Below, one piece after another: positions 1-64,000 of a DNA stretch of 64,000 nucleotides. The DNA is from Geosiphon pyriformis uo1 (Eukaryota > Fungi > Glomeromycota). Under the pieces are notes generated by a model. That model did no database searches, was not told the origin of the DNA, and saw only the letters and a program-made list of their open reading frames with translations. The translations under genes were made by a program, and so were the position numbers. Position 1 is the stretch's first letter. The number at the start of each line of letters is the position of its first letter. The stretch spans positions 256,224 to 320,223 of the forward strand of contig JAAOMT010000201.1 of assembly GCA_016748015.1 (NCBI GenBank), in the 5' to 3' direction.

Positions 1-716
1 TCGTTCACTGCTGTTTCAGAGTGTTCACTTTGATTTTCAGCTAGAAAGTCAAGAAGATTGGAACTAATTTGAAGAGATTCTTGTTGTCTGGTGGGACTTC
101 TGAGTGATGTAAAATCTTCTGGTCTTGTAAATTGATTTAAGGGTGAATTAGGTGTTTGTGCTTATGCAAGTGAAGCTGAAAAAGGTGTGATAGTAAGTGG
201 AAGTTTTGAACTGGTTCCCTGTTCAGGTGTTTGTAAGTGTTTGGCAGTTGTTTTTGGTAATATTGGGATATTTGGGGTGGTTTTTGAGTATTGCTTCAAT
301 TTTTGTTTGCCTTTATTGCTTGTTTCTGTCTCTGATTCAAAATCAAAAGAGTATTTAGACTGTACTGGATATTTTTCTTCACAATATTCAATAATGTTAA
401 AATTAAGTTCTTGGAAGTAGATAGCAAGTGTTTTACTGTTCAGGTTTTCTGTTTCCAATTGTGAATAGTGCACTAAATTATTGTAGAGATTGCTTCTAAC
501 TTTTAAAATGTTGTAGTTTCCAAAAAGATAATTATTGATGCAGTTTTCAATGTATTGGTATACTGATTTCTTGACAACTTCAATTCCGTCTGGAATGTTG
601 AATTTTTGCTTGCAGTGGGTATAAATTGACTGGTAATACTCTAGAGTTGCTGTGTCTGGTGTGGTTGCCACTTTGAATTTGTTGTTGCTGTGTTATTTCC
701 GTGGAAGAGCATCAAA
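1..716 (-). pseudogene. Decayed gag 5' region of Gypsy family C element C1 (continues beyond window start)
   Basis: ORF 162-671 starts GTG-GCA-ACC just after PBS-like TG(A/G)TGCTCTT (705-714); paralogous to 2387-3016 (TLEYYQSIY..CKQ.F.I.DGIE). Confidence 0.75.
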
Positions 717-1697
717 TATTACTGGAGGTTTTTGGTCTCTTCTTAGCTTTTGTATGTTTGTTGTAATGCTGTTAATTCACAACTATGGAAAGTGTTTGAA
801 CCTCTGATAACTGAATTTATCTTCAAATTATAGGAAATAATTTGAACTGCTGGGCTTATAGTGGAATGGCCAATTCTGTGCCAGTTACTTTGTATAGTTA
901 CGTTGTAGTAAACATCAACTCTTTTCCAGGAAATGCTTGTCTGGAAGCTCACTAAAAATGTGTAGTTACTTTGCTGTGAAAGTCAACTCTTCTACAGGAA
1001 TTCTCGTCTGTAGGCTACCCTAATGATTATGATAATAAAAGAAAATAAAAGAAAATAAAAAAAATGTAAAAGAAATAGAATTCTATCAAAGGAAACGTTT
1101 CTATCCAGACCTGAAGTCACTAACAGTTTACTGAAATTGGTAGCTAATTAATTTCAAACTATTTAGTAGGAATTGGTTAATTTCAAAAGGGAAATAATTA
1201 AGGATTTGATTTTTCAAATTATTTGATATTTATTTTGTTTTTGTGTATAAAAGATAATTTTAATTGTTAAATCTAAAGTAAAATACATTTTCTCGAAGAG
1301 AGAAGCTCTTCTTTTATACAACTTGTCATAACACTATTCTATGAACTTGAACTTTGCTCTTTTCTACAATTTTGCTAAACTAAAGATACATTTCAGCGAA
1401 CTACAAGTTATTTCTGTGAACTATTAGATATTTCGGTGAACTATTAATTATTTCAGCAAATTTCTACAAATTTTGGCAAACTTTTGAATGTTACATATTT
1501 CAGGGTATTACATGATTGATCATCACAATTAGATTACATCTGTGTTATGTACAATTGAGTTATTAATTAAATAATAATTTTGGATATTTTGCTAATGTAA
1601 TAAGTGATAATTTGAAACGATAATATATGCTAATTAATAATAAGAATTATAAAGATAATTTCATGCTAAATAATATTTCTAATTTCGTCTGATAACA
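717..1697 (-). repeat. 5' LTR, Gypsy family C (C1)
   Basis: TG..CA-type ends (decayed), adjacent PBS, aligns with 3017-3973 and 58940-59896; inserted in gag of C2. Confidence 0.85.
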
Positions 1698-3016
1698 CTG
1701 GTTTCTCCAATAACTAGGTTGACAAGCTTGGTGTGATTTGCTTCTTCTATTGCCATTTTATAGTTTTTTGCATGTTTAATGGTTGTTACTAAGTCTGCTA
1801 AGGCATGTGGATAAACTTTTTTAATCAATTTGTCTTTTAATTTTGTTATAAATTGATCCAGAATTGGAGCATTGGAATAGTAGTCATTGGTGTCCAATTG
1901 TCAAATTCATCTAAGAAGTTTATTAAATTTTCCAAGATAGATCATAACAGTTTTGGATGTTTCTTGCTTAATATTATGAAAGCAATTCCAGAAAGTGATA
2001 GAGGTATTGTTGTTAGTAAATTGTTGTAAAAAAGCATTTTTAAATACTTGTCAGTTTTCAAAGGGTTCAATTAAGTTTTCAAATCATTCTCCTACTGTTT
2101 CTTGGAGAAAGTATGAAATTGTTTTAAGCATTCTTGCTGCATTCCATCCATTTACATCTCCTGCTTTCTGGACTTTGTTAAGTCATTCTTAAGGGCTGGT
2201 ATTATTATTTTTACCAGTGAATTTGGGAATCTTTGCAATATAAGCAGTTGCCATTTTTTCTTTATTTTCAGAAGTTTTTTCTTGTTCTGACTCAGTTTCT
2301 TTACTTTCCAAGCTTTCTGAATGATGACTTTTGTTTTCTTGTAAGTAATTAAGAAGATTAGTGCTGGTTAATATTGATTCCTGTTGTTAAGTAGAACTTT
2401 TTAGTAAAGTAAAATCTTCTGGTCTTAAAAATTGAATAAGAGGTAAATTTAGTGTCTGTAGTTGAGCAAATGAAATTGGAAATGATGTAACTGAAAGTGG
2501 AAGTTTGGTGCTGGTTCCTTGTTCTGGAGTTTGCAAGTATTTAACAGTTATCTTTGATGTTTTTGAAGTGTTTGGAGTGGTACTTGAGTATTGTTTTAGT
2601 TTTTGTTTGTCTTTATTACTTATTTCTGTTTCTGATTTAAAGTCAATAGAGTATTTAGACTCTACTGGGTATTTTTCTTCACAATACTGGATAATGCTAA
2701 AAATAAGTTCTTTGAAGTAGGTAACAAGTGTTTTACTGTTAAGGTTTTCAATTCCCAATTGTGAATAGTGCACTAAATTATTGTAGAAGTTGCTTCTAAT
2801 TTCTAAAATATTGTAATTTCTAAGAAAATAATTGTTGATGCAGTTTTCAATATACAAGTAAAGTGTTCTTTTAACAATTTCAATTCCATCTGAAATGTCA
2901 AATCTCTGCTTGCAATAGGTGTAAATTGACTGGTAATACTCTAAAGTTATTGTGTTTGTTGTGATTACTACTTTGAAGTTATTTTTGCTGTGTTGTTTCT
3001 GTAGGAAAGCACCAAA
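1698..3016 (-). pseudogene. Decayed gag of Gypsy family C element C2
   Basis: ORFs 2387-3106 and 1679-1897 (ILDQFI..LK..L..KV.P retrotransposon-gag-like); IAKIPKFTG motif near 2215-2240; stops and frameshifts. Confidence 0.8.
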
Positions 3017-3973
3017 TGTTATCAGAGGTTTTTGGTCTTTTTTTTGAATGTTGTTAATTTCTGTTTGTTGTAAATTCACATTTTTTAGAAGCAGTTGAAC
3101 CTCCAATAACTGAATTTATCTTCAAATTATCTTCTATAATTTGAACTCCTGGGCTTATAAGTGGAATGGCCAATTCTATGTCAATTATTTTATGTAATTA
3201 CATTGTAGTAAACATCAACTCTTTTCCAAGAATTGCTCATCTGGAAGCTTACTAAAAATATGTAGTTACTTTGCTGTGAAAGTCAATTCTTCTACAAGAA
3301 TTTTGTCTATAGACTACTTTGATAATTATAATAAGAAAAGAAAAGAAAAATAAAAGAAATAGAATTTTGTTAAGGAAAATGTTTTCTATCCAGCCCTGGA
3401 GTCACTAACAGTTTATTGAAATTGGTAGCTAATCAATTTCAAAACGTTAGTTGTGTTGAGAAAATTTCAAGTGTAATAATTTAAGAATTTGGTTTTTGAA
3501 TATTTTAATTTTTATTTGATTTTATAAAAGATGATTTGTTCTAATTAAGATATTTAAAGTAAGATACTATGGTAAAATATGAGAAGATACATTTTTTTGA
3601 AGAGAAAAGTTCTTCTTTTATACAACTTGTTATAGTACTAGTCTTTGAATTTGCACTTTTTTCTTTGCTCTAATTTCAGCAAACTAAAGCTATATTTCGG
3701 TAAACTACAAGTTATTTCACTGAATTATTGATTATTTTAGCCAATTTTTATTAATTTCGACGAATTTTGATTATGTTAAATGGTTCAGGGTATTGTGTAA
3801 TTTAATCATCTTAATTTTTATGGTACAAATTGGATTATTGGTTAAATGATGATAATTGCTAATTTAATTAAATAATAGATAATAATTGAAATAATAATCA
3901 TATATGCTAATTAATAATAGGAATTATGAAAGTAATTTTATGCTAATTAACAGCTAAAATTCTACTGGTAACA
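3017..3973 (-). repeat. 5' LTR, Gypsy family C (C2)
   Basis: TGTTAC...TAACA ends; PBS TGGTGCT adjacent at 3008-3014; same length (957 bp) as solo copy 58940-59896. Confidence 0.85.
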
Positions 3974-5446
3974 ACAGTAGTAATCAAAATCTTAATGGTA
4001 TTGGCAATTGGAATTTAAATTTTTCAAAATAATTGTTATAAGTTCCTAATAATTCTGCTTTCTTTTGTTTACTTTGAAATAGGAGTTGTCTAAATGTTGA
4101 TGTTGTATTTGATGTGGATGTGTCTGCTAATGTGATATTGATGGTACTTCCGGATATGTAATAATATGATGGATATAGTGGAAATTCAATTCTTTGTTTC
4201 TTTAATATTGGTAATTATATTCCTTTTGGAATTGCTGCTGGTGTTTGTAACTTTTTTTTACTCTTATTTGCATAGATAATGGGAAATTGTCGTTGAGTAT
4301 ATCTTTTAATTTCTTGAGTAATTTTCTTGATAATTGGTGCAAAACTGTGATTTTATGGTAAGCTAGTATATTGGATTAATTCTATATAGAAATTTTTTCT
4401 TGCTGATTTAATGTCAACTGGTCTTCCTAAAAAATCAGTGATTTTTTCATTGACATAAAAGTTGAAGGCTAATTCTGCTGAATAATAGTTGTTGGTTAAG
4501 CCTAATTGTTGGCTGTACTATTAAAATAAGGATTTGGTAAATCCTAAATGATTTGTTTCTATTATTTTTGATTCTGCTATTTTTGGATGACTGATGTTAG
4601 TGCTAGTTCTCTGTAAAATTATACCTTACAAGAAGCACCAAATATTACAGATGATTATTTGGAGTCTCAAAACAAATAACAAATCTATAACTTAATGTTT
4701 AATTAATTTAATGATATAGATCTCTGATGATTTTGTCTCTGGAGGTTTTCATGATTTGAAAATTTTGGTTGAGTTCTTTATATAATAAACAGAGATTTGA
4801 TAATAATGTTGCTGTTATTGGTAAGTTGTTTCCCAATTTTTTTTTTCAGCTTGATAACCAGTTTATTTTGGCAGTTATGCTCTTTAGTAAGCTATCCGTT
4901 AATATATATATAATATTACTCTTCTTTTAGATCTTTTATCAGGCTATCCATGACATTAATAATTCAGTGTTTAATCCTCAATCAATTAGTAAACACAACA
5001 AAATAAAATAAATAAATAAAAGAGATAGAGAAAAAATAAAGAAAATAAGCCAAGGCAATTGCAAATTAGTATCTTATTAATAGCCATAATCAAAAACTAT
5101 TGTTCTAGTATGGTCAAGTATCGATTACTATTAACACTTTATGTTAATAATGAAAAGTGGATTGAGATAACAAATAATTATTTATTGATAGTTTTGATTT
5201 GGAAGGTTGCTTAGATGAAATCTAAACTGAGATGTCTTGATAATGTTTTTTTCTGCTTTTAATACTCTTGCTATATATACATAATTTAGGTTCTACAAAA
5301 TCACTCACATTTTCGAATAATGTGCTATGATTTTTTGAATAATACTCACATTGCTTGAACAATATGCTCATATGCTAACTACTATTCTTTTATTGGTTTA
5401 TCTGTTTTTCTTACTATTTTTTTTCTCTGTTTTTCTATGAATAACA
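3974..5446 (-). mobile_element. Gypsy family A 5' end: LTR 4643-5446, PBS and decayed gag start 3974-4642
   Basis: LTR homologous to 46452-47328; PBS TGGTGCTTCTTGTAAG; gag remnant homologous to 55200-55690. Confidence 0.8.
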
Positions 5447-6984
5447 GCAAGAGTTCAATTAGAACTAACCATTTTTATCTCTATATTTTGTCCAGAAAAG
5501 AAATTTTATAAAAAAAAATTAAATATACTTCTCAAGCAGGATGTAAAAAAAAAGAGAGGAGAAAGAAAAAGGAGTGAAAAACTTGGATAGAAGACAAAAA
5601 CAATTATATACAATATACTTGGTCTTCAAGCTAGAAAAAATTAAAAAATCTTTAGCTTATGGGACTGAACTCTTCAAAACAGAGGAGTAAACACCAGACA
5701 ACACTCAAGAGTAAAAAAAAAGACTCCTTTCAACATATTGGTTTTACAAAATTGGGAAACAATTAGATTTAAAAAACCCATACAAAGACTACAACCAGAA
5801 AACTTTTAATAAAAAAGCAATATAACAAGTAAAAAAATTCGTAAAAAGAAGCAACCTGACACTATACTACAAAGCAATATGTTAATTATATGTCACTTTC
5901 CAATATTGTCCAAACATACTATTAAAAAAGACAACAGTCAACAACATAGGACAAATGACCAATCAACAGTTCAAAAATCTACAAAAAACTATAGTTAATA
6001 TAACCATTGAACATTACACAAACAAAGTTCTATTAACAGACACAACTGATTTTGCAAAAGCTCAATATTAAAAAAGAAGAAGATAATATTACTTGAAAAA
6101 AAAAAGCTTATTAAAAAAAGAAAGAAAAATGTGACCTAAAAAAAAATATAATAAAATATAAAAGAACACAGAATAATACACAATAATATTAGATAACACG
6201 TTATAACATAGAATAATGTGTTATAATACAGGATAATACAGAATAACATGTTATAATGTAGAATAATGTGTTATAATATAGAATAATTAGTTATAATATA
6301 AAAAAACAAAGTAATAACTAACAAGAACAAATGATCTAAAGCAATCCTGTAAAATTAGAAAATATGTATATATAGCAGTAGCATTAGAAACAGAAAAGAC
6401 AGAATTCCCAGACAAAAATTTATTAGTTACTATTCCCTAGTTAAAAACCATATTATTTTAAATATTAATAAATATATTATTCAGCATTTCAAATCCAATT
6501 GCTTATTATCAACTCTAAATGTTAATAGTAATTGATACTTAAATTACATGAGAACAATAGCTCTTGATTATAGCTATTAATAGGATACTAATTTGCATTG
6601 CCTTGGCTTAATTTTTTTTATTTTATCTTCTTTTATTTTTTTGTATCTTGTTGGTGGTTTACTAAACTTCTTAAAAATTAAGTATTAAGTTATTAATGTC
6701 AAGAATTGTCTGGTAAAAGACTCCTGCAAGTGGATAGAATGTGTAAAAATTAAGGATTGCTTACCAAAGAATTGCTGACCATCAAGCTGAGAAAAAAATT
6801 GATGGAATTGTGATTCCAGAAAGCTACAAATAAAATAACATGGAAATCTCTGTTCATTATACAAAAGATTCAATCAAAACCTTCAAAATGCAAAAATCTT
6901 CAGATTACTACCATTTCATATTAATTAAGCACCAAGTTATGGGTTTGTTATTTACTCTAACTATCCAAATAATCACTTGTAACA
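5447..6984 (+). mobile_element. Gypsy 3' end: ORF3 remnant (5447-6070), PPT (~6070-6086), 3' LTR 6087-6984
   Basis: ORF3 remnant matches 32280-32875; purine tract AAAAAAGAAGAAGATAA precedes LTR; LTR ends TGTAACA at 6984. Confidence 0.8.
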
Positions 6985-8190
6985 ATACTAAAAATGCAAA
7001 GAAAAAATCAAAGATTTTTCAAAAGTTTTTTGTTATGCATGTTAAGTAATATCTCTGGAATCCGATTTTTTTGTTCAAAAAAATACAATTAAAAAATTAA
7101 TTGAAAGTATAAGACATAAATACATTTTTTTTCAAAATTTTATTGTGAATTAAATTTTATTAAAAGATATTGTTACAGTTGAAACTTATACTTTTTATTA
7201 ATTATTACATGTATTAACTATTGATGTTATATAAATTAGCTATTTTATTTTTAGATAGTGATCATTGACCTAATTAATGACTTAACCATTAATCTGATTA
7301 TTGATCTAATTATTGACCTGATCAATGACCTGATTATTGATCTAATCATTGATCTGATCATTGACCTAGTTGTTGATCTGATTATTAACCACTTTTGACA
7401 ACTATATAAGTGATGAATCTCTTAGCTATAGAAAAGCATGTTCAAAATAATCAAGAATAAATAAAATAACAACTTTTATCTTAATCATTCTCTTATTGCT
7501 AATTTTTCTTTCCTTACCTTTAAGTATCCGAATATCTTGGGATAAAAGATTACTTGTTGGTTAATTTTTACTCTTTTTCTGAAATGTATAAGTGTAGCAT
7601 TTGAAGATTATTAAATAAATTGTGACTGAAGAGCACATCTAATATTTAATATTGAATTCTAAGAACACTGATATAAAGCATAGAATTATACCAAATGTGA
7701 TTATTTATTGACAGTACAAATTATTTCTTTATTTTCAGATTCCTTAGTTACCTTTTGAAAAGAATAGCAACTGAGATATTTTATGAAACTGATCTCGCAC
7801 ATTGAATTCATACTTATTCAATTCGCTCTTTAAAGTTGAATTTCCCTTGATTATTTCCATCACCCTATAATTCTGTTTTTTTTTGCTATCCGTTAACTTG
7901 TTATTCTAACTCATAACAATATTAGGGAGCTGCTAAAAGATATACATATAATAAATACAAGTATTTATGAAAAAGATTACAAAAAACAGTGTTTAAAAGT
8001 CTTAAATTAGTATTTTTAATAACTATTAGACAATTTTCAAGAAAATATTGGTGTTATATAAATCTTTATAGAAAAAGTTTTAATAGAAAATTAGTAGAAT
8101 ATACTATAAAAAAGTATAAATCTTATAGAAAAATTTCAAATAATATTTTTAAAGAATTAGACAAATTAAATAATATTCAAAGTTTGTAAT
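6985..8190 (+). pseudogene. Decayed C-terminal part of IS630-Tc1-mariner-type (DDE) transposase, split by solo LTR
   Basis: Joined across 7171-7918 it reads ..DFFVQK..LIESIRHKYIFFSKFYCELNFIKRY*GAAKRY..IRQFSRKYW.YI.LYR..YTIKKYKSYR, resembling the PKFHCELNxIExxWGxAK motif of fungal Tc1-like transposases. Confidence 0.6.
7171..7918. repeat. Solo LTR (family D, 748 bp) with ATAT target-site duplication
   Basis: TGTTAC...ATAACA ends, ATAT on both sides, empty site visible in the inverted paralogue at ~17213-17230; 12-bp TGATCATTGACC-like tandem array at ~7255-7390. Confidence 0.85.
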
Positions 8191-8616
8191 ACTGTATTTG
8201 GTTTTATATTATATAAAATTTAATAAAATTTTATTTTTTATTATAAATAATATATTAAAAACAGATGTATATTAGCCAATAAAATTTAATTATATAAATA
8301 AAAACACGTGAAGATCATCATTTAAAATTTCGGACTGATCTACATTTTTGATGATTATAAATGGTTTGCACCATAGTAATAAAATCATGGTAAATACCTA
8401 AATCTACTGCAGGGTAATTCCCATACTTAAATGAGCCCAGAAATGAGCAGTATATTTACGTTTTGATTGTTTACCTGCGATTTCATTTTCTCATGTAGTA
8501 ACAATACTTTTTTACACTTAACCGAGCACCTATCAGCATGACACATTTAGTATCTAAGATTGAAGCACTTTTATTAGAAGAGCCATTAGACAGTCTTTGT
8601 GGTGCGTCCGCAGTTT

Positions 8617-8636
8617 NNNNNNNNNNNNNNNNNNNN
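8617..8636. other. Assembly gap (20 N)
   Basis: Run of N. Confidence 1.
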
Positions 8637-8970
8637 CGGAAGAGCGATATCCTCTGGATGTCGAGAGTTTGCTCCTCCTTAACTGTGCGTGACTATCTGC
8701 CAAAACAGTGATATTTTTAAATTCTGAAAACGCACATGTGCGGGCGTAGTATATAAACAGATATAATGTGAGGTTGGCTTGTACCGGTACTAATTTATTA
8801 TTGCATTTGCCATAGATTTCAAGTGGTTATATCAGCATTAAAGGTCTGAAAGCATTCAAAGCATTGAATATAGAGAGGAAGTTACCCCCTGATTATAGCC
8901 ATGAAGAGATTGTGGCGAATATTAATATGTTAAAATACAAGCTCGAGGTATGTCTCAGATATTTTATCAA
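8637..8970 (+). repeat. Left arm of ~334-bp inverted repeat (partner 16642-16975); partial copy of the 5' exons of the gene at 15482-16984
   Basis: Reverse complement of 16642-16975 with about 4 substitutions seen by eye. Confidence 0.95.
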
Positions 8971-9791
8971 GATTCGTGGCCAGATTTTAGAATAATTCTC
9001 TTTGGGCTGAATCAGATAATCCTCTAGCTTATGAAATCCATTTTTTATGGAAGAGATAGCAGGTCTTTTTATACGTCCTTCTTTTGCTGATCCAAGGAGC
9101 CGAAGATTGAAATGCGTTTTGGGAAGGCCAACATCAATGAACTTTGAATAAGGATTAGTTCCATAACCTTTTCTGTGAATCCCTTAAGTTCTCTATAATC
9201 TATGAATTGGGCACGAGGATAAATAATATGCCAACTACATTTCTCAGCATTTGATGAACTAGCTAAAGCAAAAGAATTTAAGAAAGGCATACAATCTGGA
9301 ATAAGGCTTAATGCATCCGCACAAGCGACTAAAATTCGAGATAACAAATCTTCTCGTGTAATTTTTTTATCGTTTAAGGAAGGCACTTTAGGATTTGTAG
9401 GATCAGGCTTTTGCCTTGCATCAATATCAATAATCAAACGAAGAGGCTGGTTACCATCAATACATTCGTGAGTATCAGGTATTCTATAAACTTCAGAGGG
9501 ATGATTAACCAATGCAAACTTTTCTTTTATTCGAATTATATACTGAGAATAAATCTCTTCGGGCTGGTATGCATCTAAAAGTGCAGTATCATTTCTATCA
9601 GAAGAGCTGGTATGGCCATTGGATGCAAGCCAGTATTTATAATATGTATGCTCTTTATGGCCAGGTTTATCAAGATCCGTTAAACCCATAAAAAACCTTT
9701 TTGCTTCATTATATTCGGCCGACTTTTGATTTAAGCAGTGTTGTTGTAATGATTCATGAAGACATTTTTTTGCTTCACTAGACAAACTCAT
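8971..9791 (-). pseudogene. Archaeo-eukaryotic primase (PrimPol-like) domain, frameshifted and 3'-truncated
   Basis: Motif I LRLIIDID, motif II KCSWHII; after a frameshift near 9155 the other frame gives motif III PYSKFIDVGLPKTHFNLRLLGSAKEGR; cut off by the inverted-repeat arm at 8970. Confidence 0.8.
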
Positions 9792-9952
9792 TTTATTGAT
9801 TTCTATATATGTGTTGTTTGTATATGCGTGTTTGATCTGACAAAAAGTATGTATTACGTTGATTTATCAACTTATAATAAAAGCGACATAAAAAGTTTAA
9901 TTCGAAAATAATTATTTCATATATGCAAATTTGAAAGTTATTGTTATTAGTA

Positions 9953-10237
9953 ATGGCATTCTATTCTTGCCCACATACTTATATTGATGGGCGAATTTGT
10001 GGAAAAGGTAGTTATCGACAAGAGGGTTGTCCTCTTCATTGGAAAATGCGATTACGTAATCCTTGTAAAGAGTGTGGTATACCAACTGCCTCTATATATT
10101 GTATGTGTGTTAAACATGCTGGAAAATATCGCAACAAATCAAACTATCACAAAAAAAAGCAGGCTGAATTACGTGCAAAAATTGTTATGCTTGAGAATCA
10201 TATACCTGACTTACTCGATTCTAGACATGAAGTATAA
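9953..10237 (+). CDS. Small Cys/His-rich putative zinc-binding protein (94 aa)
   Basis: C-x9-C-x9-C-x2-H and C-x2-C...C-x2-H patterns, basic coiled tail; intronless, ATG at 9953. Confidence 0.65.
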   Translation: MAFYSCPHTYIDGRICGKGSYRQEGCPLHWKMRLRNPCKECGIPTASIYCMCVKHAGKYRNKSNYHKKKQAELRAKIVMLENHIPDLLDSRHEV

Positions 10238-10554
10238 TCATATATTGATTATTTTTTCCAGGACCTCTTATTTTGGAAAATGGCACTTATGTGCCTAAGT
10301 AATGTTATATCCTCTTTGATGCCTTCTATATTTTTGGTAATTTTATTAGGTAAAGCTATAGATTCCACGACTTTTGATTGAATTCGTATCTTGTTCGTGC
10401 CCATTTTCTGACAGAATTATAATAACCGCCACCCATTCAATTTTTTAGGTATTCTGACCCTAGATAATTAATTTCGATTTGAAAAAAGAATCTCCATAGT
10501 ATATATCAGACGAAAATAGTCTATATAAAACATCTCAATTAACATATACTAATC

Positions 10555-11655
10555 ATGGCAAAAATTGCTACATCATTTGTAAATCGCTATCATTTAACTT
10601 CACAAACTAGTTTACCACAGCTTAGTACTTATGTTGAAGAGTTAGCTAGTAAACTCTCAGATGGTAAGACAAAAGAGCAAGCTCGAAAAGCCAGAGATCA
10701 GGCCAAAAGACGCTTCCAACAGTTAGGATTGAGTAAGGAGCAAGCAGATACTCTTATTCCTATTCAAGCTCCTGGGAGACACGTTGAGGAAAGAGATCCT
10801 ATCAAAATTATCGCCCAATATATTATAAAAAATAATCTCTCACCTGAAGAGATAAATGGAATAGCATATGACTTGGCTTCTTCTGCTCCCACTGTTGCGG
10901 GAAATTCTCGTCTTAATTTATTACGGAAAAAGTTGTGTAGCTTAGGAGCTGACTATCTCATTACCGAGGCAACGAAAATACCTTTTATTACTGAAGAAGC
11001 AAATCAGATTCAAGCAAGAAAACGTATACTTCGTGGAATTAATGGTTATGATTGTCCCAAGTTCTTTTACCTGGAAAAAGTTCAGGAAAGACTTAATGAA
11101 TGTGATATTACCAAGCCTCCTTCAATGCAAAATCTAATAGACATAATGGTAATGCTATGTATGCGATCGGCAGATGTGGAAACTCTTCGTATCAATCGAT
11201 ACAGACCAAGTCGTGAGTCATGGTATAATCCTGACTATTCTTTGTATTGCACCGGTTATGCGAAAAATAAAGGTGAAGTAGGAGAACCCCGACCATTCCT
11301 CTCAATGGAAAAAAACCCAATACGAGCAAGAGAATTGCTTATCTGGATTCAGAAATCAATACCAGATAAATTTCCCTTCTTGTTAAAAGATAAGGATAGA
11401 AATACCAATGTTGTACCACTTAATCTATTCTTGAGTCGTCATAGAATTACCTCATATATGTTAAGAAAAATAGGTGCTGATCATGCTTCCAGAGTACATG
11501 GAGGTAAGAATGATTCTGGCCGTCAATATTTACGACAATTGGCATGTAGGCATAAGATAGGTCATGCTTCATCAGTTGAACATTATGGTGTAATGAATGA
11601 TAGGCCAATTATTTCAGTGCCTAAGCAAGAAAATCTCGAAGTCGAGGATAACTAA
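10555..11655 (+). CDS. Tyrosine recombinase, protelomerase/telomere-resolvase-like (366 aa, intact)
   Basis: Putative catalytic set R204 (MLCMRSAD), K237 (TGYAK), R304 (YMLRK), H333/H337, Y344 (SSVEHY); the GxAK and xxHY contexts resemble protelomerase GQAK and QLHY. Confidence 0.7.
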   Translation: MAKIATSFVNRYHLTSQTSLPQLSTYVEELASKLSDGKTKEQARKARDQAKRRFQQLGLSKEQADTLIPIQAPGRHVEERDPIKIIAQYIIKNNLSPEEINGIAYDLASSAPTVAGNSRLNLLRKKLCSLGADYLITEATKIPFITEEANQIQARKRILRGINGYDCPKFFYLEKVQERLNECDITKPPSMQNLIDIMVMLCMRSADVETLRINRYRPSRESWYNPDYSLYCTGYAKNKGEVGEPRPFLSMEKNPIRARELLIWIQKSIPDKFPFLLKDKDRNTNVVPLNLFLSRHRITSYMLRKIGADHASRVHGGKNDSGRQYLRQLACRHKIGHASSVEHYGVMNDRPIISVPKQENLEVEDN

Positions 11656-12062
11656 TCACTCTATCACTTTTATCATATTCACAGTAAAATCTTTATCATC
11701 ATTGGATGATTCAGACTCAGACCCAGATGAAGATGAGGACCAGATGCGGTATCATTTAAAATTTTCTTTTTTCTTTTAGCCTTAGATGGTGTACAATTTC
11801 TTCGAGAAATATCGAGGTTTACTATCGCATTTATAATATCTTGCTGAATCTTGGGTTTTACTATCTCCAGTAATCGGTGAAGAGAGATCCAGATTTTTTT
11901 ACCCGCCACTTGCTTAATAATACTGGATACCACCCTATAATTATTCTGAGATTCGTGGCTATTTCCAATAATTTCCACTCCCAATTTTTTAGCAAATTCT
12001 TCGGTTATAGTTGACCAGTTAGTGCTTGAATCGATAGTAGGTTTAGTTGTTGTTGATGACAT
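11656..12062 (-). CDS. Hypothetical protein, probable frameshift near 11740
   Basis: ATG 12062; basic KAKRKKK stretch; alternative frame ends SSSSGSESESSNDDKDF..* at 11656, tail-to-tail with the recombinase stop. Confidence 0.5.
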
Positions 12063-12203
12063 AATATTATTTATTAATACGAATAAAAATACATTATTAA
12101 ATATAAAATTATAATAAAGCATCACGATGAGAATTTTATCTTGCGAAATTAACAAAGTACCAGTTAAAACTATATTAGATACGTCTGAAATAGCAAATAT
12201 ATA

Positions 12204-12671
12204 ATGAGTTATAGCAGAGTACGAGATAGGTTAAGTGAATATGGTGTAAATTATATTGTTAATAATATTAAAACATCAGAAGCATGGTTACAGTTTGCAA
12301 AATATTATCCACCAAAGTATGTACGCAAGCGTTTATTAAAACTAGGATATGAAATAGATAATAGAGATTATTGGGAAAATTTTGTATTTCGTATCAAAAA
12401 TAATTTAACCAGCCACAAGCAAATAGGTAATGACCCTAAATATAGGGATTTTAAAGTTCAACTAGCATTATATAAAAAAAATTGTGCGTCATTAATTATC
12501 CAGAAGACATATCGTTTATGGAAAAAACAAATTAATTCAGCTAAAATAATCCAACATGCAGTAATTGAATGGCTTTATAGACCTGGTGGATCATTTATGA
12601 AGCAAGCCAAAGATCGATATTATCAAAATTCGAATAAGCTCCATCATAATAGCATTGGGAGTAAACAATAA
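12204..12671 (+). CDS. Hypothetical protein with two IQ-like motifs
   Basis: ASLIIQKTYRLWK and SAKIIQHAVIEW followed by LYRPGG; intronless 155 aa. Confidence 0.65.
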   Translation: MSYSRVRDRLSEYGVNYIVNNIKTSEAWLQFAKYYPPKYVRKRLLKLGYEIDNRDYWENFVFRIKNNLTSHKQIGNDPKYRDFKVQLALYKKNCASLIIQKTYRLWKKQINSAKIIQHAVIEWLYRPGGSFMKQAKDRYYQNSNKLHHNSIGSKQ

Positions 12672-12887
12672 CGAAATATACCTTAAGGAACACTTCCTCT
12701 ATGGATTGTTTCGTGATAATCAGTTAAAAGCCAGAAGATGTGGAACAGACCTGTCATTAGATGAGCTGGTTGCAAAGTTAAGCGTGATTGAGAATATCAG
12801 AAAAATAAATGATATATGCGTCTAAATTAATTATCCGAACATTAGCTGTTTTTTTCGATTAAAGATATATAATATACATTTTTGAGA

Positions 12888-13700
12888 ATGGCGCAACTAT
12901 TGCGGAGCAATGACCCAAAGGGTCTAAATATTTTTGATTTACCAGAATTGCTAGAACAGATCTTATATTATTTAAAAATTGATCGATCCCTCTATCCCAC
13001 TTTGTTTGTCAACCACTTTTGGTATCACTGCGGTGCTCCTATTCTATGGCATCGCGTTGAGTTTATTAACAAAGATTATCAGCAGAGTCGACGTCCCTTA
13101 AATTTGTCTCGGGTTCTTACTCGACGATTGATAAACTTTGAAAAAATTATATGTAGAAAAATAAAGCCACTCTATTGTTCAAAGATGGTATATCTCAGAT
13201 TAGAAGGTTTAAAAATCTCAGATGCATTGATCAGTGCAATTTTGCATTTATGTCCGAATATATGCTTTCTCATTCTTGATAAAATTGCGAGATTTTCTCT
13301 GAAACTACAGCATCTGAGTCTTAATTCATGTATATGTCTCACTAATCGTTGCATCACTGAAATTGTTCGCTCATGCCTAAAACTTAGACATCTTGAGCTT
13401 GGTGATTGTTTGATTAGTAATAAAGCTGTCGAAGAAATAGCCCACAACTGTACTAATTTGAAATATCTTAGTTTGGAGGGATGTAAAGGGATTAACAAAG
13501 AAGTAATAAAAAAATTCAATCCAAAAATTAAAATCGAATATCCTGATTATTCAGATGATTTACATACTCTATTTCCCACTGGCATAATAATTGGAACGAA
13601 TTTTATTCCTGCATTTAGAAATTATATAGAGATTAGCAGAATTAATCCTAATCATTCATCGTGGATCACAAATAATTTTATTTATAATATACATCATTAA
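12888..13700 (+). CDS. F-box / cysteine-containing LRR protein
   Basis: F-box-like LPELLEQILYYL..LFVNHFW..GAPILW; LRRs LQHLSLNSC, LRHLELGDC, LKYLSLEGC. Confidence 0.85.
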   Translation: MAQLLRSNDPKGLNIFDLPELLEQILYYLKIDRSLYPTLFVNHFWYHCGAPILWHRVEFINKDYQQSRRPLNLSRVLTRRLINFEKIICRKIKPLYCSKMVYLRLEGLKISDALISAILHLCPNICFLILDKIARFSLKLQHLSLNSCICLTNRCITEIVRSCLKLRHLELGDCLISNKAVEEIAHNCTNLKYLSLEGCKGINKEVIKKFNPKIKIEYPDYSDDLHTLFPTGIIIGTNFIPAFRNYIEISRINPNHSSWITNNFIYNIHH

Positions 13701-13789
13701 ATAATATTACAGGATGCATATTATTTTGACTATAGAAGAATAGAGGAGGTAATCAGGTATTCGACAGCCTCCAGCTAATTTTAAAGAAT

Positions 13790-14464
13790 TTATTTGCTGT
13801 GATGTATATATATCTGTGATAATTTTCCTTGTTTTACTTTTGATTCTAGACATGGGCACTGATTGTTGCTAGTAGATTTTTTGACGAAAATTTCATGCAA
13901 TTGTTGAAGAGTGACATTCGGAAACAATGGTAGTCCCTCACCAGTAAACCAAAATTTCTTTACCCCTCTATCAACGAATTTTTTTATTAGCATACCTGGA
14001 TCATCTTCTAAGGGACCGTGGAATTTCTCAAACTTTCGGAGGTACACCCTTGCATGTTTATTGGCTTCTTCTGCCATTTCTTGATTAGTATAGCCAACAA
14101 TACCGATTTTTTCCTGAATTGTCGCTATATCGTCTTCTAAGCATAAAAGCAAATCAAATAATCTAATTGGTTTATCTGAAGAGACTTTATCCCTTCTAAG
14201 TTCTGCTTCTAAAACGGGATTGATATCTATACCAAGTTTCCCCTGTATAGGTATTAAATCCCCCACCAATTCTAACAACAATTCATATGAATCAGCATGT
14301 TTTTTCGCTTTCTTGCTTTCCGACACTGCCGTTTGATTTATATTACTGTTAATAACAAGTTTTTTCTGAATAGCTGTTATATCCTTTTTCTTATATAAAA
14401 ACACTTCGTATAATTGAAGAAAATTTTCACTTGGATCAGTTTTATTATTAGTATTACTCGTCAT
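13790..14464 (-). CDS. Hypothetical protein (224 aa)
   Basis: Open ATG-initiated intronless ORF with repeated DI(T/A)xIQxKL/IG helical motif. Confidence 0.6.
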   Translation of the reverse strand: MTSNTNNKTDPSENFLQLYEVFLYKKKDITAIQKKLVINSNINQTAVSESKKAKKHADSYELLLELVGDLIPIQGKLGIDINPVLEAELRRDKVSSDKPIRLFDLLLCLEDDIATIQEKIGIVGYTNQEMAEEANKHARVYLRKFEKFHGPLEDDPGMLIKKFVDRGVKKFWFTGEGLPLFPNVTLQQLHEIFVKKSTSNNQCPCLESKVKQGKLSQIYIHHSK

Positions 14465-14804
14465 GATTGTTATAATATGGTAATATAATTAATGCGGAAA
14501 ATAACGCATAAATATAAAAATTAAGTGAATATAGCAAATTCAATCTGAAAATAATTATAACCACATCGTAACTGCGAAATTACATCACGTTATAATGAGC
14601 CTCAGGGGAGCGATGTCATGTGTTTTAAATCCGCGAATCAGAGATCAGCATAGAAGTTCATGGAACATGCCAATAAAAAGCCCCTAATGGGTCATAATCT
14701 CATATATTTACACGAAAATCTTTATTTAACAAGTGATTATCTGATATATTTACATTTTAAAACCGCTAACTCTATATAATTATTTTTGCTATATAAGTAT
14801 CGAA

Positions 14805-15478
14805 TTATATCCCATAGGGTAGTGGATCCTCTGCTTTCAACCCACGTCTGGCACGCGATAAATCTGTAAAGAGTAACGATTATAAATAGCGATTTTTTAG
14901 CAATACATATAATACAATGAAAAGATTAACACGAACGTACTAGCCCATGTGAAATAATTACTTACCAATATTTCCTCGTCTTTTATCGCAAGATCTTTCT
15001 GGTATCTTGGTTTGACTTTTTTTCGGTTGGGAGAGTGTAATTCGGTTATTCAGATCTCGTACATCATTGAGATCTTGCCGAGGAATCGAAGAAAAAACAA
15101 ATCCACGTGAATCCCTCTCAATGCCGGCCTCTAGATCTTCGTATATCGACGAAAAATCGCGCAGATGATGGAAGAAGGTACTGTGAACAAAGTAAACAAT
15201 ACTGTGCCGGATCCCTCGAGTTATGGGAAAATTTCCATGAAGGAGAAGACGTGAGGAGAAAGCAACGATTTGTCGGGGCGAAGCGGAACGACAATCTGGA
15301 GTTGGGGGAACCATAATTCGCCTCCCTCGAAATCACCCAATGCGACTGAACAACAAAGAGAATTTGGCTCGTCATGTTCATCCCAATGAAAGTCACTTAT
15401 TGTATTGAAGTTAATCGCGATCATAGGGAAGACTCCGAATGACCTTGGCGCAAATGCTCCCCATTCTAGCTTTAGCAA
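14805..15478 (-). pseudogene. TET/JBP-like 2OG-Fe(II) dioxygenase, 5'-truncated and frameshifted
   Basis: HxD (FHWD), GDFEGGELWFPQL, then after a frameshift near 15274 H (LLHGN) and RxS (RHS); GT-AG intron 14965-14864 restores the last exon DLSRARRGLKAEDPLPYGI*. Confidence 0.7.
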
Positions 15479-15481
15479 TTT

Positions 15482-16984
15482 TTAAAATGGAGATGAAACA
15501 GTAGGACTCGGGTGTATATTTCGGGGTGGATGAGTATTAGCTTGTTCTAATGCCTGTATTAGTAAGCTATTATTAACGATCATGACGTTTCTTAAGGTCA
15601 ATAGTAAGCGAACGAGAGCTTTAGTATTCGATGCGTGTGGTGATAATGGAATTTCAGCGTTATCAAGATGGAAATATCTTGGTATACCACCCAGATCCTT
15701 CATAAGAACATTTAATCGCATAGTAGTGCCAGCTATTTGTATTCCAACAATCCCAAATTGATTGCCAACCGGTCTACACAGCGCATCCACAAAGCTCACT
15801 CCATCTAAAGTCTCTCTCCACAATTTCACATCATCATCCGTTTTCTTTGAATTACTACATAAAATACGTGAAGATTCAACATATAATAATTCTAAAAATT
15901 TGTCACCCCATTTCAACAGTCCCATAATGTCAGGTTTCTTTCCCATTCGTTCTCTGACTGCTCCTGCATTTCGTTGAGCCTTACTTGCTAGGCTCTGTCG
16001 TTCTGCTGTACTTAAACAGATACTACCATTATGTAGGTCCCCTAAACTCGATCGGAGCAAAGGCAGTATAATATCCGAAATATATGTTCCTTCACTTTGC
16101 TCACTACGTGATATACTCATGAATACTGGGTTACTCCATGTTTCACCACTAATGAAAAGTAAATTAGAAATATTAAAAAAATTTGCACTTCATAGACTGT
16201 ATAGCACTCTAATACTAACTGCTGAAGAATCAAAATAATACTTACAGTACACCAAGAATTCGTTCACTAGTTTCCACCAACTTATGTTCGCTTTCTTTCC
16301 ATTTTTTGTTATGAAAAATATTTCTCGTGGCTTGTGAAGTATTCGAGTTATTAAACCTACCCACAAATTCATCACACATCCTTGTAACCGATTCAGGGAT
16401 ATCGCATTTCATATTCTCCCGCGGTTCCAAAAAAACTTTCTTTTGCCTGCGCCCCAAATTTTTTATTAGGCCCGAATCGTCGGTAAGAATCATATTCGCT
16501 TTGGGATCTTGCCACGTAAGTTCTGACGGATTTATATGTTCGAGAGCTTGCCTAAGCGCTCCGTAAAGATTCGCATCAATTTCTGATCCGGGATGCTTAA
16601 TATACAAGTTCATTAACTTTCGGACAAAAGAATACCTCACTTTGATAAAATATCTGAGACATACCTCGAGCTTGTATTTTAACATTTTAATATTCGCCAC
16701 AATCTCTTCATGGCTATAATCAGGGGGTAACTCCCTCTCTATATTCAACGCTTTGAATGCTTTCAGACCTTTAATGCTGATATAACCACTTGAAATCTAT
16801 GGCAAATGCAATAATAAATTAGTACCGGTACAAGCCAACCTCACATTATATCTGTTTATATACTACGCCCGCACATGTGCGTTTTCAGAATTTAAAAATA
16901 TCACTGTTTTGGCAGATAGTCACGCACAGTCAAGGAGGAGCAAACTCTCGACATCCAGAGGATATCGCTCTTCCGAGCTGGCAT
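15482..16984 (-). CDS. Spliced gene (~400 aa) with C-terminal PD-(D/E)xK restriction-endonuclease-like domain
   Basis: Predicted exons 16984-16928, 16796-16665, 16595-16246, 16148-15482 join in frame with GTGCGT/GTATGT/GTAAGT donors and AG acceptors; motif KKPD..ELLYVESS..DDVKLWR. Confidence 0.65.
16642..16975 (-). repeat. Right arm of ~334-bp inverted repeat (partner 8637-8970)
   Basis: Direct reverse-complement match. Confidence 0.95.
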
Positions 16985-16994
16985 TCCCCAACCT

Positions 16995-17013
16995 CTGTCT
17001 CTTATACACATCT
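16995..17013 (+). other. Nextera/Tn5 mosaic-end adapter sequence (assembly contaminant)
   Basis: Exact 19-mer CTGTCTCTTATACACATCT at an abrupt composition boundary. Confidence 0.97.
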
Positions 17014-18178
17014 ATGAGATTTATATTTTTTTATAGTATATTTTACTAATTTTCTATTAAAACCTTTTCTATAAAGATTCATATAACACCAATATTTTCT
17101 TGAAAATTGTCTAATAGTTATTAAAAATACTAATTTAAGACTTTTAAACACTGTTCTTTGTAATTTTTTTCATAAATAATTTTATTTATTATATGTATAT
17201 CTTTTAGTAACTCCCTAATATCTTTTAATAAAATTTAATTTACAATAAAATTTTGAAAAAAAATGTATTTATGTCTTATACTTTCAATTAATTTTTTAAT
17301 TGTATTTTTTTGAGTAAAAAAATCAGATTCCAAAGATATTACTTAACATACATAACAAAAAACTTTTGAAAAATTTTTGATTTTTTTTTTGCATTTTTAG
17401 CATTGTTACAGATGATTATTTGGGTAGTTAGAGTAAATAACAAAGCCATAACTTGGTGCTTAATTAATATGAAATAATAATAATCTGAAAGTTTTTGCAT
17501 TTTGAAGATTTTAATTAAGTTCTTTGTATAATGGACAGAGATTTCCATGTTATTTTATCTGTAGCTTTCTGAAATTACAATTCCATCAATTTTTTTTTCA
17601 GCTTGGTGGCCAGCAATTCTCTGATAAGCAATTCTTAATTTTTACACATTCTATCACTTGCAGGAGTCTTTTATCAGGCAATCCTTGATATTAATAACTC
17701 AGCACTTAATTTTTAAGAAATTTAGTAAACCACCAACAAGATACAAAAAAATAAAAAAAGATAAAATAAAGAAAATTAAGCCAAGACAATACAAATTAAT
17801 ATTCTATTAATTGTTATAATTAAAAGCTATTGTTCTCATGTGGTTTAAGTATTAATTACTATCAACATTTAAAGTTAATAGTGAGCAATTGGATTTGAGA
17901 TGCTAAATAATATATTTATTAATATTTGAAATAATATGATTTCTAACTAGAGAATAGTAATTAATAAATTTTTGTCTAAGAATTCTGTCTTTTTTGCTTC
18001 TAATGCTATTGCTATATATATATATTTTCTAGTTTTACAAAATTGCTTTGAATTGTCTGTTCTTGCTAATTATTGCTTTGTTTTCTTACATTATAACTAA
18101 TTATTCTATATTATAATACATTATCCTATATTATAATATATTATTCTATATTATTCTGCATTATAATACATTATTCTA

Positions 18179-19513
18179 CAAAGAGGTATAAAAAGTATTG
18201 GACACTTAATATAATATATAAAAAAAGCTATATATAGTAATACCATTACCAATTTAAGCCATAATTTTTTTTATAATTACTTATAGTTATAATCTACAAA
18301 TCAACATAAATCACATCCTTGTAAAACACAACAGTGGATTATATGCATATATATAAAATATCAAACATTCTTGTTGTGAAAAAATTTACCACATCAAATG
18401 TGTCTTGAAAAAGAACTTTCTAAATACCAAAAAGGAGAAATTATTTTAGCAATAAAATTAAAACATACAAACAGTAAGATTTTCACGACTATTAGATGTT
18501 CATGTTCTTCTGTAATACATATATGGAAGTCATACAAGCTAAAAAAACTTCTTAAAAAACGAATGGGCCAATCACAAATTCTTGACAAATGCATACATAA
18601 ACAACTTAAATATTCAATAATGGAGAATAAAGAAACCTACTGCCAAACTTTTTCTCAAATATGATTGAATTTTATTAAAGATACCAATAAATCTATTTCT
18701 ATACAAACTATTCGAAATGGATTAGCTCAAGAAAGACTTCATTTGTGCATTCCTTGTCTCAAGCCATTAATTTCTAAATCAAATAAAGAAAAACATTTAT
18801 AATAGGCTTGTACTTATGAAAATTGGACAGTAGAAGATTTTAAATGAGTTGTTTGGTCAGATGAATCTACATATACACAATTTAGAACTACAGAATTTGG
18901 ACATATATGATGTAAACCTTCCAAAGAGTTTCATAAGGATTGTATTGCAGCCATAGTTAGAAAAAACTTTGGTCACATGTTTTGAGAATGTTTTTCATGG
19001 GTTGGTTTGGGTCCTTTATTTCTTTTGGTTGGTCATATTACTAGAGTTATACACCATGAAACCTTGGTTAATTATGCAATTCCTACAGTAAAACTTCATG
19101 CAAAAAAAACTAAAAAAAAGTTTTTTTTTCAAGAAGACAATACATCAATCGATACATCAAAAGTTGCATGTTCTTTTCTTACTTCCTTGGCCAGCACAAA
19201 GTCCTGATATTATTCCAATAGAAAATTTTTGGTCATATATTGAAGTTAAAATTAGTTAACATAATTCACAACTCTCAAATATTGTACAATTAGAACAGTG
19301 GGTTAAGGAAGAATGGGATGCAATACCTGTAAATTACTATCATAATTTAATCAAGTCTATGCCATGTCAAGTTCAAGCTATTCTTGAAGCAAATGGGGGT
19401 CAAACAAAATACTAACATGTATTTTAATATAATAATAAAAAATTAACAATTCATAAGTTAGTTCTTTTATATAACATATTATAAAAGTGTCTAATACTTT
19501 TTATACCTCTCTG
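18179..19513 (+). mobile_element. Tc1/mariner DNA transposon (1335 bp)
   Basis: ~29-bp TIRs CA(A/G)AGAGGTATAAAAAGTATT(G/A)GACACTT; TA TSD (18177-78, 19514-15). Confidence 0.95.
18398..19415 (+). pseudogene. Tc1-family transposase, degenerate
   Basis: N-terminal HTH region, VVWSDES, FQEDN, WPAQSPDIIPIENFW, ANGGQTKY*; stops and frameshifts. Confidence 0.9.
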
Positions 19514-19640
19514 TATGTTATAATGCATTATCTAATGTTATTGCATGTTATTCTGTATCTTTCACGTTTCATCATGTTTTTCTTTAGATTATGTTTTTCT
19601 TTTTTTCTTTGATAAGCTTTTTTTTTTTAAGTAACAATAT

Positions 19641-20738
19641 TTAGGAATTATATATCAATAAATCTAAAAGAATATTCAATCAAAAAATAAAACAATAGAT
19701 TAAAGATTTCATTAGAAAAAAGACAAATTCTAGACTATACATCAAAACAATCTATTAACTACATATCATATTTCAAAATTATTCAGAAATAATATTACAC
19801 CAAGAAATAGAAACAATAACTGTTAATTAATAAAAAAAATAAACAACTCTCAATATGAAGAAATAAGAAACAAAATTGAACAAACAGTATTAAAAAAAAA
19901 AGTAATAGACTTAATTCAAAATAAAAATTTTGATGAAGCTTAATATTAAAAAAAAAAGATAATGTTATTCATAAAAAAAATACAAAAAAGAAAAACAGAT
20001 AGAAAAATAGACCAATAAAAAATAATACTTAGCAAGTAAACACAATGTCAAAAAATTATAACATATTGCTTAGCAATATGCATATTGTTAGTGAATTATA
20101 GTATACTGCTTAGCAATAAGCATATTGTTAGTAAATTATAGCACACTGCTTAGCAATGAGCATATTGTCAGAAAATCATAATATATTGCTTAGCAATAAG
20201 CACATTGTTAAAAAAAATAGGACATATTGCTTAAAAAAATAGAAGATCTTATATAATAAAAAATAGATATATATAACAAAAGTGTTAGAAACAAAAAAAA
20301 CAAAATCAATACAAACAAAATCAATAAAATCTATTAATTATCCAATACTTTTTCCTTCAAAAAATAGTTTTTTTACAAATTGAAATGAAATCAAATTACA
20401 TATCAATAAAATATCAATTATTACCTAAATCTATATTAGCATTACTTGATTAAAAAATATTAATTATATTTACTCTATCAACACTCCATGTTGATAGAAT
20501 CTAATACTTAACTATACTAAACTAATAGTTCTTGATCACAACTATTAACAGAATACTAATTTTTTATTTTTATTTTCTTTTATTTTCTTTTGTTTTATTT
20601 CTTTGTTGTTTACTAATTGATTAAAAAAATTAAGTACTAAATATTTGACATCAAAGATAGTCTGATAAAAGACCTAAAAATAAGGGTAGAAATTTAAAAA
20701 TAGCTTATTAAAAGAACATGACTTCCAAAATTAATTAG
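19641..20738 (+). mobile_element. Gypsy family A 3' end (ORF3 remnant, PPT, first part of 3' LTR 19963-20738); LTR continues at 57903-58091
   Basis: LTR starts TGTTATTC at 19963 after the purine tract; it breaks at ..AATTAG (20738) and resumes CTGACCACCATGCTG at 57903. Confidence 0.7.
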
Positions 20739-21426
20739 TGTTATAAGTAAACTTAGTGGTATATGGTAGTAACATTTGGTGCTTTAATTTGGGTTTCTAG
20801 AAAGCTTTTAATGATTTTCTTTTGGTAGACTTGTTTGGTATATTAGTGTTATCAATCTTTGAAGATCTGTTTGATTGATATGAATTTACTTATAAAGTTC
20901 TTTGGTTATAAAGCATAAAGAGATATTTTACAGTGTTATAACTTCTTGTATATGAATGTGAGCTATCTTCTCCAAGCTAATAAACACAGTTGTTAGGGTC
21001 TGGCAGTATATTTTCACCCTTCTGGTAAGCTACTAAGTTAATATTAATATTCAAACTTAAAAAGAGCTTTCTTTTTTTATCAGACTATTATAAAGTCTAT
21101 TTTCAGACAGTCAATTTTTTTATGTTGCTGTTCTATAAGAGAGAATAAAAGAAAATAAAAGAAAATAAATAGTATTGTTAATTATTATGATCAAAAATGA
21201 TTGGTTCAAGTCATTAGTGGTTTGAAACATTTATGTTAAAAGCATTTGGCTAGAAACAAAGATAAGAACAAGATTAATTTAACTAAAATACATAAATACA
21301 AAAATCATATAAACGTAAATTTTGAATTTGTTTAATATTTCTTTATTTCAGTAAAATAAAATATAAGTGAGACCAAGAAATATATAATAAATACAGATAG
21401 AAAAAAGTTAATTCTTTTTTGGCTGT
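20739..21426 (-). repeat. U5/R half of a family-B-like solo LTR; U3 half at 57585-57902
   Basis: Reverse-complement similarity to 24190-24831; the halves are colinear and separated by a CTGT duplication. Confidence 0.7.
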
Positions 21427-24400
21427 TGTTACAGGTGATTATTTGGGGTCTCAAATCAAATAACAAACTTGTAACCTGGTGCTCAAAAGCTATTTCTGAT
21501 AATGGTGATCTGAAGGATTGTTTGTTTGAAGGTTTTGGTTGTTGAGTTCTTTGTATAATAGACAAAAATTCAATAGTAGTTTATCTGTAGCTTTCCAGAA
21601 TCACAGTTCTGTCAATTTTTCTCTCGACATGGTGGCCGGCAATTCTTAATGTTAATAACTTAGTGCTTAATCTTCAATCAATTAGTAAAACAAAAAAGTA
21701 ACAACAATAAAAGAAAATAAAACAAAGAATAACAGAAAATAAAAAATAAGAAATCAGCCAAGGCAATGAATGTTAGTAATTCATCAATAGCCATGATTAA
21801 GAGCTATTGTTTCAGTGTGATTAAGTATTAATTACTATCACCATGAAGTGTTAATAGTGGAGAGTGGATTGAAATGGTGATTAATTATTTATTAATATTG
21901 TGAATGAAATGTTTTTAACTAAAGAATTCTTTCTTTTTTACTTCTAACATTATTGCTATATATACATAATTAATGTTCTACGAAATTGCTCACATTCTTG
22001 AGCAATGTGCTATGATTTCTTGAACAATGTGCCCTAATTTTCTAATATTGCTCCACATTGCTGAGTAATGTATTGTGTTTTCTGACATTGCTCTATATTG
22101 CTGAGCAATGTGTCGTGATTTCCGTTATTGCTCTATATTGCTAAGCAATGTGCTTACATGTTAAATGCTATTTGCTTATTGGTTTACTATTTTCCTATAT
22201 CTGTTTTCTTTTTATGAGTAACATTATCTTCTCCTTTTTAATATTAAGCTTTGTTGAAATCTTCATTTTGAATTAGCTCTAATACTTTTTTTTCTAGTAT
22301 TGTTTATTTAACTTTATTTTTCACATCTTCTTCTTGTACATTGTTTATTCTTCCCCATTGGTTAATAGTTATAGTTTCCATGTCAGAGTATAACAGTATT
22401 TCTAGATAGTTTTGAAATATGTTGTGCAGTTGGTAAATTGTTCTCACATATAGTGTTGAGTTTGTTTTTTTTCCAATAAATTCTTCAATTTGCTGTATTA
22501 TGTTTTGGTTAAATATTCTCTTAAATTTGTCAATATACAACTCCTGAATATTCAACTTTCAACCTAACTAATAGTAATAATATGATATTGAAAGTTGTTC
22601 TGTCTATTGCTTCCAATTCTTTTTTGTAAGTTCTTTTGTTGGTGCCATAATAGATATTTTTCTAAAAGTGTTCTTTACTTTTTCTATTATGTTATTTGAC
22701 CAGTTTTTATATTTCTTTGGTAACCACTGATATAATGTATTCTTTGTCTTTCTTTTGGTGTTTCGATAGCAAATTGTTTGATTATTAATAATAATTTCCA
22801 TGTCTAATGATTGCTGACTTAATGTCTGGAATAATTGTTGAGCTATGGTGTAAATGTGATCTGGTATTTCCATTTTTTTTTCTTGGTTGCTTTTGTCATG
22901 TATACTGTGTCTTTATATATTCTTTTATTATTCAATTTTACATGTTTGGTTTAATGATTATGATTGGTTCCAGATCTTGTGGAATCTTATCTGATTGGAC
23001 TAGTATTTGTTGTACTCCCAATTGTAGAATATTATTGGTGGATGATGATGCTATTTGGTAATATGGTTTCAGTTGATTATCATGTGCTGCTTTGGCTAAA
23101 ATTTTGTTGTCCCATCTTAATTTATAAGCTCTATTTCCAAGAATTTCTTCTATGTGAAATGGACCATCCTATTTGGGGTCAAATTTTCCACTCCATTGTT
23201 TTTCTATTTTGGTATGATGTAAAAGTACTTTGTTTCAATCTTGAATTCAACTGGTTTATCTGGTAATTGGTTATTGTGTCATTCTTTTTGCTTTTTTTGA
23301 GACTTTTGGATATTATCAGCTGTTTTTCGTCATTTGTTTTCTAGTGTTTCCATTAAGTCATATGTTCTTCTTAACAATGTTTCTTGGAAATTGGCTTCTG
23401 TTATTGGTTCAGTTAGATATGTATTGACCTCTATCTCAATTGGTAATGTTGCTGTTTTTTTATATACTAATTCAAATGGTGTTGCTTGTGTAGTATCTTG
23501 TCTTATTGTCCGATAAGCAAATAATACTGATGGTATAAACAAATCTCATTCATCTTGGTTTTCTTGACTGATTTTGGCAATTGCTTCACATAATGTTTTA
23601 TTGAATCTTTTAACTAGTCTATTGGTTTGTGAATGATATGATGATAATAATGGTCTTTTTATCTCAAATCTTTGACTTAGTTCTGTCAATGTTTTATTTA
23701 TAAAATGAGTTTTTTGATCTGATAGTAGTTTCTTTGGACATCCATGTTAACAGATCAAATCTTGATAGATGATGTTATCTGAGTAGAAAAACCAATCCAA
23801 AGTTATAAAGAAACATAACATAACACAGAATAGTGTAATAATGTTGGATAATGTGTTATAATGTAGGATAACATGTTATAATACAGGATAACACAGAATA
23901 GCACACAATAACGTAGAATAACATGTTATAACACAGGATAACACAGAATAATATGTAATAATGTCAGATAACATGTTATAACATAGGATAACTAGTGATA
24001 ACGTAGAAAAACAAAGCAATAACAGAAATAACAAAGCAATAGCTAGTGATAGTGAGACAATTGAAAGCAATCCTGTAAAACCAAAAAAATGTATAAAAAA
24101 CAAGTAGTTATAGAAGTTAGAAAAGACAGACAGATAGATAGATATAAACCTTTAGACAAAAATTAAATATCCATACCCCTTCATCATTTATTATCCTCCC
24201 TATTTTATCTTCTGAAATAAACGAATTATTAAAGAAATCAGAGTCACAAATTCATGTTCTTGAACTTCATGGAATTTATGTGAATTAACTCTTGTCTCGT
24301 ATTTTCATTCTAGGACAGATGCTCTTAGCATAACCATCTCGAATGATCAATGATTTGGACCAATCGCTCTTGATCATAGCGATTGACAATACTAATTTAT

Positions 24401-24892
24401 CTTTTCTTTTTTTTTTTTTCTTTTTTTTTTCTTTCTTATTTTGTTTGTGAAGCAGCAACATAGTAAAATTGATTGTCTGGGAATAGACTTTGTGATAGTC
24501 TGGTAAAAGAGGGAAGCTTCCCCTAAGTTTTGGATATTAACATTATCTTGTTAGCTTACCAGAAGGGCGAAAAGACAATGCCAGACTCTAATGATTCTGC
24601 TTGTTAGCTTGGAGAAGAAAGCTCACATTTACAGAAAACATTGCAATTGACAAAAAACAAACTCTGTGCCTTATAACAAAAAAACTCAACAGGTAAATTC
24701 ACATCCAGGAATAGATCTTCAGAGACTGATAATCAAGACTAAGCCAACAGAATTATACAGAAGATGCATCATCAATAATTGAGAGCACCAAACGTTACTA
24801 TTTTCCATACCCACCAAGTTTACTCATAATATTTGGTGCTCCCTGTGAGATTATAAATCCACAGAGACAGAGCACTCCAGAAATACACAAAA

Positions 24893-27800
24893 GTAGCAAC
24901 TATTAGAACAATAAGAAAGAACCACTTCTTGTACAGAAAAGCACTATTTCAGTACTTTTGAAAAGATCTAGGAATATCAAAAGAAACTACCATCACAGAA
25001 AGTGACTTTTGCAACTATATCAATGCAAAAATCAACTGCTTGTTAGACCATGCAATAGACACAAAAAGACTTGGAGAACAAATCCATCAAAGCTTACTAA
25101 GGTACTTAACAACTACCACTACACAAGCAATCACTGAAACCCTATGCATAGTTGATACAGACATTAAACACTATGTGACAAAACAATTCCCTCAAGTACA
25201 ACAACCAATAGAATCTGATCTGAAAGAATACGAATATGGATCCAATAATTCTACAACTGTCCAAGACAAATCCACAGTCAACAAGAAACCAAGGATCCTC
25301 TTTCTAACAACTCCATCATACCATCAGACACTCCAAAGTAGAATTGTATTCAACCCACCTCTGGAAACCCAGTCAGAAACACCACAAACTCCTGGAAACC
25401 CACACCCTTGAAATCAACAAAGTTGGAACAAATCACTAGAAGAATATGGATCGCTGTTTGGAAATCTTACCCCAGCAGTCAGTCAACCAGAAGGAAACAC
25501 GTCAACTTGGGAACAGCCATCAGCACAAAACCCAATAGAATCAGCATCTCCTCTGATAGAAGGAACAGCTATTCTACAACCTATTGGTTCAAGTGACAAA
25601 GAGAAACAATCAGCATTAGCACCTGGAAAACACTCAAATATGTGGACACCAATTCCCTTAAACATAACCAGTAACACCCCACCCATTAACCAGATCATGG
25701 CTTACTGGAATATTGCTAAATTGGAAAAATTCTCTAGTAAAGAAGATAACGCATATTCTTGGATTGTGGACACCGAAAAAGCAATTACCACTAATGGCTA
25801 GAACAATGACTGCACAATTTAAGCACTGCCATTTTTTCTGACTGGAACTGCCAATTTGTAGTACCAGAGCCTTGCAGAGAAGCCTATCTTCTTTACAGAG
25901 TTTAAACTCACATTTCTGCAATACATCTATAACTTTAATACACTCATCCGATTGCAAAATCAATTCAGTATAATAAAACAAAACAACCATGAAGCAGTAA
26001 CTACTTATCTTAAAAGATTCAATTAGGTCCTTTGACAAATCCTAGCCATTGAGCAGAATTATTATACCATTATGCAAGTTCTTAATCAATTTGTCAAAGG
26101 ACTAAAAAGCAGCTTCCTAAGATCCATATGACCTTGCCATCTGGCAAACCTACAAGAAACAGTCATTCTCATTCGTGATTTTGAGTTGGCCAAGCAAAAA
26201 GTGAATCATATTTAAGCCATTAATTTAGCCATTAATAAAACCTCTGACATTGATGCAAAGATAACCCAATTAAGTGAAAAATTAATTCAGAAAATTGAGG
26301 GATTTTTAGCCGGAAGCACAGAAACTTATTAACCACCACAACAGAGAGAAAATAACAACAATAGCAGATACCCATAGCAACAGAACTGTCAGCAATAGCA
26401 ACAATCTTGGAGATCCGATCCCCACAACTGTTACTACTGCCAGAAACCTGAACACATTGCTCGTAACTGCAGAAAGAAGATAATAGACCAAAATCAGGGG
26501 AACCAATACCAGCAACCCAGATATCAGCAAAGCATGGTACTCCAATATTCCATATCTCAGAATCAACTGCCCCAATACACACAACAAGTTCTGTACACTC
26601 AACCACCACCCCAGAATTATTATCAACTACCACCAATGACACAAACAATTCTTCACTATCAAACTTCCCCTTACAGCCCATTTAGACCTTGAGCCATAGA
26701 CTATAATTAGGGATGGAGGAATTCTAACAACAATCAGATGTAAACCAACAGTGGACTATTTCGACCAATCCCTTGTGGTTCTGTCCAATCTCGACCAACA
26801 CCAACTGGATACCCGAATCAAGCTTTCTATTTCAGTCTTATGGAAGACCAGGGTTTTAACAAATCTATATCTGTAAAAGGGGGGGATGTAGAACAAATTT
26901 TCCAACCTTCCAAGCAAGCAAAAAACAATATCCCACCAACCACTATTACCAAAGACACCACCCTAGCTGCCATATTTCTTTTTGACATCAATAATTTAAA
27001 CACCCATAGCCTTTTTAATGGAGCAGCCATCAATCAGAATAAACCAATAATAGTTCTATACACTGATGCCAGAGTCGGAGGAATAGACATTAAATTAATC
27101 CTAGATAATAGATTAGCTGATAGCATAATTACGAAGCAGCTCATTGACCAACTATGTCACCAAGTAGACCATGTTGCTACTGCCCAGATCATCACAGCAA
27201 ATGGAAACACAAAAACCCCAATAGGAGAAATTACAACTTCCTCTTTGAGATTAATAAAATTCAGATCCCTACCAAAGTACTCGTCATAGAAGCTACTCAA
27301 TATCAAGCTCTAGTGGGAAATAATTGGTTGTCAAAAACCAATGCTACTCTCGACTAAAACACCCAAAAACTTCAATTCATGTTCAATGAACAGTATGTCC
27401 GAGTTTTAGCTATGTGCAGACACTTTAAAACTCAACATACCAAGAAATCTTTTATTGAATTTGAAGACACACTACTGCCACCAACCATCGAGACCTATCA
27501 GGTTTTATGAGCAGATGATTATCAAACTGAACTACTCTTACCACCAACCTGGGAAGAAAAAGAAAAAGACAGAGCTAAAGAAGAGCCCTAATTGTCATCA
27601 ATAAGATACGTAACTTTGGACCAAAGAAATCTATTTTACCAACCTTCAAGACTAATATGTGTTGATTGTGGAAAGAAGCTATCTACTATGGGTGCATGTA
27701 TTGGAGACAACAAAGAATGGCCCACTGCCACCAAATACTACTGCAGATCTTGTTTACTGAAAAGATTTGGACGACCAAAATGACAAGACAAGTGGGACAA

Positions 27801-30682
27801 CACGCTGTGTCTCGCATGTGGCGAGATCCTGCCTGATGAAAAACTTTAGAATAATGTGCCTGGTAGAGGAGGAACATGCAACAAGGCTTGTCAATACACC
27901 ATATTAATCAACGATTGGGTATAAAAGAGAACTCCCATCGAGAACACTTGGAAACGAGCATTCAACAAGTTGGATGGTTATCCACATAATGACCACAAAA
28001 TCTGAAGAATAGCAAGCACCAAAGCCAAAAGTGCCATGCCCGAAGAGATACGAGAAATCAAGGATAACTTCTGGACACCCAAATATAATGAACCTAACTA
28101 TTCTGTAGACAATTTCTTTATGGATGACCCAGATGCATTTCAGAACCAATATCAAGAATTGGTCCCAACTCAAAAAGAACAAGAGCAAAGATTAGCTGAT
28201 TTAAATACCAAACTGTGCGATCACTGTTTGATCCTCTGTTATTTCCAGTACTGCAACAAATGTGATCTCATGTTCAATCTACTTCCAAGAATACTGTTTT
28301 CAATTACCAAACTACCTGAGTCTGAAGAAAAAGAGGTATTGATCACCAAAAACATGTCATTTCAAGATCCAACTGAGGATACTGAAACAGAACAGTATCT
28401 TGCATATTCCAACTTATTCAAAGAACTAGAGCTAAAATAGTACAGTGACAACGAAAAAGAAATCTGTTCCAAAAGAATGCATAATACCAATGCCAGTTTC
28501 AACCTATGATACTCTGGACAATCACCCATCATTATAGCCCCATATTCCCTTGTGAAAATAGATCTTAAAATAGCATTAGAAATTTCTGTTAGTACAATGA
28601 TACAAATTGCCTCTCAATTTAGTCTAGCCAAGAAAAAAATCAACATAAAAGAAGGAATCATTGATGCTGGTTACATAGAGAACATTATTATGATGCTACA
28701 GAACAATTTGGACAGACCCTACAAAATAGAATTACAAGAAAAGATTGTCCAAGCTATCTTCCTACCCCTAGTCAAAATACCCCAATTGACCCTAGTAACA
28801 ATTTGAGAAGAATTAAGCCTCACTGCCTAAGAAATCAACAGGTTTGGATCAAGTAGAAGAGGAAATGTACCAGTTAATTTCACAGAGAAAGACAGTGACC
28901 AAGTAGAATTTATCTATACTGACACTATTATCTCCATTCCCCATACCGACAATACATCTTCAAAGTGAATTGAAAGATCCAAGATCAAGCTCTATTATTT
29001 GAAGCCAGTTCCGAAATCTGTTTTCTAGCTAATGTTGCTAATTTATACCTACTGGCCAAAGCCCATAAACACTTCAAAATTTTCATTCACAACCTGACAG
29101 AAGATGTCATTGAAATCCCCAATGAGATCCTTGTCAGTTCCATATCCACAAATATTCAGAATCCTGAAAAACCCCAGTCCATTCCAGACTTCGCACAATT
29201 ATTTTTATTCTGCGATATTATCTCACAAATATAGAATTTGCCAAAAAAAAGTTACTTGTTTATATCAGAAGAGATCAATAAATTGAATTTAGGAAACTTA
29301 AGTACCTTACAACAAATGCAACTCAAAGTCCTTCTGAATCAGCATGCTGATGTCTTTGCCAGTGAAAATGAATTCAAACACACCAACATCATAAAGCATT
29401 AGATTGATACAAGAGACACTTGACCAATTAAGCAACAAGCTTACCATGTACTTCCATCTGGTGATAACCTAATTAAGCAAGAAATGCAATGAATGCTTGA
29501 TAATGGCTTAATTAAAGAATCGTTAAGCCCTTGGTCCTCTCCAGTAGTCCTGGTCACCAAGAAAAATGGAAAGGTACAATTCTGCGTGGATTACCAAAAA
29601 TTAAATAGCATCACACAAGAAAATAGTTATTCTACTTCTCTCATCCAAGAAATTCTGGACAATCTAGGAAAAAAGAAATAGTTCTCATTATTAGATCTAG
29701 CAAGTGGTTATTGGCAAGTTGAAATAGACCCCAAAGACAAAAGAAAAACAGCATTTATCACTCGAGACGAAAACTTCAAGTTTAACATAATGCCTTTGGA
29801 CTTTGTAATACTCCTGCCATATTTCAACACCTGATGGATGTAATATACAAAAAAATTCTTTGGAAATTAGTAGTAGTCTACCTAGATGACACAAATGTGT
29901 TCTCCAAAACATTTGATGACCATTTGCTCCATCTGCAACAAGCCTTCAAATGCCTTTGTAGTGCTGAATTGAAACTCAATCCCGAGAAGTGCTTCTTTGG
30001 AAAAACTGAGTTAAAGTTCCTAGGACATGTAATTGGCAAGGACAGAGTTAAACCCGATCCAGATAAAGTACAAAAAGTCAAGAATTTTCTAGCTCCAATT
30101 AACTTCAGAGAATTATAAGGATTTCTAAGATTGGCAGGATATTATTGTTGATTTGTCAAAAGTTTCTCGAACATCACAAAACCACTCCATCAATTGTTGT
30201 CCAAATACATACCATACTTGTGGAAAGAAGATCAACAGAAAGCATTCAACTATCTCAAGCAGTGATTGATCACATCTTCAATCCTGATCTACTTAGATTT
30301 TACTAAATGGTTCATTGTCACTATGAATGCCTTGAAAAATGCTTTAGGAGCAGTATTATCCCAAATAGGACCAGACAATAGAGAACATCTAGTTACTTAT
30401 GCCAGTCACAGCATAAGCCCAGCAGAAAAGAATTACAGCACAACAGATCTGGAATGCCTTGCCATTTATTGGGCCATACAGACTTAGAAACATTACCTCA
30501 ATCAACCATTTGACCTATATATTAATCACAAAGGACTTATTTGGTTACTTAATAATCCATAATTAGAAAGAAAATATGTAAGATGGAGTACTTATCTGCA
30601 ACAATTCTCACTCAAAGTCCATTACAAGAAAGAATCCAAGAACACCAATGCTGACAGTTTGTCAAGAATGCCACAAACTTAA
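24893..30682 (+). pseudogene. gag-PR-Cys-rich-dUTPase-RT-RNase H of family B element (degenerate)
   Basis: ORF fragments 25040-30487; dUTPase GIIDAGY..IVQAIF..GFGS; RT SPWSSPVV, VYLDD; RNase H ends NADSLSRMPQT*. Confidence 0.85.
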
Positions 30683-30692
30683 TCCCAGATCT

Positions 30693-32060
30693 ATGAACAC
30701 ATTCACTTATCAATAACTACATCAATATCTATCGACACTACATTTCAAAGAGATATTATCTCAACAGAAACAAAGTACTATAAGAAAACAAGCCCGAAAT
30801 TATTTTATTCAAGACAACCAACTATATCAACAAAAATGCCGAAACCACCCCACTCCATAATGACTAATCAAGAACAGTAAAAGAGAAACTATACTATATA
30901 GCATGCACTCAGATCCAATGTCAGGACACTTTAACAAAGATGCTAACCTTAAAAGAACACTAAATTTATACTATTGGCCAATGATATACAAAGATATTTT
31001 CGAATACATGCTTAATTGTGACACATGTCAGCAAAGAGGAGGAGCAAGATCAACAGAACCACTTTGACCCATTCCAGTTGGAAATCCATTTGATAGAATT
31101 GGGATTGATTTGGTTAATTCTTTTTCAATTACATCTAAAGAAAATCAGTATATTGCTGTAGCCGTTGATTATCTTACAAAATGGCCAGAAGCCAGAGCAA
31201 TTCAAGTGGCCAATGCCAAAACAGTAGCCAAGTTTGTACATTAAGACCTAATTTGCCAACATGGATGTCTAAAAAAATTGTTATCTGATCAAGGAACGCA
31301 TTTTGTCAATAATATGTTAACAGAATTAAACCAACAGTTTGGTATAAAACATTCTTTATCATCATCATACCACCCACAAACTAATGGACTGGTAAAATGG
31401 TTTAATCAAACACTGTGTAAAGCACTAGCAAAAATAAGTCAAGAAAACAAACAAGAATGGGACCTATTCATATCTTCAGTACTCTTTGCATACTGAACAC
31501 TAAAGCAAAATATGACACACTTCACATCATTCGAACTAGTCTATGGAAGAAAAGCTATGTTATCTATTAAACAAAAAATATTGTTCTACTCAACAAAAAC
31601 AATTACCAAAGAGAATTTTAAAGCTACTTTGTACTACAAAATGTACCAGTTAATGGAAACATTAGAAAACAATCGAAAAACAGCAGCTGATAACATTAGT
31701 AACACTCAAAAACAACAAAAAAAAAGACATAACAATTGCTTATTTGAACAACCAATAGAATTCAAGATTGAAGACCAGATACTGTTATATTGTACAAAAG
31801 CTGAGAAACAGTGGAGTGGAAAGTTCGACCCAAAGTGGGACAGTCCATTCCACATACATAAAGCTTTAGGAAATAGAGCTTACAAACTACAATTGGAAGA
31901 CAGAATTTTAAAGAAAGTAGTGCATGAAAATTGGTTAAAAATTTATTATGCAAAACAGGAATCATCATCATCAGTACCTCAACTAAGAACACAAATTTCA
32001 TTAATCAGACCAGAAGATATACCATGAAATCTGAAACCAATCATCATTATCGAAATGTAG
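30693..32060 (+). pseudogene. Integrase of family B element (degenerate)
   Basis: HHCC (MHSD..GH..CDTCQ), GIDL, SDQG, YHPQTNG, GPF-like W(D)SPFHI; no chromodomain seen. Confidence 0.9.
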
Positions 32061-32140
32061 ACAACATGCAGCAAATTAAATTGGGGAATTCAAATATATA
32101 TAGCATCTGAAAAGCAGCAAGAAACGATAGAAATTTCAAC

Positions 32141-32875
32141 ATGGATCTTTCAGATCAAATTTTAAAATTATCTAAACAATTATTTGAAACAATTCAAAAA
32201 TCAACATCTCAAATAGAAATAACAATTAATAAAAAAGAGATATGGTACAAAGATAAGAGCAGGAGAGGGGAGAACAAAAGTTCAATTAAAACTAAATGTT
32301 TTTTTTTCTACCCACCACCCAAAAGACAATGTTGGAGGAAAAATTGTTTTCAGACAGAAGGTGAAGAAGAAAAAGGCAAAGAACAAGAAAAAAATTACAA
32401 AAGAAGATACTTGGTCTCTGAACTCGAAAAAATAAAAGAAACTTTAGCTTGTAGGACCGAACTCCCTGAAACAGGAAAGTGGACACTTGACAATGCCCAG
32501 GAATGGAAAAAAAAACTTCCTTTAGCTTATTGGTTCTACAAAATTGGAGAACAGCTTGACTTGAAGACACCATACGAAGACTTCAACCAGAAAATGTTCA
32601 ACAAAGAAGCAATACAACAAGTAAAAAAATTTGTAGGGAAAAACAATCTGACTCTACATTACAAAGCAGCATACTGACTATACACCACCTTCCAATATTG
32701 CCCAAATGTACTATTGAACAGATCTATGAAAACCATAATGGTTAACAACATAGGATGAATAACCAATTAACAGTTCAAAGACCTATAAAAGACAATATTT
32801 GAGACAACAATCGAACATTACACAAACAAAGCCATGATAACAGATACATATGGTTTTGCAAGAGCTCAATTTTAA
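32141..32875 (+). pseudogene. Extra 3' ORF (ORF3, ~245 codons) of family B element, unknown function
   Basis: ATG 32141, same frame continues past decay stops to GFARAQF* abutting the PPT; homologues in five other copies. Confidence 0.75.
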
Positions 32876-35800
32876 AAAGAGGAGGATAATATTACCCAAG
32901 TAGAAAAACCAATCCAAAGTTATGAAGAAACATGACATAACACAGAATAGCGCAATAATGTTGGATAACGTGTTATAACATAGGATAATGTGTTATAACA
33001 CAGGATAACAAAGAATAGCACGCAATAACATAGAATAATGTGTTATAATACAGGATAACACAGAATAACATGTAATAATGTCAGATAATGTGTTATAACA
33101 TAGGATAACTAGCAATAATATAGAAAAACAAAGCAATAACAGAAATAACAAAGCAATAACTAGTGATAGCGAGACAATTGAAAGCAATCCTGTAAAACCA
33201 AAAAAATGTATAAAAAGCAAGTAGTTGTAGAAGTTAGAAAAGGCAGACAAATAGATAGATACAAATCTCTAGACAAGAATCAAATATCCATACCCTTTCA
33301 TCATTTTTCTCCCTATTTTATCTTCTGAAATAACCAATTATTAAAGAAATCAGAGTCATAAATTCATGTTCCTAAACTTCATGGAATTTACATGAATTAA
33401 CCCTTGTCTCATACTTTCATTTTAGGACAGATGCTCTTAGCATAACTGCCTCAAACAATCAATAATTTGGACCAATCACTCTTGATCATGGCGATTAATG
33501 ATACTAATTTATCTTTTCTTTCTTATTTTTTTTGTGGAGTGGCAACATAGTAAAATTGACTGTCTGAGAATAGACTTCATGATAGCCTGGTAAAAGAGGG
33601 AAGCTCCCTCTAAGTTTTGAATATTAACATTATCTTGTTAGCTTACCAGAAGGGTGAAAAAACAATGCCAGACTTTAATGATTGCACTCATTAGCTCGGA
33701 GAAGAAAGCTCACATTTACGGAAAACATTGTAATTAATGAAAAACAAACTCTGTGCCTTATAACAAAAGAACTCAATAGGTAAATTCACATTCAGAAATA
33801 GATCTTTAGAGACTAATAATCAAGACTAAGCCAACAAAATTATGGTAGAAGACATATCATTAATAATTGAGAGCACCAAATATTATCATTTCTCATACCC
33901 ACCAAGTTTATCCATAACAACAAATTCAGCAATGAATTCTGCATCTGCTCTTTGAATGGCTTTTGCTTCTGGCCATTTAATGAGATAATCTATAGCTACT
34001 ACAATGTATCTGTTGCTTCTGCTAGTAATTGTTAATGATCCAACTAAGTCAATTCCAATTTGATCAAATAATTGTCCCACTTTGATTGGTCTTAATGGTT
34101 TACTTAGTCTTATTCCACCTCTTCTCTAACAAGCATTACAATTCTAAACATATTGGATGATGTCTGGATACATTAATGACCAATAGTATTTTTTTCTGGT
34201 TTTTTCTATGGTTGTTTCTTTATGAAAATGTCCTGTTGCTGGATCTGAGTGCATGTTAAACAGTATTGTTTCTTTTTCAGGTTCTGTAATTACTCTGGTT
34301 GGTTGATTTGGATTTCTTTGGTTTTTCTGGTACAGTATATTTTGATAATTGATAAAATATTTTAATTGCTGTTTTATGTTGTTTTGTTCTTTTTAAGATA
34401 ATTTCTCCTTAAACAATTGGGTATTTATATAATGTTGGAGTTGTTGGTATTTTTGTATATTTATTTTTTGTTATATTTTTGTGTTGAAATGTTTTTAGAT
34501 TTGTTTTATTCGTGACAATCCATCAGCATTTCTGTTGTCTTTTCCTTTTTTATAATGTACTGTATAATTGAATAGTAAAAGTTCTATTTTCCATCTGACA
34601 TGGCAGTTGTCTCTGAATTCTTGTTTCTGAATTGAAGTCCATCCTTTGTGATTAGTATACACCTCAAACTTTTGGTTTAAGTATTCTCTCCATTTGATAA
34701 CAGCCCAATAGATTGCTAAGTGTTCTAGTGCTGAAGTTTTATAGTTCTTTTCAGCTGGACTTAAGCTTCTACTGGCATAAGCTACTGGATGTTCTTTTTC
34801 ATCTGGTTTTTTCTGTGATAGTATGGCTCCTAATACTTGGCCTGATGCATTGGTGGTAATGATAAATGGTTTGTTGTGGTCTGAATACATCAACACTGGA
34901 GCTTAAATAAGCTTCTGTCTCAGTGTGTTAAATGCTTTTTGTTGAGCTTTTGTCCATTCATACTTGACATTCTTAGTTTGTAGATAATAAAGCAGCTGAG
35001 CCAGTTTAGAAAAGTCCTTGATAAAACAATGATAGTAGTCTGCAAATCCCAAAAATGCTCTTAATTCCATCAAATTGGTTGGTACTGAAAAGTTCTTTAC
35101 TATGGCAATCTTATCTGAATCTGTTTTTATACTATATTTGCTTACAACATGTCCCAAAAACTTGAGTTCATTTTTTTCAAAAAAATATTTAGTTGCATTT
35201 AGTTGCAATCCGGCTCTTCTGAGTCTTTCAAATACTTGTTAGAGATAATGCAGATGATTATTGAATATTTTTGAGAACACATTGATATCATCCAAGTATA
35301 TGACTACTGATTTTCATAACAGTCTAGTATAGAAAATACCCATAAGCCATTGAAATATTGCTGGAGTATTTATTAAGCCAAATAATATTACTTCAAATTT
35401 GAAATTCTCTTTTTGTGTAGTGAAAGCTGTTTTTTCTTTATCTTCTGGTTTTATAGCTACTTTCCAGTAACTGCTGTCTAGATCTAATGTTGAGAATCAT
35501 TTTTTTCCTCCAAAAGTGTCAAACAGCTCTTGAATCTTTGGAGTTGGGTAGCTGTCTCCTTTTGTTACTCCATTCAATTTCCAGTAGTTTACACAAAAAC
35601 GGATTTTTTCATTTTTCTTCTGGACTAGTACCACTGGTAATGACCATGGGCTCATTAATGGCTGAATTAGCCCATTGTCAAGCATTTGATTGATTTCTTG
35701 ACGAATGATTTTATGGCTGGCTGGTGGTACTCTGTATGCTCTTTGTTTAATTGGCATTGTATCTCCAGTCTTGATTTGATGTTAGATAATATCAGTTCTG

Positions 35801-37359
35801 CCAAATTCGTTTTTGCTGGCAAAAATGTCATTGAATTTGTTGAGTAACATTTTTAGTTGCATCTGCTGAAGTGAGTCTAGATTCCCTATATTCATCTGTT
35901 CCAATTGTTCTGGTTGGAGCAGATAACATTCACTTTGTCCATAGATGGTTTGTGATGTGATGTCTACATATTCACAAAGCTGTGGAAAATCTGGAATATG
36001 GTTTGGTAGTTGATCTTCAACTTCAGTGGTTAAATATCCAATGATGGTTTTCTTTGGTATTTCAATGACATTTTCCATTGTATTATAAATGGGAATTTTG
36101 ATGTTTTTTGGGCTTTTGGCTGATATGTAAAAATTAGTGAGTCCAATCTCTCCTGATTCACAGATGGTGGCTTCTGCTTCAAACAGCTAAGCTTGATCTT
36201 TCACTTCTCTTTTTATGGCTAATATATACTGGTCATATGGTGAAATAGAAATTGATTGACAGGTTGAGATAATTTCTTCTTTGTCAATAACCTCTTCTTT
36301 TACCATATTAATTGGTATATCTATTCTATCTGTTGATCTGAATCCTTGTATCTCTCTAGCAGTAATCCTTAATTCTTCCCTGTTTCCCATTGACATTAAG
36401 TTAGCTATTTTCACCAGAGGTAGAAATATTGCCTGTGCTATCTTTTCATTTGGCTCTATCATGTAGGCCTTTTCTGAGTTATTTTGTAGCATGGCAATAA
36501 TATTTCCTACATATCCTGCATCAATTATTTCTTCTTTGATGTTGATTCTCTTTTTGGATAAACTACTTCTAGATGTTAACTGAACTATTGTTGTTGCTGG
36601 AATTTTCAATGCTATTTTGAGATCAATGCAGGTGTGTGAATGAAGTTCTAATTTTATGGTATCTTTTCCTGAATATCTTAAATCAAATTCTGCATCAATA
36701 TCATGCACACGTTTTAGCATGATACCTTCATTGTTATCACTGAATTATTTCAGTTTCTGCTCTTTGGTAAAGTCAGAAAGTGCAATAAATGTTTCGGGGT
36801 TTGAATTAGAGTCCGAATTGTTGTTATTTCTATTGGCATTTTGAGCAGAGCTAGAACTGTTATTTTTATTGTCATCATTGTTGGAGTTTGAATCGGGATT
36901 GAAACTTGATCCCGATTGTGATATGCAGCTGTTTATTGGTTTGTCCTCTTCTGGAATTGTGTAGATTATGCATGGTAGTGAATTGTAAATGAGGTCACAC
37001 TCATTACAATATTGGAAGTTACAGAGAATCAAACAGTGGTCATATAGTTGAGTGTTGATTTCTTCCAAGCATTGCTTCTGCTCTTTTCTTGTAAGTGTTA
37101 GCTCTTGATAGTGTTTGTGGAATTGTTCTGGATCCAACAGATTTATGACTAGTTCTGGGTTTCAGTTAAGTTCTATGGGTTCAAGTGAGTTATATTTAAT
37201 TGTTTTTATTTTTTCTGGTGATGCTTCTTCAATTTTAGTGAGTGCCATTTGCCAAATTTTGTCATCATCATGTGGACATCCATCCAAACATTTGACTGCT
37301 CATTTCCAGGTGGCATCTATGGGTGTTTTCTTTTTCACCCAGTCGCTTATGAAAATCAT

Positions 37360-40300
37360 TGTTATAGATGATTATTTAAGATCTTAAATCAAATAACAAA
37401 TCTGTAACTTGGTGCTCAATATCTTAACAATGCTGGTGATACTAGTACATTGGTTATATCTAAAAGTTTTAGAGTTGAGTCCTTTGTATAATAGACAGAG
37501 ATTTAAATGATGGCTTTATCCATAGCTTCCCAAAACTGCAGTTTTATCAAATTTCTTTCTTAGCATGGTGGCTGGTAATCTTTCTGGTAAGCTATCCTCA
37601 AATTTATAAGTGTTCTATCTTTGTTTCACAGGTCTTTTACCAGTCCCTATGATGTCTGTATCTCAGCACTTAATCTTTAATAAATTTTAGTAAAACCCAA
37701 GAAATAACAAAAAAAAATAAAAAAAAATAAAAAAAAATAAAAAATTTTAACAAAAAGCAATTGCAAGTTAATATCCTGTTAATAGCCATGATCAAGAGCT
37801 ATTGTTCCAGTATAATTAGGTATCAAGTACTATCAACATGAAGTGTTAATAGTGGAGAGTGTATTAAAATGGCAAATAATTATTTATTGATATTTATGAA
37901 TAGAAGATTGCTTAGATCAAAACTAAACTGAGAGGTCTGTTCTTTTTTCTTCTAATGCTATTGCTATATATACATAATTTGGGTTCTACAAGATCACTCA
38001 CATTCTCGAACAATGTGCTATAATTTTTCAAGCAATGCTCACATTGTTGAGCAATGTGCTGTATTTTTTTGACATTGCTTTATATTGCTAAGCAATGTGC
38101 CATGATTTCTGACATTGTTCCACATTGCTGAGCAATATGCCATGATTTCTAATATTACTCTACATTGCTGAGCAATGTGCTCGCATGTTACTACTACTCA
38201 CTTATTAGTCGACTATTTTTTTATATATTTGTTTTCTTTTTATAAGTAACATTATCTCTTCTTTTTTAATATTGAGCTCTGTTGAAATCTTTGTTTTGAA
38301 TTAGTTCTAATACTTCTTTTTCAAGTATTGTTTGTTCAACTCTGTTTCTCACATCTTCTACTTGTGTATTGTTTATTTTTCTCCATTGGTTAATGGTAAT
38401 GACTTTCATGTCCGAGTGTAACAGTATTTCTAAATAGTTCCAAAATATGTTGTATAGTCAATACATTGTTTTAATATGTAATGTTGAATTTGTTTTCTTT
38501 CTGATAAATTCTTCAATTTGTTGTATTATGTCTTGGTTAAATATTTTTTTAGATTTGTCGATATACAACTCCTAAATATTCAACTTCTGACCTAACTGGT
38601 AGTAACAGTATAATATTGGAAGTTGTTCTGTTTATTGTTTCTAATTCTCTTTAGTGAGTTTTTCTGTTGGTGTCATCATAGGTATTGTCCCAAAAGTGTT
38701 CTTTACTTTTTCTATTATCTTCTCTGACCAGTTTTTATCATTCTTTGATAACCATTAATATGGTATGTTCTTTGTCTTTCTTTTGGTTTTTTGATAGCAA
38801 ATTGTTTGGTTGTTAATGATAATTTCCATGTTTAACTGTTGTTGACTTAAGGCCTGGAACAGTTGTTGAGCTATAGTGTGAATATGATCTGGTATTTCTA
38901 TTTTCTTGGTTGCTTTTGTTGCGTGTATTGTGCCTTTATATACTCTTTTGGGTTGTTTGATTTGACGTGTTTGGTTCGATAATTATGATTGGTTTCAGAT
39001 CTCATGGAATCTCATCTGGTTGAACTAGTATTCTTTGTACTCCTAGTTGTAGAATGTTATTAGTGAATGATGATGCTATCTGGTGATATTGTTTTAGTCG
39101 ATCACCATGTGCTGCTTTGGCTAAGATTTTGTTGTCTCATCTTAATTTATAAGCTCCATTTCCAAGAATTTCTTCTATGTGAAATGGTCTATCTCATTTG
39201 GGGTCAAATTTTCCACTCCATTGTTTTTCCACTTTAGTACAATGTAGAAGTACTTTGTCTCCAATCTTGAATTTAACTGGTTTGTCTGATAGTTGGTTAT
39301 CATGTCTCTTTTTTTGTTTTTCTTGTGACTTTTAAATGTTATCAGCTGCTCTTTGTCACTTGTTTTCTAGAGTTTCCATCAAGTCATATGTTCTTCTTAG
39401 CAATGTTTCTTGAAAATTGTCTTCAGTTATTGGTTCTGTTGGATATGACTTGACTTCTATCTCAACTGGTAATATTGCTGTTCTACTGTAGACTAATTCA
39501 AATAGTGTTGCTTGTGTAGTGTTTTGTTTCATTGTTTAATAAGCAAATAATACTGATGGTATAATCAAGTCTTATTTGTCCTGGTTTTTTTGGCTGATTT
39601 TGGCAATGGCTTCACACAATGTTCTGTTAAACCTTTCTACTAATCCATTTGTTTGTGGATGATATGGTGATGATAATGGTCTTTTGATTCCAAATCTTTG
39701 ACTTAATTCTGTCAATGTTCTGTTTACAAAGTGGATTCCTTGATCTGATAGTAGTTATTTTGGACATCTATGTTGACAGATCAAATCTTGATGAATGAAT
39801 TTGGTAACGGATTCTGCGTCTGCTCTTTGAATTGTTTTTGCTTCTGGCCATTTAGTAAGATAGTCCATGGCTATTGCAATATATCTGTTGCCTCTGCTAG
39901 TGATTGTTAGTGGTCTGACTAAGTCAATTCCAATGTGATTAAATAGTTGTCCCACTTTAATTGGTCTTAATGGTTCACTGGGTTTTGTTCCTTCTCTTCT
40001 TTGACAAACATTACAATTTTGAACATATTAGATAATGTTTGAATACATTAATGACCAATAGTATCTTTTTCTAATTCTTTTCATGATTGCTTCTTTATAA
40101 AAATGTTCTGTTGTTGGATCTGAGTGCATATTGAATAATATTGTCTCTTTTTCTGGTTCTGTGATTACTCTGGTTGGTTGATCTGGATTTTTTCTGTTCT
40201 TCTGGTAAAGTATATTTTGATGATTGATAAAATATTTTGATTGTTGTTTTATGTTCCTTTGTTCTTTTCGAGATAATTTTTCCTGAAACAAATGGGTATT

Positions 40301-43300
40301 TATATAGTATTGTAGTTGTTGGTATTTTTGGATATTTATCTTTTGTTATATTTTTAGGTTGAAATGTTTTTAAATTTGCCTCATTCGCAACAATCTATCA
40401 GCATTTCCATTGTCTTTTCTTTTTTTATAATGTACTGTATAATTGAATGGTGAAAGTTCTATTTTCTATCTGGTATGGCGATCATTTGCAAATTCTTGTT
40501 TTTGGATTAATGTTAATCCTTTGTGATCAGTATATACATCAAACTTTTGGTTCAAGTATTCTCTCCACTTAATAACAGCCCAATAGATAGCTAAGTGTTC
40601 TAATGCTGGAGTTCCATAGTTCTTCTCAGCTGGACTTAAGCTTTTACTGGCATAAGCTACTGGATGCTCTCTTCCATCTGGCCTTTTTTGTGATAGTACT
40701 GCTCCCAATACTTGACCTGATGCATCCGTGGTGATTATAAATAGTTTGCTATAGTCTGGATACATCAGTACTAGAGCTTGGATAAGCTTTCTTCTTAATG
40801 TGTCAAATGCTTTTTGTTGAGCTTCTGTCCATTCATACTTCACATTCTTGGTTTGTAGTTGGTAAAGTGATTGAGCCAGTTTTAAAAAGTCTTTGATAAA
40901 ACAACAATAGTAGCCTGCAAATCCCAAGAATGCTCTTAGTTCCATGAGATTGTTTGATACTGGAAAGTTCTTGACAACTTCAATTTTGTCTGGATTTGTT
41001 TTGATGCTATCTTTGCTCACAACATGTCCCAAAAATTTTAGTTCTATCTTTCCAAAGAAACACTTAGTTGCATTTAGTTTCAATCTGGCTCTTTTAAGTC
41101 TTTCAAATACTTGCTGGAGGTAGTGCAGATGATCATCAAATGTTTTTGAAAACACATTTGTGTCATCTAGATAGACAACTACTGATTTCCATAGTAATTC
41201 AGTATAGATGATTTCCATAAGTTGTTGGAATGTCACTGGAGTGTTTATCAAGCCAAATGGCATGACTTCAAATTCAAAATTCCCTTCTCTTGTTGTGAAT
41301 ACAGTCTTTTTTTTGTCGGCTGAGTTCATGGCTACTTGCCAGTAACCACTATCTAAATCTAGTGTTGAGAACCATTTATTTCCTCCAAAAGCATCAAATA
41401 GTTCTTGGATCTTTAGAGTTGGGTAGCTGTCTCCTTTGGTTACTTCATTCAATTTCCAGTAATCTACACAAAAGTGGATTTTTCCATTCTTCTTCTGGAC
41501 TAGTACCACTGGTGACAACCATGAACTCATTAATGACTGAATTAGCCCATTGTCAAGCATCTGATTGATTTTTTAACAAATGATCTCATGGCTAACTGGT
41601 GGTACTCTGTATGCTCTTTGCTTAATTGGCATTGCATCTACAGTCTTGATCTAATGCTGGATAATGTTGATGCAGTCAAATTTATTTTTGCTTGCAAAGA
41701 TGTTATTGAAATTGCTGAATAATATCTTTAGTTGTATTTGTTGAAGTGGATCTAGATTTCTCATGTTGATCTGTTCCAATTGTTTTAATTGGAGCAGATA
41801 ACATTCACTTTGTCTGTATATAGTCTGTGATATGATGTTTACATATCCACAAAGTTGTGGAAAGTCTGGAATGTGGTTTAGTGGTTGATCCTCAACTTTG
41901 GTGGTTAAATATTTAATGATAGTTCCCTTTAGTATCTCGATGACATTTCTTATTGTGTTGTAGATGGGAATTTTGATATTTTTGGAACTTTTGGCTAATA
42001 TATAGAGATTAGTGAGTTCAATCTCTCCTGATTTGCAAATGGCGGCTTCTACTTCAAACAACTGAGCTTGATTCTTTACTTCTCTTTTTATGGCTAACAT
42101 ATACTGGTCATATGGTGAAATGAAAATTGATTAACAGGTTGAGATAATTTCTCCTTTGTTAGTAATTTCTTCTTTTGCTATATTAACTGGTATATTTATT
42201 CTACCCATTGATCCAAATCTCTGTATCCCTCTAGCTGTAATTCCTAATTCTTTCCTGTTTCTCACTGACATTAGCTGAGTTACTTTCACCAAAGGTAGGA
42301 ATATTGCTTGTGCTATCTTTTCATTTGAATCTATGGTATATGTTTTTTCTAAGTTATTTTGTAGTATAGCAATGATATTTCCTATGTATCCTGCATCAAT
42401 TATTTCTCCTTTGATGTTGATTTCTTTTTTTGCTAAACTACTTCTGGATGCTAATTGAACCATTGTTGTTGCTGGAATTTCCAGTGCTATTTTCAGGTCA
42501 ATGCAAATGCACAAATGTGGTTCTAATTTGAGGAGATCTTTTTCTGGATATCTTAGATCAAATCCTGCATCAGTATCGTGTGCGCGTACTGACATGATAT
42601 CTTCACCATTATTGCTGAATCATTTAAGTTCTTGTTCCTTGATGAGGTTGGGAAGTGCAATAAATGTTTCAGAGTCTGAATCGAAGTTTGAATTGTTGTA
42701 ATTTTTGTTGCTAATTGGAGCAGAGCTAGAACCATTGTTTTCGTCATCATCATTGTTAAAGTTTGAATCGGAATTGAGAATCAATTCTGATTTAGATGTG
42801 CAGCTGCTAATTGGTTCTTCTTCTGAGATTGTGTATATCATGTGGATTGAGGGGTTGTAAATAAGATCAGACTCATTACAATATTGAAAGTCACATGGGA
42901 TTAAACAGTGGTCACAAAGTTGAGTGTTTAATTGTGCTAAACATTCTTTTTGTTCCTCCCTTATGGGTGTTAAGTTTTGATAATGCTTATGGAAATCTTC
43001 TGGGCTGTTTTCTAAGTTAAGGAAAACATCTGAGTTGAGAACCAAAACGATGTCTGTTGGTTCTGGAGAGTTGTTTTTGATCTTCAGAATTTCACTAAGT
43101 AAAGCACCTTCTACTTTGGCATTGGCTATTCACCAGATTTCATTCTTGTCATGTGGATAACCTTCTAAGCGAGAAATCACTCAGTGCCTGACTACTATAA
43201 GAGGTGTTTCATGACTCACCCAGTTGCTAATGAGTATGGTATATTGGCATGAAGTGTCACATGTTCCTCCTTGACCAGGAATGTCATTCCACATTCCTTC

Positions 43301-46300
43301 ATCAAGAAGCTGTTCACCACAAGCAAGACATGATTTGTTGTCCCACTTTCCCTGTCATTTTGGGTATCCATAGCGTTCTCTATGGCATGGTTTATAGTAA
43401 TAGTGGGTTCTTGTCCAATAGTCTTTGTCCAAGGCAATCCAAGCTCCCATGGAGAAAAGTTTCTTTCTATAGTCTTTGCATTTAAGAGGTATATATGGCA
43501 GCTTCTTTATTGGTTCATGTGAATATTCTCTTTTCCAGCCACTAGTTGTTTCTTCTGTGGTGGTGATTTCTTTTGGTACATCTTTTTCTCTTTCTTTCCC
43601 TTTTCCTTTTTCTTTCCAGCTTATAGTTGGTGGTAACTCACTTTGGCTGTCATTAGTTCATATGTTGATGGTGTTTCACCAGATATGTTCTTCTTGTTGT
43701 TTTCCATTGACATGATTGTCCCAGGAAAGTATTGGTGATAGTTTGTTGTGGTCAGCATCGGCCCATGATACTTAATATGCTTCCCACATTGGTTTGTTTT
43801 CTTCCTCCTCGAATTCAATAAGCAGTGCTGTTGGCATGATGTTACTGGGTTTGAAATGCCCATATGTTGCTGGTACTCTAATGTGTTGGCCATTCAGATT
43901 TATTCTCAATTTTTGAGTAGTCCAGTCCAGTGTTGCATTTGTTTTAGATAACCAATTATTGCCAACTAGTGCTTGATACTGGATTGCTTCCATTACTAAA
44001 ACCTTGATGGATATGATAATGCTGTTGATTTCAATAGGGAAGTCATCTATTTCATCTATAGGTGTCTTTGTGGCTCCATCAGCAGTAATAATTCTGGCAC
44101 TGGCAGTGCAATCAACTTGGTGACCTAATTGAATAAAGGTATGTTTGATGATCCCTCGAGTTCGAATAGAAAAATTGCTGCTAACAATTCATTGTTTGTG
44201 ATGGTTGTTAGAGGTATGTTGCTGGTATGTGGCTGCTTCTGGTTAAGTTCCTGAGTGTTAGGTGAGACGTCTTCTGGGATAACCAGAAGGCTTAAATAGT
44301 TCTGAAAACTCAGGTTTTGATTATACCCGGTTCCTAAACTCTACTGGCATGATCCTGATGATTGATTTGATAAGCTAAGAATTGGTTGGTGAACCACCAT
44401 TGCCAATCTCTAGTTTTGGGTTACTCTGGATCTAGAGTATTCTAATGTCATTTGAGCTGAGTTGAATGGCAGTGTTTGAACTGTGGGTGCCTAATAAATT
44501 ATTTGTGGCTGCGGTGGTTGATACATTAGCAGTGGCTGCAGTTGATAGACTAGAGGTTGATATATGGGTGGTTGATATATTGGCTGTTGTGTCATTAGCA
44601 GGTAAGTCAGTTAATATAGTGCTGAGTTGAATTGGTAATTCAGAGTTAGGAACCAGCAATCGGGGTTTCAATATTGATTTTTTGATCGTAGGTTTTCTAT
44701 TCTTAACCAACAATTGATTCTCAAATGTTCTTGTTTATTACAGTAGTGGCAGATATATATTTCTTGCTGCCACGGCTGATTGGGTGATGATAAGAGATGT
44801 GACTGATTTTGTGGGCAATTTGTGATTCCTAAATTATTGCGTTGTTGGGGTGGCTGATAAATTGCGCAATTGTCAGCTAAGTATCCTTCTAGCTTTTGGT
44901 TAATAGAATTACTGAATTGTTTCAATTTGGAATCTAATTCAAATGATCCATTCATCACTAGATTTACGGCTTGGGCATGGTTAGCTTCAAGTTCAGCTGC
45001 TTCAAAATCTCTGATATTGTTAACTATAGCTTGAAAGTCTGCTAGATGTATTGGGCATATGCATTGGAGGATGCTACTGCACAAGTCTCTAATAAATTGG
45101 TTTAGGATTTGTGGCGCTGTAAAATAGTCAGCCTGGATTGTTTGAATCTGGTGCAAATTTCTATGGAAGCGTTCTAGGTAAGGAGTGACTGCTTCATTTT
45201 CCCCTTGTTTGATAGTGATGAAAGTGTTTGCTAGCTGATTAATACTATTATTGTTGCTGAAGTATTATAGGAATACAAGCTTGAATACATTGAAATCTAC
45301 AGGTTTGTTAACCAAGCTTTGATATCATGAATTGGCGGTATCTTAGAGAAAATAAAAAATGGCCTGCATGGCTCTGGCATTATTCCATCTATTGGCTGTG
45401 ATGGCTTTCTCTATATCATTTAGCCACACTTAGATGTCATCCTTTTCGCTGGTGAATTTTTCAAGTTTGGCAATAGGAACATATGCCATTGGTGCTATAA
45501 TTTGTTGTTGTAGTAGTTGTTGAAGTTGTTGTTGTGGCAGTAGGAGCAGCTGTTGTGGTTGTTGGGACGGTTGATGTAGCTGCTGTTGTTGTTTGTTGAT
45601 TGGTAAAGCTGGGGGTGGATTGATCATGATTACTGAAGGTAAGTGTTGTTGATTATTAATGTCAGGGTTTCGATTATTCTGATTGTGCTGCATTTGAAAA
45701 TTCGGAGTTTCAGTTTCTGGATTTTCTAAATTTAAATTTAGCTAAGTCTGAAAGTTCAGGGTTCTAATGTTTGGGTTTTTTGAGATTGGGTTTTGGTAAG
45801 TAAATTCTTGATCTTCAGATTCTTCTTCCTCTTTTTCTGATTCCGTTACCTCCTAGGAACTCATGTTTTTGAAATCTGGTTGGGGTGGTGGTGATTAGAA
45901 TTCTGATGGCATTGGCAATTATAATTTAAATCCTTTAAAGTAATCGCCATATGGTCCTAATAACTCTGCTTTTCTCTGTTTACTTTGAAATAAGAAGCAT
46001 TCAAATATTGATGTTGCGTTTGATGTGGATGCGTCAGTTAATAAAATGTTGATGGCACTTTTGGGTATATAGTAGTATGATGAGTTTGTTGGTAATTCAA
46101 CTTGGTTTTTTTTCCAAGTGGGTGGTTGTATTTGTTTTGGAATTACTGCTGGTGTTTGTAGTTTTTTTTTGCTTTTACTTAAGTAGGTAATTGGGTATCT
46201 TTGTTGTGTGTGATGTTCAATTTTTTTGTTAATCTCAGTGATAATGGATGTGAAATTATGATTTGTTGATAAGCTGGTGTTTTGTATTAATTCATGGTAG

Positions 46301-46451
46301 AAAGTTTTTCTCACTGATTCAGTGTTTACTGATGTCCCTAACAAATAGGCAATTCTATTGTTAACATAAAAATTGAAGGCTGATTCTGCTAATATATGAT
46401 TATGATTTAATTTCAAGTGTTGACAGTAGTGTTGAAATAAGGATTTTGCGA
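37360..46451 (-). mobile_element. Second Gypsy family A element: 3' LTR 37360-38251, internal to 46451, resumes 56629-56732
   Basis: PPT after 38251; ORF3, integrase, RT/RNase H ORF 40466-41560, dUTPase 42131-42595, gag fragments 44668-46451. Confidence 0.9.
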
Positions 46452-47341
46452 TATTACAGGTGATTATTTCTGCTGTCAAACCAAATAACAAACCCATAAC
46501 TTGGTGCTCAAAGCTAATTGCAGTTGCTATTGATCTGAAGATTTAGTATCTGAAGGTTTTGGTTGAGTTCTTTGTATAATGGATAGAGATTCAAATGGTG
46601 TCGATAATAGATGTATCCTTCCAAGAGTTTTCCTAATTTCTTTCTCAGTGTGATGGCTGGATTTAGTCTGGTAGTCGTGCCTTTCTGGTAAGCTATCCGA
46701 TAATATATATATAAAATCTTACTCTTATTTTTGGGTCTTTTACCAGGCTATTCTTAACGTCAATAACTCAGCACTTAATCTTTTAATCAATTAGTATACA
46801 ATAACAAAATCAAAAATGGAAAAAATTGAAATAAATAAAAAATAAAAATAAAGAAAGTAAAGAAAATAAGCCAAGGCAATTTGGTCTGTTAGTATCTCGT
46901 CAATAGCCGTGATCAAGAGCTATTGTTCCAGTGTGGTTAAGTATCAATTACTATCAACATGAAGTGTTGATAGTGGAGAGTGAATTAAGATATGGAATGA
47001 TTATTTATTTAATGATTAGTTTCTTGGCTAAGGATTCTGTGGTATTGATTCTGTCTTTTTTGTTTCTAATACTACTGCTATATATACATAATTGAGATTC
47101 CTCAATTTTTCGATTCTTTACGACAAGAATCCTGGAATTCCTGGAATCCTGCGAGTCCTTTGAGAGGAATCCTGGAATTCTGGAATTCTGCAATTCCTCA
47201 TTGAGAATCCTGAAATTCCTGGAATCCTGCAATTCCTAAGAGGAATCCTAGAATTTCACATTTACTATGCTTACTTCTGATTGGCTAATAATTATGCTAA
47301 TATAATTCCTATATTTCTATGAGTAACATTATTCCCTCCTT

Positions 47342-47974
47342 TTAATATTGAGCTCTATTGAAATCTAACTCATGTAATTCCCTCTCTTGAAGTATTTCCT
47401 GGATTTTGTTTTTGAGAATTACTTGTGTTATTTGGGTCTGTAATTCTTCAAATTGAGTATTGGTGATTTTTCCCAATTGATTACTAGTCACCATATCTAT
47501 TTCTCTGTTGAGCAATATTTCTGGTTTATTCTAAAATGCTGTGTGTATTCGGTATATGGCTCGGGCTTGTGTGAATAAGTTGTTCTTTCCCAAAGAATGT
47601 TCTAATTGTTGTAGTATTCTTTTGTCAAATAATTGCTTTGTTTTATCTGTATATAGATTCTGGATATTTATGTGTTGTCCCAAGTAAAAATAACAATAGT
47701 TTCATGGAAATTGTTGTATCCACTAATTCCAAGTTTCTTTAGTCAACTCTTGATATAGTGACTCTTTTGTCAATTCTTTGATTATTGCTAATTTTACTTT
47801 CACAATGATTTTGTCCACTGTATTTTCAGTTTTTTTTTGTGTTCTGAGTTGTAATGTCTTTCTAGTATCTTGATATCGAATAGTTTGTTGATTGATTGTA
47901 ATCTCCATTTTCTGGTGTTGGATTAATTGAAAGAGTTATTGTACTAGTGAGTGAATGTTGTCTGTAATTTCCAT
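47342..47974 (-). pseudogene. ORF3 of best-preserved family A element
   Basis: ATG 47974 to TAA 47342 (DFNRAQY*); TATATAAA at 48015-48008. Confidence 0.7.
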
Positions 47975-48028
47975 TTTTCTGATATTTCCTATCGCGTCTA
48001 CCATGTCTTTATATATTCTTTTGATGAA

Positions 48029-49411
48029 TCAATTTAATGTGTTGTTATCAATAATAATGATTGGTTCCAGATCTTGTGGAATTTTATCTGGTTGGACTAG
48101 TATTCTCTGTATTCCTAATTGTGGAATATTACTGGTAGATGGTAATGTGATGTTGTGATATGGTTTCAGTCGATCTCCATGTGCTGCTTTGGTTAAAATT
48201 TTGTTATTCAATCTTAATTTGTAAGCTCCATTTCTTAGAATTTCTTTTATGTGAAATGGTTCGTCCCATTTGGGATCAAATTTTCCACTCCATTGTTTTT
48301 CTGCTTTGGTACGATGTAGTAATACTTTGTCTTTAATCTTGAATTCAACTGGTTTGTCTGGTAGTTGACTATCATGTCTTTCTTTCTGTGTTTCTTGTGA
48401 CTTTTGGATATTATCAACTGCTCTTCTTCATTTGTTTTCCAATGTTTTTATTAAGTCATATGTTTTTTTCAGCAATGTTTCTTGAAAATTTTCTTATGTT
48501 ATTGGTTCAGCTGGATATGTATTAATTTCTCTCTCTACTGGTAATATTGCTATTCTCCCATATACTAATTCAAATGGTGTTGTTTGTGTAGTATCCTGTT
48601 TCGTTGTCCGATAAGCAAATAGTACTGATGGTATGAACAAATCCCAATTGTTTTGGTTTTTTTGGCTGAGCTTGGCTATTGCTTTACACAACATTCTGTT
48701 GAATCTTTCTACCAATCCGTTGGTTTGTGGATGGTATGGTGATGATAATGGTCTTTTGATTCCAAATCTTTGGCTTAATTCAGTTAATGTTTTGTTCACA
48801 AAATGAGTTCCTTGGTCTGACAATAATTCTTTTGGACATCCATGTCGACAAATCAACTCCTGATAAACGAATTTGGCAATGGATTCTGCATCCGCTCTTT
48901 GAATTGCTTTTGCCTCTGGCCATTTAGTAAGATAGTCCATAGCTACTGCTATGTATCTGTTTCCTCTGCTGGTGATTGTTAATGGTCTGACTAAATTAAT
49001 TCCCATATGGTCAAATGGTTGTTCTACTTTGATTGGTTTTAATGGTTCACTGAGTCTCATTCCTCCTCTTTGCTGACAAGCATCACAATTTTGAACATAT
49101 TGAATGATGTCTGGATACATTGATGGCCAATAGTATCTTTTTCTAGTTCTTTCCATGGTTGCTTCTTTGTGAAAATGTCCTGCTGTTGGATTTGAGTGCA
49201 TGTTGAATAATATTGTTTTTTTTTCTGGCTCTGTAATTACTCTGGTTGGTTGATCTGGATCTCTTCTATTTTTCTGATAAAGTATATTTTAGTGAGTGAT
49301 AAAATATTTTGATTGTTGTTTGATACTCTTTTATTCCATATGAAATAAATTCTCCTTGAACTGTTGAGTATTTAGATAATGTTGTAATTGTTAATATTTT
49401 TGTATGTTCAT
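48029..49411 (-). pseudogene. Integrase
   Basis: ORF 48494-49201 with H..GH..CDACQ, SDQG, YHPQTNGLVER; own ATG at 49411. Confidence 0.9.
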
Positions 49412-49473
49412 CTTTTGTTGTATTTTCCATTGGTATTGTTCTGGTTTTATTATATTTTTGGTTTGAAATGTTC

Positions 49474-52400
49474 TTAGATTTGTCTTATTCGCAATAAACT
49501 ATCAACATTTCCATTGTCTTTTCTCTTTTTGTAATGTATAGTATAATTGTATAGTGCGAGTGCCATTTTCTATCTTGACTGTCTTCCATCTCCAAATTCT
49601 TGTTTTTGGAGTGATGTCAATCCCTTGTGATCTGTGTATACTTCAAATTTCTGGCTTAAGTATTTTTTCCATTTCATAATGGCCCAGTATATTGCTAAGT
49701 GTTTTTGTTCTGGTGTTCCATAGTTCTTTTCGGCTGGTGTTAAATCTCTGCTGGCATATGCTACTGGATGTTTTCTGCTGTCCAGTTTTCTCTGAGATAA
49801 TACTGCTCTCAATGCTTGGCTGGATGCATTAGTGGTAATGATGAATAGTTTGCTGTAATCTGGATAGATCAGTACTGGAGCTTGGATGAGCTTTTTCCTC
49901 AGAATATCAAAAGCTTCTTGTTGACTTTCTGTCCATTCATATTTCGCATTTTTGTTTTGTAGTTGATTGAATGGCTGCGCTATCTTGGAAAAGTTCTTGA
50001 TAAAATGACAATAGTAGCTGGCAAATCCCAAGAATGATTTCAGTTCTGTTATATTGGTCGGTACTGAAAAGTTCTTTACTATCTCTATTTTCTCTGGATC
50101 CATTTTGATGCCATCTTTACTGACTATGTGTTCCAAAAATTTGAGTTCCGTCTTGCCAAAGAAGCACTTTGTCACATTTAACTTCAGTCCTGCTCTTCTT
50201 AGTCTTTCAAACACTTGTTGAAGATAATGAAGATAATCATCAAACGTCTTTGAGAATACATTGGTGTCATCCAAGTATACAACTACTGATTTCCACAATA
50301 AGCCCGTATAAACAATTTCTATTAACCATTGGAAAGTCGCTGGGGCATTGGTTAAACCAAATGGCATTACTTCAAATTCGAAATTCCCTTCTCTAGTAGT
50401 AAATGCCGTCTTTTTTTTGTCAGCTGGATACATGGCTACTTGCCAGTAACCACTGTTCAAATTTAATGTGAAGAACCATTTGTTCCCACCAAAAGCATCG
50501 AATAATTTCTGTATTCGTGAAGTTGGATAACTGTCTCCACAAGTTACACCATTGAGTTTCCTGTAGTCTATACAAAACCGGATTTTTCCATTTTTTTTAC
50601 GGACAAGTACCACTGGTAACAACCATAGACTTATTGATGATTGAATTAGCCCGTTGTCAAGCATTCTGTTTATCTCTTGACGAATAATCTCGTGGCTGGC
50701 TGGCAGTACTCTGTATGCTTTTTGTTTGATTGGCATTGCATCTTCAGTCTTGATCTGATGCTGGATAATGTCAGTTCGGCCAAACTCATTTTCACTGGCA
50801 AAGATGTTATTGAACTTGTTGAGTAATATCTTGAGCTGCATACATTGGAGTGGATCTAAGTTTCCCATGTTTATTTGTTCCAATTGTTCTGGTTGGAGCA
50901 AATAACATTTGTCTCGTCCATAGATTGTTTGTGATGTGATGTCAACATATTCACAAAGTTGTGGAAAGTCTGGAATAGGGTTTAGTGGTTGGTCTTCTAT
51001 TTCTGTGATTAAATATCCAATGGTCGTTCCTTCTGGTATGGTGATGACATTGCCAGTATTGTTGTAGATGGGAATTTTTATGCTGCTATAGCCTTTGGCT
51101 GGTATGTGGAGATTGATCAACCCAATCTCTCCTGATTCACAAAGGGTTGTTTCCGCTTCAAACATCTGTTCTTGCTTCTTTTCTTTCCTTTCTATTGCTA
51201 ACATGTACTGGCTATATGGTGGAATGGAAATAGCTTGACCAGTTGAGATAATTTCTCCTTGGCCAACAATTTTTTCCTCTGCCATGTTAACTGGTACATC
51301 TATTCTACCTGTGAATCCGAATCTCTGTATTTCTCTCGCCATGATTCTTAATTCCTTCCTCTTTTTCACTGATACTAACTGAGCTATTCTAACCAGAAGC
51401 AGGAATATTGCCTGTGCTATCTTTTCATTGGACTTTATTACATAGGCTTTTTCTGAGTCATTTTGTAGCATAGCGATGATATTTTTTACATATCCCACGT
51501 CAATTATTTCTCCTCTTATATTAATCCCTCTTTTCGCTAAACTACTTCTAGATGCTAATTGAATCATAGTTGTTGCCAGAATTTCTAGTACTACTTTCAG
51601 ATCAATGCAGGTGTGTAAATGTGGTTCCAATTTGATGGCATTTTTTCCTGGATATCTTAGATCAAACCCTGCATCAGTATCATGCACACATTCTGGCATA
51701 ATACCTTCCCCATTGTCACTATACCATTTCAACTCTTGTTCTTTGGAGAGATCTAATAGTGCAATGTATTGTTCATAGTTTACCTTGGAGTTTGTATCTG
51801 AGTTGGAATCATTGTCATTGTCATTGCCATTTTGAATGGAGTTTGAACCATTGTTGTCACCATCATTGTCAGAGTTTGAATTGTGATTGATTGGTGATCC
51901 TGATTCTGATGCGCAGCTGCTGATTGGTTCTTCCTCTTCCAGAATCGTATAAATCATGTGTGGTGGTGGATTGTAAATGAGGTCACACTCATCACAATAC
52001 TGGAAGTCACAGGGAATTAGGCAGTGTTGACATAGTCAAGCATTCAACTGCTCTAATTGTTGTTCTTGTTCTTCCCTTGTGGATGCTAATTCTTGGTAGT
52101 ATTCGTGGAATTGTTCCGGATCCAGGAGGTTTATGATGGGTTCTGCATCTCAGTCAAGCTTTAAAGGTTCTGGGGGGTTGTCTTTGATTGTTTTTATCTC
52201 TTTTAGTGTTGCTTCTTCAATTTTTGCAAGTGCCATTCGCCAAATTTCATTGTTGTCAAGTGGGCAACTGTCCAGTCGTTGTATGGCTCTTCTTCAGGCT
52301 GCTTTTATTGGGGTTTCTTTCTTTATCCAGTCACTTATTAGAATTGTGTATTGACACGATACATCACACATTCCTCTTCGTCCAGTAATGTCATGCCACA

Positions 52401-55400
52401 TTCCTTTGTCCAAGAGAGTCTCTCCACAAGCTAAGCATGGCTGATTGTCCCATTTCCCTACTCGTTTTGGTCTTCCAAAGCGTTCAAGGATGCATGAGCG
52501 GCAATAAAACCTAGTTGCTGTTGAATATTCCTCATCATCCCCACAGCATGCACCCATTAACAACAATTTCTTGCCACAATTGATGCATATAAGCTTAGGT
52601 CGACGATAGATAGATTGTTGTGGTATAGTGTAGGTGTTATAAGTGGTAGTGGTTTGAGTGGTCTCTTTTTCTTTTCCTTTCTCTTTATTTTCTTTGTCTT
52701 CTTCCCATTTCCAGCTTGAAGTCGGTTCGCTCTCATCGTTGTCGGTCCATGTCAGGTCATCAGTTTCCCAGGTAAGTTCTTCCTTTTGTTTCCCTTTTCT
52801 CTTGTTGTTGTCGTCCCAAGAGAGTATTGGTGGCAGCTTGTTGTGCTCTTCATCAGCCCACAATACTTGGTAGGCTTCCCAGATAGGCTTTTCTTTCTCC
52901 TCCTCCAGCTCGATCAATAGTTTCTCTTTTGAAGGAGTTTTGAAGTGGCCATATGTGGCCGGAACAATGTGTTGGGCCTGATACATTAGCTGGAGTTCTT
53001 GGGTGTTCCAGTTTAATGTTGCATTGACTTTGAATAGCCAGTCATTACCAACGAGAGCTTGGTATTGAGTGGCTTTCATTACTAGAACTTTAATGGAAGT
53101 TACTATGCCATTGACTTCAAAAGGGAAATTGTCAATTTCGCTGATGGGAGTTTTGGTCGTTCCATTGGCTGTGATGATTTTGGTGCTGGCAGCTCGATTA
53201 ACTCAGCGACCTAATTGTTCCATGAGTTGTCTAGTGATTATACTGCCAGCTGATCCACTATCTAGGATGAGTTTGATGGGGTGACCATCAACTCTGGTAT
53301 CTGTGTACATTGCTGTTATGGGTTTTTCTTCGAGAGTGGCTCCATTGAATAATGGTATTGGTGCATTTTCTTCAAGTTCAAAAGGAAAAATGACTGGTAG
53401 GAATTCGTCGCTAGAGATGGTTGCCAGTGGAATGGTGTTGGTAGGTACGTGCTGATTGAATTCTGTGTTGTTAGATGTGATGTTTTCTGGGGTAACTAGG
53501 AGACTTAAATAATGTTGAGAATTTGGGTTTTGGACGCGACTGGTATCCAAATTCTGGATGCGTGATCCTGATGGTGGGTTTAGCAAACTGGGGATTGGTT
53601 GGTGAACAACCATTGCCAATCTCCAGTTTTGAGTGACTCTGGATCAAGGATTGCCTGATGTCATTTGAGCTGGGTTTTGGGTTGGTGTTTGAATTGGTTG
53701 AGGTTGATAGATGATTTGTGGCTGCAGTTGATATATTACTTGTGGCTGTGGCTGATGAATCGGAGGTTGATATACTGACGGTTGATAGATTGGTTGCTGC
53801 GTCATGGGCAGGTAATTATTTCAATATTGATCTTGACTCTAATTTGAATAATGATTCGGAGTTTGGAACTGGCGATTGGGGTTTTAATATTGATTTCCCA
53901 ATTTTTGGTTATTTAGACACTGGCAACAGTCAATTTGGATATGACCTTGTTTACCACAATAGTGGCAGATACGTGTTTCCTGTTGTCACTGTTGATTAGT
54001 CGATGAAGATAGACATAGTTGATTTTGGCCACGATTAGAATTTCCTTGATTATTGCGTCATTGTGGAGACTGATAAATGGCATGATTGTCAGCTAAGTAT
54101 CCTTCCAATCTCTTATTAATTGATTCACTGAACTTCTCCAATTTAGAATCCAATTCAGATGATCCATTCATTACTAGGTTAATGGCTTGGGCATGGTTAG
54201 CCTCTGACTTGGCAGATTCAAAATCTTTGGCATGTGTAACTGCGTCTTGAAAGGTACCTGGATGCAATAGCCATACATGTTGCAATATGCTGCTGCACAA
54301 GCCACGGATAAACTGATTGAGTATCTGTGGTGCTGTGAAATAATTGGCATCAATTGCTTGAATTTGGCATAGGTTTTGATGGAAGCATCCCAGGTAAGTG
54401 GTAACTGCTTCAGTTTCTCCTTGTTTTATGGTGGTGAATGCATTAACTAGGCAATTGATGCTGTTATTGTTGCTGAAGTATCTTAGAAATTCAGCTTTGA
54501 AGACATTGAAATCTTGTGGTTTATTAACCAAGCTCTAATACCATGAATTGGTGGTATCCTTGAGAAAGTAGGGAATGGCTTGCATTGCTCGAGCGTCATT
54601 CCATCCATTGACTGTGATGGCTTTTTCTACATCGTTCAGCCATATTTGAGTGTCATCCTCTTTGCCAGTAAAGTTGTTGAGTTTTGCAATTGGTGCATAG
54701 GCCATTGGATCTAAGTTAGGTGGTTGTAGTGGCTGTTGAAGCAGTTGTTGTTGTCCTGGCTGTTGGGGTGGTAGTTGAAGTAACTGTTGTATAAGTTCGG
54801 CTACAGGATTAATTGGCAGTTGATCGATGACGATTACTGAAGGTAAGTTTTGCTGATTAATTAATTTAGGGTTTTGATTTTTTTGATTTGGCGGCGTTTG
54901 AATATTCGGAGTTTCGATTTCCGAATTTTTTAACTGTTGCTGAGTTTGAATGTTTGGGGTTTCAACTTCTGGATTTTTAGTGATTGGGTGCTGATAAGTG
55001 AATTCTTGATCCTCTGATTCTTCTTTCTTCTTTTCTGATTCCACTGCTTCTCATGGATCAGAGATTCTGAAATTTGGTGGAGGCGGTGGTGATCGAAGTC
55101 CTGATGGGGTTGATGATCGCGAATTAAATCCCTCAAAGTATTTCTCATATGGTCCTAACAATTCTGTTTTCCTTTGTCTACTTTGGAATGGGAATCGTCC
55201 AAATGCTGATGTCGCAGTTAATGAGAACACGTCTGTTGATGATATGTTGATGGTGCTTTCAGGTGTATAGTGGTAGGATGGGTTGCTTGGGGATTCAACT
55301 CTGTTTTTCTTCCAAGCAGGTGGCTGTATTTTTCTGGGTGTTACTGCTGGTGTTTGTAATTTTTCCTTGTTTTTACTAGTGTATATAATTGGATATCTTT

Positions 55401-55689
55401 GTTGAGTGTGATGTTCAATTTCTTTGTTGATCTCAGTAATGATGAATGCGAAATTATGATTTGTTGGTAGGTTGGTGTTTTGGATTAATTCCTTATAGAA
55501 AGTTTCTCTTGCTGATTCAGTATTCATTGGTGTTCCTAATAAAGAGAAAATTTTTTAGTTGATGTAGAAATTGAAGACTGATTTGGCAGATATATGATTG
55601 TGGTTTAATCCCAAGTATTGACAATAGTGTTGAAATAAGGATTTTGTGAATCCTAAATGGTTTGCTCCTATAGTTTCTGATTCTGCCAC
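49474..55689 (-). pseudogene. gag-CCHC-PR-Cys-rich-dUTPase-RT-RNase H polyprotein region (degenerate)
   Basis: CHYCGKQGHIQIDC knuckle, LILDSGS protease, dUTPase DAGFDL/SRSSLA/IIDVGY/KIAQ/FGFTG, RT VYLDD, RNase H; 795-aa open segment 49570-51957. Confidence 0.92.
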
Positions 55690-57584
55690 TTTTGGTTTGG
55701 TGTTGTCGGTGCTGGTTCTCTGTAAGATTATACCTTACAGGGAGCACCAAATGTTACAGGTGATTATTTCTGCTGTCAAACCAAATAACAAATCTGTAAC
55801 TTGGTGCTCAAAGCTAATTGCAGTTGCTATTGATCTGAAGATTTAGTATCTGAAAATTTTAGTTGAGTTCTTTGTATAATGGACAGAGATTCAAATGGTG
55901 TTAATAGTAGATATATCCTTCCAAAAGTTTTCCCAATTTCTTTCTCAGCATGGTGACCAGATTTAGTCTGGCAGTTGTGCCCTTCTGGTAAGCTATTCGA
56001 TAATATATATATAAAATCCTACCCTTATTTCTGGGTCTTTTACCAGGCTATCCTTGACTTTAATAACTCAGTGCTTAATTTTTTAATCAATTAGTATACA
56101 ACAACAAAATCAAAAATGGAAGAAAATGAAATAAATAAAAAATAAAAATAAGGAAAGTAAAAAAAATAAGCCAAGGCAATTTGGTCCATTAGTATCTCGT
56201 CAATAGCCATAATCAAGAGCTATTGTTCCAGTGTGGTTAAGTATTAATTACTATCAACACTTCATGTTGATAGTAGAGAGTGAATTGAGATATAGAATAA
56301 TTATTTATTTGATGATTAGTTTTTTGGCTAAGGATTCTGTGGTATTAATTCTGTCTTTTCTGTTTCTAATACTACTGCTATATATACATAATTGAGATTC
56401 CTCAATTTCTCGATTCTTTACAACAGGAATCCTGGAATTCCTGGAATCTTGCGATTCCTTTGAGAGGAATCCTGGAATTCTAGAATTCTGCAATTCCTCA
56501 TTGAGAATCCTGAAATTTCTGGAATCCTGCAATTCCTAAGAAGAATCCTGGAATTCCACATTTACTATGCTTACTTCTGATTGGCTAATAATTATGCTAA
56601 TATAATTCTTATATTTCTATGAGTAACAACGAATTCTAAATGGTTTGCTCCTATACTTTCTGATTCTGCCACTGTTGATTAGTTTGTTGGTGCTGGTTCT
56701 CTGTAGGATTAGATCTCACAGAGAGCACCAAATATTACAGATGATTATTTGTGGTCTCAAATCAAATAACAAATCCATAACTTGGTGCTTAATATCTTAA
56801 CAATGCTGGTGATGCTAGTATGTTGGTTATATCTGAAGGTTTTAGAGTTGAGTCCTTTGTATAATAAACAGAGATTTAATTGATGGTTTTATCCATAGCT
56901 TCCCGAAACTGCAGTTTCATCAAATTTTTTTCTCAGCGTGGTGGCTGGTAATCCTTCTGGTAAGCTATTCTCAAATCTATAGTGTTCTACCTTTGTTTTG
57001 CAGGTCTTTTACCAGTTCCTATGACGTCTGTATCTCAGCGCTTAATTTTTAACCAATTTTTAGTAAAACCAAAGAAATAACAAAACAAAAGAAATAAAAG
57101 AAAAATAAAGAAATAAATGAAAACAATTGCAAGTTAGTATCCCATCAATAGCCGTGATCAAGAGCTATTGTTCCAGTGTGATTAAGTATCAATTACTATC
57201 ACCATAAAGTGTTAATAGTAGAGAGTAAATTGAAATGGTGAATAATTATTTATTAATATTGTGGATGGAATGTTTTTAACTAAAGAATTCTTCTTTTTCT
57301 ACTTCTAACATTATCACTATATATACATAATTGATGTTCTATGAGATTGCTCACATTCTCGAGCAATGTGCTATGATTTCTTGAGCAATGTGCCCTAATT
57401 TTCTAACATTGCTCCACATTACTGAGCAATGTGTCATGTTTTCTAATATTGCTCCACATTGTTAAGCAATGTGCTGTGATTTCTGTTATTGTTCTATATT
57501 GCTAAGCAATGTGCTTACATGCTAAATGCTATTTGCTTATTGGTCTACTATTTTCTTATATCTCTTTTCTTTTTATGAGTAATA

Positions 57585-58091
57585 CTGTCTTTCTAACTTC
57601 TATAACTACTTATTTTTATATATTTTTTTGTTCTATAGAATTGCTTTTTAATTGTTTTGTTCTTACTAGCTATTGTTTTGCTATTTCTGTTATTGCTTTG
57701 TTCTTTTATGTTATTACTAATTATTTTATGTTTCAACTAGTTATTTCATACTATAATATATTATTGAGTTTTATATTATGTTATCCTAAGTTATTATATA
57801 TTATTCTGTGTTTTTTTACATTATCCTATGTTATTTTATGTCATTATGTTTTTGGTTACATTTTTTTCATAACTTTGGATTGGGTTTTCTACTTGGGTAA
57901 TACTGACCACCATGCTGAAAAAAGAAATTTATAGAAAAAACTATCAATTAAATCTCTGTTTATTATACAAAGAATTCAACCAAAACCTTCAAACTCCAAA
58001 AACTTTCAAATATTACCAACATTATTAACTATTGAACACCAAGTTATGGGTTTGTTATTTGTTCCAACATCTCAAATAATCACTTGTAACA
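57585..58091. repeat. Remaining halves of two split LTRs: family-B-like U3 (57585-57902, minus) and family A U5 (57903-58091, plus)
   Basis: 57585-57902 matches the reverse complement of 32890-33245; 57903-58091 ends CACTTGTAACA like 6984. Confidence 0.75.
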
Positions 58092-60930
58092 GTATTGTTA
58101 CATCTATTTTTCTATAACATAAAAACTTTTGGCCAAGTGCAAGCTAAGAGTAAATTGTCTGCAATTATAAATTTTGCAAACACTTTTGGCATTCTAAGAA
58201 AACTTTTCATCTACTGGTGTCTGAATTTACAAGTTTCCAATTAGTTGCTATTATATTTTTTGTGTTGTTCTATAAGATTGTACATCAATTTTAAGAATAA
58301 TTTTTTAGCTAATATTATGAAAATTTTTTCTTTTTGTGGTTTGTTTTTCTTTACTGCTCTGCCAAATGCTTTTTACTTCACTGGCAACATGTTAGTGTTT
58401 GAAATTCTTGGCAATATGGGTTTCTTTGATGTGACTTGTTTGTTAAAATATTATGATATAGCTTTTGTAAAGCAGTTATTAGACAAAAATAAAAGTTGTT
58501 TTAATTAGAAAAGTTTTAAATGTTGGAAGTGTTTAGATCTGTAAAAATCTGTATCTGGTTGGTTTAGCTCAGCCATCAGATTTTTGGAAAACAGATTGGC
58601 AACAGTTAGCAACATGTCTCATTATTCTGGTAATTGTTTCTTTAATTCTAATATAACAGACTAAATTTGTTATACAAGGAATGTATTATTAAAGTTTGGT
58701 TTAAGTTCAATTATTGTATACATAAATAGTCCTGTGAAAAATCTTGGTTCTATTTCAGTTGTTGGAGAAACTATTGTCTTTTTTTCTAATATTGTCTTTA
58801 GTGTGAGAGTTAGAGTTTATAATATTATGTCATCAACTTTGGCTAAACTCAAAACTATTTTTTTTGTACTTGTTTGTGCTTTTTTGGAAAGTAATATGGT
58901 TGTTAATTTGAACAGTCAAGCTGCTATTTATATGTACATTGTTACTAATAGAATTTTAGCTATTAATTAGCATGAAATTACTCTCATAATTCTTATTATT
59001 AATTATATATTATTATTATTTCGATTATCACTTATTATTTAATCAAATTATTAATTATCATCATTCAACCAATAATCCAATTTGTACCATAGAAATTAAG
59101 ATGATCAAATTACACAATACTCTGAACCATTTAACATAGTCAGAATTTGTCAAAATTAATGGAAATTGGCCGAAATAATCAATAGTTCAGTGAAATAACT
59201 TGTAGTTTGCCAAAATGTATCTTTAGTTCACCCAAATTGTAGAAAAGAGAAAAGTGCAAGTTCAAAGACTAGTACTACAACAAGTTGTATAAAAGAAGAG
59301 CTTCTCTTTTCAAGAAAATATATTTTCTTATAGTATCTTATCATAGTACTTTACTTTAGATATCTTAATTAGAACAAATCACCTTTTACATATTCAAATA
59401 AAAATTAAATATTTGAAAACCAAATTCTTTGATTATTGTACTTGAAATTTTCTTAACACAACTAACGTTTTGAAATTGATTAGCTACCAATTTCAGTTAT
59501 CTGTTAGTAACTCCAGGTCTGGATAAAAAACGTTTCCCTTGATCAAATTTTATTTCTTTTATTTTTCTTTCTTTTCTTATTATAATTATTAGGGTAGTCT
59601 ATAGATGAGATTCCTGTAGAAGAGTTGACTTTTACAGCAAAGTAACTACACATTTTTTAGTGAGCTTCCAGATAAGCAATTCTTGAGAAAGAGTTGACAT
59701 TTACTACAACATAACTACATAAAGCAACTGGCAAGGAATTGGTTATTCTACTTATAAGCCCAGCAGTTCAAATTATAGGAGATAATTTGAAGATAAATTC
59801 AGTTACTGAAGATCCAATTACTTCTTAAGAACATGAATTCACAGCAAATCAACATTAACAACATTTAAGAAAAGAGATCAAAAACCTCCAGTAATAACAT
59901 AAAAGAATCTAAATTGGTTTTACCAGATTTTAGAAAGTGTTTGTGAATAGAATAATATTAAATTGTGAATATTATTAAAAAAAAGTTGCTTATAATGTTT
60001 TGGATTAAGATCAAAGAACATGTTAGCATTACAGAGAACAAATATACTGATTTACTTGTCTCTAAAACTTGTTTTTCTGATTTAATCTTCCCAATAATAG
60101 TTATCAAACTTTTTATATAGTTGGATAATATAGTGTTATTTTACAATATTTACTATTATGTTAAGAATTTTTATAAGACTTTGTGTCAGACTAGGTGAGA
60201 AAATAGATTAAAATCTAAGGTGGTTAATATTTGTAAGGTTTAAAAAATTGATTAAAAAAAGACTTTTGAGATTTGACATTTCAATAGAAACATGGCTTTT
60301 GGTTCTATGAGCCAATTTTTTACTGCTTTACAAACTTATTTCATAAAGACTTTACATAAGTGTCTGCTGGTTGCTGTTTGAAAATGTATATTGTTTTTTA
60401 TTCGAATATAAAATATGTATTTTGTAACAGAATTGACTTATCTGATCATGCTTTTGGATGTATATATAATTATAATACTTATAACACAATTTTGATGGAG
60501 TTTGAAGAATGATAAATATTAATGTCTAATGTGGTTAGATTATTTTCTGTAGTCATTCAGAATCTGTGTTTTTGTGTAAAAAATGTTAATTTGTATTCTA
60601 CTCTGATAAAAGATTTTATGCCAATAAGTTGGTACTGTTTTTGGTAATTTAGAGCAAATTAATATGCAGATTGTTAATTTTGTTAGAAGTTTGGCATTGA
60701 CTTACAACTCTAAAGTGTAGTGTTACCAGTCTGGACATAAGACCAACATGAAAAAAATTGGTCTTGTATCTATCAATGATAGTGTTTTATTTGTTAATGT
60801 CAATAATATAAACAAATTAAGTGATAAAGTAATTATACTGTTTAGTATTTTGACCTGTGTTCTAAATGCTTGTTTTTTTTGGATTTAGTTAATAATATGA
60901 TAATAATTGCTAATTTGTAATATAGTCTTA
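58092..60930 (+). mobile_element. Heavily decayed LINE ORF2 3' half (RNase H and C-terminal CCHC), split by solo LTR C
   Basis: RNase H-like SSTLA(E/K)L, (D/N)SQAA, W.KIKEH..N; C-x2-C..SDH.F.C-like remnant near 60410-60460; right boundary approximate. Confidence 0.6.
58940..59896 (+). repeat. Solo LTR family C (957 bp) with ACAT TSD
   Basis: TGTTAC start, GTAA(T/C)A end, ACAT at 58936-39 and 59897-900. Confidence 0.9.
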
Positions 60931-61039
60931 TCTGACCTAAATGGCTAGTTATATGTAATAAGTATGTAAATTACATTTAATTTACAATATATATATGTTG
61001 TATATTCTTAGATAGCAATTGAGTTACATTTGTTAAACT

Positions 61040-61500
61040 AAATAAAAAAAATATTTATTTATTTATTAAATAAAATTAAATAATTTAATATATATAATAT
61101 TAAATTTAATATTTTAAAGTAAAAAATTACAATTTTTTTTAATTTGTTAATTTTTTTAAGTTATTAATGAATACATAAATATTAAAAAACAATAAATTTT
61201 TGTTATAAAATTTTAAATATATTAATTAAAACATAAAATTATAATAATTCTATTATTTTTAAATTTTTAAATTTAATAAAACTAATTTTATATAATAAAT
61301 TCATGCATATTTAATTTTTAATTAATAAAGAAATTTAATTAAAAATAATAAAGTGTTTTTTATATAATTAAATATAAGTAATTTCTTAAATATTATTTTC
61401 TAAATATATATTTTTTATAAATATAAAATTATTATTGGTTTATAATAAAACTAATAAATAAGTACATATTTTTTAATTTATTTATATTTAATATTTTTTT
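61040..61500. repeat. Extremely AT-rich low-complexity tract
   Basis: Almost devoid of G/C over ~460 bp. Confidence 0.8.
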
Positions 61501-61599
61501 AAACTTCTTTCTCTTTTTTATCCAAAATTCCCAAAAAAGAGTCAAAAGTTTTTTCTAAAAGAAGTTTTTTCCACAATTCAGTATGATAAATCTAAATCT

Positions 61600-63440
61600 T
61601 TTATTCTTAACTATAAGACCACTGTTGGCTGTAGTATTGTTGTTATGAAGAAGGCTGCTAAAGTTCCTGTTTCTGGTAATGGCTTCAGATCTGTTCTTCT
61701 AAGGAAAAAGAGAAAAGAGGGTGTTTTGGAGGATGGTTCTGGTGGTAAAAATGTTGGTCCCAAAGTTCAAAATAGTCATTTATAGGATTCGAAAACTGGT
61801 GACACTACTGAATCTGATAGTGTTGATATGGAAGAGGAATGTTTGGTAGAAGAGACAAGTTTTGACTATGGCGAGGGTAGTGCTCTTGCTAGTGGGAATC
61901 CTAATCTAATACCTACTGATTCAAAAATTAAGACAAAGAAGACATTGGGCAAACCACTAAGTAAAATTAATTTTTTATTAAGTGAAGAAGAAAATGATGT
62001 TCTCTTGGATGCTTCTTTGGAACTTTCCCCACCTTTGAAGAATCTGGTCAACATTTTTCTTTGCAAATCTTTTGCCTTGGATATTGGATTGGACAAAGTA
62101 GTTGGAAAATCATCTTATAAGAAGCTTCAAGTGGTTAAAAGGTTGTTTGCAAAAATCAATGGTTTTGGGAGAGTTTTTACCCCCTTAAAATTTGCTGGAA
62201 TTATCAGAACAATGTTTATTTCCGAATTGAGTTTGGTGCAGGCTTCTAAAAAAGCTAAAGAAACAAAAATTTTGGTAAATACTGATCTCAAAAAATCATC
62301 TGAACATTCAGATTGGGCTGTGGTGCTGAAGGAAATTTCAATTGAAACATTGGTTGTGGCTGTGCACACTGCTCTGTCCAAATTTGGATCAATCAAGTTG
62401 ATCAAAATGCAACTGATAGGGCTGTGACAAAAAGCAGTGGTTGAATTTGACCAGATGAATCATGCTGATTTGGTTGCAGCAAAATAGTCTATCCTAATCA
62501 GAAAAGATGCAGTATGGATTGCTAAATCAGATGTGGACAAAGATTCATGGGATGCAAAAAATGTTTACAAGGCCTTTTTGTATACTCTACCAATGGGGAT
62601 TAATGTACATAATATTTGGAACTATATTATTTCAGTAGGTGAGAAAACTTGTGTCATAGATTGGTATCCAGTTTCTTATGCCCAGGCCAGATGTGCTTCT
62701 GTTTGTTTTAAGTTTGCTGAATCTCTGGATGCTGTTATAGAAACCATGCCTGTTTTGAAAGGGGCCAATCTATGATAGTCTTGTCTTGTTTCGGTAAAGT
62801 GTGTTGAGTATGGGAAAATGTGTCATACTTCCTTATTTTGTTCTGTTGACATAAAAAAAAATGCTTTTTCTGGTGCTTTCTTATGGAAAACTCTGTCAGA
62901 TTCAGATAAAAGCAGGCTGGCTATCATTTATGCCAAATGCTTAGCTCCAGTTGCTTATCTGGTTTCTTTTGAGAATGTCTCCTGAGCATAAATTGCTGGT
63001 GAATTTCCCTTTTCTTCTCTCCTTGTTTGAAATGGTTTATTGAGTGCAGACTATTCTTCAGAGTTGAAGTCTGCCCTACTGGTTTCGTCAGATGTCAATA
63101 ATAGGTTTGCCACTCTTGAGCACAGTCTTGTCAGCCTTGTAGAGCACATTGACAAGCTGGCTAAGAGGTTAGACACATCTGGGCCAACAGTTTCTCAGCT
63201 TAGCCCTAGACGTCAGTCATTGGTGATCCCTTCATCACAGAATTAAGGGTGGATATAGTAATAAGTGAGAGTTTGGGTGTGGCCACTAGTGGTGAGACTG
63301 AGGTGAGAGTGGTGATGTTTGATTCCTCTGTTATCAAAAAGTTGAAGAACACTTTGCACAATCTGTCAATTATGGTCATGGGCCTTTTGGCCAAAATAAA
63401 CAATGCTGGTTTGGTTCTTGCTGCTCTCTCTTTTCAATGA
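61600..63440 (+). pseudogene. LINE ORF1 (degenerate)
   Basis: Co-oriented ORF fragments 61828-63440; decayed CCHC knuckle near 62800-62840; coiled-coil-like RFATLEHSLVSLVEHIDKLAKRL; start approximate. Confidence 0.65.
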
Positions 63441-64000
63441 CTAAGCTAATTTAGAAGGTTGCTACTTGTAATGTTCAAGGTCTCAATGTCCTTGCCAAGC
63501 AAGAAGATGTTGTTTGTTGGCACAAAAATTTGGGTAACATGGTGTCTATAATTACTGAAATGAAATTAAAGCCTGGTGTCAGACCATAGATTATAAACAA
63601 ATTTGAAAGTGTGCGCATTTTCACATCTGGTCTGGATAGTGGGTTTCTTGGGGTGGAGGTGGCGATAATTATGAACAATTTTCTGGCTCGACATGTTTCT
63701 AAAGTGAAGAAGGTTCTTAGTCACATTGTTTCAGTGCACCTTCTATTCAAGAGTAGAGTTTCAGTCTCTATTATTGGTTTGTATGCTTGTGTATCTTTGG
63801 GTGACCATTTTAGACAGGCATTCTGTATTAATTTTTTCATAGCTTAAGTGGTCAACTCCAGCAGTTTTGTTGTTTTTGGTAGTGACTTTAATGAAGGCAA
63901 ATCTATAAAGAGTGCAAGTTATGGATTTTGTTTGGGTCTGGGCTTAATCAATTCCTTTGGTGAACACTCTTTAGTTAAGGCTTCTACATAGAGCAACTCG
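63437..64000 (+). pseudogene. LINE ORF2 N-terminal apurinic endonuclease (degenerate, runs off window)
   Basis: ATCNVQGLN, ITE.KL, VAIIM, IIGLYA, (G/S)DFNE motifs; ATG overlaps ORF1 stop (ATGA). Confidence 0.85.

Follow-up and report, generated by a model that had tools for sequence, protein, structure and literature searches.

Results

Family C LTRs and the tandem double-hairpin units

The window analysed here, a stretch of 64,000 nucleotides from Geosiphon pyriformis, is AT-rich and crowded with nested LTR retrotransposons; a striking LTR expansion is described for the Geosiphonaceae (PMC11952901). It contains three copies (C1, C2 and C3; henceforth family C) of one ~960-bp Ty3/gypsy LTR, with identities of 86% between C2 and C3 and 74% between C1 and C3 (Table 1). 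C1 is the 5' LTR of a Ty3/gypsy element sitting inside the gag of copy C2, and in both C1 and C2 the LTR end is followed by a primer-binding-site-like stretch and gag. Family C displays TG...CA-type ends, a target-site duplication and a primer-binding site followed by gag, as Ty3/gypsy elements do, and its gag homologues carry PF03732/PF19259. The gag open reading frame behind the motif-bearing LTR has 125 homologues, and 119 of the 120 listed are hypothetical proteins of G. pyriformis. The copies of family C in the window are truncated, and the pol order reverse transcriptase-RNase H-integrase was found in a sister element (48494-55554), the open reading frames of which contain Retrotrans_gag, Ty3_capsid, dUTPase, reverse transcriptase, RNase H and integrase domains (Pfam). 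An ARAGORN search for tRNAs found none.

Elsewhere in the window, a dUTPase lies upstream of reverse transcriptase in gypsy elements on the minus strand (49570-52035 by Pfam match, 42131-42619 and 36187-36744 by sequence likeness). A cluster of non-gypsy open reading frames without Pfam matches (9069-16796) lies between inverted repeats (8637-8970/16642-16975, 99%) and is also flanked by an inverted LTR pair (6209-7171/17217-18178); it is possibly another mobile element.

Table 1. Positions of the family C features and of the putative start sites in sister LTRs (window coordinates).
Feature	Position	Strand	Detail or basis
LTR copy C1	717-1697	-	981 bp, TG...TA ends, then primer-binding site and gag frame
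LTR copy C2	3017-3974	-	then primer-binding site and gag frame
Solo LTR copy C3	58940-59896	+	4-bp target-site duplication (ACAT)
TATA box (TATAAAA)	1312-1318	-	in 3 of 3 LTR copies; also 3616-3622 (-), 59288-59294 (+)
U-rich tract ending in TAG	1020-1085	-	just before unit 1; sequence
Unit 1 of C1	961-1013 (read 1013-961)	-	alignment, RNAalifold
Unit 1 of C1, hairpin 1	1013-992	-	6 bp, 10-nt loop; then AAG linker
Unit 1 of C1, hairpin 2	988-964	-	4 bp, bulged G, 5 bp, 6-nt loop; then ACA
Unit 2 of C1	893-946	-	hairpin 1 946-924, linker, hairpin 2 920-896, tail
Partial third repeat	883-891	-	identical to hairpin 2 3' arm of unit 1
Units of C2	unit 1 3312-3261; unit 2 3246-3193	-	C>T and G>A decayed
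Units of C3	unit 1 59599-59650; unit 2 59666-59719	+	alignment
Near-cognate codon site	877-879	-	ACA in C1, ATA in C2, AAG in C3; 16 nt after unit 2
Hairpin downstream of the motif	822-846 (-); 3122-3146 (-); 59767-59791 (+)		10-bp arms, 5-nt loop
53-codon frame	719-879	-	near-cognate codon to TAA in LTR end; gag frame is -1 to it
Primer-binding-site-like stretch	701-716	-	abuts LTR end; sequence
gag frame, N-terminal region without conserved Met	14-776	-	opens after conserved TGA inside LTR
Sister-LTR sites, ~45 nt before LTR ends	LTR ends at 55751, 46451, 56732, 37359, 21426, 17400, 4642 (-); 6990 (+)		putative ACG start

Read in the sense direction, each LTR copy consists of a repeat-rich 5' part, TATAAAA, AATAAA (~110 nt 3' of TATAAAA), a U tract with TAG, two hairpin units, more hairpins and the LTR end. 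Transcription would start ~30 nt downstream of the TATA box, and the U tract could be either a poly(A) downstream element or a polypyrimidine tract with acceptor. The hairpin motif lies ~300 nt 3' of the TATA box and ends ~175 nt 5' of the LTR end, in what we infer to be the U5 part of the LTR. U5 is present once in genomic RNA, at the 5' end, and from its predicted U5 position the motif would thus occur once per genomic RNA, within the 5' leader.

A sequence-only reading of this DNA had described a tandem pair of double-hairpin units at 892-1015 and further copies at ~3190-3315 and 59597-59720. Both observations are borne out, since all six units exist as described across C1, C2 and C3 and the further copies are those of the C2 and C3 LTRs. 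The motif strand is the sense strand of the element, that is minus for 892-1015 and 3190-3315 and plus for 59597-59720, and the unit period in C1 is 67 nt. The six units align over 66 columns, and RNAalifold returns the structure described earlier, with 15 pairs, three of them with double changes. As many as 95.6% of 90 cells are paired in the six units, compared to 33-52% for slid controls, a fraction that is inflated because C>T decay converts G-C into G-U pairs. The strict Watson-Crick geometry has one occurrence in the window, both strands considered, and the geometry with G-U permitted has 37, of which five fall on motif units. The units share the start of loop 1 (ACGAG), the A/G linker and the bulged G, whereas the stems and loop 2 differ. 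Of the constant features noted earlier, a 3-nt linker and a 3-nt tail are uninformative at ~76% likeness of the units. One contig of sequencing run X1 joins 59652 to 59614, so that the second unit seems to bear the hairpin 1 arms of unit 1, which hints at another subfamily or a repeated duplication.

Paired changes between the units

Between unit 1 and unit 2, each taken in its inferred state, 7 of 30 stem positions and 6 of 24 unpaired positions differ and all 15 pairs are intact, so that no uncompensated stem change stands against the altered unpaired positions. The stem changes are C-G/U-A, A-U/C-G, U-A/G-C and U-A/U-G: three are double changes, two of these being transversion pairs, and the fourth is a U-G wobble. 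The exact neutral chance that seven substitutions keep 15 pairs and give at least three double changes is 8e-5 to 8e-4, and that of keeping all pairs alone is 2e-4 to 1e-2, where the range reflects the transition bias assumed and the test is somewhat generous because the structure is taken as given. The covariation score was above that of the shuffles (2/500), and the count of double-change pairs was not (288/500).

The wobble G (column 29) is the majority base whichever reference is used (89% of depth on C3, 75% on C1), and at the wobble pair (columns 9/29) T>C is absent among the 10 changes listed. In its majority state, unit 2 keeps 15 of 15 pairs when read as sense strand and 14 of 15 when read as antisense, and the U-G pairing on the sense strand only favours, as one point, RNA over DNA. 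It is very unlikely that the pairing acts in DNA instead, as minus-strand strong-stop DNA or as a palindromic protein site: U5 is indeed copied to single-stranded DNA early in reverse transcription, and unit 1 of C1 folds as well on the antisense strand (-12.7 versus -10.4 kcal/mol on the sense strand, RNA parameters), but this reading has against it the pair missing from antisense unit 2, and a protein site in duplex DNA would preserve sequence and not pairing.

The limits of this evidence lie in its origin. Each of the three double changes lies between unit 1 and unit 2, and there are none among copies of one unit; the covariation was thus overstated earlier because all three events stem from one duplication. 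What stands of the covariation claim are the three double changes between units, and what falls is its extension to many independent copies. The recent copies of family C are unable to provide covariation across many copies, since their variation is C>T and G>A decay, and the C/T alternatives noted earlier are decay of CpG type. Copies of one unit depart from its inferred state almost entirely by C>T or G>A, and decay is as frequent in stems (15/69 C/G sites) as in loops (10/63). Among the places listed for 4950 contigs of run X1 aligned on C3, 44 vary by at least 3%, of which 42 are transitions; both transversions lie at 59734, outside the motif, and none at or above 3% was found inside it. 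Similarly, no stem transversion was found in the 40 of 55 rows listed for 7468 contigs on C1. An apparent A-C mismatch at columns 41/52 was rejected as reference bias, since it was reversed on change of reference.

Folding strength adds little. The 138-nt unit pair has a folding z of +0.36, the sense strand of each of the six units folds at a z of -1.1 to -1.2 and the antisense strand at values from -1.1 to +1.3, and folding of the whole leader of decayed copies gives a mean pairing probability of at most 0.4 for 11 of 12 helices. The stability of the motif fold is weak and not exceptional.

We also considered whether the paired changes could have arisen without selection. In the hairpin downstream of the motif, the 5-nt loop of C1 (822-846) stands inverted, as the reverse complement of that found in C3 and most aligned contigs. 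Template switching yields both loop inversions and compensatory changes, according to PMC8794818. The inverted loop therefore indicates that a mutational route to paired changes operates in this LTR, and template switching is a live alternative cause of them. The motif would then be a neutral by-product, a 67-bp duplication of a stretch holding two chance inverted repeats, the arms of which came to match again when the template was switched in replication or reverse transcription. Consistent with this are the adjacent loop inversion, which is a template-switch signature (PMC8794818), the folding z of only about -1 and the equal decay of stems and loops. However, post-insertion decay is predicted by every model, copying from a template gives exact complements and not a majority U-G, and no uncompensated stem change separates the units though their unpaired positions have diverged. 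Template switching leaves the wobble and the absence of uncompensated changes unexplained. We regard the neutral account as unlikely and selection on sense-strand pairing, of any kind, as likely. The claim of a selected structured RNA element is accordingly retained in part, with the 15 kept pairs and the sense-only U-G in its favour and its dependence on one duplication against it.

Searches for relatives and known RNA classes

Rfam gave no match at gathering score in the window and none to the motif at E up to 10, so that the comparison with Rfam proposed earlier returned no family; at E up to 10 there were two weak matches in the C1 LTR and five in the C3 LTR, all off the hairpin units. A covariance-model search of the window found 17 matches besides the six units, all at E 0.16 or worse. 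Pattern scans returned 40 viral, 10 metagenome and four prokaryote loci with a model E never better than 0.12, which we took as chance, and a gag-based locus search found no relative in metagenome (592 candidates) or viral contigs (601). Overall, no relative beyond G. pyriformis was found in the Rfam, viral, metagenome and prokaryote collections. A literature search, in which subscription papers were thinly covered, found nothing on Geosiphon LTR leader structure or on ACG-started gag.

Three known RNA classes were compared with the motif and rejected. Box H/ACA RNAs have two long hairpins with pseudouridylation pockets, a single-stranded H box hinge and an ACA tail; the motif hairpins span 22-25 nt and have no pockets, the hinge measures 3 nt and the ACA alone matches. 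ENE triple-helix elements have a U-rich internal loop between helices, and the sole interruption in the motif is one bulged G, with no U-rich internal loop. Hairpin 2 resembles an iron-responsive element in its lower stem, single 5' bulge, five pairs and 6-nt loop; iron-responsive elements have a bulged C and a loop consensus, whereas the motif has a bulged G, loops without that consensus and no Rfam match, which rules out this identity.

The suggestion of a ribozyme found no support, there being no Rfam match and no catalytic core. A self-cleaving ribozyme of a new type is highly improbable: a three-way junction closed by 4 bp is one way to draw unit 1, and a pseudoknot between loop 1 and linker is feasible in five of six units, but the three-way closure is broken in unit 2, the hammerhead core is absent, Rfam is empty on the motif at the permissive threshold above, and cleavage in U5 would leave the genomic RNA without its cap and R region.

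Sister LTRs have, at a similar place, a hairpin, a purine linker, UUGA and a second hairpin (56898-56965, 37525-37592, 21590-21655 and 17555-17620 on the minus strand, 6766-6831 on the plus strand). In this pair 90% of 70 cells are paired and four pairs show double changes, all transitions. The motif model fails to recognise it (E 4.6), so that the similarity, as judged by comparing the sequences, would be one of layout, with homology unsupported by the model.

A role in RNA processing would have hairpin 2 hide a 5' splice site and so keep genomic RNA unspliced, or would have the motif shield the poly(A) signals of the 5' LTR. The 3' arm of hairpin 2 contains GTAACT, which occurs three times in tandem; the gene models P0003, P0060, P0098 and P0112 translate the motif up to GTAACT and resume downstream, and the U tract with TAG lies shortly before unit 1. 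Those models are, however, predictions on decayed repeats, no sense-strand intron-like joint and no DNA copy lacking an intron was found among the joints listed (four on C3, six on C1), and hairpin 1 is left unexplained, which makes this role quite unlikely. Separately, an intron-like stretch with GT, a U tract, a branch-point-like CTAA and AG in order lies inside R/U5 at 56040-56260 (-) and in the matching parts of sister LTRs, and just before it is a hairpin with ATG in its loop in five of seven copies.

The gag start codon and translation

The family C gag frame has ~250 codons ahead of the capsid Met, and in the C2 gag frame the earliest Met common to homologues is at 2254. Among 120 homologue proteins of family C no conserved Met was found in the first 264 of 320 columns (the top column, a Val column, has 19/97), and among 114 of 120 family A homologues, those trimmable to the region, none was found in the first 367 of 383 columns. 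Whole-protein profile comparison matched the capsid only, and the trimmed N-terminal domains of the two families matched each other (hhalign 83.8%, E 8e-6, score 36.6 versus at most 22.8 in 30 shuffles). Since these domains are homologous as proteins, the region is likely to be translated, and in two families ~250-370 N-terminal residues of Gag would likely be made though without a conserved Met. The domain belongs to no known family (14-776, 2255-3075 and 54703-55800 on the minus strand) and is poor in ATG whatever the frame, and the ESM Atlas gave no usable match for it.

No ATG is common to the three family C leaders or to the two family C gag N-termini. C1 and C2 together have 9 ATGs versus 25.9 expected, which is 0.35 of the dinucleotide expectation (P 1e-4), and a family A N-terminus (A55) has 4 versus 11.8 (0.34), compared to ~1.0 of expectation in capsid and pol. 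The depletion is not significant in two of the five N-termini counted (A45, 0.83; D4, 0.53), and the antisense control is also below expectation (0.66-0.69). A stretch free of AUG up to the first conserved AUG is thus present, and weaker in these two of five.

At the near-cognate codon site downstream of unit 2, the third base is G in 61% of depth (contigs on C1), and the ancestral codon was presumably ACG, flanked by a G at -3 and another at +4. The site is visible in 19 predicted proteins, 17 of which begin there with Met and two of which read Thr, the pattern that decay of ACG to ATG or ACA would leave. The 53-codon frame that follows is open in five predicted proteins from two subfamilies, and C1 has a private 1-nt deletion in it at 859. 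In eight sister LTRs a conserved codon site in frame with gag, 16 codons before the primer site and in strong context, reads ACA in three, ATG in four and ATA in one. A search using the frame through unit 2 found just two proteins among 15 candidates, and the ACG codons of loop 1 were rejected as gag starts, since they open only short frames of differing phase. The chances that gag initiates at an ACG inside the LTR appear to us evenly balanced.

The 53-codon and gag frames overlap by 58 nt (719-776, -), and a conserved C-AAA-AAC heptamer lies shortly before the LTR end; by its sequence it is a possible candidate for a -1 shift site.

These observations raise a different function for the motif, namely that its hairpins slow or position scanning ribosomes to start at the ACG 16 nt downstream. 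We consider this rather unlikely, and its proposed outcome doubtful in the same degree: an N-terminally extended Gag, reached in family C by moving to the -1 frame, or by a short splice, where the LTR ends, with leaky scanning to the capsid AUG. The scarcity of ATG, the lack of a shared ATG or of a conserved Met in homologous N-termini, the ACG decay pattern at eight sister sites and the open 53-codon frame all agree with translational control, and a precedent is RTBV with its AUU start and 900 AUG-free nt (PMC5902531). On the other side, the ACG frame of family C stops where the LTR ends and differs from the gag frame, C3 has AAG at the site, and the sister families have the ACG site without the motif (model E 0.16 or worse). 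The antisense strand is depleted as well and A45 and D4 are not significant, a spliced AUG exon could account for the absent Met, and closeness is the sole link between motif and codon. The broader scheme, in which these gypsy elements of Glomeromycotina start Gag at an ACG inside the LTR and keep a kilobase free of AUG that lets scanning arrive at the capsid AUG as well, with the motif setting the start in family C and a -1 shift at the LTR end, is for us similarly doubtful.

Discussion

The motif is probably a selected leader RNA module, hitherto undescribed but of a general type that is already known. Our preferred explanation, to which we give a probability of about 0.4, is that it is a candidate packaging or dimerisation module bound by Gag/nucleocapsid. 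The tandemly duplicated two-hairpin unit in the predicted 5' leader would be a repeated site for the Gag/nucleocapsid of the element itself, its two copies providing two binding sites, and binding there would help genomic RNA to pair up and be packaged. The stems would form in sense RNA and would have been selected for as long as the master element remained active, the genomic copies now undergoing neutral decay, and the recognised part may be the unpaired purines, namely the ACGAG with which loop 1 begins, the A/G linker and the bulged G. Variable stems with a constant loop 1 start, linker and bulge fit a scaffold on which a protein would meet unpaired purines. The protein that usually binds the leaders of retroelements is Gag/nucleocapsid, the knuckles of which bind unpaired G, and a sister element encodes a CX2CX4HX4C knuckle (ORF 44668-45264). 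The observed basis of this reading is the duplication, the position between TATA box and primer-binding site and the paired changes between units. Against it are that there are three double changes only, from a single duplication, that the stems are weak and that the ACG 16 nt downstream hints at translation. A 6-nt loop palindrome (duplex -4.0 kcal/mol), which also counts against packaging in being confined to C1, is found in the 10-nt loop of C1 unit 1 only and is absent from C2 and C3; other loop-loop pairs are at -2.3 kcal/mol or weaker, and a CG is retained in both loops.

Structured leaders are expected in LTR retroelements, and a selected hairpin pair is unsurprising in itself. The motif lies outside all Rfam families and would represent a small module for RNA recognition by gypsy elements, a subject little studied beyond yeast Ty1. 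It also illustrates two traps for covariation analysis in fungal repeats, namely that C>T decay fakes G-U pairs and that template switching can make paired changes. Of greater consequence than the hairpin pair would be that a conserved N-terminal domain of Gag lacks its start codon: if ACG initiation is true, a strategy known from pararetroviruses and MLV glyco-Gag would be present in a fungal retrotransposon, and automatic gene models of these elements would begin at decayed codons.

With regard to known systems, a close fungal parallel is the 5' terminus of Ty1 RNA, which contains dimerisation and packaging hairpins (PMC5454406). Like the TIPIRT domain of Ty1, which serves translation, packaging and priming (PMC5454406), the motif would be part of a structured 5' end in the RNA of a fungal LTR retrotransposon. 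In contrast, Ty1 belongs to the copia elements and combines a long-range pseudoknot with 7-nt kissing loops that are complementary (PMC5454406), whereas the motif is a short, local, duplicated unit without conserved 7-nt loop complementarity.

Gammaretroviruses have a pair of leader stem-loops that pair via CG (PMC3265304). The motif is reminiscent of the GACG pair of MLV in having two look-alike adjacent leader stem-loops with G-A-C-G atop the stem and an exposed CG (PMC3265304 and PMC516450). By the same accounts it differs in that its G closes the stem under a loop of 9-11 nt, which is not a GACG tetraloop, in that each unit adds a second, bulged hairpin, and in that the MLV pair sits between the primer-binding site and gag whereas the motif precedes the primer-binding site, ending ~175 nt upstream. 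Membership of the gammaretroviral GACG pair was rejected on loop form and position, and the motif would at most act in a manner similar to the Ty1 and MLV hairpins.

For the translational reading, the closest systems are RTBV/CaMV and MLV glyco-Gag, the latter with a CUG start (PMC3265304). Shared with these, as described in PMC5902531 and PMC3265304, are a long structured leader, a near-cognate codon just past the structure, a long AUG-poor stretch and, here as a proposal, an N-terminally extended Gag. Unlike RTBV/CaMV as described there, family C is without a large stable stem-loop or a conserved short uORF; its codon would be ACG, compared to AUU in RTBV and CUG in MLV, and its ACG frame would require a -1 change to enter gag.

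Follow-up and report, generated by a model that had tools for sequence, protein, structure and literature searches.

Bacteria and their phages are the known home of protelomerase-based replicons, and a few large algal viruses carry candidate genes of this kind. Among these replicons are the N15-type linear phage-plasmids N15, PY54, and phiKO2, and the enzymes available for comparison are TelA of Agrobacterium, ResT of Borrelia, and TelK of phiKO2. Cryptons are a different kind of element, with an integrase-type recombinase as their sole core gene. Eukaryote-associated proteins of the resolvase fold belong to large capsid-encoding algal viruses, namely the protelomerases of the phaeoviruses EsV-1 and FirrV-1 and the ResT/TelK-domain protein of EhV-86, and are putative there as well (PMC2373305). 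AEP primases joined to UL9-type SF2 helicases occur in giant viruses, as mimivirus R8, ASFV pF1055L, and Yaraviridae SF2_hel (PMC11253617). The end module of polinton-like viruses combines a primase-helicase, a tyrosine recombinase, and inverted repeats, and abundant primase-helicase homologues have been noted in Rhizophagus irregularis, in an account that mentions neither UL9 nor protelomerase (PMC11296320).

Here we compare these systems with an island in the genome of Geosiphon pyriformis, found in a window of 64,000 nucleotides, the whole stretch of DNA that was analyzed. We read it as a transcribed, likely chromosomal, defective copy of a mobile-element family in arbuscular mycorrhizal fungi whose intact members are likely hairpin-ended linear replicons in the manner of the N15-type phage-plasmids, a reading that we consider about evenly balanced between right and wrong. 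Its features are collected in Table 1.

Table 1. Features of the island and its edges (positions within the window)
Position	Strand	Feature	Basis or remark
8377-8616	+	Left edge of island: upstream region and exon 1 (ATG 8538) of the truncated left copy of a duplicated spliced gene	Repeat end, CpG, RNA-like contigs starting at 8458 and 8475
8458-9311	+	Spliced, polyadenylated transcript of left gene copy	Run X2 and X3 contigs, with a poly(A) loose end at 9311 in the latter
8617-8636	.	Assembly gap, 20 N, real size not fixed by assembly	Spliced contigs show 134 letters between 8616 and 8816
8637-8970	+	Left copy of inverted duplication: upstream exon/intron sequence, exon 8816-8947, start of next intron	Inner edge cuts primase-helicase gene
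8971-9791	-	Remnant of putative AEP primase and UL9-type SF2 helicase gene, covering roughly the first 296 of about 1,140 residues	Frameshift near 9153, cut at 8971
9953-10237	+	Small Cys/His-rich protein, 94 aa, likely zinc-binding; companion between primase and resolvase	Conserved
10555-11655	+	Intact protelomerase-like tyrosine recombinase, 366 aa; R204, K237, Y301-x-x-R304, H333, Y344	Predicted fold, conserved residues, dN/dS
10991-11070	-	Intron of spliced antisense transcript over resolvase gene	Skipped in one X3 contig; an X2 contig ends at the same boundary
11679-12122	-	Small degenerate ORF; fuller family members resemble retropepsin-type aspartic proteases	Family in 6 of 41 loci
12204-12671	+	Cargo ORF, 155 aa	No family match; related DNA in other runs
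12888-13700	+	Cargo LRR protein, 270 aa	Weak LRR matches; homologues downstream of resolvase in 8 of 41 loci
13790-14464	-	Cargo ORF, 224 aa, no named family	Homologue in locus L006
14548-15077	.	Mostly non-coding stretch, multicopy in genome; candidate cis-acting region (origin or end region)	Run X1 depth
15482-16994	-	Complete right copy of spliced gene: exons 16665-16796, 16246-16595, 15482-16148; 5' part beyond break	Spliced contigs
16642-16975	-	Right copy of inverted duplication, inside spliced gene	Sequence comparison
16995-17013	+	Sequencing-adapter remnant	Single exact match to what we take to be the Tn5/Nextera mosaic end

A linked gene pair in glomeromycete fungi

The first-pass annotation, made from the letters of the window, described a broken primase and saw no helicase. 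The primase is indeed both frameshifted and truncated, with 86% identity, spread over two frames, to residues 1-296 of its relative P0108 and a 7-nt deletion relative to locus L012. A helicase nevertheless does belong to the element, as the lost C-terminal part of this same gene, and it is of the UL9-type SF2 kind rather than the suggested D5 type. Intact relatives encode a putative AEP primase and UL9-type SF2 helicase of ~1,100 aa: PF02399 was found in 26 of the 49 longer relatives, and the helicase of full-length relatives matches PF02399 (E 6e-23), HSV UL9 (E 1e-12), and, below cut-off, the CyRepA1 plasmid Rep proteins (E 2e-39). The replication gene is neither pPolB nor a D5/SF3 primase-helicase. 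Some resolvase homologues are publicly annotated as "highly derived d5-like helicase-primase," a name without support, P0071 and P0084 having no Pfam helicase match. The putative AEP part shows what we take to be the DxD and SxH motifs, and it matches the profile of the poxvirus D5-type N-terminal domain (E 0.006) over a part modeled at pLDDT <50.

A search of 50,697 phage records returned a sole match to this gene, RepA of VP882, which is encoded ~1 kb from the protelomerase gene of that phage and aligns with the helicase domain at an hhalign probability of 94. Structural matches of full-length P0108 in Foldseek include a PrimPol/helicase, and the closest are giant-virus AEP-UL9 helicases; we treat this as a lead only because the full-length model is poor (pLDDT 48). 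P0108 has the size and, given its putative AEP domain, the domain order of the giant-virus proteins; it differs in being the replication gene of a small fungal module, paired with a resolvase and with no other giant-virus core gene adjoining.

The recombinase ORF is intact at its full length, as claimed, and its protelomerase-like character gains support from predicted structure and language-model features. Compared with 48,161 chains, the predicted structure has protelomerases as its best four matches, with both the catalytic and the N-terminal domains fitting: TelA 4dwp (Z 10.5, rmsd 5.6, 255 aligned), TelA 4f43 (Z 10.2, rmsd 5.6, 253 aligned), TelK 2v6e (Z 9.4, rmsd 11.4, 227 aligned), and ResT 8vs5 (Z 8.6, rmsd 4.2, 137 aligned), against Z ≤6.1 for integrase-type chains, in a mostly helical model (pLDDT 75, pTM 0.50) for which a match at Z below ~13 may reflect a common helical arrangement. 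In Foldseek, Cre came first (E 0.06) and TelA next (E 0.07, with the best TM-score, 0.39), neither significantly. In the ESM Atlas, the named clusters closest to it are those of ResT and of the phaeovirus family FirrV-1-B51 (both PF16684, score 0.96), placed above the integrase cluster; the closest matches thus include resolvase-fold proteins associated with eukaryotes. A telomere-resolvase fold is thus predicted for this ORF, most like TelA over both domains; identity to TelA, ResT, and TelK is 8-10%.

Residue conservation points the same way. Among 51 homologues, R204 is present in 46, K237 in 49, R304 in 46, and Y344 in 40, and position 333 is H or Q in 40; the integrase HxxR histidine, expected at position 301, occurs in none. 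The 11-residue spacing of H333 and Y344 equals that of ResT H324 and Y335, and Y301 stands at the place of ResT Y293 and TelA Y363 (PMC11317167). Most members have K, F, S, or N at this second active-site position, and this copy is the only one with Y there. With dN/dS at 0.25-0.31 against seven loci, the putative catalytic residues are kept under purifying selection. We file the enzyme as protelomerase-like, and not as a member of PF16684 (ResT-TelK_cat), because this profile matched 0 of 51 and 0 of 13 sequences. Alignment with the VP882 enzyme gave an hhalign probability of 0.1, profile searches of resolvase alignments against PDB sequences returned nothing significant, and neither core gene was named when 10 island ORFs were scanned singly against Pfam and PHROG. 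No palindromic telomere-type target was seen in the island or in the 41 short loci, though both ends are missing. Among the assembled contigs that the analysis covered, neither free nor fold-back DNA appeared. Mutation can convert telomere resolvases into Cre-like recombinases (PMC12270096), so the fold does not settle which reaction the enzyme performs. A Crypton was considered and ruled out, given the linked primase-helicase, the resolvase-type fold, and the lack of any integrase Pfam match in the 51 members.

The annotation had suggested a search for co-occurring recombinase and primase loci, and the pair recurs in soil contigs and in two annotated glomeromycete genomes. The primase-helicase is present in all four soil metagenome loci that extend >1 kb upstream of the resolvase; the two genes are also neighbors in G. 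rosea (RIB24713/RIB24714) and in R. irregularis (OCT59_001159/001162), there on an 8-Mb contig. Resolvase homologues occur in 11 glomeromycete genera, and the gene set of the island is found at ~92-97% identity both in a second organism and in a metagenome of rhizosphere origin. Many named homologues sit within long chromosomal contigs; partial or fused gene models are also common among them. No relative was found in IMG/VR with the resolvase profile, the helicase profile, or three single resolvases, nor was a resolvase relative found in GTDB genomes, both by scans whose short exact patterns miss distant kin; tblastn of a divergent resolvase against phages also gave nothing. Horizontal transfer is not claimed, because our tree is a quick version without a monophyly test.

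What emerges from these comparisons is a conserved, putative resolvase of 366-400 aa with tyrosine-recombinase catalytic residues, beside a primase-helicase in relatives and accompanied by variable cargo. The family works like the N15-type group and is not a member of it. A RepA-type SF2 helicase gene near a protelomerase-type gene is common to both, with VP882 as the N15-type phage examined, and in this copy the helicase gene is truncated. Differences from the N15 type are the eukaryotic host, the putative AEP primase N terminus, the fungal-type cargo with introns, the many chromosomal copies, a resolvase that cannot be aligned in sequence with the VP882 enzyme, and the lack of recognizable tail, capsid, or partition genes, none of the 10 island ORFs having a Pfam or PHROG match to tailed-phage or partition genes.

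Boundaries and state of the Geosiphon copy

The island and its CpG richness were correctly recognized, with an observed/expected ratio of 0.92 inside, 0.19 in the left flank, and ≤0.37 in every one of 78 overlapping island-sized blocks of the right flank. Of the proposed limits, 8637-16994, the left one did not hold, as the island reaches past the gap to ~8377: the ratio is still 0.77 at 8301-8617, a high-copy host repeat stops at 8376-8380 (loose contig ends), and the leftmost transcript start, 8458, lies left of the 20-N gap. Four DNA contigs that match exactly span almost the whole of 8941-16671, with a break at 14641-15047 in multicopy sequence, and one run X1 contig extends 241 nt past 16994. 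The join of the island to the right flank is an assembly artifact, as the adapter remnant indicates. No Rfam family was found within 8000-17200.

A further suggestion was that near-identical inverted repeats of ~334 bp, both ending at or near assembly breaks, might form the element's termini. The repeats are real (334 nt, 4 mismatches), and so are the breaks, the N gap on one side and the adapter match on the other. The terminal role is not supported: the repeats are exon and intron sequence of one duplicated gene, and the inner edge of the left copy falls exactly at the primase cut, beyond which, past 8969, the primase of relatives carries on (locus L012; a loose end in run X9). The repeat therefore probably does not mark termini and holds a segment of a duplicated spliced gene; the real ends of the element fall within the assembly breaks. 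The two spliced genes that had been predicted are confirmed by contigs that skip the GT-AG introns 8948-9053 and 16149-16245, from runs X2 and X3, which we take as RNA solely on such intron-skipping contigs and one poly(A) end. The reading frame of the right copy is open across its two introns; its product has no Pfam or NCBIfam match, and its C-terminal motifs presumably resemble a PD-(D/E)xK nuclease. The left frame ends one codon past intron 8948-9053, and the transcript continues antisense into the primase remnant.

The depth of the island argues against an amplified episome. Run X1 depth over it is 78-90, and the single-copy benchmark, a lone exact flank contig of 150 nt, has 87. Depth taken in this way on contigs is roughly that of a single copy, as an ordinary chromosomal context would give. 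A contig over the inverted repeat has a depth of 46, where two full copies should give at least 85. Run X1 has no contig on 8427-8723 and run X23 next to nothing on the island, such holes being no proof. No further contig is ≥85% identical over the primase segment 9021-9911. With no helicase, no close helper, and roughly single-copy depth, this copy is probably dead and chromosomal. An inverted duplicate of the 5' part of the right-hand gene appears to have taken the place of the helicase half, and the copy therefore cannot replicate on its own.

Proposed replication and alternative readings

The pairing of a primase-helicase with a predicted protelomerase-fold enzyme suggests hairpin-ended linear DNA as the likely replicating form of intact members. 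It is possible, and we propose it tentatively, that free linear DNA with covalently closed hairpin ends is the form taken by autonomous members, which would use their own protelomerase and primase-helicase, spread across genera, and seed chromosomes with cargo. In such a cycle the primase-helicase would bind the origin, unwind it, and prime, and a host polymerase, assumed because no polymerase gene was seen, would extend. Replication around the closed ends would yield a dimer, which the resolvase would cut at palindromic junctions and reseal as hairpins. Entry into a chromosome might follow by a reversed resolvase reaction or by host repair, after which integrated copies would be methylated and decay.

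The same gene pair might instead serve an integrating, self-replicating transposon, in which the resolvase-like fold acts as an integrase/excisionase on circles that the primase-helicase copies. Such an element would account for the many copies and their chromosomal position in annotated genomes, for Cre as the top PDB match and an integrase as the top viral match in Foldseek, and for the likeness to the polinton-like end module, which has the same functional pairing and an inverted repeat (PMC11296320). We nonetheless consider it rather unlikely in view of the full structural alignment (Z 8.6-10.5 for protelomerases), the missing HxxR histidine, and the Atlas ranking. The polinton-like helicases are D5-like (PMC11296320) and the element's is UL9-type SF2, and the inverted repeat here is a gene duplication, with no capsid module found. 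That the pair is the replication or end module of a larger capsid-encoding virus, whether polinton-like, Maverick-related, or a giant-virus relic, with the island a fragment of it, is improbable. The closeness of P0108 to giant-virus helicases in its low-confidence model, the putative protelomerases of phaeoviruses (PMC2373305), Maverick-related ATPases in Glomus and Rhizophagus (bioRxiv 10.64898/2026.06.19.733378), and divergent resolvase homologues in further assemblies are all consistent with it. Set against these, no capsid, ATPase, or polymerase was matched among the island ORFs (Pfam, PHROG) or recognized among the recurrent neighbors in the 41 loci, which are <5 kb and were searched with no capsid-specific HMM; the IMG/VR scans, which rely on short exact patterns, found no relative; and no major capsid gene was found in five R. 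irregularis genomes (PMC10640383).

The present copy itself might be a linear molecule that is free and low in copy number, has long inverted ends in which one arm has replaced the other, and was wrongly scaffolded into host repeats. This would fit the position of both repeat ends at breaks, one of them an adapter, the undepleted CpG, and a coverage that halves over the repeat and is empty at 8427-8723, as if falling towards closed ends. We judge this quite improbable, as the helicase is lost with no close helper contig, the interior depth equals that of the exact flank contig, and the left part is joined gap-free to host repeat, where leftover depth at 8404-8426 weakly hints at a DNA contig. 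A last alternative is that chance or misassembly has put together genes of ordinary expanded host families, or endobacterial contaminants. Expansion of LRR and nuclease-like families is a feature of these fungi. Host genes without methylation would likewise retain their CpG (PMC8647823). This explanation is largely refuted by the linkage of the gene pair, its order recurring in independent contigs and genomes, and by the exact DNA contigs over the island, and we give it hardly any credence; an endobacterial origin is ruled out by the eukaryotic GT-AG introns and poly(A) and by the lack of a resolvase relative in the pattern-based scans of GTDB genomes.

We found no literature account of such a family of hairpin-ended linear replicons in mycorrhizal fungi. 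A family of small elements that joins a resolvase-fold enzyme to a primase-helicase in at least 11 arbuscular mycorrhizal genera would count as mobile DNA of a kind new to fungi and, if true, would explain some of the unclassified repeats and "orphan" genes that these genomes contain. Unclassified repeats make up 24% of the R. irregularis genome, and genes for helicase-primases were set aside there as transposon-related (PMC8647823). Free hairpin forms, if they exist, would offer a route of gene flow in fungi long held clonal and a possible starting point for vectors in a group without transformation tools.

Cargo, companion genes, and minor observations

The Cys/His ORF and the two unknown ORFs are present as annotated. 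Homologues of the Cys/His-rich protein adjoin the resolvase in 7 of the 41 loci. In the family of the degenerate ORF next to the resolvase, the member in locus L003 resembles Asp_protease_2 (E 2.5e-4, below cut-off). What had been called an IQ protein, the 155-aa ORF, has no Pfam match and does not match the IQ pattern. The F-box/LRR gene stands as an LRR ORF, with matches below the Pfam cut-offs (E 0.003-0.02); its start is presumably F-box-like, a domain not detected by Pfam. The nearest Atlas clusters to the 224-aa protein are unnamed Mucoromycota proteins.

Metagenome loci differ somewhat in CpG, with a median of 0.88 in the 12 that have an intact resolvase frame and 0.74 in the 29 others (one-sided p 0.044), a weak link (Spearman p 0.11) that assembly frameshifts could confound. 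The intron of the antisense transcript over the resolvase gene is GT-AG on the minus strand only. Run X1 depth rises to 200-320 over the candidate cis-acting region, against 78-90 elsewhere, and one run X1 contig links 11790 directly to 14548.

A gene pair recurring across glomeromycetes

The case for an element family lies in the observed linkage of the island's two core genes, a resolvase and a primase-helicase. All species-named matches among 107 resolvase homologs fall within 11 glomeromycete genera, placing the host in that group by homology. Four of 41 metagenome contigs with a resolvase extend over 1 kb upstream, the remaining 37 being too short to judge, and each of the four has a primase-helicase beside it. 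The two genes stand head-to-head in L001 and L012, as in the window, and follow one another in tandem on L005 and L035. In G. rosea their accessions are adjacent (RIB24713 and RIB24714); in R. irregularis they are three locus tags apart (OCT59_001159 and OCT59_001162), on a contig of 8 Mb. The first-pass proposal of a recombinase-primase element is borne out at the level of a family. Recurrent companions across the 41 loci are the Cys/His gene (7), a retropepsin-like family (6) and an LRR gene (8). In a second subfamily, a coiled-coil-like cargo gene follows the resolvase (L005 2427-2921, and in L004, L006, L011, L016 and L041); the L005 gene has no Pfam match.

Depth was present in 29 of 30 island bins both in X9, a run from a different organism, and in X4, a rhizosphere metagenome, at ~92-97% identity among the matches listed. 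In X9 the resolvase contig has a depth of 258 versus 19-26 for the island's duplicated spliced gene, suggesting that the core is present in more copies than some cargo. A quick tree of 61 resolvases contains several subfamilies with host genera mixed within each, which fits old paralogy or transfer; the clade of the window resolvase includes Paraglomus, Diversispora and Gigaspora sequences.

The resolvase and the primase-helicase

The resolvase ORF has no match in Pfam or PHROG and no sequence-level match to protelomerases, and its telomere-resolvase fold is predicted from structural modeling. In Foldseek, no row for the AlphaFold2 model (51 sequences, pLDDT 75, pTM 0.50) reached significance, Cre ranking first (E 0.06) and TelA second (E 0.07, best TM-score 0.39), and in BFVD the top rows were integrases and an EhV-86 resolvase-domain protein. 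In a full structural alignment against 48,161 chains, the top four were all protelomerases, namely TelA 4dwp (Z 10.5, rmsd 5.6, 255 residues), TelA 4f43 (Z 10.2), TelK (Z 9.4) and ResT (Z 8.6), with integrase-type chains at Z 6.1 or less; helical models can get such Z values by chance. In ESM Atlas, an independent comparison, clusters of ResT and phaeovirus FirrV-1-B51 (PF16684) came out ahead at 0.96, with an integrase cluster behind them at 0.93.

Catalytic residues are largely kept among 51 homologs (R204 in 46, K237 in 49, R304 in 46, Y344 in 40), exceptions being mostly gaps. Position 333 is H or Q in 40, and the integrase histidine at position 301 occurs in 0 of 51. The H333-Y344 spacing equals that of H324-Y335 in ResT (numbering from PMC11317167), and Y301 is the counterpart of ResT Y293 and TelA Y363, a second tyrosine described in that paper as common to those two enzymes only; elsewhere in the family this position is K, F, S or N. 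With dN/dS of 0.25-0.31 against seven metagenome copies, the gene is conserved, and the suggestion of a protelomerase-like recombinase holds up by predicted structure, ESM Atlas ranking and catalytic residues. Seven divergent homologs lie outside the fungal clade (P0271, P0279, P0312, P0342, P0346, P0349 and P0357), most with the full catalytic set.

The primase remnant shares 86% identity with residues 1-296 of a 1,142-aa Gigaspora margarita protein and carries a 7-nt deletion near 9153. PF02399 (herpesvirus origin-binding, UL9, SF2 helicase) is present in 26 of 49 longer relatives; with the family profile, HSV UL9 scores E 1e-12, and there is a weak match (E 0.006) to the N-terminal domain of a poxvirus D5-type protein. 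Mimivirus R8 and ASFV pF1055L have an AEP + UL9 layout (PMC11253617), an arrangement that the element's intact relatives probably share, and a fold search of a full-length relative, with a poor model, ranked proteins of that layout first. The helicase matches CyRepA1 plasmid Rep proteins at E 2e-39, under the cut-off, and four plasmid records. In a set of 50,697 phage records it matches one protein alone, the RepA of Vibrio phage VP882 (two records, one phage; hhalign probability 94), whose gene lies ~1 kb from an annotated protelomerase.

The copy in the window

Features of the island and its surroundings (window positions)
Feature	Position	Strand	Remark
Island	8637-16994, left edge at about 8377		CpG observed/expected 0.92
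Inverted repeat, left and right arms	8637-8970 / 16642-16975		334 nt, 4 mismatches
Primase-helicase remnant	8971-9791	-	
Resolvase ORF	10555-11655	+	366 aa
Intron across resolvase gene	10991-11070	-	GT-AG on minus strand only
Left spliced gene, linked segments	8458-8616 to 8816-8945		poly(A) end at 9311
Left gene intron, spliced out	8948-9053		GT-AG
Right spliced gene, contig span	15048-16595	-	
Right gene intron, spliced out	16149-16245	-	
Non-coding segment	14548-15077		3-4 times island depth in X1
Adapter match	16995-17013		exact
Host repeat family, inverted copies	6209-7171, 7919-8129 / 17011-18178		88-95% alike, high-copy
Very high-copy AT-rich repeat	8130-8376		sharp end at 8376-8380, adjoins island's left edge; summed depth about 21,000 in X1
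LTR-retrotransposon pol ORFs	40469-41572, 48497-49288, 49573-52035	-	in roughly 9-kb repeated units

As first described, the island is CpG-rich among CpG-depleted flanks, with observed/expected values of 0.19 on the left and at most 0.37 on the right (median 0.23 over 78 overlapping 8.36-kb blocks). Its surroundings are low-GC, CpG-poor repeats that include LTR-retrotransposon-type reverse-transcriptase and integrase ORFs; in the 821-aa pol frame, a dUTPase domain precedes the reverse transcriptase. On its left outer side the inverted repeat borders a gap of 20 N. On the right, nineteen bases beyond the outer edge and inside the assembled scaffold, lies an exact match to the Tn5/Nextera adapter, so the join of island and right flank is an artifact rather than real sequence; the inverted copies of one repeat family in the two host flanks may explain it. 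A DNA contig extends 241 nt past 16994.

RNA-like contigs from two runs of two studies, treated as spliced RNA by their behavior, clarify the inverted repeat. It contains a 132-nt exon common to both copies of the spliced gene, flanked by upstream sequence on one side and 23 nt of intron on the other; the right gene has a full reading frame, and the left gene stops one codon past its intron. The primase match to L012 ends at 8969, the left inner edge of the repeat, where X9 contigs carry on with primase sequence. On these sequence comparisons, the repeat is therefore an inverted duplication standing in place of the remaining primase gene, and it does not count as evidence for the earlier view of element termini. 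Since both outer edges are assembly breaks, the true repeat may exceed 334 nt. Linear replicons are known in which one arm has replaced the other, and a chromosomal rearrangement would look no different.

The best DNA run (X1), possibly from the source sample itself, has four exact contigs over most of 8941-16671 at a depth of 78-90. The only exact flank contig among the matches listed has a depth of 87, so the comparison of island with flank depth called for earlier gives roughly the same level, not a raised one. X1 has no other contig of at least 85% identity on 9021-9911, and therefore no close helper primase was seen there. Helicase-less and with no close helper seen, the copy is most simply kept as chromosomal and is probably a dead insert. 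Spliced antisense transcripts overlap both core genes, that of the left gene extending into the primase remnant, and could provide a silencing route. In one X1 contig 11790 is followed immediately by 14548, which marks a sister copy lacking the three cargo genes in the middle.

Replication and alternative readings

We consider it an even call that intact members are hairpin-ended linear replicons and that this copy is chromosomal and defective. By analogy with bacterial telomere-resolvase systems (PMC12270096), we infer a scheme in which the primase-helicase would initiate, a host polymerase would extend and the replicated dimer would be resolved into hairpin-ended monomers; chromosomal capture might occur by reversal of resolution or by repair. 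The element is predicted to work like an N15-type replicon but falls outside that group.

An integrase-type transposon family, which the BFVD integrase rows would suit, appears unlikely given the rank of protelomerase chains and the absent integrase histidine. We doubt still more that the pair is a module of a larger virus; the AEP + UL9 layout of viral proteins speaks for this, the plasmid Rep matches for a replicon. That this copy was a free molecule in the sample is improbable at flank-level depth. The contig over the inverted repeat has a depth of 46, versus at least 85 expected from two full copies, and nothing in X1 matched across 8427-8723; falling coverage near closed ends would produce such a result, and nuclear heterogeneity or a search filter might as well. 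Chance grouping is scarcely credible given the linkage elsewhere.

A full-text search of the openly accessible literature returned no description of the element and no paper pairing a protelomerase with mycorrhiza; the genes might still appear in curated repeat libraries or in tables of PMC11296320 or PMC10640383. The nearest prior remarks concern the abundance of D5-type primase-helicase homologs in R. irregularis (PMC11296320) and the removal of helicase-primase genes as transposon-related (PMC8647823). A few homologs carry the UniRef label "Tyr recombinase domain-containing". P0232, an intact 380-aa resolvase from another subfamily, recurs in a cluster of 40 sequences, mostly from metagenome contigs of 1.5-15 kb, among which there might be complete elements.

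Follow-up and report, generated by a model that had tools for sequence, protein, structure and literature searches.

A Glomeromycota tyrosine recombinase resembling protelomerases by predicted structure, encoded beside a primase-helicase in a multi-copy element

Certain bacteria and the phages that infect them carry protelomerases, as do a few giant viruses of algae. An open reading frame in the fungus Geosiphon pyriformis raises the question of whether this branch of the tyrosine recombinases extends into the Glomeromycota and, if so, what such an enzyme would do there. The window (the whole 64,000-nucleotide stretch analysed) carries the gene within a 7.7 kb gene cluster and otherwise consists largely of nested Gypsy-type retroelements. 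A preliminary description had read the gene as an intact tyrosine recombinase that looks more like a protelomerase than a Crypton, DIRS or Starship enzyme.

10555–11655, + strand: tyrosine recombinase, very probably of the protelomerase branch; one open frame of 366 amino acids

The single 366-residue frame is indeed intact, and R204, K237, R304, H333, H337 and Y344 sit where they had been placed, in the contexts TGYAK (residues 233–237), YMLR (301–304) and SSVEHY (339–344). A protein search returned 107 relatives at E ≤ 0.001 and a profile search returned 528 representatives, of which the best 150 were considered. In a 31-row alignment spanning approximately 30–90% identity, R204 is kept in 30 rows, G234 in 29, K237 in 28 (with Arg in one more), L303 in all 31, and R304, G307 and R332 in 30 each; position 333 is His in 25 rows and Gln in six, and Y344 is found in 28 (three gaps). 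The tyrosine-recombinase residues R, K, R, H/Q and Y are therefore present in order in 28–31 of the 31 rows, and their conservation is well beyond chance. The predicted catalytic set is R204, K237, (Y301), R304, H333 and Y344. Both histidines named in the preliminary description exist, but position 337 is His in just nine rows and H333 is thus the likely catalytic residue. Similarly, YMLR does replace HxLR in this protein, but its Tyr is private to it: across the family, the first position of the HxxR motif (301) is Lys in 15 rows, Ser in 11, Arg in three, and Tyr and Gly in one each. It is His in none of the 31 rows, which bears out the claim of a missing first His as in TelN; the equivalent residue is Lys in TelN and Tyr in TelA and ResT.

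The catalytic spacings of the fungal protein (R–K 33, R–H 29 and H–Y 11) are close to those of TelA, for which the available text of PMC3558466 gives the catalytic residues R255, K286, Y363, R366, H394 and Y405 and spacings of 31, 28 and 11, respectively. The H–Y spacing had been put forward as short and protelomerase-like. This was mistaken: the distance is 11 here and in TelA and nine in lambda Int, Cre and TelN, so that it is neither short nor diagnostic. Position 337, which lies four residues after the catalytic His in the manner of D398 of TelA, is Asp in none of the 31 rows; Asp residues are scattered over positions 335–339, where the alignment is gappy.

By sequence comparison, the family is nearer to the protelomerases than to the integrases, yet is not a close member of the former. 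No Pfam family was matched by the recombinase (P0001) or by sets of 38 and 16 family rows; PF16684 (ResT-TelK_cat) gave no match to P0001 or the family rows, and DUF3504, DUF3435 and Phage_integrase gave none at E ≤ 0.1–1 in any of the three. A PHROG search returned no named family for the recombinase, the PDB sequence search returned no true match (best rows unrelated, E ≥ 0.038), and HMMER sequence–profile scores of the family against the comparison sets of 28 protelomerases and 13 integrase/Xer/Cre sequences were all noise (<9 bits). HHalign alignment of the 31 family rows with the 28 protelomerases gave a probability of 80.6 (E = 1.3e-5, 203 columns), in a register that pairs R204 with R275 of TelN, GYAK with GQAK, R304 with R383 and H333 with H416. 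The probability against the 13 integrase/Xer/Cre rows was 0.2, and 20 block shuffles and reversed family alignments stayed below 0.5. The profile comparison suggested at the outset thus splits, with no Pfam match to integrase, DUF3435 or PF16684 on one side and an HHalign preference for protelomerases on the other. The integrases themselves, however, reach probabilities of 55–76 against the protelomerase profile, so that such a score shows kinship and not membership; the family scored 1.9 against the phage subset alone and 9.6 against the cyanobacterial protelomerase subset alone. The lysine motif G-Y/F-x-K aligns with the GQAK of TelN, and the proposed GQAK-like context holds in the form of a G-x-x-K in register.

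The likeness to protelomerases is one of predicted structure. A confident model was obtained for residues 76–352 (71 sequences; pLDDT 92.9, pTM 0.86), with residues 1–75 outside it and without an assigned fold; an earlier full-length model was poorer (pLDDT 75, pTM 0.50). The 76–352 model has two domains, folded as in TelA and connected by a long linker helix at approximately residues 143–163. When it was compared with 48,161 chains using VIA-align, TelA ranked first (Z of 15.9, r.m.s.d. of 3.8 for 261 aligned residues) and TelK second (Z of 14.0, r.m.s.d. of 4.2 for 259), and the ResT catalytic domain scored 8.4 (r.m.s.d. of 4.1 for 140). The best non-protelomerase was SroF (Z of 7.7), and lambda Int (Z of 7.5, r.m.s.d. 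of 6.3 for 217), XerA (6.7) and Cre (5.9) scored lower. In Foldseek, seven matches reached E ≤ 0.001, six to TelA and one to TelK; TMq rises to 0.69 for these protelomerases and does not exceed 0.48 for Cre or lambda Int. The tyrosine recombinase/DNA breaking–rejoining superfamily accounts for the top 11 VIA-align rows and for every significant Foldseek row, in agreement with the fold assigned in the preliminary description. The check that it proposed, structure prediction and Foldseek against TelK, TelA and ResT, put protelomerases on top, and TelA and TelK lead the integrases, Xer, Cre and topoisomerase IB by a wide margin.

The large gap in Z is owed mostly to the way in which helical domain, linker helix and catalytic domain are placed relative to one another, as in TelA and TelK; for the catalytic domain alone, ResT (8.4) and SroF (7.7) are effectively tied and the margin is small. 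With the full-length model, VIA-align still favoured protelomerases (TelA 11.0 and 10.7, TelK 10.2, ResT 8.9; best other recombinase 5.8), whereas Foldseek did not separate TelA (E = 0.014) from Cre (E = 0.017). A search of a viral structure library with this poorer model gave no significant match, with a phage integrase best and the EhV-86 telomere resolvase third (E = 0.06). Taken together, these comparisons make protelomerase-branch ancestry well supported.

The same data bear on the possibility that the enzyme is a topoisomerase-IB-like swivel or concatemer resolvase that aids the primase-helicase encoded beside it, with neither stable hairpins nor integration. Lys is the usual residue at the first HxxR position in topoisomerases (PMC3558466, in the part available), K-x-L-R is the commonest form of the motif in the family, and the linkage to the replication gene is tight. 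However, topoisomerase IB chains score only 5.0–5.5 in VIA-align (poxvirus 5.5) and are not the best structural match, and the G-x-x-K spacing follows that of TelN. We consider a swivel unlikely.

All relatives that carry organism names come from Glomeromycota genera, and some lie on contigs of several megabases. Nine divergent members, picked by eye among the best 150 of the 528 representatives and mostly GC-rich in appearance (P0167, P0176, P0191, P0221, P0223, P0227, P0229, P0240 and P0241), form one side of a branch with support of 96/94 in a 33-row tree, in which they sit on long branches that call for caution. Most of the nine lack the first ~75 residues, and five (P0176, P0223, P0227, P0229 and P0241) derive from ENA/Logan contigs of 5.6–22.5 kb. 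Searches with short exact patterns, which are weak for distant relatives, found no member in viral contigs (three queries) or in 50,697 phage records, none in 301 cyanobacterial genomes (no positive control) and no relative of the primase-helicase in viral contigs. Among the matches listed in full-text literature searches, from which subscription journals are mostly absent and supplements excluded, none describes protelomerase-like proteins of Glomeromycota. The family appears to be undescribed and is carried by a widespread Glomeromycota element.

The content of that element was assessed in the window and in a metagenome scan of 80 of 117 loci, mostly 1–3 kb in length.

8970–9791, − strand: broken primase-helicase, N-terminal ~280 codons; frameshift at ~9153–9156 and cut at the inverted arm
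9896–9907, − strand: one-mismatch copy of the upstream motif, ~115 nt before the primase-helicase start
9953–10237, + strand: short zinc-finger-like ORF rich in Cys and His, between the primase-helicase and recombinase genes
10472–10483, + strand: conserved motif TTT(C/T)GA(A/T)TTGAA, a likely promoter element, upstream of the recombinase
11682–12200, − strand: recurrent element gene downstream of the recombinase, in 8 of 80 loci
12888–13700, + strand: F-box/LRR cargo gene; 7 of the 11 loci with ≥1 kb of flank have it downstream
13793–14464, − strand: recurrent element gene, in 3 of 80 loci
14961–15481, − strand: 2OG-Fe(II)-oxygenase-like remnant in two frames; Tet_JBP E = 0.09, below cut-off
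15485–16796, − strand: gene X, intron-containing; one open frame after removal of two introns seen in spliced contigs

The most telling neighbour is the primase-helicase. In the window it stops at about residue 310 of a homologue of at least 785 codons; its N-terminal part is presumably an AEP-type primase, judging from its motifs and the source's own label. Longer homologues carry a Herpes_ori_bp (UL9-type) helicase domain above the Pfam cut-off (PF02399, E = 2.8e-22 in locus L012 and 5.1e-12 in locus L029). Among the 11 loci whose flank reaches 1 kb or more, eight have a primase-helicase upstream of the recombinase and nine have the zinc-finger-like ORF there. Counted over all 80 loci, the primase-helicase is upstream in 10; its orientation varies, and each of the three main fungal subfamilies has it. 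Of 44 loci whose flank is long enough, 42 have the upstream motif at 59–117 nt before the recombinase start; the motif has 57 matches in 167 kb versus 6–21 in 20 shuffles, a count that is partly circular since the motif was first seen on aligning the window with 18 of these loci. As a copy also precedes the primase-helicase, the motif is read as a shared promoter. It was considered as a telomere site and rejected, its symmetry extending over just 11–13 bp and a copy preceding the primase-helicase.

Gene X has what we take to be a PD-(D/E)xK-like motif, and a second intron-containing cargo gene with such a motif occurs at 10976–11779 of L029; neither gene has a Pfam match, and both motifs presumably resemble Crinkler-type nuclease domains. 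L029 also encodes a retropepsin-like protein, a RING protein and, upstream of the recombinase (4461–5027), a 2-cysteine adaptor ORF (PF08793, E = 0.001, below cut-off) whose family, present in ten of 80 loci, may be a trace of descent from a large DNA virus. Pfam recognized no capsid or packaging gene in the ORFs of the window or of L029, the loci being incomplete. No reverse transcriptase or RNase H was found in the ORFs of 8637–16994 or in the scanned ORFs of L029; the reverse transcriptase genes of the window belong to separate Gypsy-type elements. Three copies of Gypsy-type LTR elements have a dUTPase domain in or before pol (36187–36720, 42131–42595 and 49570–51957), and 10 bp-period arrays recur in the LTR-element repeats (6123–6338, 18040–18198, 23828–24053, 32925–33170 and 57690–57878). 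The right retroelement arm is interrupted at 18380–18661 by a fragment that we take to resemble a Tc1/mariner transposase.

Given this module, the reading that we favour, at about even confidence, is that the enzyme serves as hairpin-telomere resolvase to a mobile element that replicates itself and is now present as many integrated copies in mycorrhizal fungal genomes. The element likely has, or had, hairpin-capped ends. We infer every step of the mechanism beyond the fold. The primase-helicase would open an internal origin, replication through the hairpin ends would produce a palindromic junction, and a dimer of the enzyme would cut this junction via Y344 and reseal it as two hairpins. Integration might then be due to the enzyme running in reverse, fusing telomeres or recombining junctions as reported for ResT, or to host repair. 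The TelA and TelK fold matches, the HHalign register with TelN, the missing first His, the TelA-like spacings and the upstream primase-helicase all point in this direction. Brown-algal endogenous phaeoviruses, in which a telomere resolvase and fold-back reads at a telRL-like site are described in the accessible part of PMC13236599, offer a eukaryotic precedent.

A hairpin-telomere resolvase should act on a palindrome, and the outcome of the search for one counts against this reading. A scan that recovers the telRL of N15 found no telRL-like palindrome with at least ten pairs per arm in 8501–17100 of the window. The 80 loci contain 19 short palindromes of at most 36 bp, none common to several subfamilies or conserved near the gene, the element ends being mostly not captured. 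Contigs (not long reads) of four runs contain no strand-switch joints over 8640–17300. In L029, two tandem imperfect palindromes of ~55 bp (93–153 and 175–233; 16 bp arms, 23 nt AT-rich spacer) lie at the contig start, ~160–300 bp before the primase-helicase, together with short direct repeats. No other locus and no viral contig yielded the pair, and L029 has no end-to-end repeat. These palindromes are a candidate origin or telomere site; we take them to resemble a UL9-type origin as much as a telomere site.

The same absence of a tel palindrome favours an integrase of protelomerase descent, that is, a former telomere resolvase whose present role is to move the element out of and into DNA through Cre-like strand exchange. 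No second integrase was seen in the module, which leaves this enzyme as the sole recombinase in a multi-copy chromosomal element with copies on megabase contigs. Loss of D398 shifts TelA towards recombination, and one or a few substitutions turn it into a recombinase (PMC12270096, from the text available); at the equivalent position, none of the 31 family rows has Asp. Polinton-like viruses (PLVs) may provide a parallel, as their end modules combine a recombinase and a primase-helicase next to inverted repeats, for which excision and insertion have been proposed (PMC11296320, in the portion available). The small margin of the catalytic domain alone, the integrase scores against the protelomerase profile, the lack of a PF16684 match and the phage integrase at the head of the viral library also weigh against a resolvase. 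On the other hand, the predicted interdomain layout fits TelA and TelK much better than any tetrameric recombinase, the linker helix of TelA and TelK blocks a straight DNA path (PMC3558466, as far as its available text goes), and no att-like site or target duplication has been shown. Conversion to an integrase is thus a realistic possibility that we hold tentatively.

The state of this copy raises the further question of whether the gene is active at all, and here the assembly has to be considered.

8637–8970, + strand: left inverted arm, duplicating the 5' part of gene X; identical to the right arm at 330 of 334 bases
16642–16975, − strand: right inverted arm, the native 5' part of gene X; pairs with the left arm
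16995–17013, + strand: presumed Tn5 mosaic-end/Nextera adapter sequence; one match, none in 100 shuffles

The sequence at 16995–17013, which we take to be the Tn5 mosaic end/Nextera adapter, marks a false assembly join: contig X1 continues for 241 nt beyond 16994, unlike the window. A run of Ns at 8617–8636 lies at the outer edge of the left arm, and the assembly is unreliable outside 8637–16994. The outer inverted repeats (7919–8129/17011–17221 and 6209–7171/17217–18178) were accordingly rejected as element termini, as they lie beyond the N gap and the adapter; the inner arms were rejected because the 334 bp pair is a duplicated piece of gene X.

The inverted duplication itself is probably real. 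The left arm, with four differences from the right, is joined exactly at the cut primase-helicase; DNA-run contigs cross both arm junctions by 30 letters (threshold 31), although the run may be the window's own source; and in spliced contigs of two samples, the left arm runs on into antisense sequence of the primase gene. The spliced contigs X2 and X3 were taken as RNA from their GT–AG joints and a poly(A) end. A chimeric spliced transcript (8816–9450, + strand, intron at ~8946–9051) runs from the gene X 5' duplicate into antisense primase-helicase sequence and, in one run, ends in poly(A). The window lacks the first exon of gene X, which means that the true arms extend further. Contig depth over the right arm (16642–16994) is 46 versus 78–90 in the spacer, the opposite of the two-copy expectation. 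An arm–spacer–arm arrangement is the expected remnant of a palindrome with an asymmetric central deletion, as after hairpin-end replication; template switching yields the same arrangement, and it is therefore given little weight.

As its primase-helicase is broken, the copy at 10555–11655 is probably non-autonomous. Of three neighbours described as frameshifted, the primase-helicase and the 2OG-oxygenase-like gene are indeed broken; gene X merely has introns, and the F-box/LRR gene matches its homologues in one frame. The only spliced contigs over the recombinase (10504–11407, − strand) carry a CT..AC intron at 10991–11070 in two samples, which implies an antisense transcript across the gene, possibly for silencing or regulation. 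The broken neighbour and this antisense transcript would both suit a relic or domesticated gene, an old viral insertion fragment that has been passively duplicated and has no current enzymatic role, as would the count of loci with an open gene: of 44 that span it completely, just 15 have a single frame free of stops. Against a relic stand the catalytic residues kept across subfamilies at 30–40% identity, the preservation of the upstream motif and a CpG observed/expected ratio of 0.92 in the element versus 0.19–0.23 in the flanking retroelements, which suggests recent arrival or an absence of methylation decay. A relic or domesticated gene of this kind is very unlikely.

More broadly, if the enzyme is a hairpin-telomere resolvase, the elements might form a new class of mobile DNA in eukaryotes, linear and capped by hairpins, which replicates itself with a primase/UL9 helicase and a protelomerase in Glomeromycota and other hosts. 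One enzyme would both cap the ends and fuse them into chromosomes, the cargo would be F-box/LRR and nuclease-like genes, and chromosomal palindromes like the arm–spacer–arm arrangement would be left behind. We regard this wider proposal as speculative and rather doubtful. With a large fungal family, the protelomerase branch would reach into the mobile DNA in the nuclei of arbuscular mycorrhizal fungi, whose transposable elements are about two-thirds unclassified (PMC11075540, in its available text), and many 'hypothetical' genes would gain a function. Hairpin formation by the enzyme would point to an unseen linear replicon or fungal DNA virus and add a new enzyme, from a eukaryote, to the known hairpin cappers; integration would make it a natural example of a telomere resolvase turned recombinase, a change so far shown with TelA mutants.

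Among known systems, Glomhopper (a DUF3504 CryptonA element of the same phylum), Starship (DUF3435) and DIRS/Ngaro elements also use fungal tyrosine recombinases, but the present family has no DUF3504, DUF3435 or Phage_integrase match and its module has no reverse transcriptase. The text available for PMC13465315 assigns Glomhopper to DUF3504, a different family, and does not mention a protelomerase, primase or helicase; that available for a Rhizophagus viral region (PMC10640383) does not mention a recombinase, integrase or resolvase. Polinton-like viruses share the adjacent tyrosine recombinase and primase-helicase genes (PMC11296320), but their helicases are described as D5-like in the accessible sections of PMC11296320 and PMC7805220, whereas the fungal helicase is UL9-type (PF02399); moreover, no capsid or packaging gene was recognized in the window or L029 and no relatives were found in viral contigs. 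The telomere resolvases of phaeoviruses and coccolithoviruses (Ectocarpus EVEs, EsV-1 and EhV-86 Q4A292) are likewise protelomerase-type genes in eukaryote-resident or integrating DNA. These giant viruses have a separate tyrosine integrase (PMC13236599, in the part available), whereas the fungal element seems small, with variable host-like cargo and one recombinase. The closest counterparts are Agrobacterium TelA (PDB entries 4dwp and 4e10) and Klebsiella phage TelK (2v6e). The fungal protein differs from them in its 9–14% identity, the lack of a PF16684 match and of a conserved D398 equivalent, and a fungal nuclear context with a UL9-type helicase and no target palindrome found; its predicted helical DNA-binding domain, linker helix and catalytic domain nevertheless superpose on theirs over approximately 260 residues, with the catalytic R, G-x-x-K, non-His-x-x-R, H and Y in register and the same H–Y spacing as in TelA.

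Follow-up and report, generated by a model that had tools for sequence, protein, structure and literature searches.

Our analysis of a 64,000-nucleotide stretch of Geosiphon pyriformis DNA (the window) indicates that its Ty3/Gypsy retrotransposons carry an accessory gene, ORF3, which lies between integrase and the polypurine tract (PPT) and which is under purifying selection, as integrase is. The preliminary description of this DNA had taken ORF3 for an accessory gene rather than an env gene, and dN/dS below the null, together with the absence of a membrane segment, bears this out. Moreover, judging from the sequence upstream, ORF3 is plausibly transcribed from a TATA promoter of its own. We propose, tentatively and with somewhat less than even confidence, that this selected and TATA-transcribed gene encodes a soluble DNA-binding protein acting on the repeat array of its own LTR.

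The host elements and their three cistrons

The window holds LTR retrotransposons that are decayed and inserted into one another, and its CpG content is low (o/e 0.34); in the genome as a whole, LTR elements make up 41% (PMC11952901). Pfam domains in the window follow the Ty3/Gypsy order, namely gag, aspartyl protease, dUTPase, RT, RNase H, integrase and SH3, and the ORF3-bearing elements are nested, dUTPase-bearing Ty3/Gypsy elements: they have the protease, RT, RNase H, integrase order of that group, TG...CA LTR ends, a primer-binding site (PBS), a PPT and a short target-site duplication. Their layout is LTR, ORF1, ORF2 (integrase-SH3), ORF3, PPT, LTR, where ORF1 contains gag, protease, a Cys-rich region, dUTPase, RT and RNase H. 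The main features of element A, which serves as our reference, are the following; elements C and D lie on the minus strand.

23773-33919, plus strand: element A, LTRs 11% diverged, nested in element B
23773..24831, plus strand: 5' LTR of element A, followed by a PBS-like site at 24834
30693..32060, plus strand: integrase-SH3 of element A, an ORF of its own, decayed, with its start 10 nt past the stop of RNase H (30680-30682)
32095..32102, plus strand: ORF3 TATA box of element A, presumed promoter, 46 nt before the ATG
32855..32870, plus strand: conserved DNA element before the PPT, read as FARAQF in element A and as SQELNL in distant members
32874..32886, plus strand: PPT, overlapping the ORF3 stop
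32890..33919, plus strand: 3' LTR of element A, 11% diverged from the 5' LTR
32963..33160, plus strand: U3 array of element A, built of palindromes of 10 bp and preceding the LTR TATA (33209)

The 4-bp target-site duplications (23769-23772 with 33920-33923, and 56629-56632 with 46447-46450) both seem once to have contained CG, and their copies appear to agree if C-to-T decay is allowed. Elements A and D sit in coding parts of related elements. A PBS-like word, TGGTGCTC, recurs just after the 5' LTRs (24834-24843, about 55750 and about 56730, the latter two on the minus strand). Within ORF1, on the minus strand, the Cys-rich region at about 52300-52700, between protease and dUTPase, has several CxxC pairs and acidic flanks and no Pfam match, and the region between dUTPase and RT at about 51000-51260 resembles, by eye, a degenerate second copy of a dUTPase-like domain. 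Immediately before RT there is a weak match to a spumavirus protease (E 0.002).

In one respect the elements depart from the usual Ty3/Gypsy plan, since integrase is not part of a Pol polyprotein but has its own ORF in all five elements compared, namely A, B, C, D and the metagenome locus L001. In each of them RNase H ends at a TAA just past an NAD.L.R motif, and integrase starts 10, 30, 30, 62 and 24 nt after this stop, respectively, as counted by hand (junctions at 30680-30695, about 34495, about 40370 and about 49474, and at 772-801 of L001). The phase of integrase relative to the stop varies while the stop itself is conserved in 5/5; the integrase starts of B and C have decayed to ATA. Because integrase is a separate ORF, ORF3 is the third of three cistrons.

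The six ORF3 remnants listed in the preliminary description are real, every site matching ORF3 queries or the ORF3 profile:

32141..32875, plus strand: ORF3 of element A, 244 codons, 4 in-frame stops, no frameshift
22234..22873, minus strand: ORF3 of element B, TATA at 22919, 6 stops including the terminal one, no frameshift
38266..38901, minus strand: ORF3 of element C, TATA at 38942, 5 stops, no frameshift, start decayed to ATA
47342..47974, minus strand: ORF3 of element D, TATA at 48015, 4 stops, no frameshift
5571..6070, plus strand: ORF3 remnant E, A-type, C-terminal part, with the 5' part frameshifted
19636..19950, plus strand: ORF3 remnant F, B/C-type, C-terminal part

The damage to copies A-D thus consists of nonsense changes alone. 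In alignment, ORF3 of A is 28-30% identical to those of B, C and D, and the internal motifs described earlier are present. Intact annotated Geosiphon proteins are known for each clade (P0005, P0042 and P0043); P0005 is 79% identical to ORF3 of A over its full length and P0043 is 90% identical to ORF3 of D.

Two other parts of the window stand apart from these elements. A block at 8637-16975 shows no CpG loss (o/e 0.92), is bounded by 334-bp inverted repeats that are 99% identical and adjoins a 20-N gap; by eye, some of its ORFs look like a primase-like, a tyrosine-recombinase-like and an F-box/LRR protein. A word at its right flank resembles what we take to be a transposase-library adapter end, so that the inverted structure may partly be an assembly artefact. 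A separate repeat family occupies 14-3950 and 58939-59900, with minus-strand ORFs of 176-242 aa that give no meaningful Pfam match and no ORF3 match.

Selection on ORF3 and its distribution

A dN/dS comparison between families, proposed in the preliminary description, finds purifying selection. For five ORF3 pairs, aligned as nucleotides without regard to frame, dN/dS is 0.31, 0.33, 0.38, 0.28 and 0.24, and all five values lie below the medians, 0.47-0.79, of a null in which substitutions are permuted with their spectrum preserved; these five pairs include none of A with B, C or D. Permutations as low as the observed value number 24 of 1000 for the C/B pair and 0 of 1000 for each other pair. 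Protein-guided alignments of all six pairs among A-D give 0.21-0.61, those of A with B, C and D lying at 0.33-0.61. For comparison, integrase tails give 0.26-0.34 and RT-RNase H gives 0.19, while LTR control frames (n=3) have neutral ratios. Second codon positions of ORF3 are the least changed. Could the frame nevertheless be a by-product of conserved non-coding DNA? This holds for the last six codons only. For the body of ORF3 the permutation test refutes it, the second positions are against it, and so is protein similarity that reaches members merely 22-37% identical; to the frame as a whole being such a by-product we give next to no credence.

The tail is the exception. L001 and the six window copies alike conserve the DNA that precedes the PPT, yet it is read in different frames: as FARAQF followed by the stop in A, while in L001 the protein reads SQELNLEEKIMLP and runs into the LTR, with FAGAQ appearing in another frame. 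The FARAQF-type tail occurs in 73 of 235 proteins, and six proteins have the L001-type tail. The terminal F..AQY/F, earlier considered an ORF3 protein motif, is therefore a cis element of the DNA.

Where else does ORF3 occur? All 37 matches to a search with the A protein are hypothetical proteins of Geosiphon pyriformis, as are all 120 matches listed of 169 to a profile of the four copies; one Geosiphon match is 99% identical over 37% of the query. In a profile search of 1.84 billion representatives there are 101 matches at E <= 0.001, and the nine that were looked up are seven Geosiphon proteins and two metagenome proteins (P0176 and P0185). A wider ORF3 profile gives 33 matches, 32 of them from Geosiphon. 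A metagenome scan contains at least two ORF3 loci among 592 pattern matches listed. One is L001, with the order RNase H, stop, integrase, 316-nt spacer, intact ORF3, PPT and LTR start; in the other, L002, the tail of integrase is followed by a long spacer and then the start of ORF3. At least 120 'hypothetical proteins' in the Geosiphon annotation are thus pieces of the ORF3 transposon gene. In a partial coverage of the literature, by title and abstract, we found no description of ORF3 or of a separate integrase ORF in Glomeromycota, and the accessible part of PMC3248453 does not discuss extra ORFs.

The ORF3 protein and the U3 arrays

The preliminary description had seen no signal peptide or transmembrane segment in ORF3, and the proteins agree with it: in 12/12 the best 19-residue Kyte-Doolittle mean is 0.27-1.29, and the usual transmembrane threshold is 1.6. 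The sense orientation at the env position would speak for a protein that is env-like or a small membrane fusogen, but this is very improbable, as all 12 lack both the hydrophobic segment and the signal peptide that an env requires, the predicted structure is compact, soluble and helical, and the gp120/gp160 rows reach only E 0.57 and 0.92. The net charge of ORF3 varies (pI 5.4 to 9.7), which counts against the proposed DNA-binding role.

In the model of the full protein (pLDDT 74.5), a helix-strand-strand start of low confidence is joined by a basic, disordered linker to a helical core; modelled alone, the core is confidently predicted as seven helices (pLDDT 92, pTM 0.86). A Foldseek comparison, also suggested earlier, was run on the ORF3 models and finds no match in PDB or BFVD at E <= 0.001, which is not proof of a new fold. 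A VIA search with the full model yields no Z >= 5. For the core against 48,161 chains, the best Z is 5.2, where about 13 is the level counted meaningful for helical proteins, and it is tied between a PNPase helical domain (rmsd 2.1 over 62 residues) and the Spo0J DNA-binding domain (rmsd 4.4 over 91 residues, spanning the whole core). KorB (Z 4.2, rmsd 4.7, 95 residues) and ParB (Z 3.9, rmsd 5.5, 89 residues) are lower. The predicted core therefore bears a weak resemblance to a ParB-type DNA-binding domain. The helix-turn-helix domains of ParB, Spo0J and KorB overlap it over its full length, weakly (Z 3.9-5.2), but the rmsd is 4.4-5.5, identity is 11-12%, ORF3 has no ParB N-terminal domain and there is no profile match: a profile comparison with 52 KorB domains, in which the profile was shallow (Neff 2), scores 1.5 where block shuffles score up to 6.6.

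Family searches give little else. Pfam scans of 4, 12 and 23 proteins find no family common to the members at a meaningful level, nor does Tas/Bel1 appear among the matches listed for them; DUF1016_N matches one of 12 members at E 0.037, with nothing against E. coli YhcG, and was not confirmed, and a Glypican match (E 3e-5 in one of 12) was treated as noise. PHROGs contain no family common to ORF3 members, phage genomes have no ORF3 match, and PDB sequences give a best E of 0.11 in one search and no match in another. An Atlas feature search with P0005 has no usable match; with P0185 the first match, which we regard as a lead, is a Mucoromycota cluster (0.94, 176 of 256 features, 98 members).

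What might such a protein act on? Immediately before the LTR TATA lies a palindromic array that differs from clade to clade, with 10-bp units in A and E, 20/40-bp units in B, C and F and 17/38-bp units in D (further arrays at 22038-22151, 37997-38181 and 47126-47255). The window copies show strong CpG loss, and the units are apparent CpG-decayed palindromes with a CGCG core common across families; a deamination product of CGCG stands in 16 of the 19 ATAA-NNNN-TTAT sites of A-type LTRs. This core resembles MluI cell-cycle boxes, and the units could be sites of host cell-cycle factors (MBF/SBF or E2F). Between D and B/C, DNA identity is 81-83% in integrase and 75-78% in the LTR behind the TATA, and it is 63-64% in ORF3 and 57-59% in U3 (shuffles 57 and 49-50). 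Set against integrase, these values imply that ORF3 and U3 turn over fast together. However, ORF3 adjoins the 3' LTR, so that linkage alone would make the two travel together. An own palindromic array beside each ORF3 clade nevertheless suggests that ORF3 may be a self-regulator.

Expression and possible role of ORF3

As had been described before, TATATA(T/A) precedes the intact ORF3 5' ends, in 4/4 cases: it starts at 32095 (A), 22919 (B), 38942 (C) and 48015 (D), which is 46, 46, 41 and 41 nt before the start. As background, 9 TATAWAW occur in the internal sequence read in sense (21,863 nt), a chance of about 0.7% for any 16-nt window, and in element D the ORF3 TATA is the sole such site in 8,422 nt; the whole AT-rich window holds 228 such words on both strands. 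Since copies A-D share ancestry, the four cases are not independent tests. The ORF3 boxes resemble the LTR TATA boxes of the same elements. In L001 a TATAAAT lies about 126 nt and a TATAAT about 24 nt upstream of ORF3, and L002 has a TATAAAG about 56 nt before the presumed start of its ORF3. The constant distance is thus a trait of the Geosiphon clades and is not clade-wide.

ORF3 could instead be expressed from RNA that starts in the LTR, through splicing or reinitiation, with the TATA-like word incidental. We consider this quite unlikely, but the route stays viable because integrase, separate and downstream of a conserved stop in 5/5 elements, already requires some way of expressing a downstream ORF. 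The integrase ORF has no fixed-distance TATA in the two elements checked. Favouring this route are also the deviating TATA spacing of L001 and L002 and PMC5408684, by which ORF3s usually come from spliced messages. Against this route, none of the four integrase-ORF3 spacers contains a CTRAY branch point or a pyrimidine tract (pyrimidine fraction 0.32-0.40), and the TATA distance is near-fixed in three clades although the spacers otherwise differ. Simple read-through of the integrase stop is excluded, since the gaps from that stop to the ATG (80, 64, 34 and 54 nt, the stop of C being uncertain) fall in different phases.

If ORF3 is transcribed from its own promoter, a short transcript would start behind the internal TATA and end in the 3' LTR, its protein would bind the CpG-rich U3 array of its own family, and binding would activate the LTR or shield it from methylation, much as foamy-virus Tas or plant VANC does. 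A motif common to U3 and the 200 nt before the ORF3 TATA would fit, but none stands above background in three of three elements; the longest common word is 8-9 nt, within background, in copies that are decayed. The other possibility that we weigh, a real one that we nonetheless doubt, is that ORF3 acts on RNA or protein, in particle assembly, RNA export or suppression of small-RNA silencing, and that the U3 arrays are host-factor sites. The selection evidence fits such a role equally, the CGCG core is common to U3 units across families, the PNPase domain among the best fold matches is RNA-related, and 10.1101/2021.03.30.436303 reports small RNAs from Gypsy elements of a related fungus. The Atlas leads to a closterovirus coat protein (0.93) and a phage translation repressor (0.90) point the same way, but with 156 and 123 of 256 features they lie below the 170 level and recognition is below threshold, and there is no viral fold match at E <= 0.001. 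The earlier suggestion of a regulatory accessory protein stands as far as a real, selected, non-env gene is concerned, and loses its terminal motif; an anti-silencing or regulatory role is indicated indirectly, by the U3 arrays and the weak fold lead.

How does ORF3 compare with known systems? ORF3 belongs with the sense additional ORFs of Gypsy elements and is a member of neither Tas nor VANC. Like the aORF-3S of the plant elements Athila and Bagy2 (PMC7264820), it is a sense ORF between pol and the 3' LTR that is retained across copies, and it is selected; those ORFs resemble env, and some have transmembrane segments and a spliced mRNA, whereas ORF3 is soluble, fungal, of no known family and directly preceded by a TATA. 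In foamy virus (PMC3185757) an internal promoter near the 3' end drives an accessory gene, and an action on U3 is what we propose for ORF3. Foamy virus, however, is a retrovirus with env, its Tas binds both promoters, and ORF3 has neither a sequence family match to Tas nor a motif common to U3 and its upstream region. VANC of Arabidopsis VANDAL (PMC5735166) likewise pairs an accessory protein with tandem repeats that vary between families in a methylating host. ORF3 has such family-specific repeats varying with the protein, a pattern that linkage alone could yield, but VANC comes from plant DNA transposons and has no detected homology to it. The ORF3s of bdelloid rotifer LTR elements (PMC5408684) are non-env, follow pol and occur in dUTPase-bearing lineages, as here; they are recognisable enzymes or membrane proteins made from spliced messages, unlike the fungal ORF3. 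The TRP28 ORFs of Retand (PMC11963269) also follow pol and are predicted DNA-binding regulators, but they are plant-specific and antisense, and the fungal ORF3 is sense.

More generally, the elements may belong to a three-cistron Gypsy clade of early-diverging fungi, laid out as gag-pol without integrase, a separate integrase and a promoter-bearing ORF3, in which a ParB-like ORF3 would recognise its own methylation-prone U3 as a transactivator or anti-silencer convergent with Tas and VANC. We consider this wider reading unlikely as a whole. If true, it could help to explain the LTR burst in Geosiphon. Extra ORFs of fungal elements have barely been studied, and a selected third gene with a candidate promoter of its own offers a testable route by which such elements may escape silencing.

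Follow-up and report, generated by a model that had tools for sequence, protein, structure and literature searches.

A separate integrase gene downstream of a conserved Gag-Pol stop in a lineage of Ty3/Gypsy-type retrotransposons

In LTR retrotransposons and retroviruses, production of integrase within Gag-Pol is thought to be the route that sets its amount and brings it into the particle. The DNA analysed here, a 64,000-nt stretch from Geosiphon pyriformis uo1 (the window), holds retrotransposons in which RNase H ends at a stop codon and the integrase lies beyond it. This raises the question of whether the layout is real or a product of decay, and how such an integrase would be expressed. A sequence-only reading of the window had proposed a separate integrase ORF after a conserved stop, expressed by reinitiation, splicing or a subgenomic RNA.

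Elements in the window and their RNase H-integrase junctions

The window is AT-rich and crowded with decayed LTR retrotransposons, and the RNase H-integrase junction is present in four copies, three of which (A1, A2 and A3) are 76-82% alike, while the fourth (B) is 63-68% alike to these. Element A3 is a complete, decayed Ty3/Gypsy-type LTR retrotransposon (46451..56628, minus strand) that sits in the start of element A2, and its LTRs (55751-56628 and 46451-47328) are 92% alike. Element B extends from LTR to LTR over 23768..33917 (plus strand; LTRs 87% alike) and sits in the A1 integrase. A3 and B each retain an LTR pair, a primer-binding site, a polypurine tract and a 4-bp target duplication (decayed), and each therefore moved as one complete unit. 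The Ty3/Gypsy hallmarks (TG..CA LTR ends, primer site, purine tract and 4-6 bp duplication) were found in both, with ends and duplications decayed by transitions, and Pfam identified Gag, protease, dUTPase, RT, RNase H and integrase in the Gypsy order (Gag-PR-RT-RH-IN). Starts and stops in the window decay at CA/TG and CG sites, a methylation- or RIP-like pattern, and the window copies themselves are dead. Outside the retrotransposons, several long ORFs at 10543-16796, one with weak LRR matches, are flanked by an inverted 960-nt repeat (6209-7171 and 17217-18178) and by a 334-nt inverted repeat that is 99% alike (8637-8970 and 16642-16975).

In A3, the dUTPase-RT-RNase H part of the Gag-Pol frame (49474..52035, minus strand; one decay stop at 49570-49572) ends in RIRQI-stop, with the TAA at 49474..49476 (minus strand). 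Upstream, between protease and dUTPase, lies a Cys-rich, zinc-finger-like, acidic segment without a Pfam match (52294-53202, minus strand). The stop is followed by an A-rich, unstructured spacer of 62 nt (49412..49473, minus strand), an integrase ORF with its own ATG, H2C2, core and SH3-like end (48029..49411, minus strand; five decay stops), and a decayed third ORF that ends at the purine tract (47342..47974, minus strand). The A2 junction (40337..40372, minus strand) comprises TAA (40372-40370), a 30-nt spacer, a second in-frame TAA and ATA at 40339, and opens a decayed integrase whose end is approximate (39020..40339, minus strand). The A1 junction (34462..34497, minus strand) has the same parts, with TAA at 34497-34495, a 30-nt spacer, a second in-frame TAA and ATA at 34464; its integrase is split by the insertion of B into a first part (33919..34464, minus strand) and a remainder at about 22995-23770. 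In family B, the junction (30680..30695, plus strand) consists of TAA (30680-30682), a 10-nt spacer and ATG at 30693, and is followed by a decayed integrase ORF (30693..32060, plus strand) and a third ORF of 178 aa (32141..32677, plus strand), with matching third ORFs in A1-A3 and in metagenome locus L001.

These positions bear out the stop and start coordinates of the sequence-only reading in all four copies (four TAAs, ATG at 49411 and 30693, ATA in the other two), and its placing of the integrase out of frame in two of them (A3, 62 nt; B, 10 nt). Its spacers of 62 nt and 10 nt stand for A3 and B, whereas the 24 nt that it gave for the others is really 30 nt in A1 and A2, which are still in frame. 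The second TAA of family A had been placed six codons on; there are seven codons between both TAAs.

The distance from the start to the YYW motif is 92 codons in all four window copies, which matches the stand-alone homologues. Among 15 stop-bearing alignment columns in Pol and 11 in the integrase, the junction stop was the sole stop common to all three A copies, and one further column was common to two. The junction stop is also present in family B, whose row is misaligned upstream by a frameshift. The stop stands at the same place in a loose-end line from 12 contigs of a sequencing run that may be the source of the window. The single ATG inside the A3 spacer reads ACG in 25 contigs of this run, or 61% of the depth, and is likely a decay product.

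If the stops had instead arisen in each dead copy on its own, from CAA codons by C-to-T decay, the transition-rich state of these copies (62 of the 68 differences between the A3 LTRs are transitions) would be in keeping with it, and A1 and A2 would read in frame. However, only the junction stop is common to all copies, and it persists in intact relatives as TAA, TGA or TAG (in 23, 9 and 7 of 39 families, respectively), which leaves this explanation with next to no probability.

The split layout among relatives

At the protein level, a search restricted to 145-462 aa gave 1645 matches, of which the best 120 (51-64% identical) were examined; as this length limit favours stand-alone integrases, longer forms were searched separately. 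A Met stood at the place of the window ATG in 91 of the 120, while 25 started further in and 4 had short extensions, and the RNase H end motif was found in none of these best 120 of 1645. Among 368 matches to longer forms, two scored as high as the best 120. Both are NCBI gene models (P0122 and P0123) that skip the RNase H end as well as the integrase start, and these fusions look like predicted introns bridging the RNase H-integrase gap. Fused proteins called as plain ORFs were at most 45% identical. The named relatives were from Rhizophagus and Cetraspora, and in the atlas the clusters nearest to such an integrase were mostly from Mucoromycota; these relatives point to a probable host among mycorrhizal, Glomeromycotina-type fungi. 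Two further models, P0125 and P0127 from Rhizophagus irregularis, have a thymidylate-kinase-like or P-loop domain ahead of the integrase.

At the DNA level, we examined the best 80 of 509 metagenome matches together with one locus from a viral collection. Both the RNase H end and the integrase were visible in 41 of these 81 loci (an ATG was not required), and the other 40 missed one part on the contig. All 40 metagenome loci showing both parts, among the best 80 of 509, had a stop between RNase H and integrase; the distant viral-collection locus, the only relative from that collection, had a fused RNase H-integrase. Unbroken Gag-Pol and integrase frames were present in several loci; in the intact locus L005, an unbroken Gag-Pol frame of 1621 aa is followed by a stop, 72 nt and an unbroken integrase. 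With the stop kept in relatives, the Met conserved and the junction stop alone common to the window copies, the proposal of a separate integrase ORF after a conserved stop holds, and the split layout is a real, lineage-wide variant of Gypsy elements, not decay.

After manual correction of the start in ten loci, clustering at 80% identity placed the 40 loci and the four window copies in 39 families. Stop and start overlapped in 9 families (-14 to -1 nt, with ATGA and TAATG forms among them), the spacer was 10-163 nt in 25 and 365-943 nt in 5, where the 943-nt value reflects a premature stop and the true gap is 61 nt. In 34 of the 39 families, the start thus lay between -14 and +163 nt relative to the stop. 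In 16 families, including three of the four window copies, stop and start were at most 30 nt apart, and in 23 they were further apart, so close coupling of stop and start is not general. The four families with spacers of 365-727 nt had 7-12 ATGs there, and some had extra ORFs. Extra ORFs between RNase H and integrase were observed in L025, L048, L051, L060 and L066, loci that are related to the P0125 and P0127 models.

The trees were built without named Gypsy reference clades. In the RT-RNase H tree, 20 of 21 split elements formed one group (support 89), and the group that also takes in the 21st and two fused elements had a support of 97. In the integrase tree, 25 of 26 split elements came together (87/92), and the 26th grouped with two fused ones. 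These topologies suggest that a single origin of the split elements is likely. The elements form a large old group, probably of soil and root fungi. On the contigs of L004, L006, L012, L018, L036, L038 and L054, a new Gag begins behind the third ORF, the pattern that collapsed LTRs would give in high-copy elements with recent activity. In L010, L039, L050 and L052, a single in-frame stop splits the Gag side from the Pol frame at a similar place and is a possible readthrough site.

A fused RT-RH-IN protein might still be made via readthrough, frameshift or a small intron. This would suit the integrase frames of A3 and B, which are open back past the Pol stop for 29 and 37 codons, respectively, the fused gene models P0122 and P0123, and the two fused elements inside or beside the split group in both trees. 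However, the integrase uses all three frames relative to Pol across the 39 families (13, 14 and 12), and its own frame has a stop after the Pol stop in 23 of 28 junctions with a positive spacer. In 28 of the 39 families, including all window copies, the stretch from the RNase H end motif to the stop has no GT donor usable for a fusing intron. Neither of the two gene models includes the RNase H end or the integrase start, and the invariant Met is left unexplained. We consider a fused protein very improbable, and readthrough, frameshift and a fusing intron are, as judged from the sequences, ruled out for most families. The outcomes that would have spoken against a separate ORF in the sequence-only reading, CAA for TAA with a continuous RNase H-integrase frame or a small intron removing the stops, were therefore not borne out: intact relatives keep the stop, and the donor is missing from most families.

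Expression of the integrase, a hairpin and a third gene

Among reinitiation, a spliced RNA and a subgenomic RNA, the sequence evidence leans to reinitiation. These are Gypsy-lineage LTR elements with a separate integrase gene and then a third gene, and we regard it as an even call that their integrase would be made by distance-tolerant reinitiation on a polycistronic full-length RNA. Ribosomes would stop at the end of Gag-Pol and restart downstream on the same full-length RNA, and the restart would tolerate anything from small overlaps to about 170 nt, via a short backward move or a forward scan of the kinds described for LINE-1 and cauliflower mosaic virus. A hairpin, in its subgroup only, may help to place the ribosomes. 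The free integrase would then join the particle by binding Gag, Pol or RNA, not as part of Pol.

In 20 short spacers, ATG was the most depleted of the 64 trinucleotides (5 against 13.1 expected, p 0.0015), a depletion that is weak after testing 64 words, with AAT nearly as depleted and, under a cruder shuffle, CAT and GTA low too. Five short spacers or their twins hold one or two ATGs. Within the last 60 nt of RNase H, an ATG is present in 37 of the 39 families, so a ribosome that arrived by scanning from a more distant 5ʹ end would be trapped. The integrase start has a purine at -3 in 30 of 36 families and G at +4 in 25 of 36. Both the avoidance of ATG and the good start context fit a separate mRNA equally well. 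The 18S-complementary TURBS motif, which we take to be UGGGA, was found upstream of the stop in 1 of the 39 families, and no cis signal was common to the whole group.

Own capped mRNAs for the integrase and the third gene, arising from internal promoters or by leader splicing as for retroviral env, are a somewhat unlikely alternative. They would account for the four families whose long spacers hold many ATGs and for the strong context of the integrase ATG. The spacer of L055 has a TATA-like word, a pyrimidine tract, a branch point and an acceptor, that of L011 has a branch point and an acceptor, and both spacers contain textbook fungal 3ʹ splice sites; in 16 of 36 families, a YAG stands 16 nt upstream of the RNase H end. 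Yet branch-point and acceptor signals showed no excess, at 7 against 6.3 in shuffles (6 against 3.4 by a strict definition, p 0.12), and the stretch from the last ATG upstream to that of the integrase had no AG in 5 and no YAG in 9 of 36 families. The YAG at -16 is a by-product of Ala-Asp codons and has an ATG directly after it, and overlapping stop-starts at two junctions would be unexpected with separate mRNAs.

The hairpin is a 50-nt element that ends 0-25 nt before the integrase ATG, once per locus, in 20 loci and one weak match (for example, L005:5193-5232 and L016:914-953, and 18 more loci). It has a short outer stem, an 11-nt purine-rich bulge, a 6-bp stem and an 8-nt loop, with invariant unpaired letters. 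Across 18 sequences, both partners vary in 8 of the 10 pairs and 96.7% of cells are paired, against 0-3 two-sided pairs in slid controls; the structure was drawn from the same sequences, and their relatedness inflates the shuffle control. Rfam gave no match for the hairpin in 16 loci, and a search of the viral collection for it gave none either. On the integrase tree it maps to one subgroup (18 loci, support 89) with two R. irregularis proteins inside, and to one outlier, L043, in which the hairpin is present and the integrase falls outside the subgroup, so that a module swap or a misplacement is possible. Hairpin loci with a visible Pol have a long acidic, Cys/His-bearing Pol tail of 216-315 aa. 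In a sister subgroup, a second conserved hairpin-like motif lies before the integrase start (L068:414-470, L070:38-70 and L074:386-422).

So placed beside the start codon, the hairpin would hinder plain scanning. Its position, covariation and invariant unpaired letters could also reflect internal entry or RNA cleavage at a structured element, this hairpin or other motifs, independent of upstream translation. We hold this to be clearly improbable: the hairpin is missing from the window copies and most families, the window spacers are unstructured, single-sequence folding was no stronger than that of shuffles, and packaging or regulation could equally be its function. Families without the hairpin had no common 6-mer before the ATG. 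A 34-nt match to the hairpin model in the A2 RNase H (40622-40655, E 0.005) was weak and taken as chance.

Of 52 rows in which the integrase end could be placed, 24 have an ORF of at least 100 aa after it, many of the others ending too early to tell, and most of the 24 are homologous to each other (for example, L033:1596-2042). A decayed third ORF is present in all four window copies and is tied to the family via L001 (E 2e-7 in both steps, with small databases). A search with the third-ORF profile matched 610 clusters at 50% identity, and one cluster among the matches listed was fused behind an integrase core. The junctions between integrase and third ORF (24 calls) include -8, -4, -1, +2 and short gaps, a style like that of the RNase H-integrase junction. 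The structure model of this protein is all-helical and confident (pLDDT 96.8). It had no Pfam match, no PDB sequence match below E 0.1 and only weak atlas matches; the fold search gave a best Z of 4.5 (rmsd 3.3, 70 aligned), which is no clear match and does not imply a new fold, and the viral fold library gave none. Under the reinitiation reading, the third ORF is the sole candidate for an activator of the cauliflower mosaic virus (CaMV) type, which keeps eIF3 on ribosomes.

Relation to known systems and implications

The elements resemble Ty3/Gypsy (Metaviridae) in their LTRs, primer site, purine tract and the order of Gag capsid, protease, RT, RNase H and H2C2 integrase, and the best PDB match of the intact L005 is Ty3 Gag-Pol (E 9e-108). 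The third-best PDB sequence match in that search is presumably cauliflower mosaic virus. The elements differ from Ty3/Gypsy in an integrase outside Pol with its own Met and in the conserved third ORF after it, and as the integrase is not made within Pol, they are filed as a Gypsy-lineage variant, not as a canonical member. The fungal elements PosPlaTy3-5 likewise bear a dUTPase, which in the window elements lies between protease and RT, and are described in the available text as having one or two ORFs with the integrase in Pol (PMC2864245). As far as the available sources go, Lokiretrovirus and Odin elements keep the integrase in Pol, and the accessible parts of the Troyka and Tat papers describe no separate integrase. 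The layout was not found described in the literature searched; Repbase, subscription papers and the supplement of PMC2864245, which were outside that search, may hold it. New here are the range of spacers, the conserved third gene, the covarying hairpin and the start-residue match to Ginger1-like transposases, which group with the split integrases.

Several systems reach a second ORF by restart, which for the window-type elements is a proposal. In the accessible text, SART1 has an overlapping stop-start with structure downstream of the stop, and LINE-1 restarts across a 63-nt spacer (PMC5972666, PMC10275272); however, both are non-LTR elements, and their junction parts ORF1 from RT, not RT from integrase. 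The TURBS stop-restart of caliciviruses and influenza B is given there a stop-start limit of 20-30 nt, and the AUGA and UAAUG overlaps of some split families resemble those of TURBS and of stop-restart in the fungal viruses CHV1 and HvV190S (PMC10275272), but most split families exceed 20-30 nt and lack the TURBS motif. CaMV has an RT related to Gypsy and several tightly spaced long ORFs, and its TAV-driven reinitiation is described as needing no cis signal to cover anything from a small overlap up to 700 nt, and as requiring a virus-made activator (PMC5972666), whereas the third ORF here is a candidate only.

Ginger1 transposases are Gypsy-like integrases that, in the text available, begin with a YPYY segment and have Ulp1 or OTU at the end, and Bao and colleagues placed no Gypsy lineage clearly beside them (PMC2836005). 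The split integrases share with Ginger1/Gin-1 a stand-alone Gypsy-type integrase that opens with a YPYY segment of roughly 40 aa and has H2C2 and a DDE core (PMC2836005). By contrast, the window elements have direct LTRs, Gag and RT, without terminal inverted repeats or Ulp1/OTU, and their integrase ends after about 460 codons. Two integrase-plus-Ulp1 proteins, P0178 and P0238, start with Met exactly where the stand-alone integrase profile begins (position 1). Five proteins of this type, identified as Ginger1 by domain content only, grouped with the split clade (100/98) against 23 fused Gypsy integrases in a sample picked by similarity to the window integrase. Kinship of the split integrases with Ginger1 may be taken as a lead. 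A fuller picture, in which an old, large polycistronic lineage of fungal LTR elements, sometimes with further genes, would combine repeated restart on one RNA, its own structured RNA signal, perhaps an activator, a third protein of novel fold, integrase packaged without a polyprotein and a living link between Gypsy and Ginger1, is unlikely as a whole.

A successful lineage without integrase in Gag-Pol needs other routes for integrase dosage and particle entry, and the split elements offer a testable fungal case of restart after a very long ORF. The layout also accounts for faulty gene models and 'broken' calls in the genomes of mycorrhizal fungi, and is relevant to the unsettled relationship between Ginger1 transposases and Gypsy integrases. 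As R. irregularis carries such integrases, public RNA data could be used to test the expression route.

What the first reader, a model, noticed from the sequence alone, without database searches (positions are those of the whole stretch)
55708..55809. PBS has two alternative self-complementary partners: possible RNA switch or self-priming
Seen in family A: U5 GAGCACCAA-GTTACAG pairs with CTGTAAC-(AT)-TTGGTGCTC. Family B: GAGAGCACCAAA(C/T)GTTA (24781-97) pairs across the LTR end + PBS (24827-43). Family C: AAGAG-ACCAAA pairs with TTTG(G/A)T-G-CTCTT. Downstream, the PBS also folds with its 3' neighbour (GGTGCT/AGCACC + CTGTAAG/CTTACAG in A; GTGCTC/GAGCAC + CTGTG/CACAG + GATT/AATC in B), with compensatory differences. 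The U5 copy mimics a tRNA 3' end (GAGCACCA). Known: Tf1-type elements self-prime. Inference: mutually exclusive folds gate priming versus translation, or the LTR supplies its own primer.
Basis: partly seen in the sequence, partly recalled or inferred. Interest (0 to 1): 0.7.

Follow-up and report, generated by a model that had tools for sequence, protein, structure and literature searches.

The report
Folded-over tRNA primer site in retrotransposons
In decayed jumping genes of a symbiotic soil fungus, the site where DNA copying starts has two conserved partner sequences on its own RNA that are predicted to keep it covered, but the site itself matches a tRNA end, so a host tRNA is the likely primer rather than the element's own RNA.

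Summary
The inverted repeats are real. The interval is the 5' LTR end and primer-binding site (PBS) of a decayed minus-strand Ty3/gypsy element of a glomeromycotan fungus (all 120 listed Gag relatives are Geosiphon pyriformis models). Both folds beat shuffles in this copy (0 of 500 each). Family B has both partners; family C's claimed PBS partner is at chance level. The U5 partner resists transversions but shows no significant covariation, and only PBS nt 1-8 swap partners. Self-priming is unlikely: the PBS starts TGG two bases after the LTR, is the same 18-mer in the majority letters of families A and B, and complements tRNA 3' ends (17 of 18 phage tRNA-Met; 15 of 18 a Gigaspora tRNA half). 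The U5 copy covers only nt 1-8 and lies 42-82 nt behind the predicted start site. Best reading (0.7): tRNA priming on a PBS masked by two cis folds next to a retrovirus-like U5 stem. The host tRNA and RNA ends were not seen. Side finding: gag appears to start at a conserved GTG. Earlier scan notes describe self-complementary PBSs in diatom copia elements, nothing on this DNA.

The parts
55752..56628 (-). 5' LTR of element A1 (877 bp, TG...CA; 92% identical to the 3' LTR, 62 of 68 substitutions are C/T or A/G)
46452..47328 (-). 3' LTR of A1; preceded by a polypurine tract and AA, mirroring the TT after the 5' LTR
55870..55879 (-). TATA-like box (9 of 9 family A LTRs); initiator-like TTCA with its A at 55851, 28-31 nt later in 8 of 9; predicted start site, not mapped
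   Evidence: depth peak 55864-55887
55801..55809 (-). U5 complement of PBS nt 1-8 plus one spacer T (partner I)
55794..55800 (-). left arm of the U5 stem that pairs with the LTR end (U5-IR-like)
55753..55759 (-). right arm of the U5 stem = LTR end
55764..55788 (-). inner U5 stem (invariant arms) with a variable loop
55732..55749 (-). 18-nt PBS of A1, starting TGG after a 2-nt spacer (55750-55751)
55720..55726 (-). inner 3' partner, pairs PBS nt 10-16 in both predicted conformers
55708..55713 (-). outer 3' partner of PBS nt 2-7 (partner II), competes with partner I
55687..55689 (-). GTG codon that opens the gag frame; candidate non-AUG start
49570..55689 (-). gag-PR-dUTPase-RT-RNase H in one frame, broken by 13 in-frame stops; CCHC knuckle at 53926-53967
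47330..49288 (-). integrase with SH3-like domain and tail, broken by stops; no chromodomain hit
24783..24798 (+). family B U5 partner (PBS complement 24783-24792, then short arm against the LTR end)
24834..24851 (+). family B PBS; majority letters equal the family A majority in all 18 nt
24856..24875 (+). family B 3' partners (inner 24856-24864, outer 24870-24875)
56670..56790 (-). same arrangement in element A2 (LTR end 56733, PBS 56713-56730, GTG 56670-56672); A1 is inserted just downstream
4578..4700 (-). same arrangement, more decayed, in element A4 (LTR end 4643)
2969..3110 (-). family C copy 2: 13-bp U5 stem with the LTR end (left arm from 3110), PBS 2997-3014, no significant PBS partner
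669..811 (-). family C copy 1: same, with GTG at 669-671

Best explanation
These Ty3/gypsy elements likely prime reverse transcription with a host tRNA that pairs with an 18-nt PBS, and the two self-complementary partners are predicted to keep that PBS base-paired until the tRNA is loaded. Shown: the PBS begins TGG two bases after the LTR end, complements real tRNA 3' ends, and has one partner in U5 and one in the leader. Predicted by folding: PBS nt 10-16 are always held in a local 3' hairpin, while nt 1-8 pair either with U5 (extending a stem that closes on the LTR end, formed first during transcription) or with the leader. Inferred: the CCHC domain of Gag melts these folds and anneals the tRNA inside the particle, as retroviral nucleocapsid does, so the folds act as a lock on primer placement; the U5 stem at the LTR end, present in all three families, is the counterpart of the retroviral U5-IR stem.
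For: CA|TT|TGG at all six PBS junctions (one with a G>A change) and a mirrored AA|TG (decayed to AA|TA in B) after the polypurine tract of the four 3' LTRs examined. Majority letters in contigs of run X1 give the same 18-mer in families A and B (55736 C in 70% of depth; 24850 G in 83%) although Gag is 42% identical and the LTRs do not align by blastn. A pattern built from the PBS complement plus a T-loop motif hit 17 viral contigs, 17 of 17 tRNA-Met(CAT) genes, whose 3' end complements 17 of 18 majority letters. A Gigaspora margarita tRNA 3' half (PMC7082362 supplement 2, Locus_2936) complements 15 of 18, by my comparison. The U5 copy covers nt 1-8 only and lies 42-57 nt (A) and about 82 nt (B) behind the TATA/initiator-predicted start. 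Family C keeps a 13-bp U5 stem (0 of 500 in C2) with no PBS complement before it. Transversions: 1 of 41 partner/stem columns against 10 of 17 loop/flank columns in 9 LTRs (columns not independent). Contig depth peaks on the PBS hairpin and the U5 partner and drops between and beside them. CCHC knuckle in Gag; nucleocapsid-assisted annealing is stated for HIV-1 in PMC11181671 (passage).
Against: The host's own tRNA was not seen (no genome; no exact match in prokaryote genomes, or in two supplement sets). The phage tRNAs are related to each other and cannot be the primer; the Gigaspora half differs at 3 of 18. The 3' hairpin is homologous in A and B and could by itself conserve PBS nt 9-18. Family A contigs may add to the depth on the B PBS. 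The start site is predicted, not mapped. No covariation support for any helix. A2 and A4 U5 duplexes are not significant on their own (62 and 207 of 500). All copies in the window are decayed; no function was tested.
Confidence: 0.7

Rival explanations
1. Tf1-like self-priming, alone or as a back-up: the U5 copy anneals to the PBS, RNase H cuts after it, and the released piece primes minus-strand DNA.
For: In A and B the PBS complement directly abuts the arm that pairs with the LTR end, and the duplex is interrupted exactly at the LTR/PBS junction (2-nt bulge in A, C-A mismatch in B). The complement is at a fixed distance from the LTR end and has no transversion in 9 LTRs. Depth falls sharply just upstream of it. 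Self-priming by a 5' LTR segment is shown for Tf1 and proposed for Tj1 and Tcn1 (passages).
Against: Tf1 uses the first 11 bases of its RNA; here the complement is 42-82 nt behind the predicted start and at a variable distance. It could regenerate only PBS nt 1-8 of a conserved tRNA-like 18-mer. Family C lacks it. Symmetric AA|TG...CA|TT ends fit a primer ending in CCA. No chromodomain; RT groups apart from the chromodomain-bearing and plant sequences.
Confidence: 0.12
2. The partners work between two RNA molecules: the PBS of one genome pairs with the U5 or leader partner of another and so helps dimerise or package the RNA.
For: One PBS with two near-equal partners allows strand exchange; alternative leader folds control dimerisation in HIV-1 (passages).
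Against: No test here; intramolecular pairing already explains the pattern; a dimer through the PBS would have to be undone for priming.
Confidence: 0.08
3. Only the U5 stem at the LTR end matters; the PBS complements are leftovers of inverted duplications made during reverse transcription and have no role.
For: The family B partner is close to an inverted copy of LTR end plus PBS; family C proliferated without a significant PBS partner; no covariation.
Against: The 9-nt complement is kept in A and B and has 0 of 9 columns with a transversion while its flank has 4 of 4; the outer 3' partner is retained in gene models in all three reading frames (39, 6 and 3 of 65).
Confidence: 0.1

Closest known systems
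tRNA-primed LTR retroelements with a structured PBS segment (HIV-1 PBS segment, U5-leader stem; retroviral U5-IR stem)
   Same: 18-nt PBS complementary to a tRNA 3' end, two bases after the LTR; PBS region folded and needing a CCHC chaperone; alternative leader folds (passages of PMC11181671 and PMC1865047). The U5-IR stem is named in a title seen in a reference list; its detail is recalled.
   Different: Here the whole PBS is predicted to be paired in both states and its CCA-binding half has two cis partners; fungal gypsy lineage; no experiment.
Tf1/Tf2 of Schizosaccharomyces pombe, Tj1 of S. japonicus, Tf1/sushi group
   Same: Ty3/gypsy; LTR segment complementary to the PBS followed by an arm pairing with the LTR end; single gag-pol frame.
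   Different: [quoted passage not shown]
dUTPase-carrying fungal Gypsy elements (Postia, Phanerochaete, Tuber)
   Same: dUTPase between protease and RT, as in PosPlaTy3-5 (passage of PMC2864245).
   Different: Those were found in a survey of chromodomain elements; these lack a detectable chromodomain and group with Rhizophagus and Dentiscutata RTs.

Membership tests
Ty3/gypsy LTR retrotransposon | LTRs TG...CA with gag-PR-RT-RH-IN order | tested here: met
tRNA-primed LTR element | PBS starts TGG a few bases after the 5' LTR | tested here: met
   CA|TT|TGG at six junctions, one with a G>A change
tRNA-primed LTR element | PBS complements the 3' end of a real tRNA | tested here: met
   17 of 17 hits are tRNA-Met genes; with three acceptor positions left free, 115 of 120 hits are tRNAs of several kinds; 15 of 18 to a Gigaspora tRNA half
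tRNA-primed LTR element | Match to a tRNA of the host itself | not testable with these tools
   no genome held
tRNA-primed LTR element | Minus-strand strong-stop DNA linked to tRNA | not testable with these tools
   needs particles or RNA; no RNA holder listed
Tf1/sushi self-priming group | LTR segment complementary to the PBS | tested here: met
   A1 and B above chance; A2, A4 and C not
Tf1/sushi self-priming group | Complement is the 5' end of the transcript | tested here: inconclusive
   predicted start 42-82 nt upstream; not mapped
Tf1/sushi self-priming group | PBS not complementary to a tRNA | tested here: not met
Tf1/sushi self-priming group | Chromodomain after integrase (group feature recalled) | tested here: not met
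   no chromodomain family at E up to 1 in 3 read-through proteins; copies are decayed
Tf1/sushi self-priming group | RT nests with Tf1/sushi | tested here: inconclusive
   no Tf1 sequence in the tree; window RTs fall outside the group holding the one chromodomain-bearing homolog (122 rows, FastTree, midpoint root)
Tf1/sushi self-priming group | RNase H cleavage of the RNA duplex releases the primer | not testable with these tools
   biochemical test
Conserved RNA switch | Significant covariation in both helices | tested here: not met
   U5 stem: 1 of 16 pairs, 434 of 500 shuffles as high; only 9 related LTRs, so low power; PBS helices have 4 copies, not tested
Conserved RNA switch | Two conformers of similar energy | tested here: inconclusive
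   gap 0.7 (B), 1.5 (A2), 5.1 (A1), 6.4 (A4) kcal/mol

The most novel reading that the evidence does not exclude
Families A and B are a natural half-way state between tRNA priming and self-priming: they keep a full tRNA-type PBS but also carry an in-cis PBS complement in Tf1 geometry that can be cut and extended as a second primer, while the same fold tunes translation of Gag from a non-AUG (GUG) start. A shift of the start site by about 40 nt would turn such an element into a Tf1-type self-primer.
Probability: 0.12. Interest if true: 0.75.

Novelty: new variant of a known kind. Interest (0 to 1): 0.4.

Why it matters
How self-priming arose from tRNA priming is open; an element with a tRNA-type PBS and a Tf1-like cis partner offers a direct test. 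Even on the likely reading it extends PBS-masking leader structure from retroviruses to a very abundant fungal gypsy lineage (LTR sequence covers 41.2% of the G. pyriformis genome, passage of PMC11952901), and it warns that a self-complementary PBS alone does not show self-priming. The apparent GUG start of gag is a separate, testable oddity.

Tried and rejected
No whole genome held, so no host tRNA set or genome-wide alignment. Related-locus search in viral contigs: none. LTR-end+PBS patterns: 0 of 137 viral loci hit by the Pol query and 0 of 31 metagenome loci with gag or pol; they served as a null set (107 usable distinct loci). tRNA-end pattern in prokaryote genomes: 0. Pattern for a family C tRNA end: 0, so C's primer is unidentified. 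No RNA holder listed; runs X2 and X3 laid nothing. Rfam: 7 weak matches, all far below gathering scores. My first hand-written U5 structure was mis-registered in its inner helix and was replaced by the RNAalifold one. My first guess, elongator tRNA-Met, is doubtful: the Gigaspora halves I take for elongator Met (Locus_4032, 4333; label recalled) match about 12 of 18, less than Locus_2936 (15 of 18; I take it for an Ile tRNA, label recalled). Splicing from the U5 stem arm to the G of the GTG would create AUG in A and C but not in B, and the donor lacks the +5 G; set aside at about 0.1. A U5-leader stem (55777-55785 with 55691-55699) stabilises conformer II in A1 but is not seen alike in A2 or B. 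A decay-tolerant pairing test was too permissive to add support in family A (76-275 of 500) and helped only C1 and C2 (5 and 4 of 500). Literature: searches gave 0 papers, 67 gave one Ty1 paper (listing only), 59 gave unrelated primers; the primary Tf1 papers, a review and a tRNA-fragment paper were not held. One supplement file of PMC13106029 was a scan and could not be searched.

Full report
Setting. The window is a nest of decayed Ty3/gypsy retrotransposons. Element A1 lies on the minus strand between LTRs at 55752-56628 and 46452-47328 (877 bp, 92% identical, 62 of 68 substitutions C/T or A/G) and is inserted in a relative, A2. Its gag, protease, dUTPase, RT and RNase H share one frame broken by 13 stops, followed by integrase. 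Family B (plus strand, LTRs 23773-24831 and 32890-33919) and family C (LTR ends at 717, 3017, 59899) are more distant; B Gag is 42% identical to A1 over 308 residues. A host LRR gene matches AM fungi (5 of 5 hits) and all 120 listed of 146 relatives of the Gag N-terminus are Geosiphon pyriformis gene models, so the host is that species or a close relative. No whole genome is held.

The observation. Both pairings exist as written. In A1 the U5 duplex (-25.4 kcal/mol) and the 3' hairpin (-19.6) each beat 500 of 500 shuffles; among 107 unrelated loci that share the LTR-end+PBS 15-mer, 1 and 0 are stronger. B is significant for the PBS core (0 of 500) and the hairpin (6 of 500), weaker for the whole U5 duplex (15 of 500). 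A2 and A4 keep the hairpin (0 and 8 of 500) but not a significant U5 duplex (62 and 207 of 500). In both C copies the claimed PBS partner and the hairpin are at chance level. What C has is a 13-bp stem between a U5 arm and the LTR end (C2: 0 of 500), so the stem that closes on the LTR end is the feature shared by all three families, short in B.

Conservation versus covariation. In 9 family A LTRs the U5 stem is paired in 97% of cells but only 1 of 16 pairs changes on both sides, which shuffles match (434 of 500). One-sided changes are mostly G>A or C>T, which decay produces by itself. Selection shows instead as sequence constraint: 1 of 41 partner and stem columns has a transversion against 10 of 17 loop and flank columns (related sequences and a structure derived from them, so the formal p value is too small). 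Contigs of run X1 (4693 laid at 80% likeness or more) pile up on the PBS hairpin, the U5 partner and a TATA-like box and thin out between them (depth is not copy number). Between A and B the PBS stays fixed and the partners differ, which points to an outside constraint on the PBS.

The PBS looks like a tRNA site. It starts TGG two bases after the LTR's CA at all six junctions (one with a G>A change), and the 3' LTRs are preceded by AA after the polypurine tract, giving symmetric ends. The majority letters of A and B (24850 G in 83%) give the same 18-mer; some A contigs may add to the B count, but G remains the majority if all excess depth is removed. Read as a tRNA 3' end it gives CCA, a discriminator A, a 7-nt acceptor strand and a 5-nt T-stem strand starting with the invariant C (tRNA numbering from general knowledge). 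A pattern built on that reading hit 17 viral contigs, all 17 tRNA-Met(CAT) genes of related phages, complementary at 17 of 18 majority letters; loosening three positions returned 120 hits, 115 in tRNA genes of Met, Leu, Ile, Thr and others, so the geometry is supported but not the amino acid. A tRNA 3' half in the Gigaspora margarita small-RNA table (PMC7082362, supplement 2, Locus_2936; rows seen) has the same T-stem and acceptor end and matches 15 of 18. The host's own tRNA was not seen.

The folds. From the predicted start to past the gag start, PBS nt 10-16 pair with the 3' neighbour in both conformers; only nt 1-8 switch between U5 (I) and the leader (II). Ensemble energies I/II: A1 -45.5/-50.6, A2 -44.0/-42.5, B -37.3/-36.6, A4 -28.2/-34.6 kcal/mol; opening the PBS costs 19-21 kcal/mol in A1, A2 and B, against -30 to -34 for the duplex with a natural tRNA end, before the cost of opening the tRNA. 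So the PBS is predicted to be covered in either state, and a chaperone would be needed; Gag has a CCHC knuckle, and nucleocapsid does this job for HIV-1 (PMC11181671, passage).

Self-priming. Tf1 primes with the first 11 bases of its RNA after RNase H cleavage (PMC7175516 and PMC4600332, passages). For it here: the complement abuts the stem arm and the duplex breaks at the LTR/PBS junction. Against it: a TATA-like box (9 of 9 A LTRs, 2 of 3 B, 1 of 3 C by the pattern used) is followed 28-31 nt later by an initiator-like TTCA (8 of 9 A, 2 B, 1 C), and the complement lies 42-57 nt (A) or about 82 nt (B) further on; in C the stem arm begins at that predicted start with no PBS complement before it. 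These starts are predictions. The complement could restore only nt 1-8 of the PBS. No chromodomain is detected, and the RTs group with Rhizophagus and Dentiscutata sequences apart from the chromodomain-bearing homolog, in a tree without Tf1 itself. I put self-priming, alone or as back-up, at 0.12.

Side finding. In all three families the gag frame opens at a GTG-type codon 46-63 nt after the LTR (GTG in 3 of 6, GTA in 2, ATA in 1, ATG in 0); the peptides from there align across families and an in-frame stop lies 5-27 codons upstream in the four copies A1, A4, B and C1 (none near in C2), with no in-frame ATG between stop and codon. Of 120 Geosiphon models, 65 cover the position by my motif: Val 56, Met 5, Leu 3, Glu 1, and the peptide before it comes in all three frames, so the upstream part is non-coding. 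A GUG start is likely; searches found no paper on it for a retrotransposon gag. No consistent fold covers this codon, so coupling to the PBS fold is untested.

Comparison and verdict. It works like a retroviral PBS segment with a U5 stem (PMC11181671, PMC1865047, passages; the U5-IR parallel in Tf1 is known to me only from a title in a reference list, and recall). It is a Ty3/gypsy element, and it fails two features of the Tf1/sushi group. Searches showed no paper describing the PBS or leader of these elements; most subscription papers are not searchable, so this is weak. Other papers seen: PMC2864245, PMC11075540, PMC11952901 (passages), PMC13106029 (supplements searched, no match). Earlier scan notes report self-complementary PBSs in diatom copia elements; nothing by sequence, GTG words or place. 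Verdict: real, conserved structure; new variant of a known kind; tRNA priming with a masked PBS at 0.7; interest 0.4.

Noticed in passing
window 55687-55689 (-), 56670-56672 (-), 4578-4580 (-), 24893-24895 (+), 669-671 (-), 2969-2971 (-): The gag frame of all three families opens at GTG or its G>A decay forms, never ATG in the window; 56 of 65 Geosiphon gene models have Val there. Likely conserved non-AUG start.
   Followed up: partly
window 49570-52035 (-): dUTPase domain between protease and RT in A1; some relatives carry it too, one has a NUDIX domain instead (P0061).
   Followed up: no
window 47330-48100 (-): About 270 codons in frame after the integrase SH3-like domain with no Pfam match; unknown tail or extra ORF.
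   Followed up: no
window 46448-46451 and 56629-56632; 23769-23772 and 33920-33923: Target-site duplications look 4 bp long and contain a CpG (differences between the two copies are C>T/G>A) for A1 and B; A1, B and A2 are inserted into other copies of the same elements.
   Followed up: no
window 55054-55689 (-): Gag has an N-terminal region of about 280 residues without Pfam match, alignable across the three families and found only in Geosiphon models among the 120 hits listed.
   Followed up: partly
window 6123-6338, 18040-18198, 23828-24053, 32925-33170, 57690-57878, 22038-22152, 38025-38179, 57399-57513: 10-nt and 40-nt tandem repeats inside the U3 part of the LTRs.
   Followed up: no
window 20746-21363 (-): A diverged family B-like LTR that keeps both the TATA-like region and the U5 PBS complement.
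   Followed up: partly
window 10543-14488: Host F-box/LRR-like gene region between the elements, related to AM-fungal proteins.
   Followed up: partly
PMC7082362 supplement 2, Locus_2936: The tRNA most like the predicted primer yields a 33-nt 3' half among Gigaspora small RNAs (188 reads at the locus); masking the PBS might shield the element from such fragments. Speculation.
   Followed up: no
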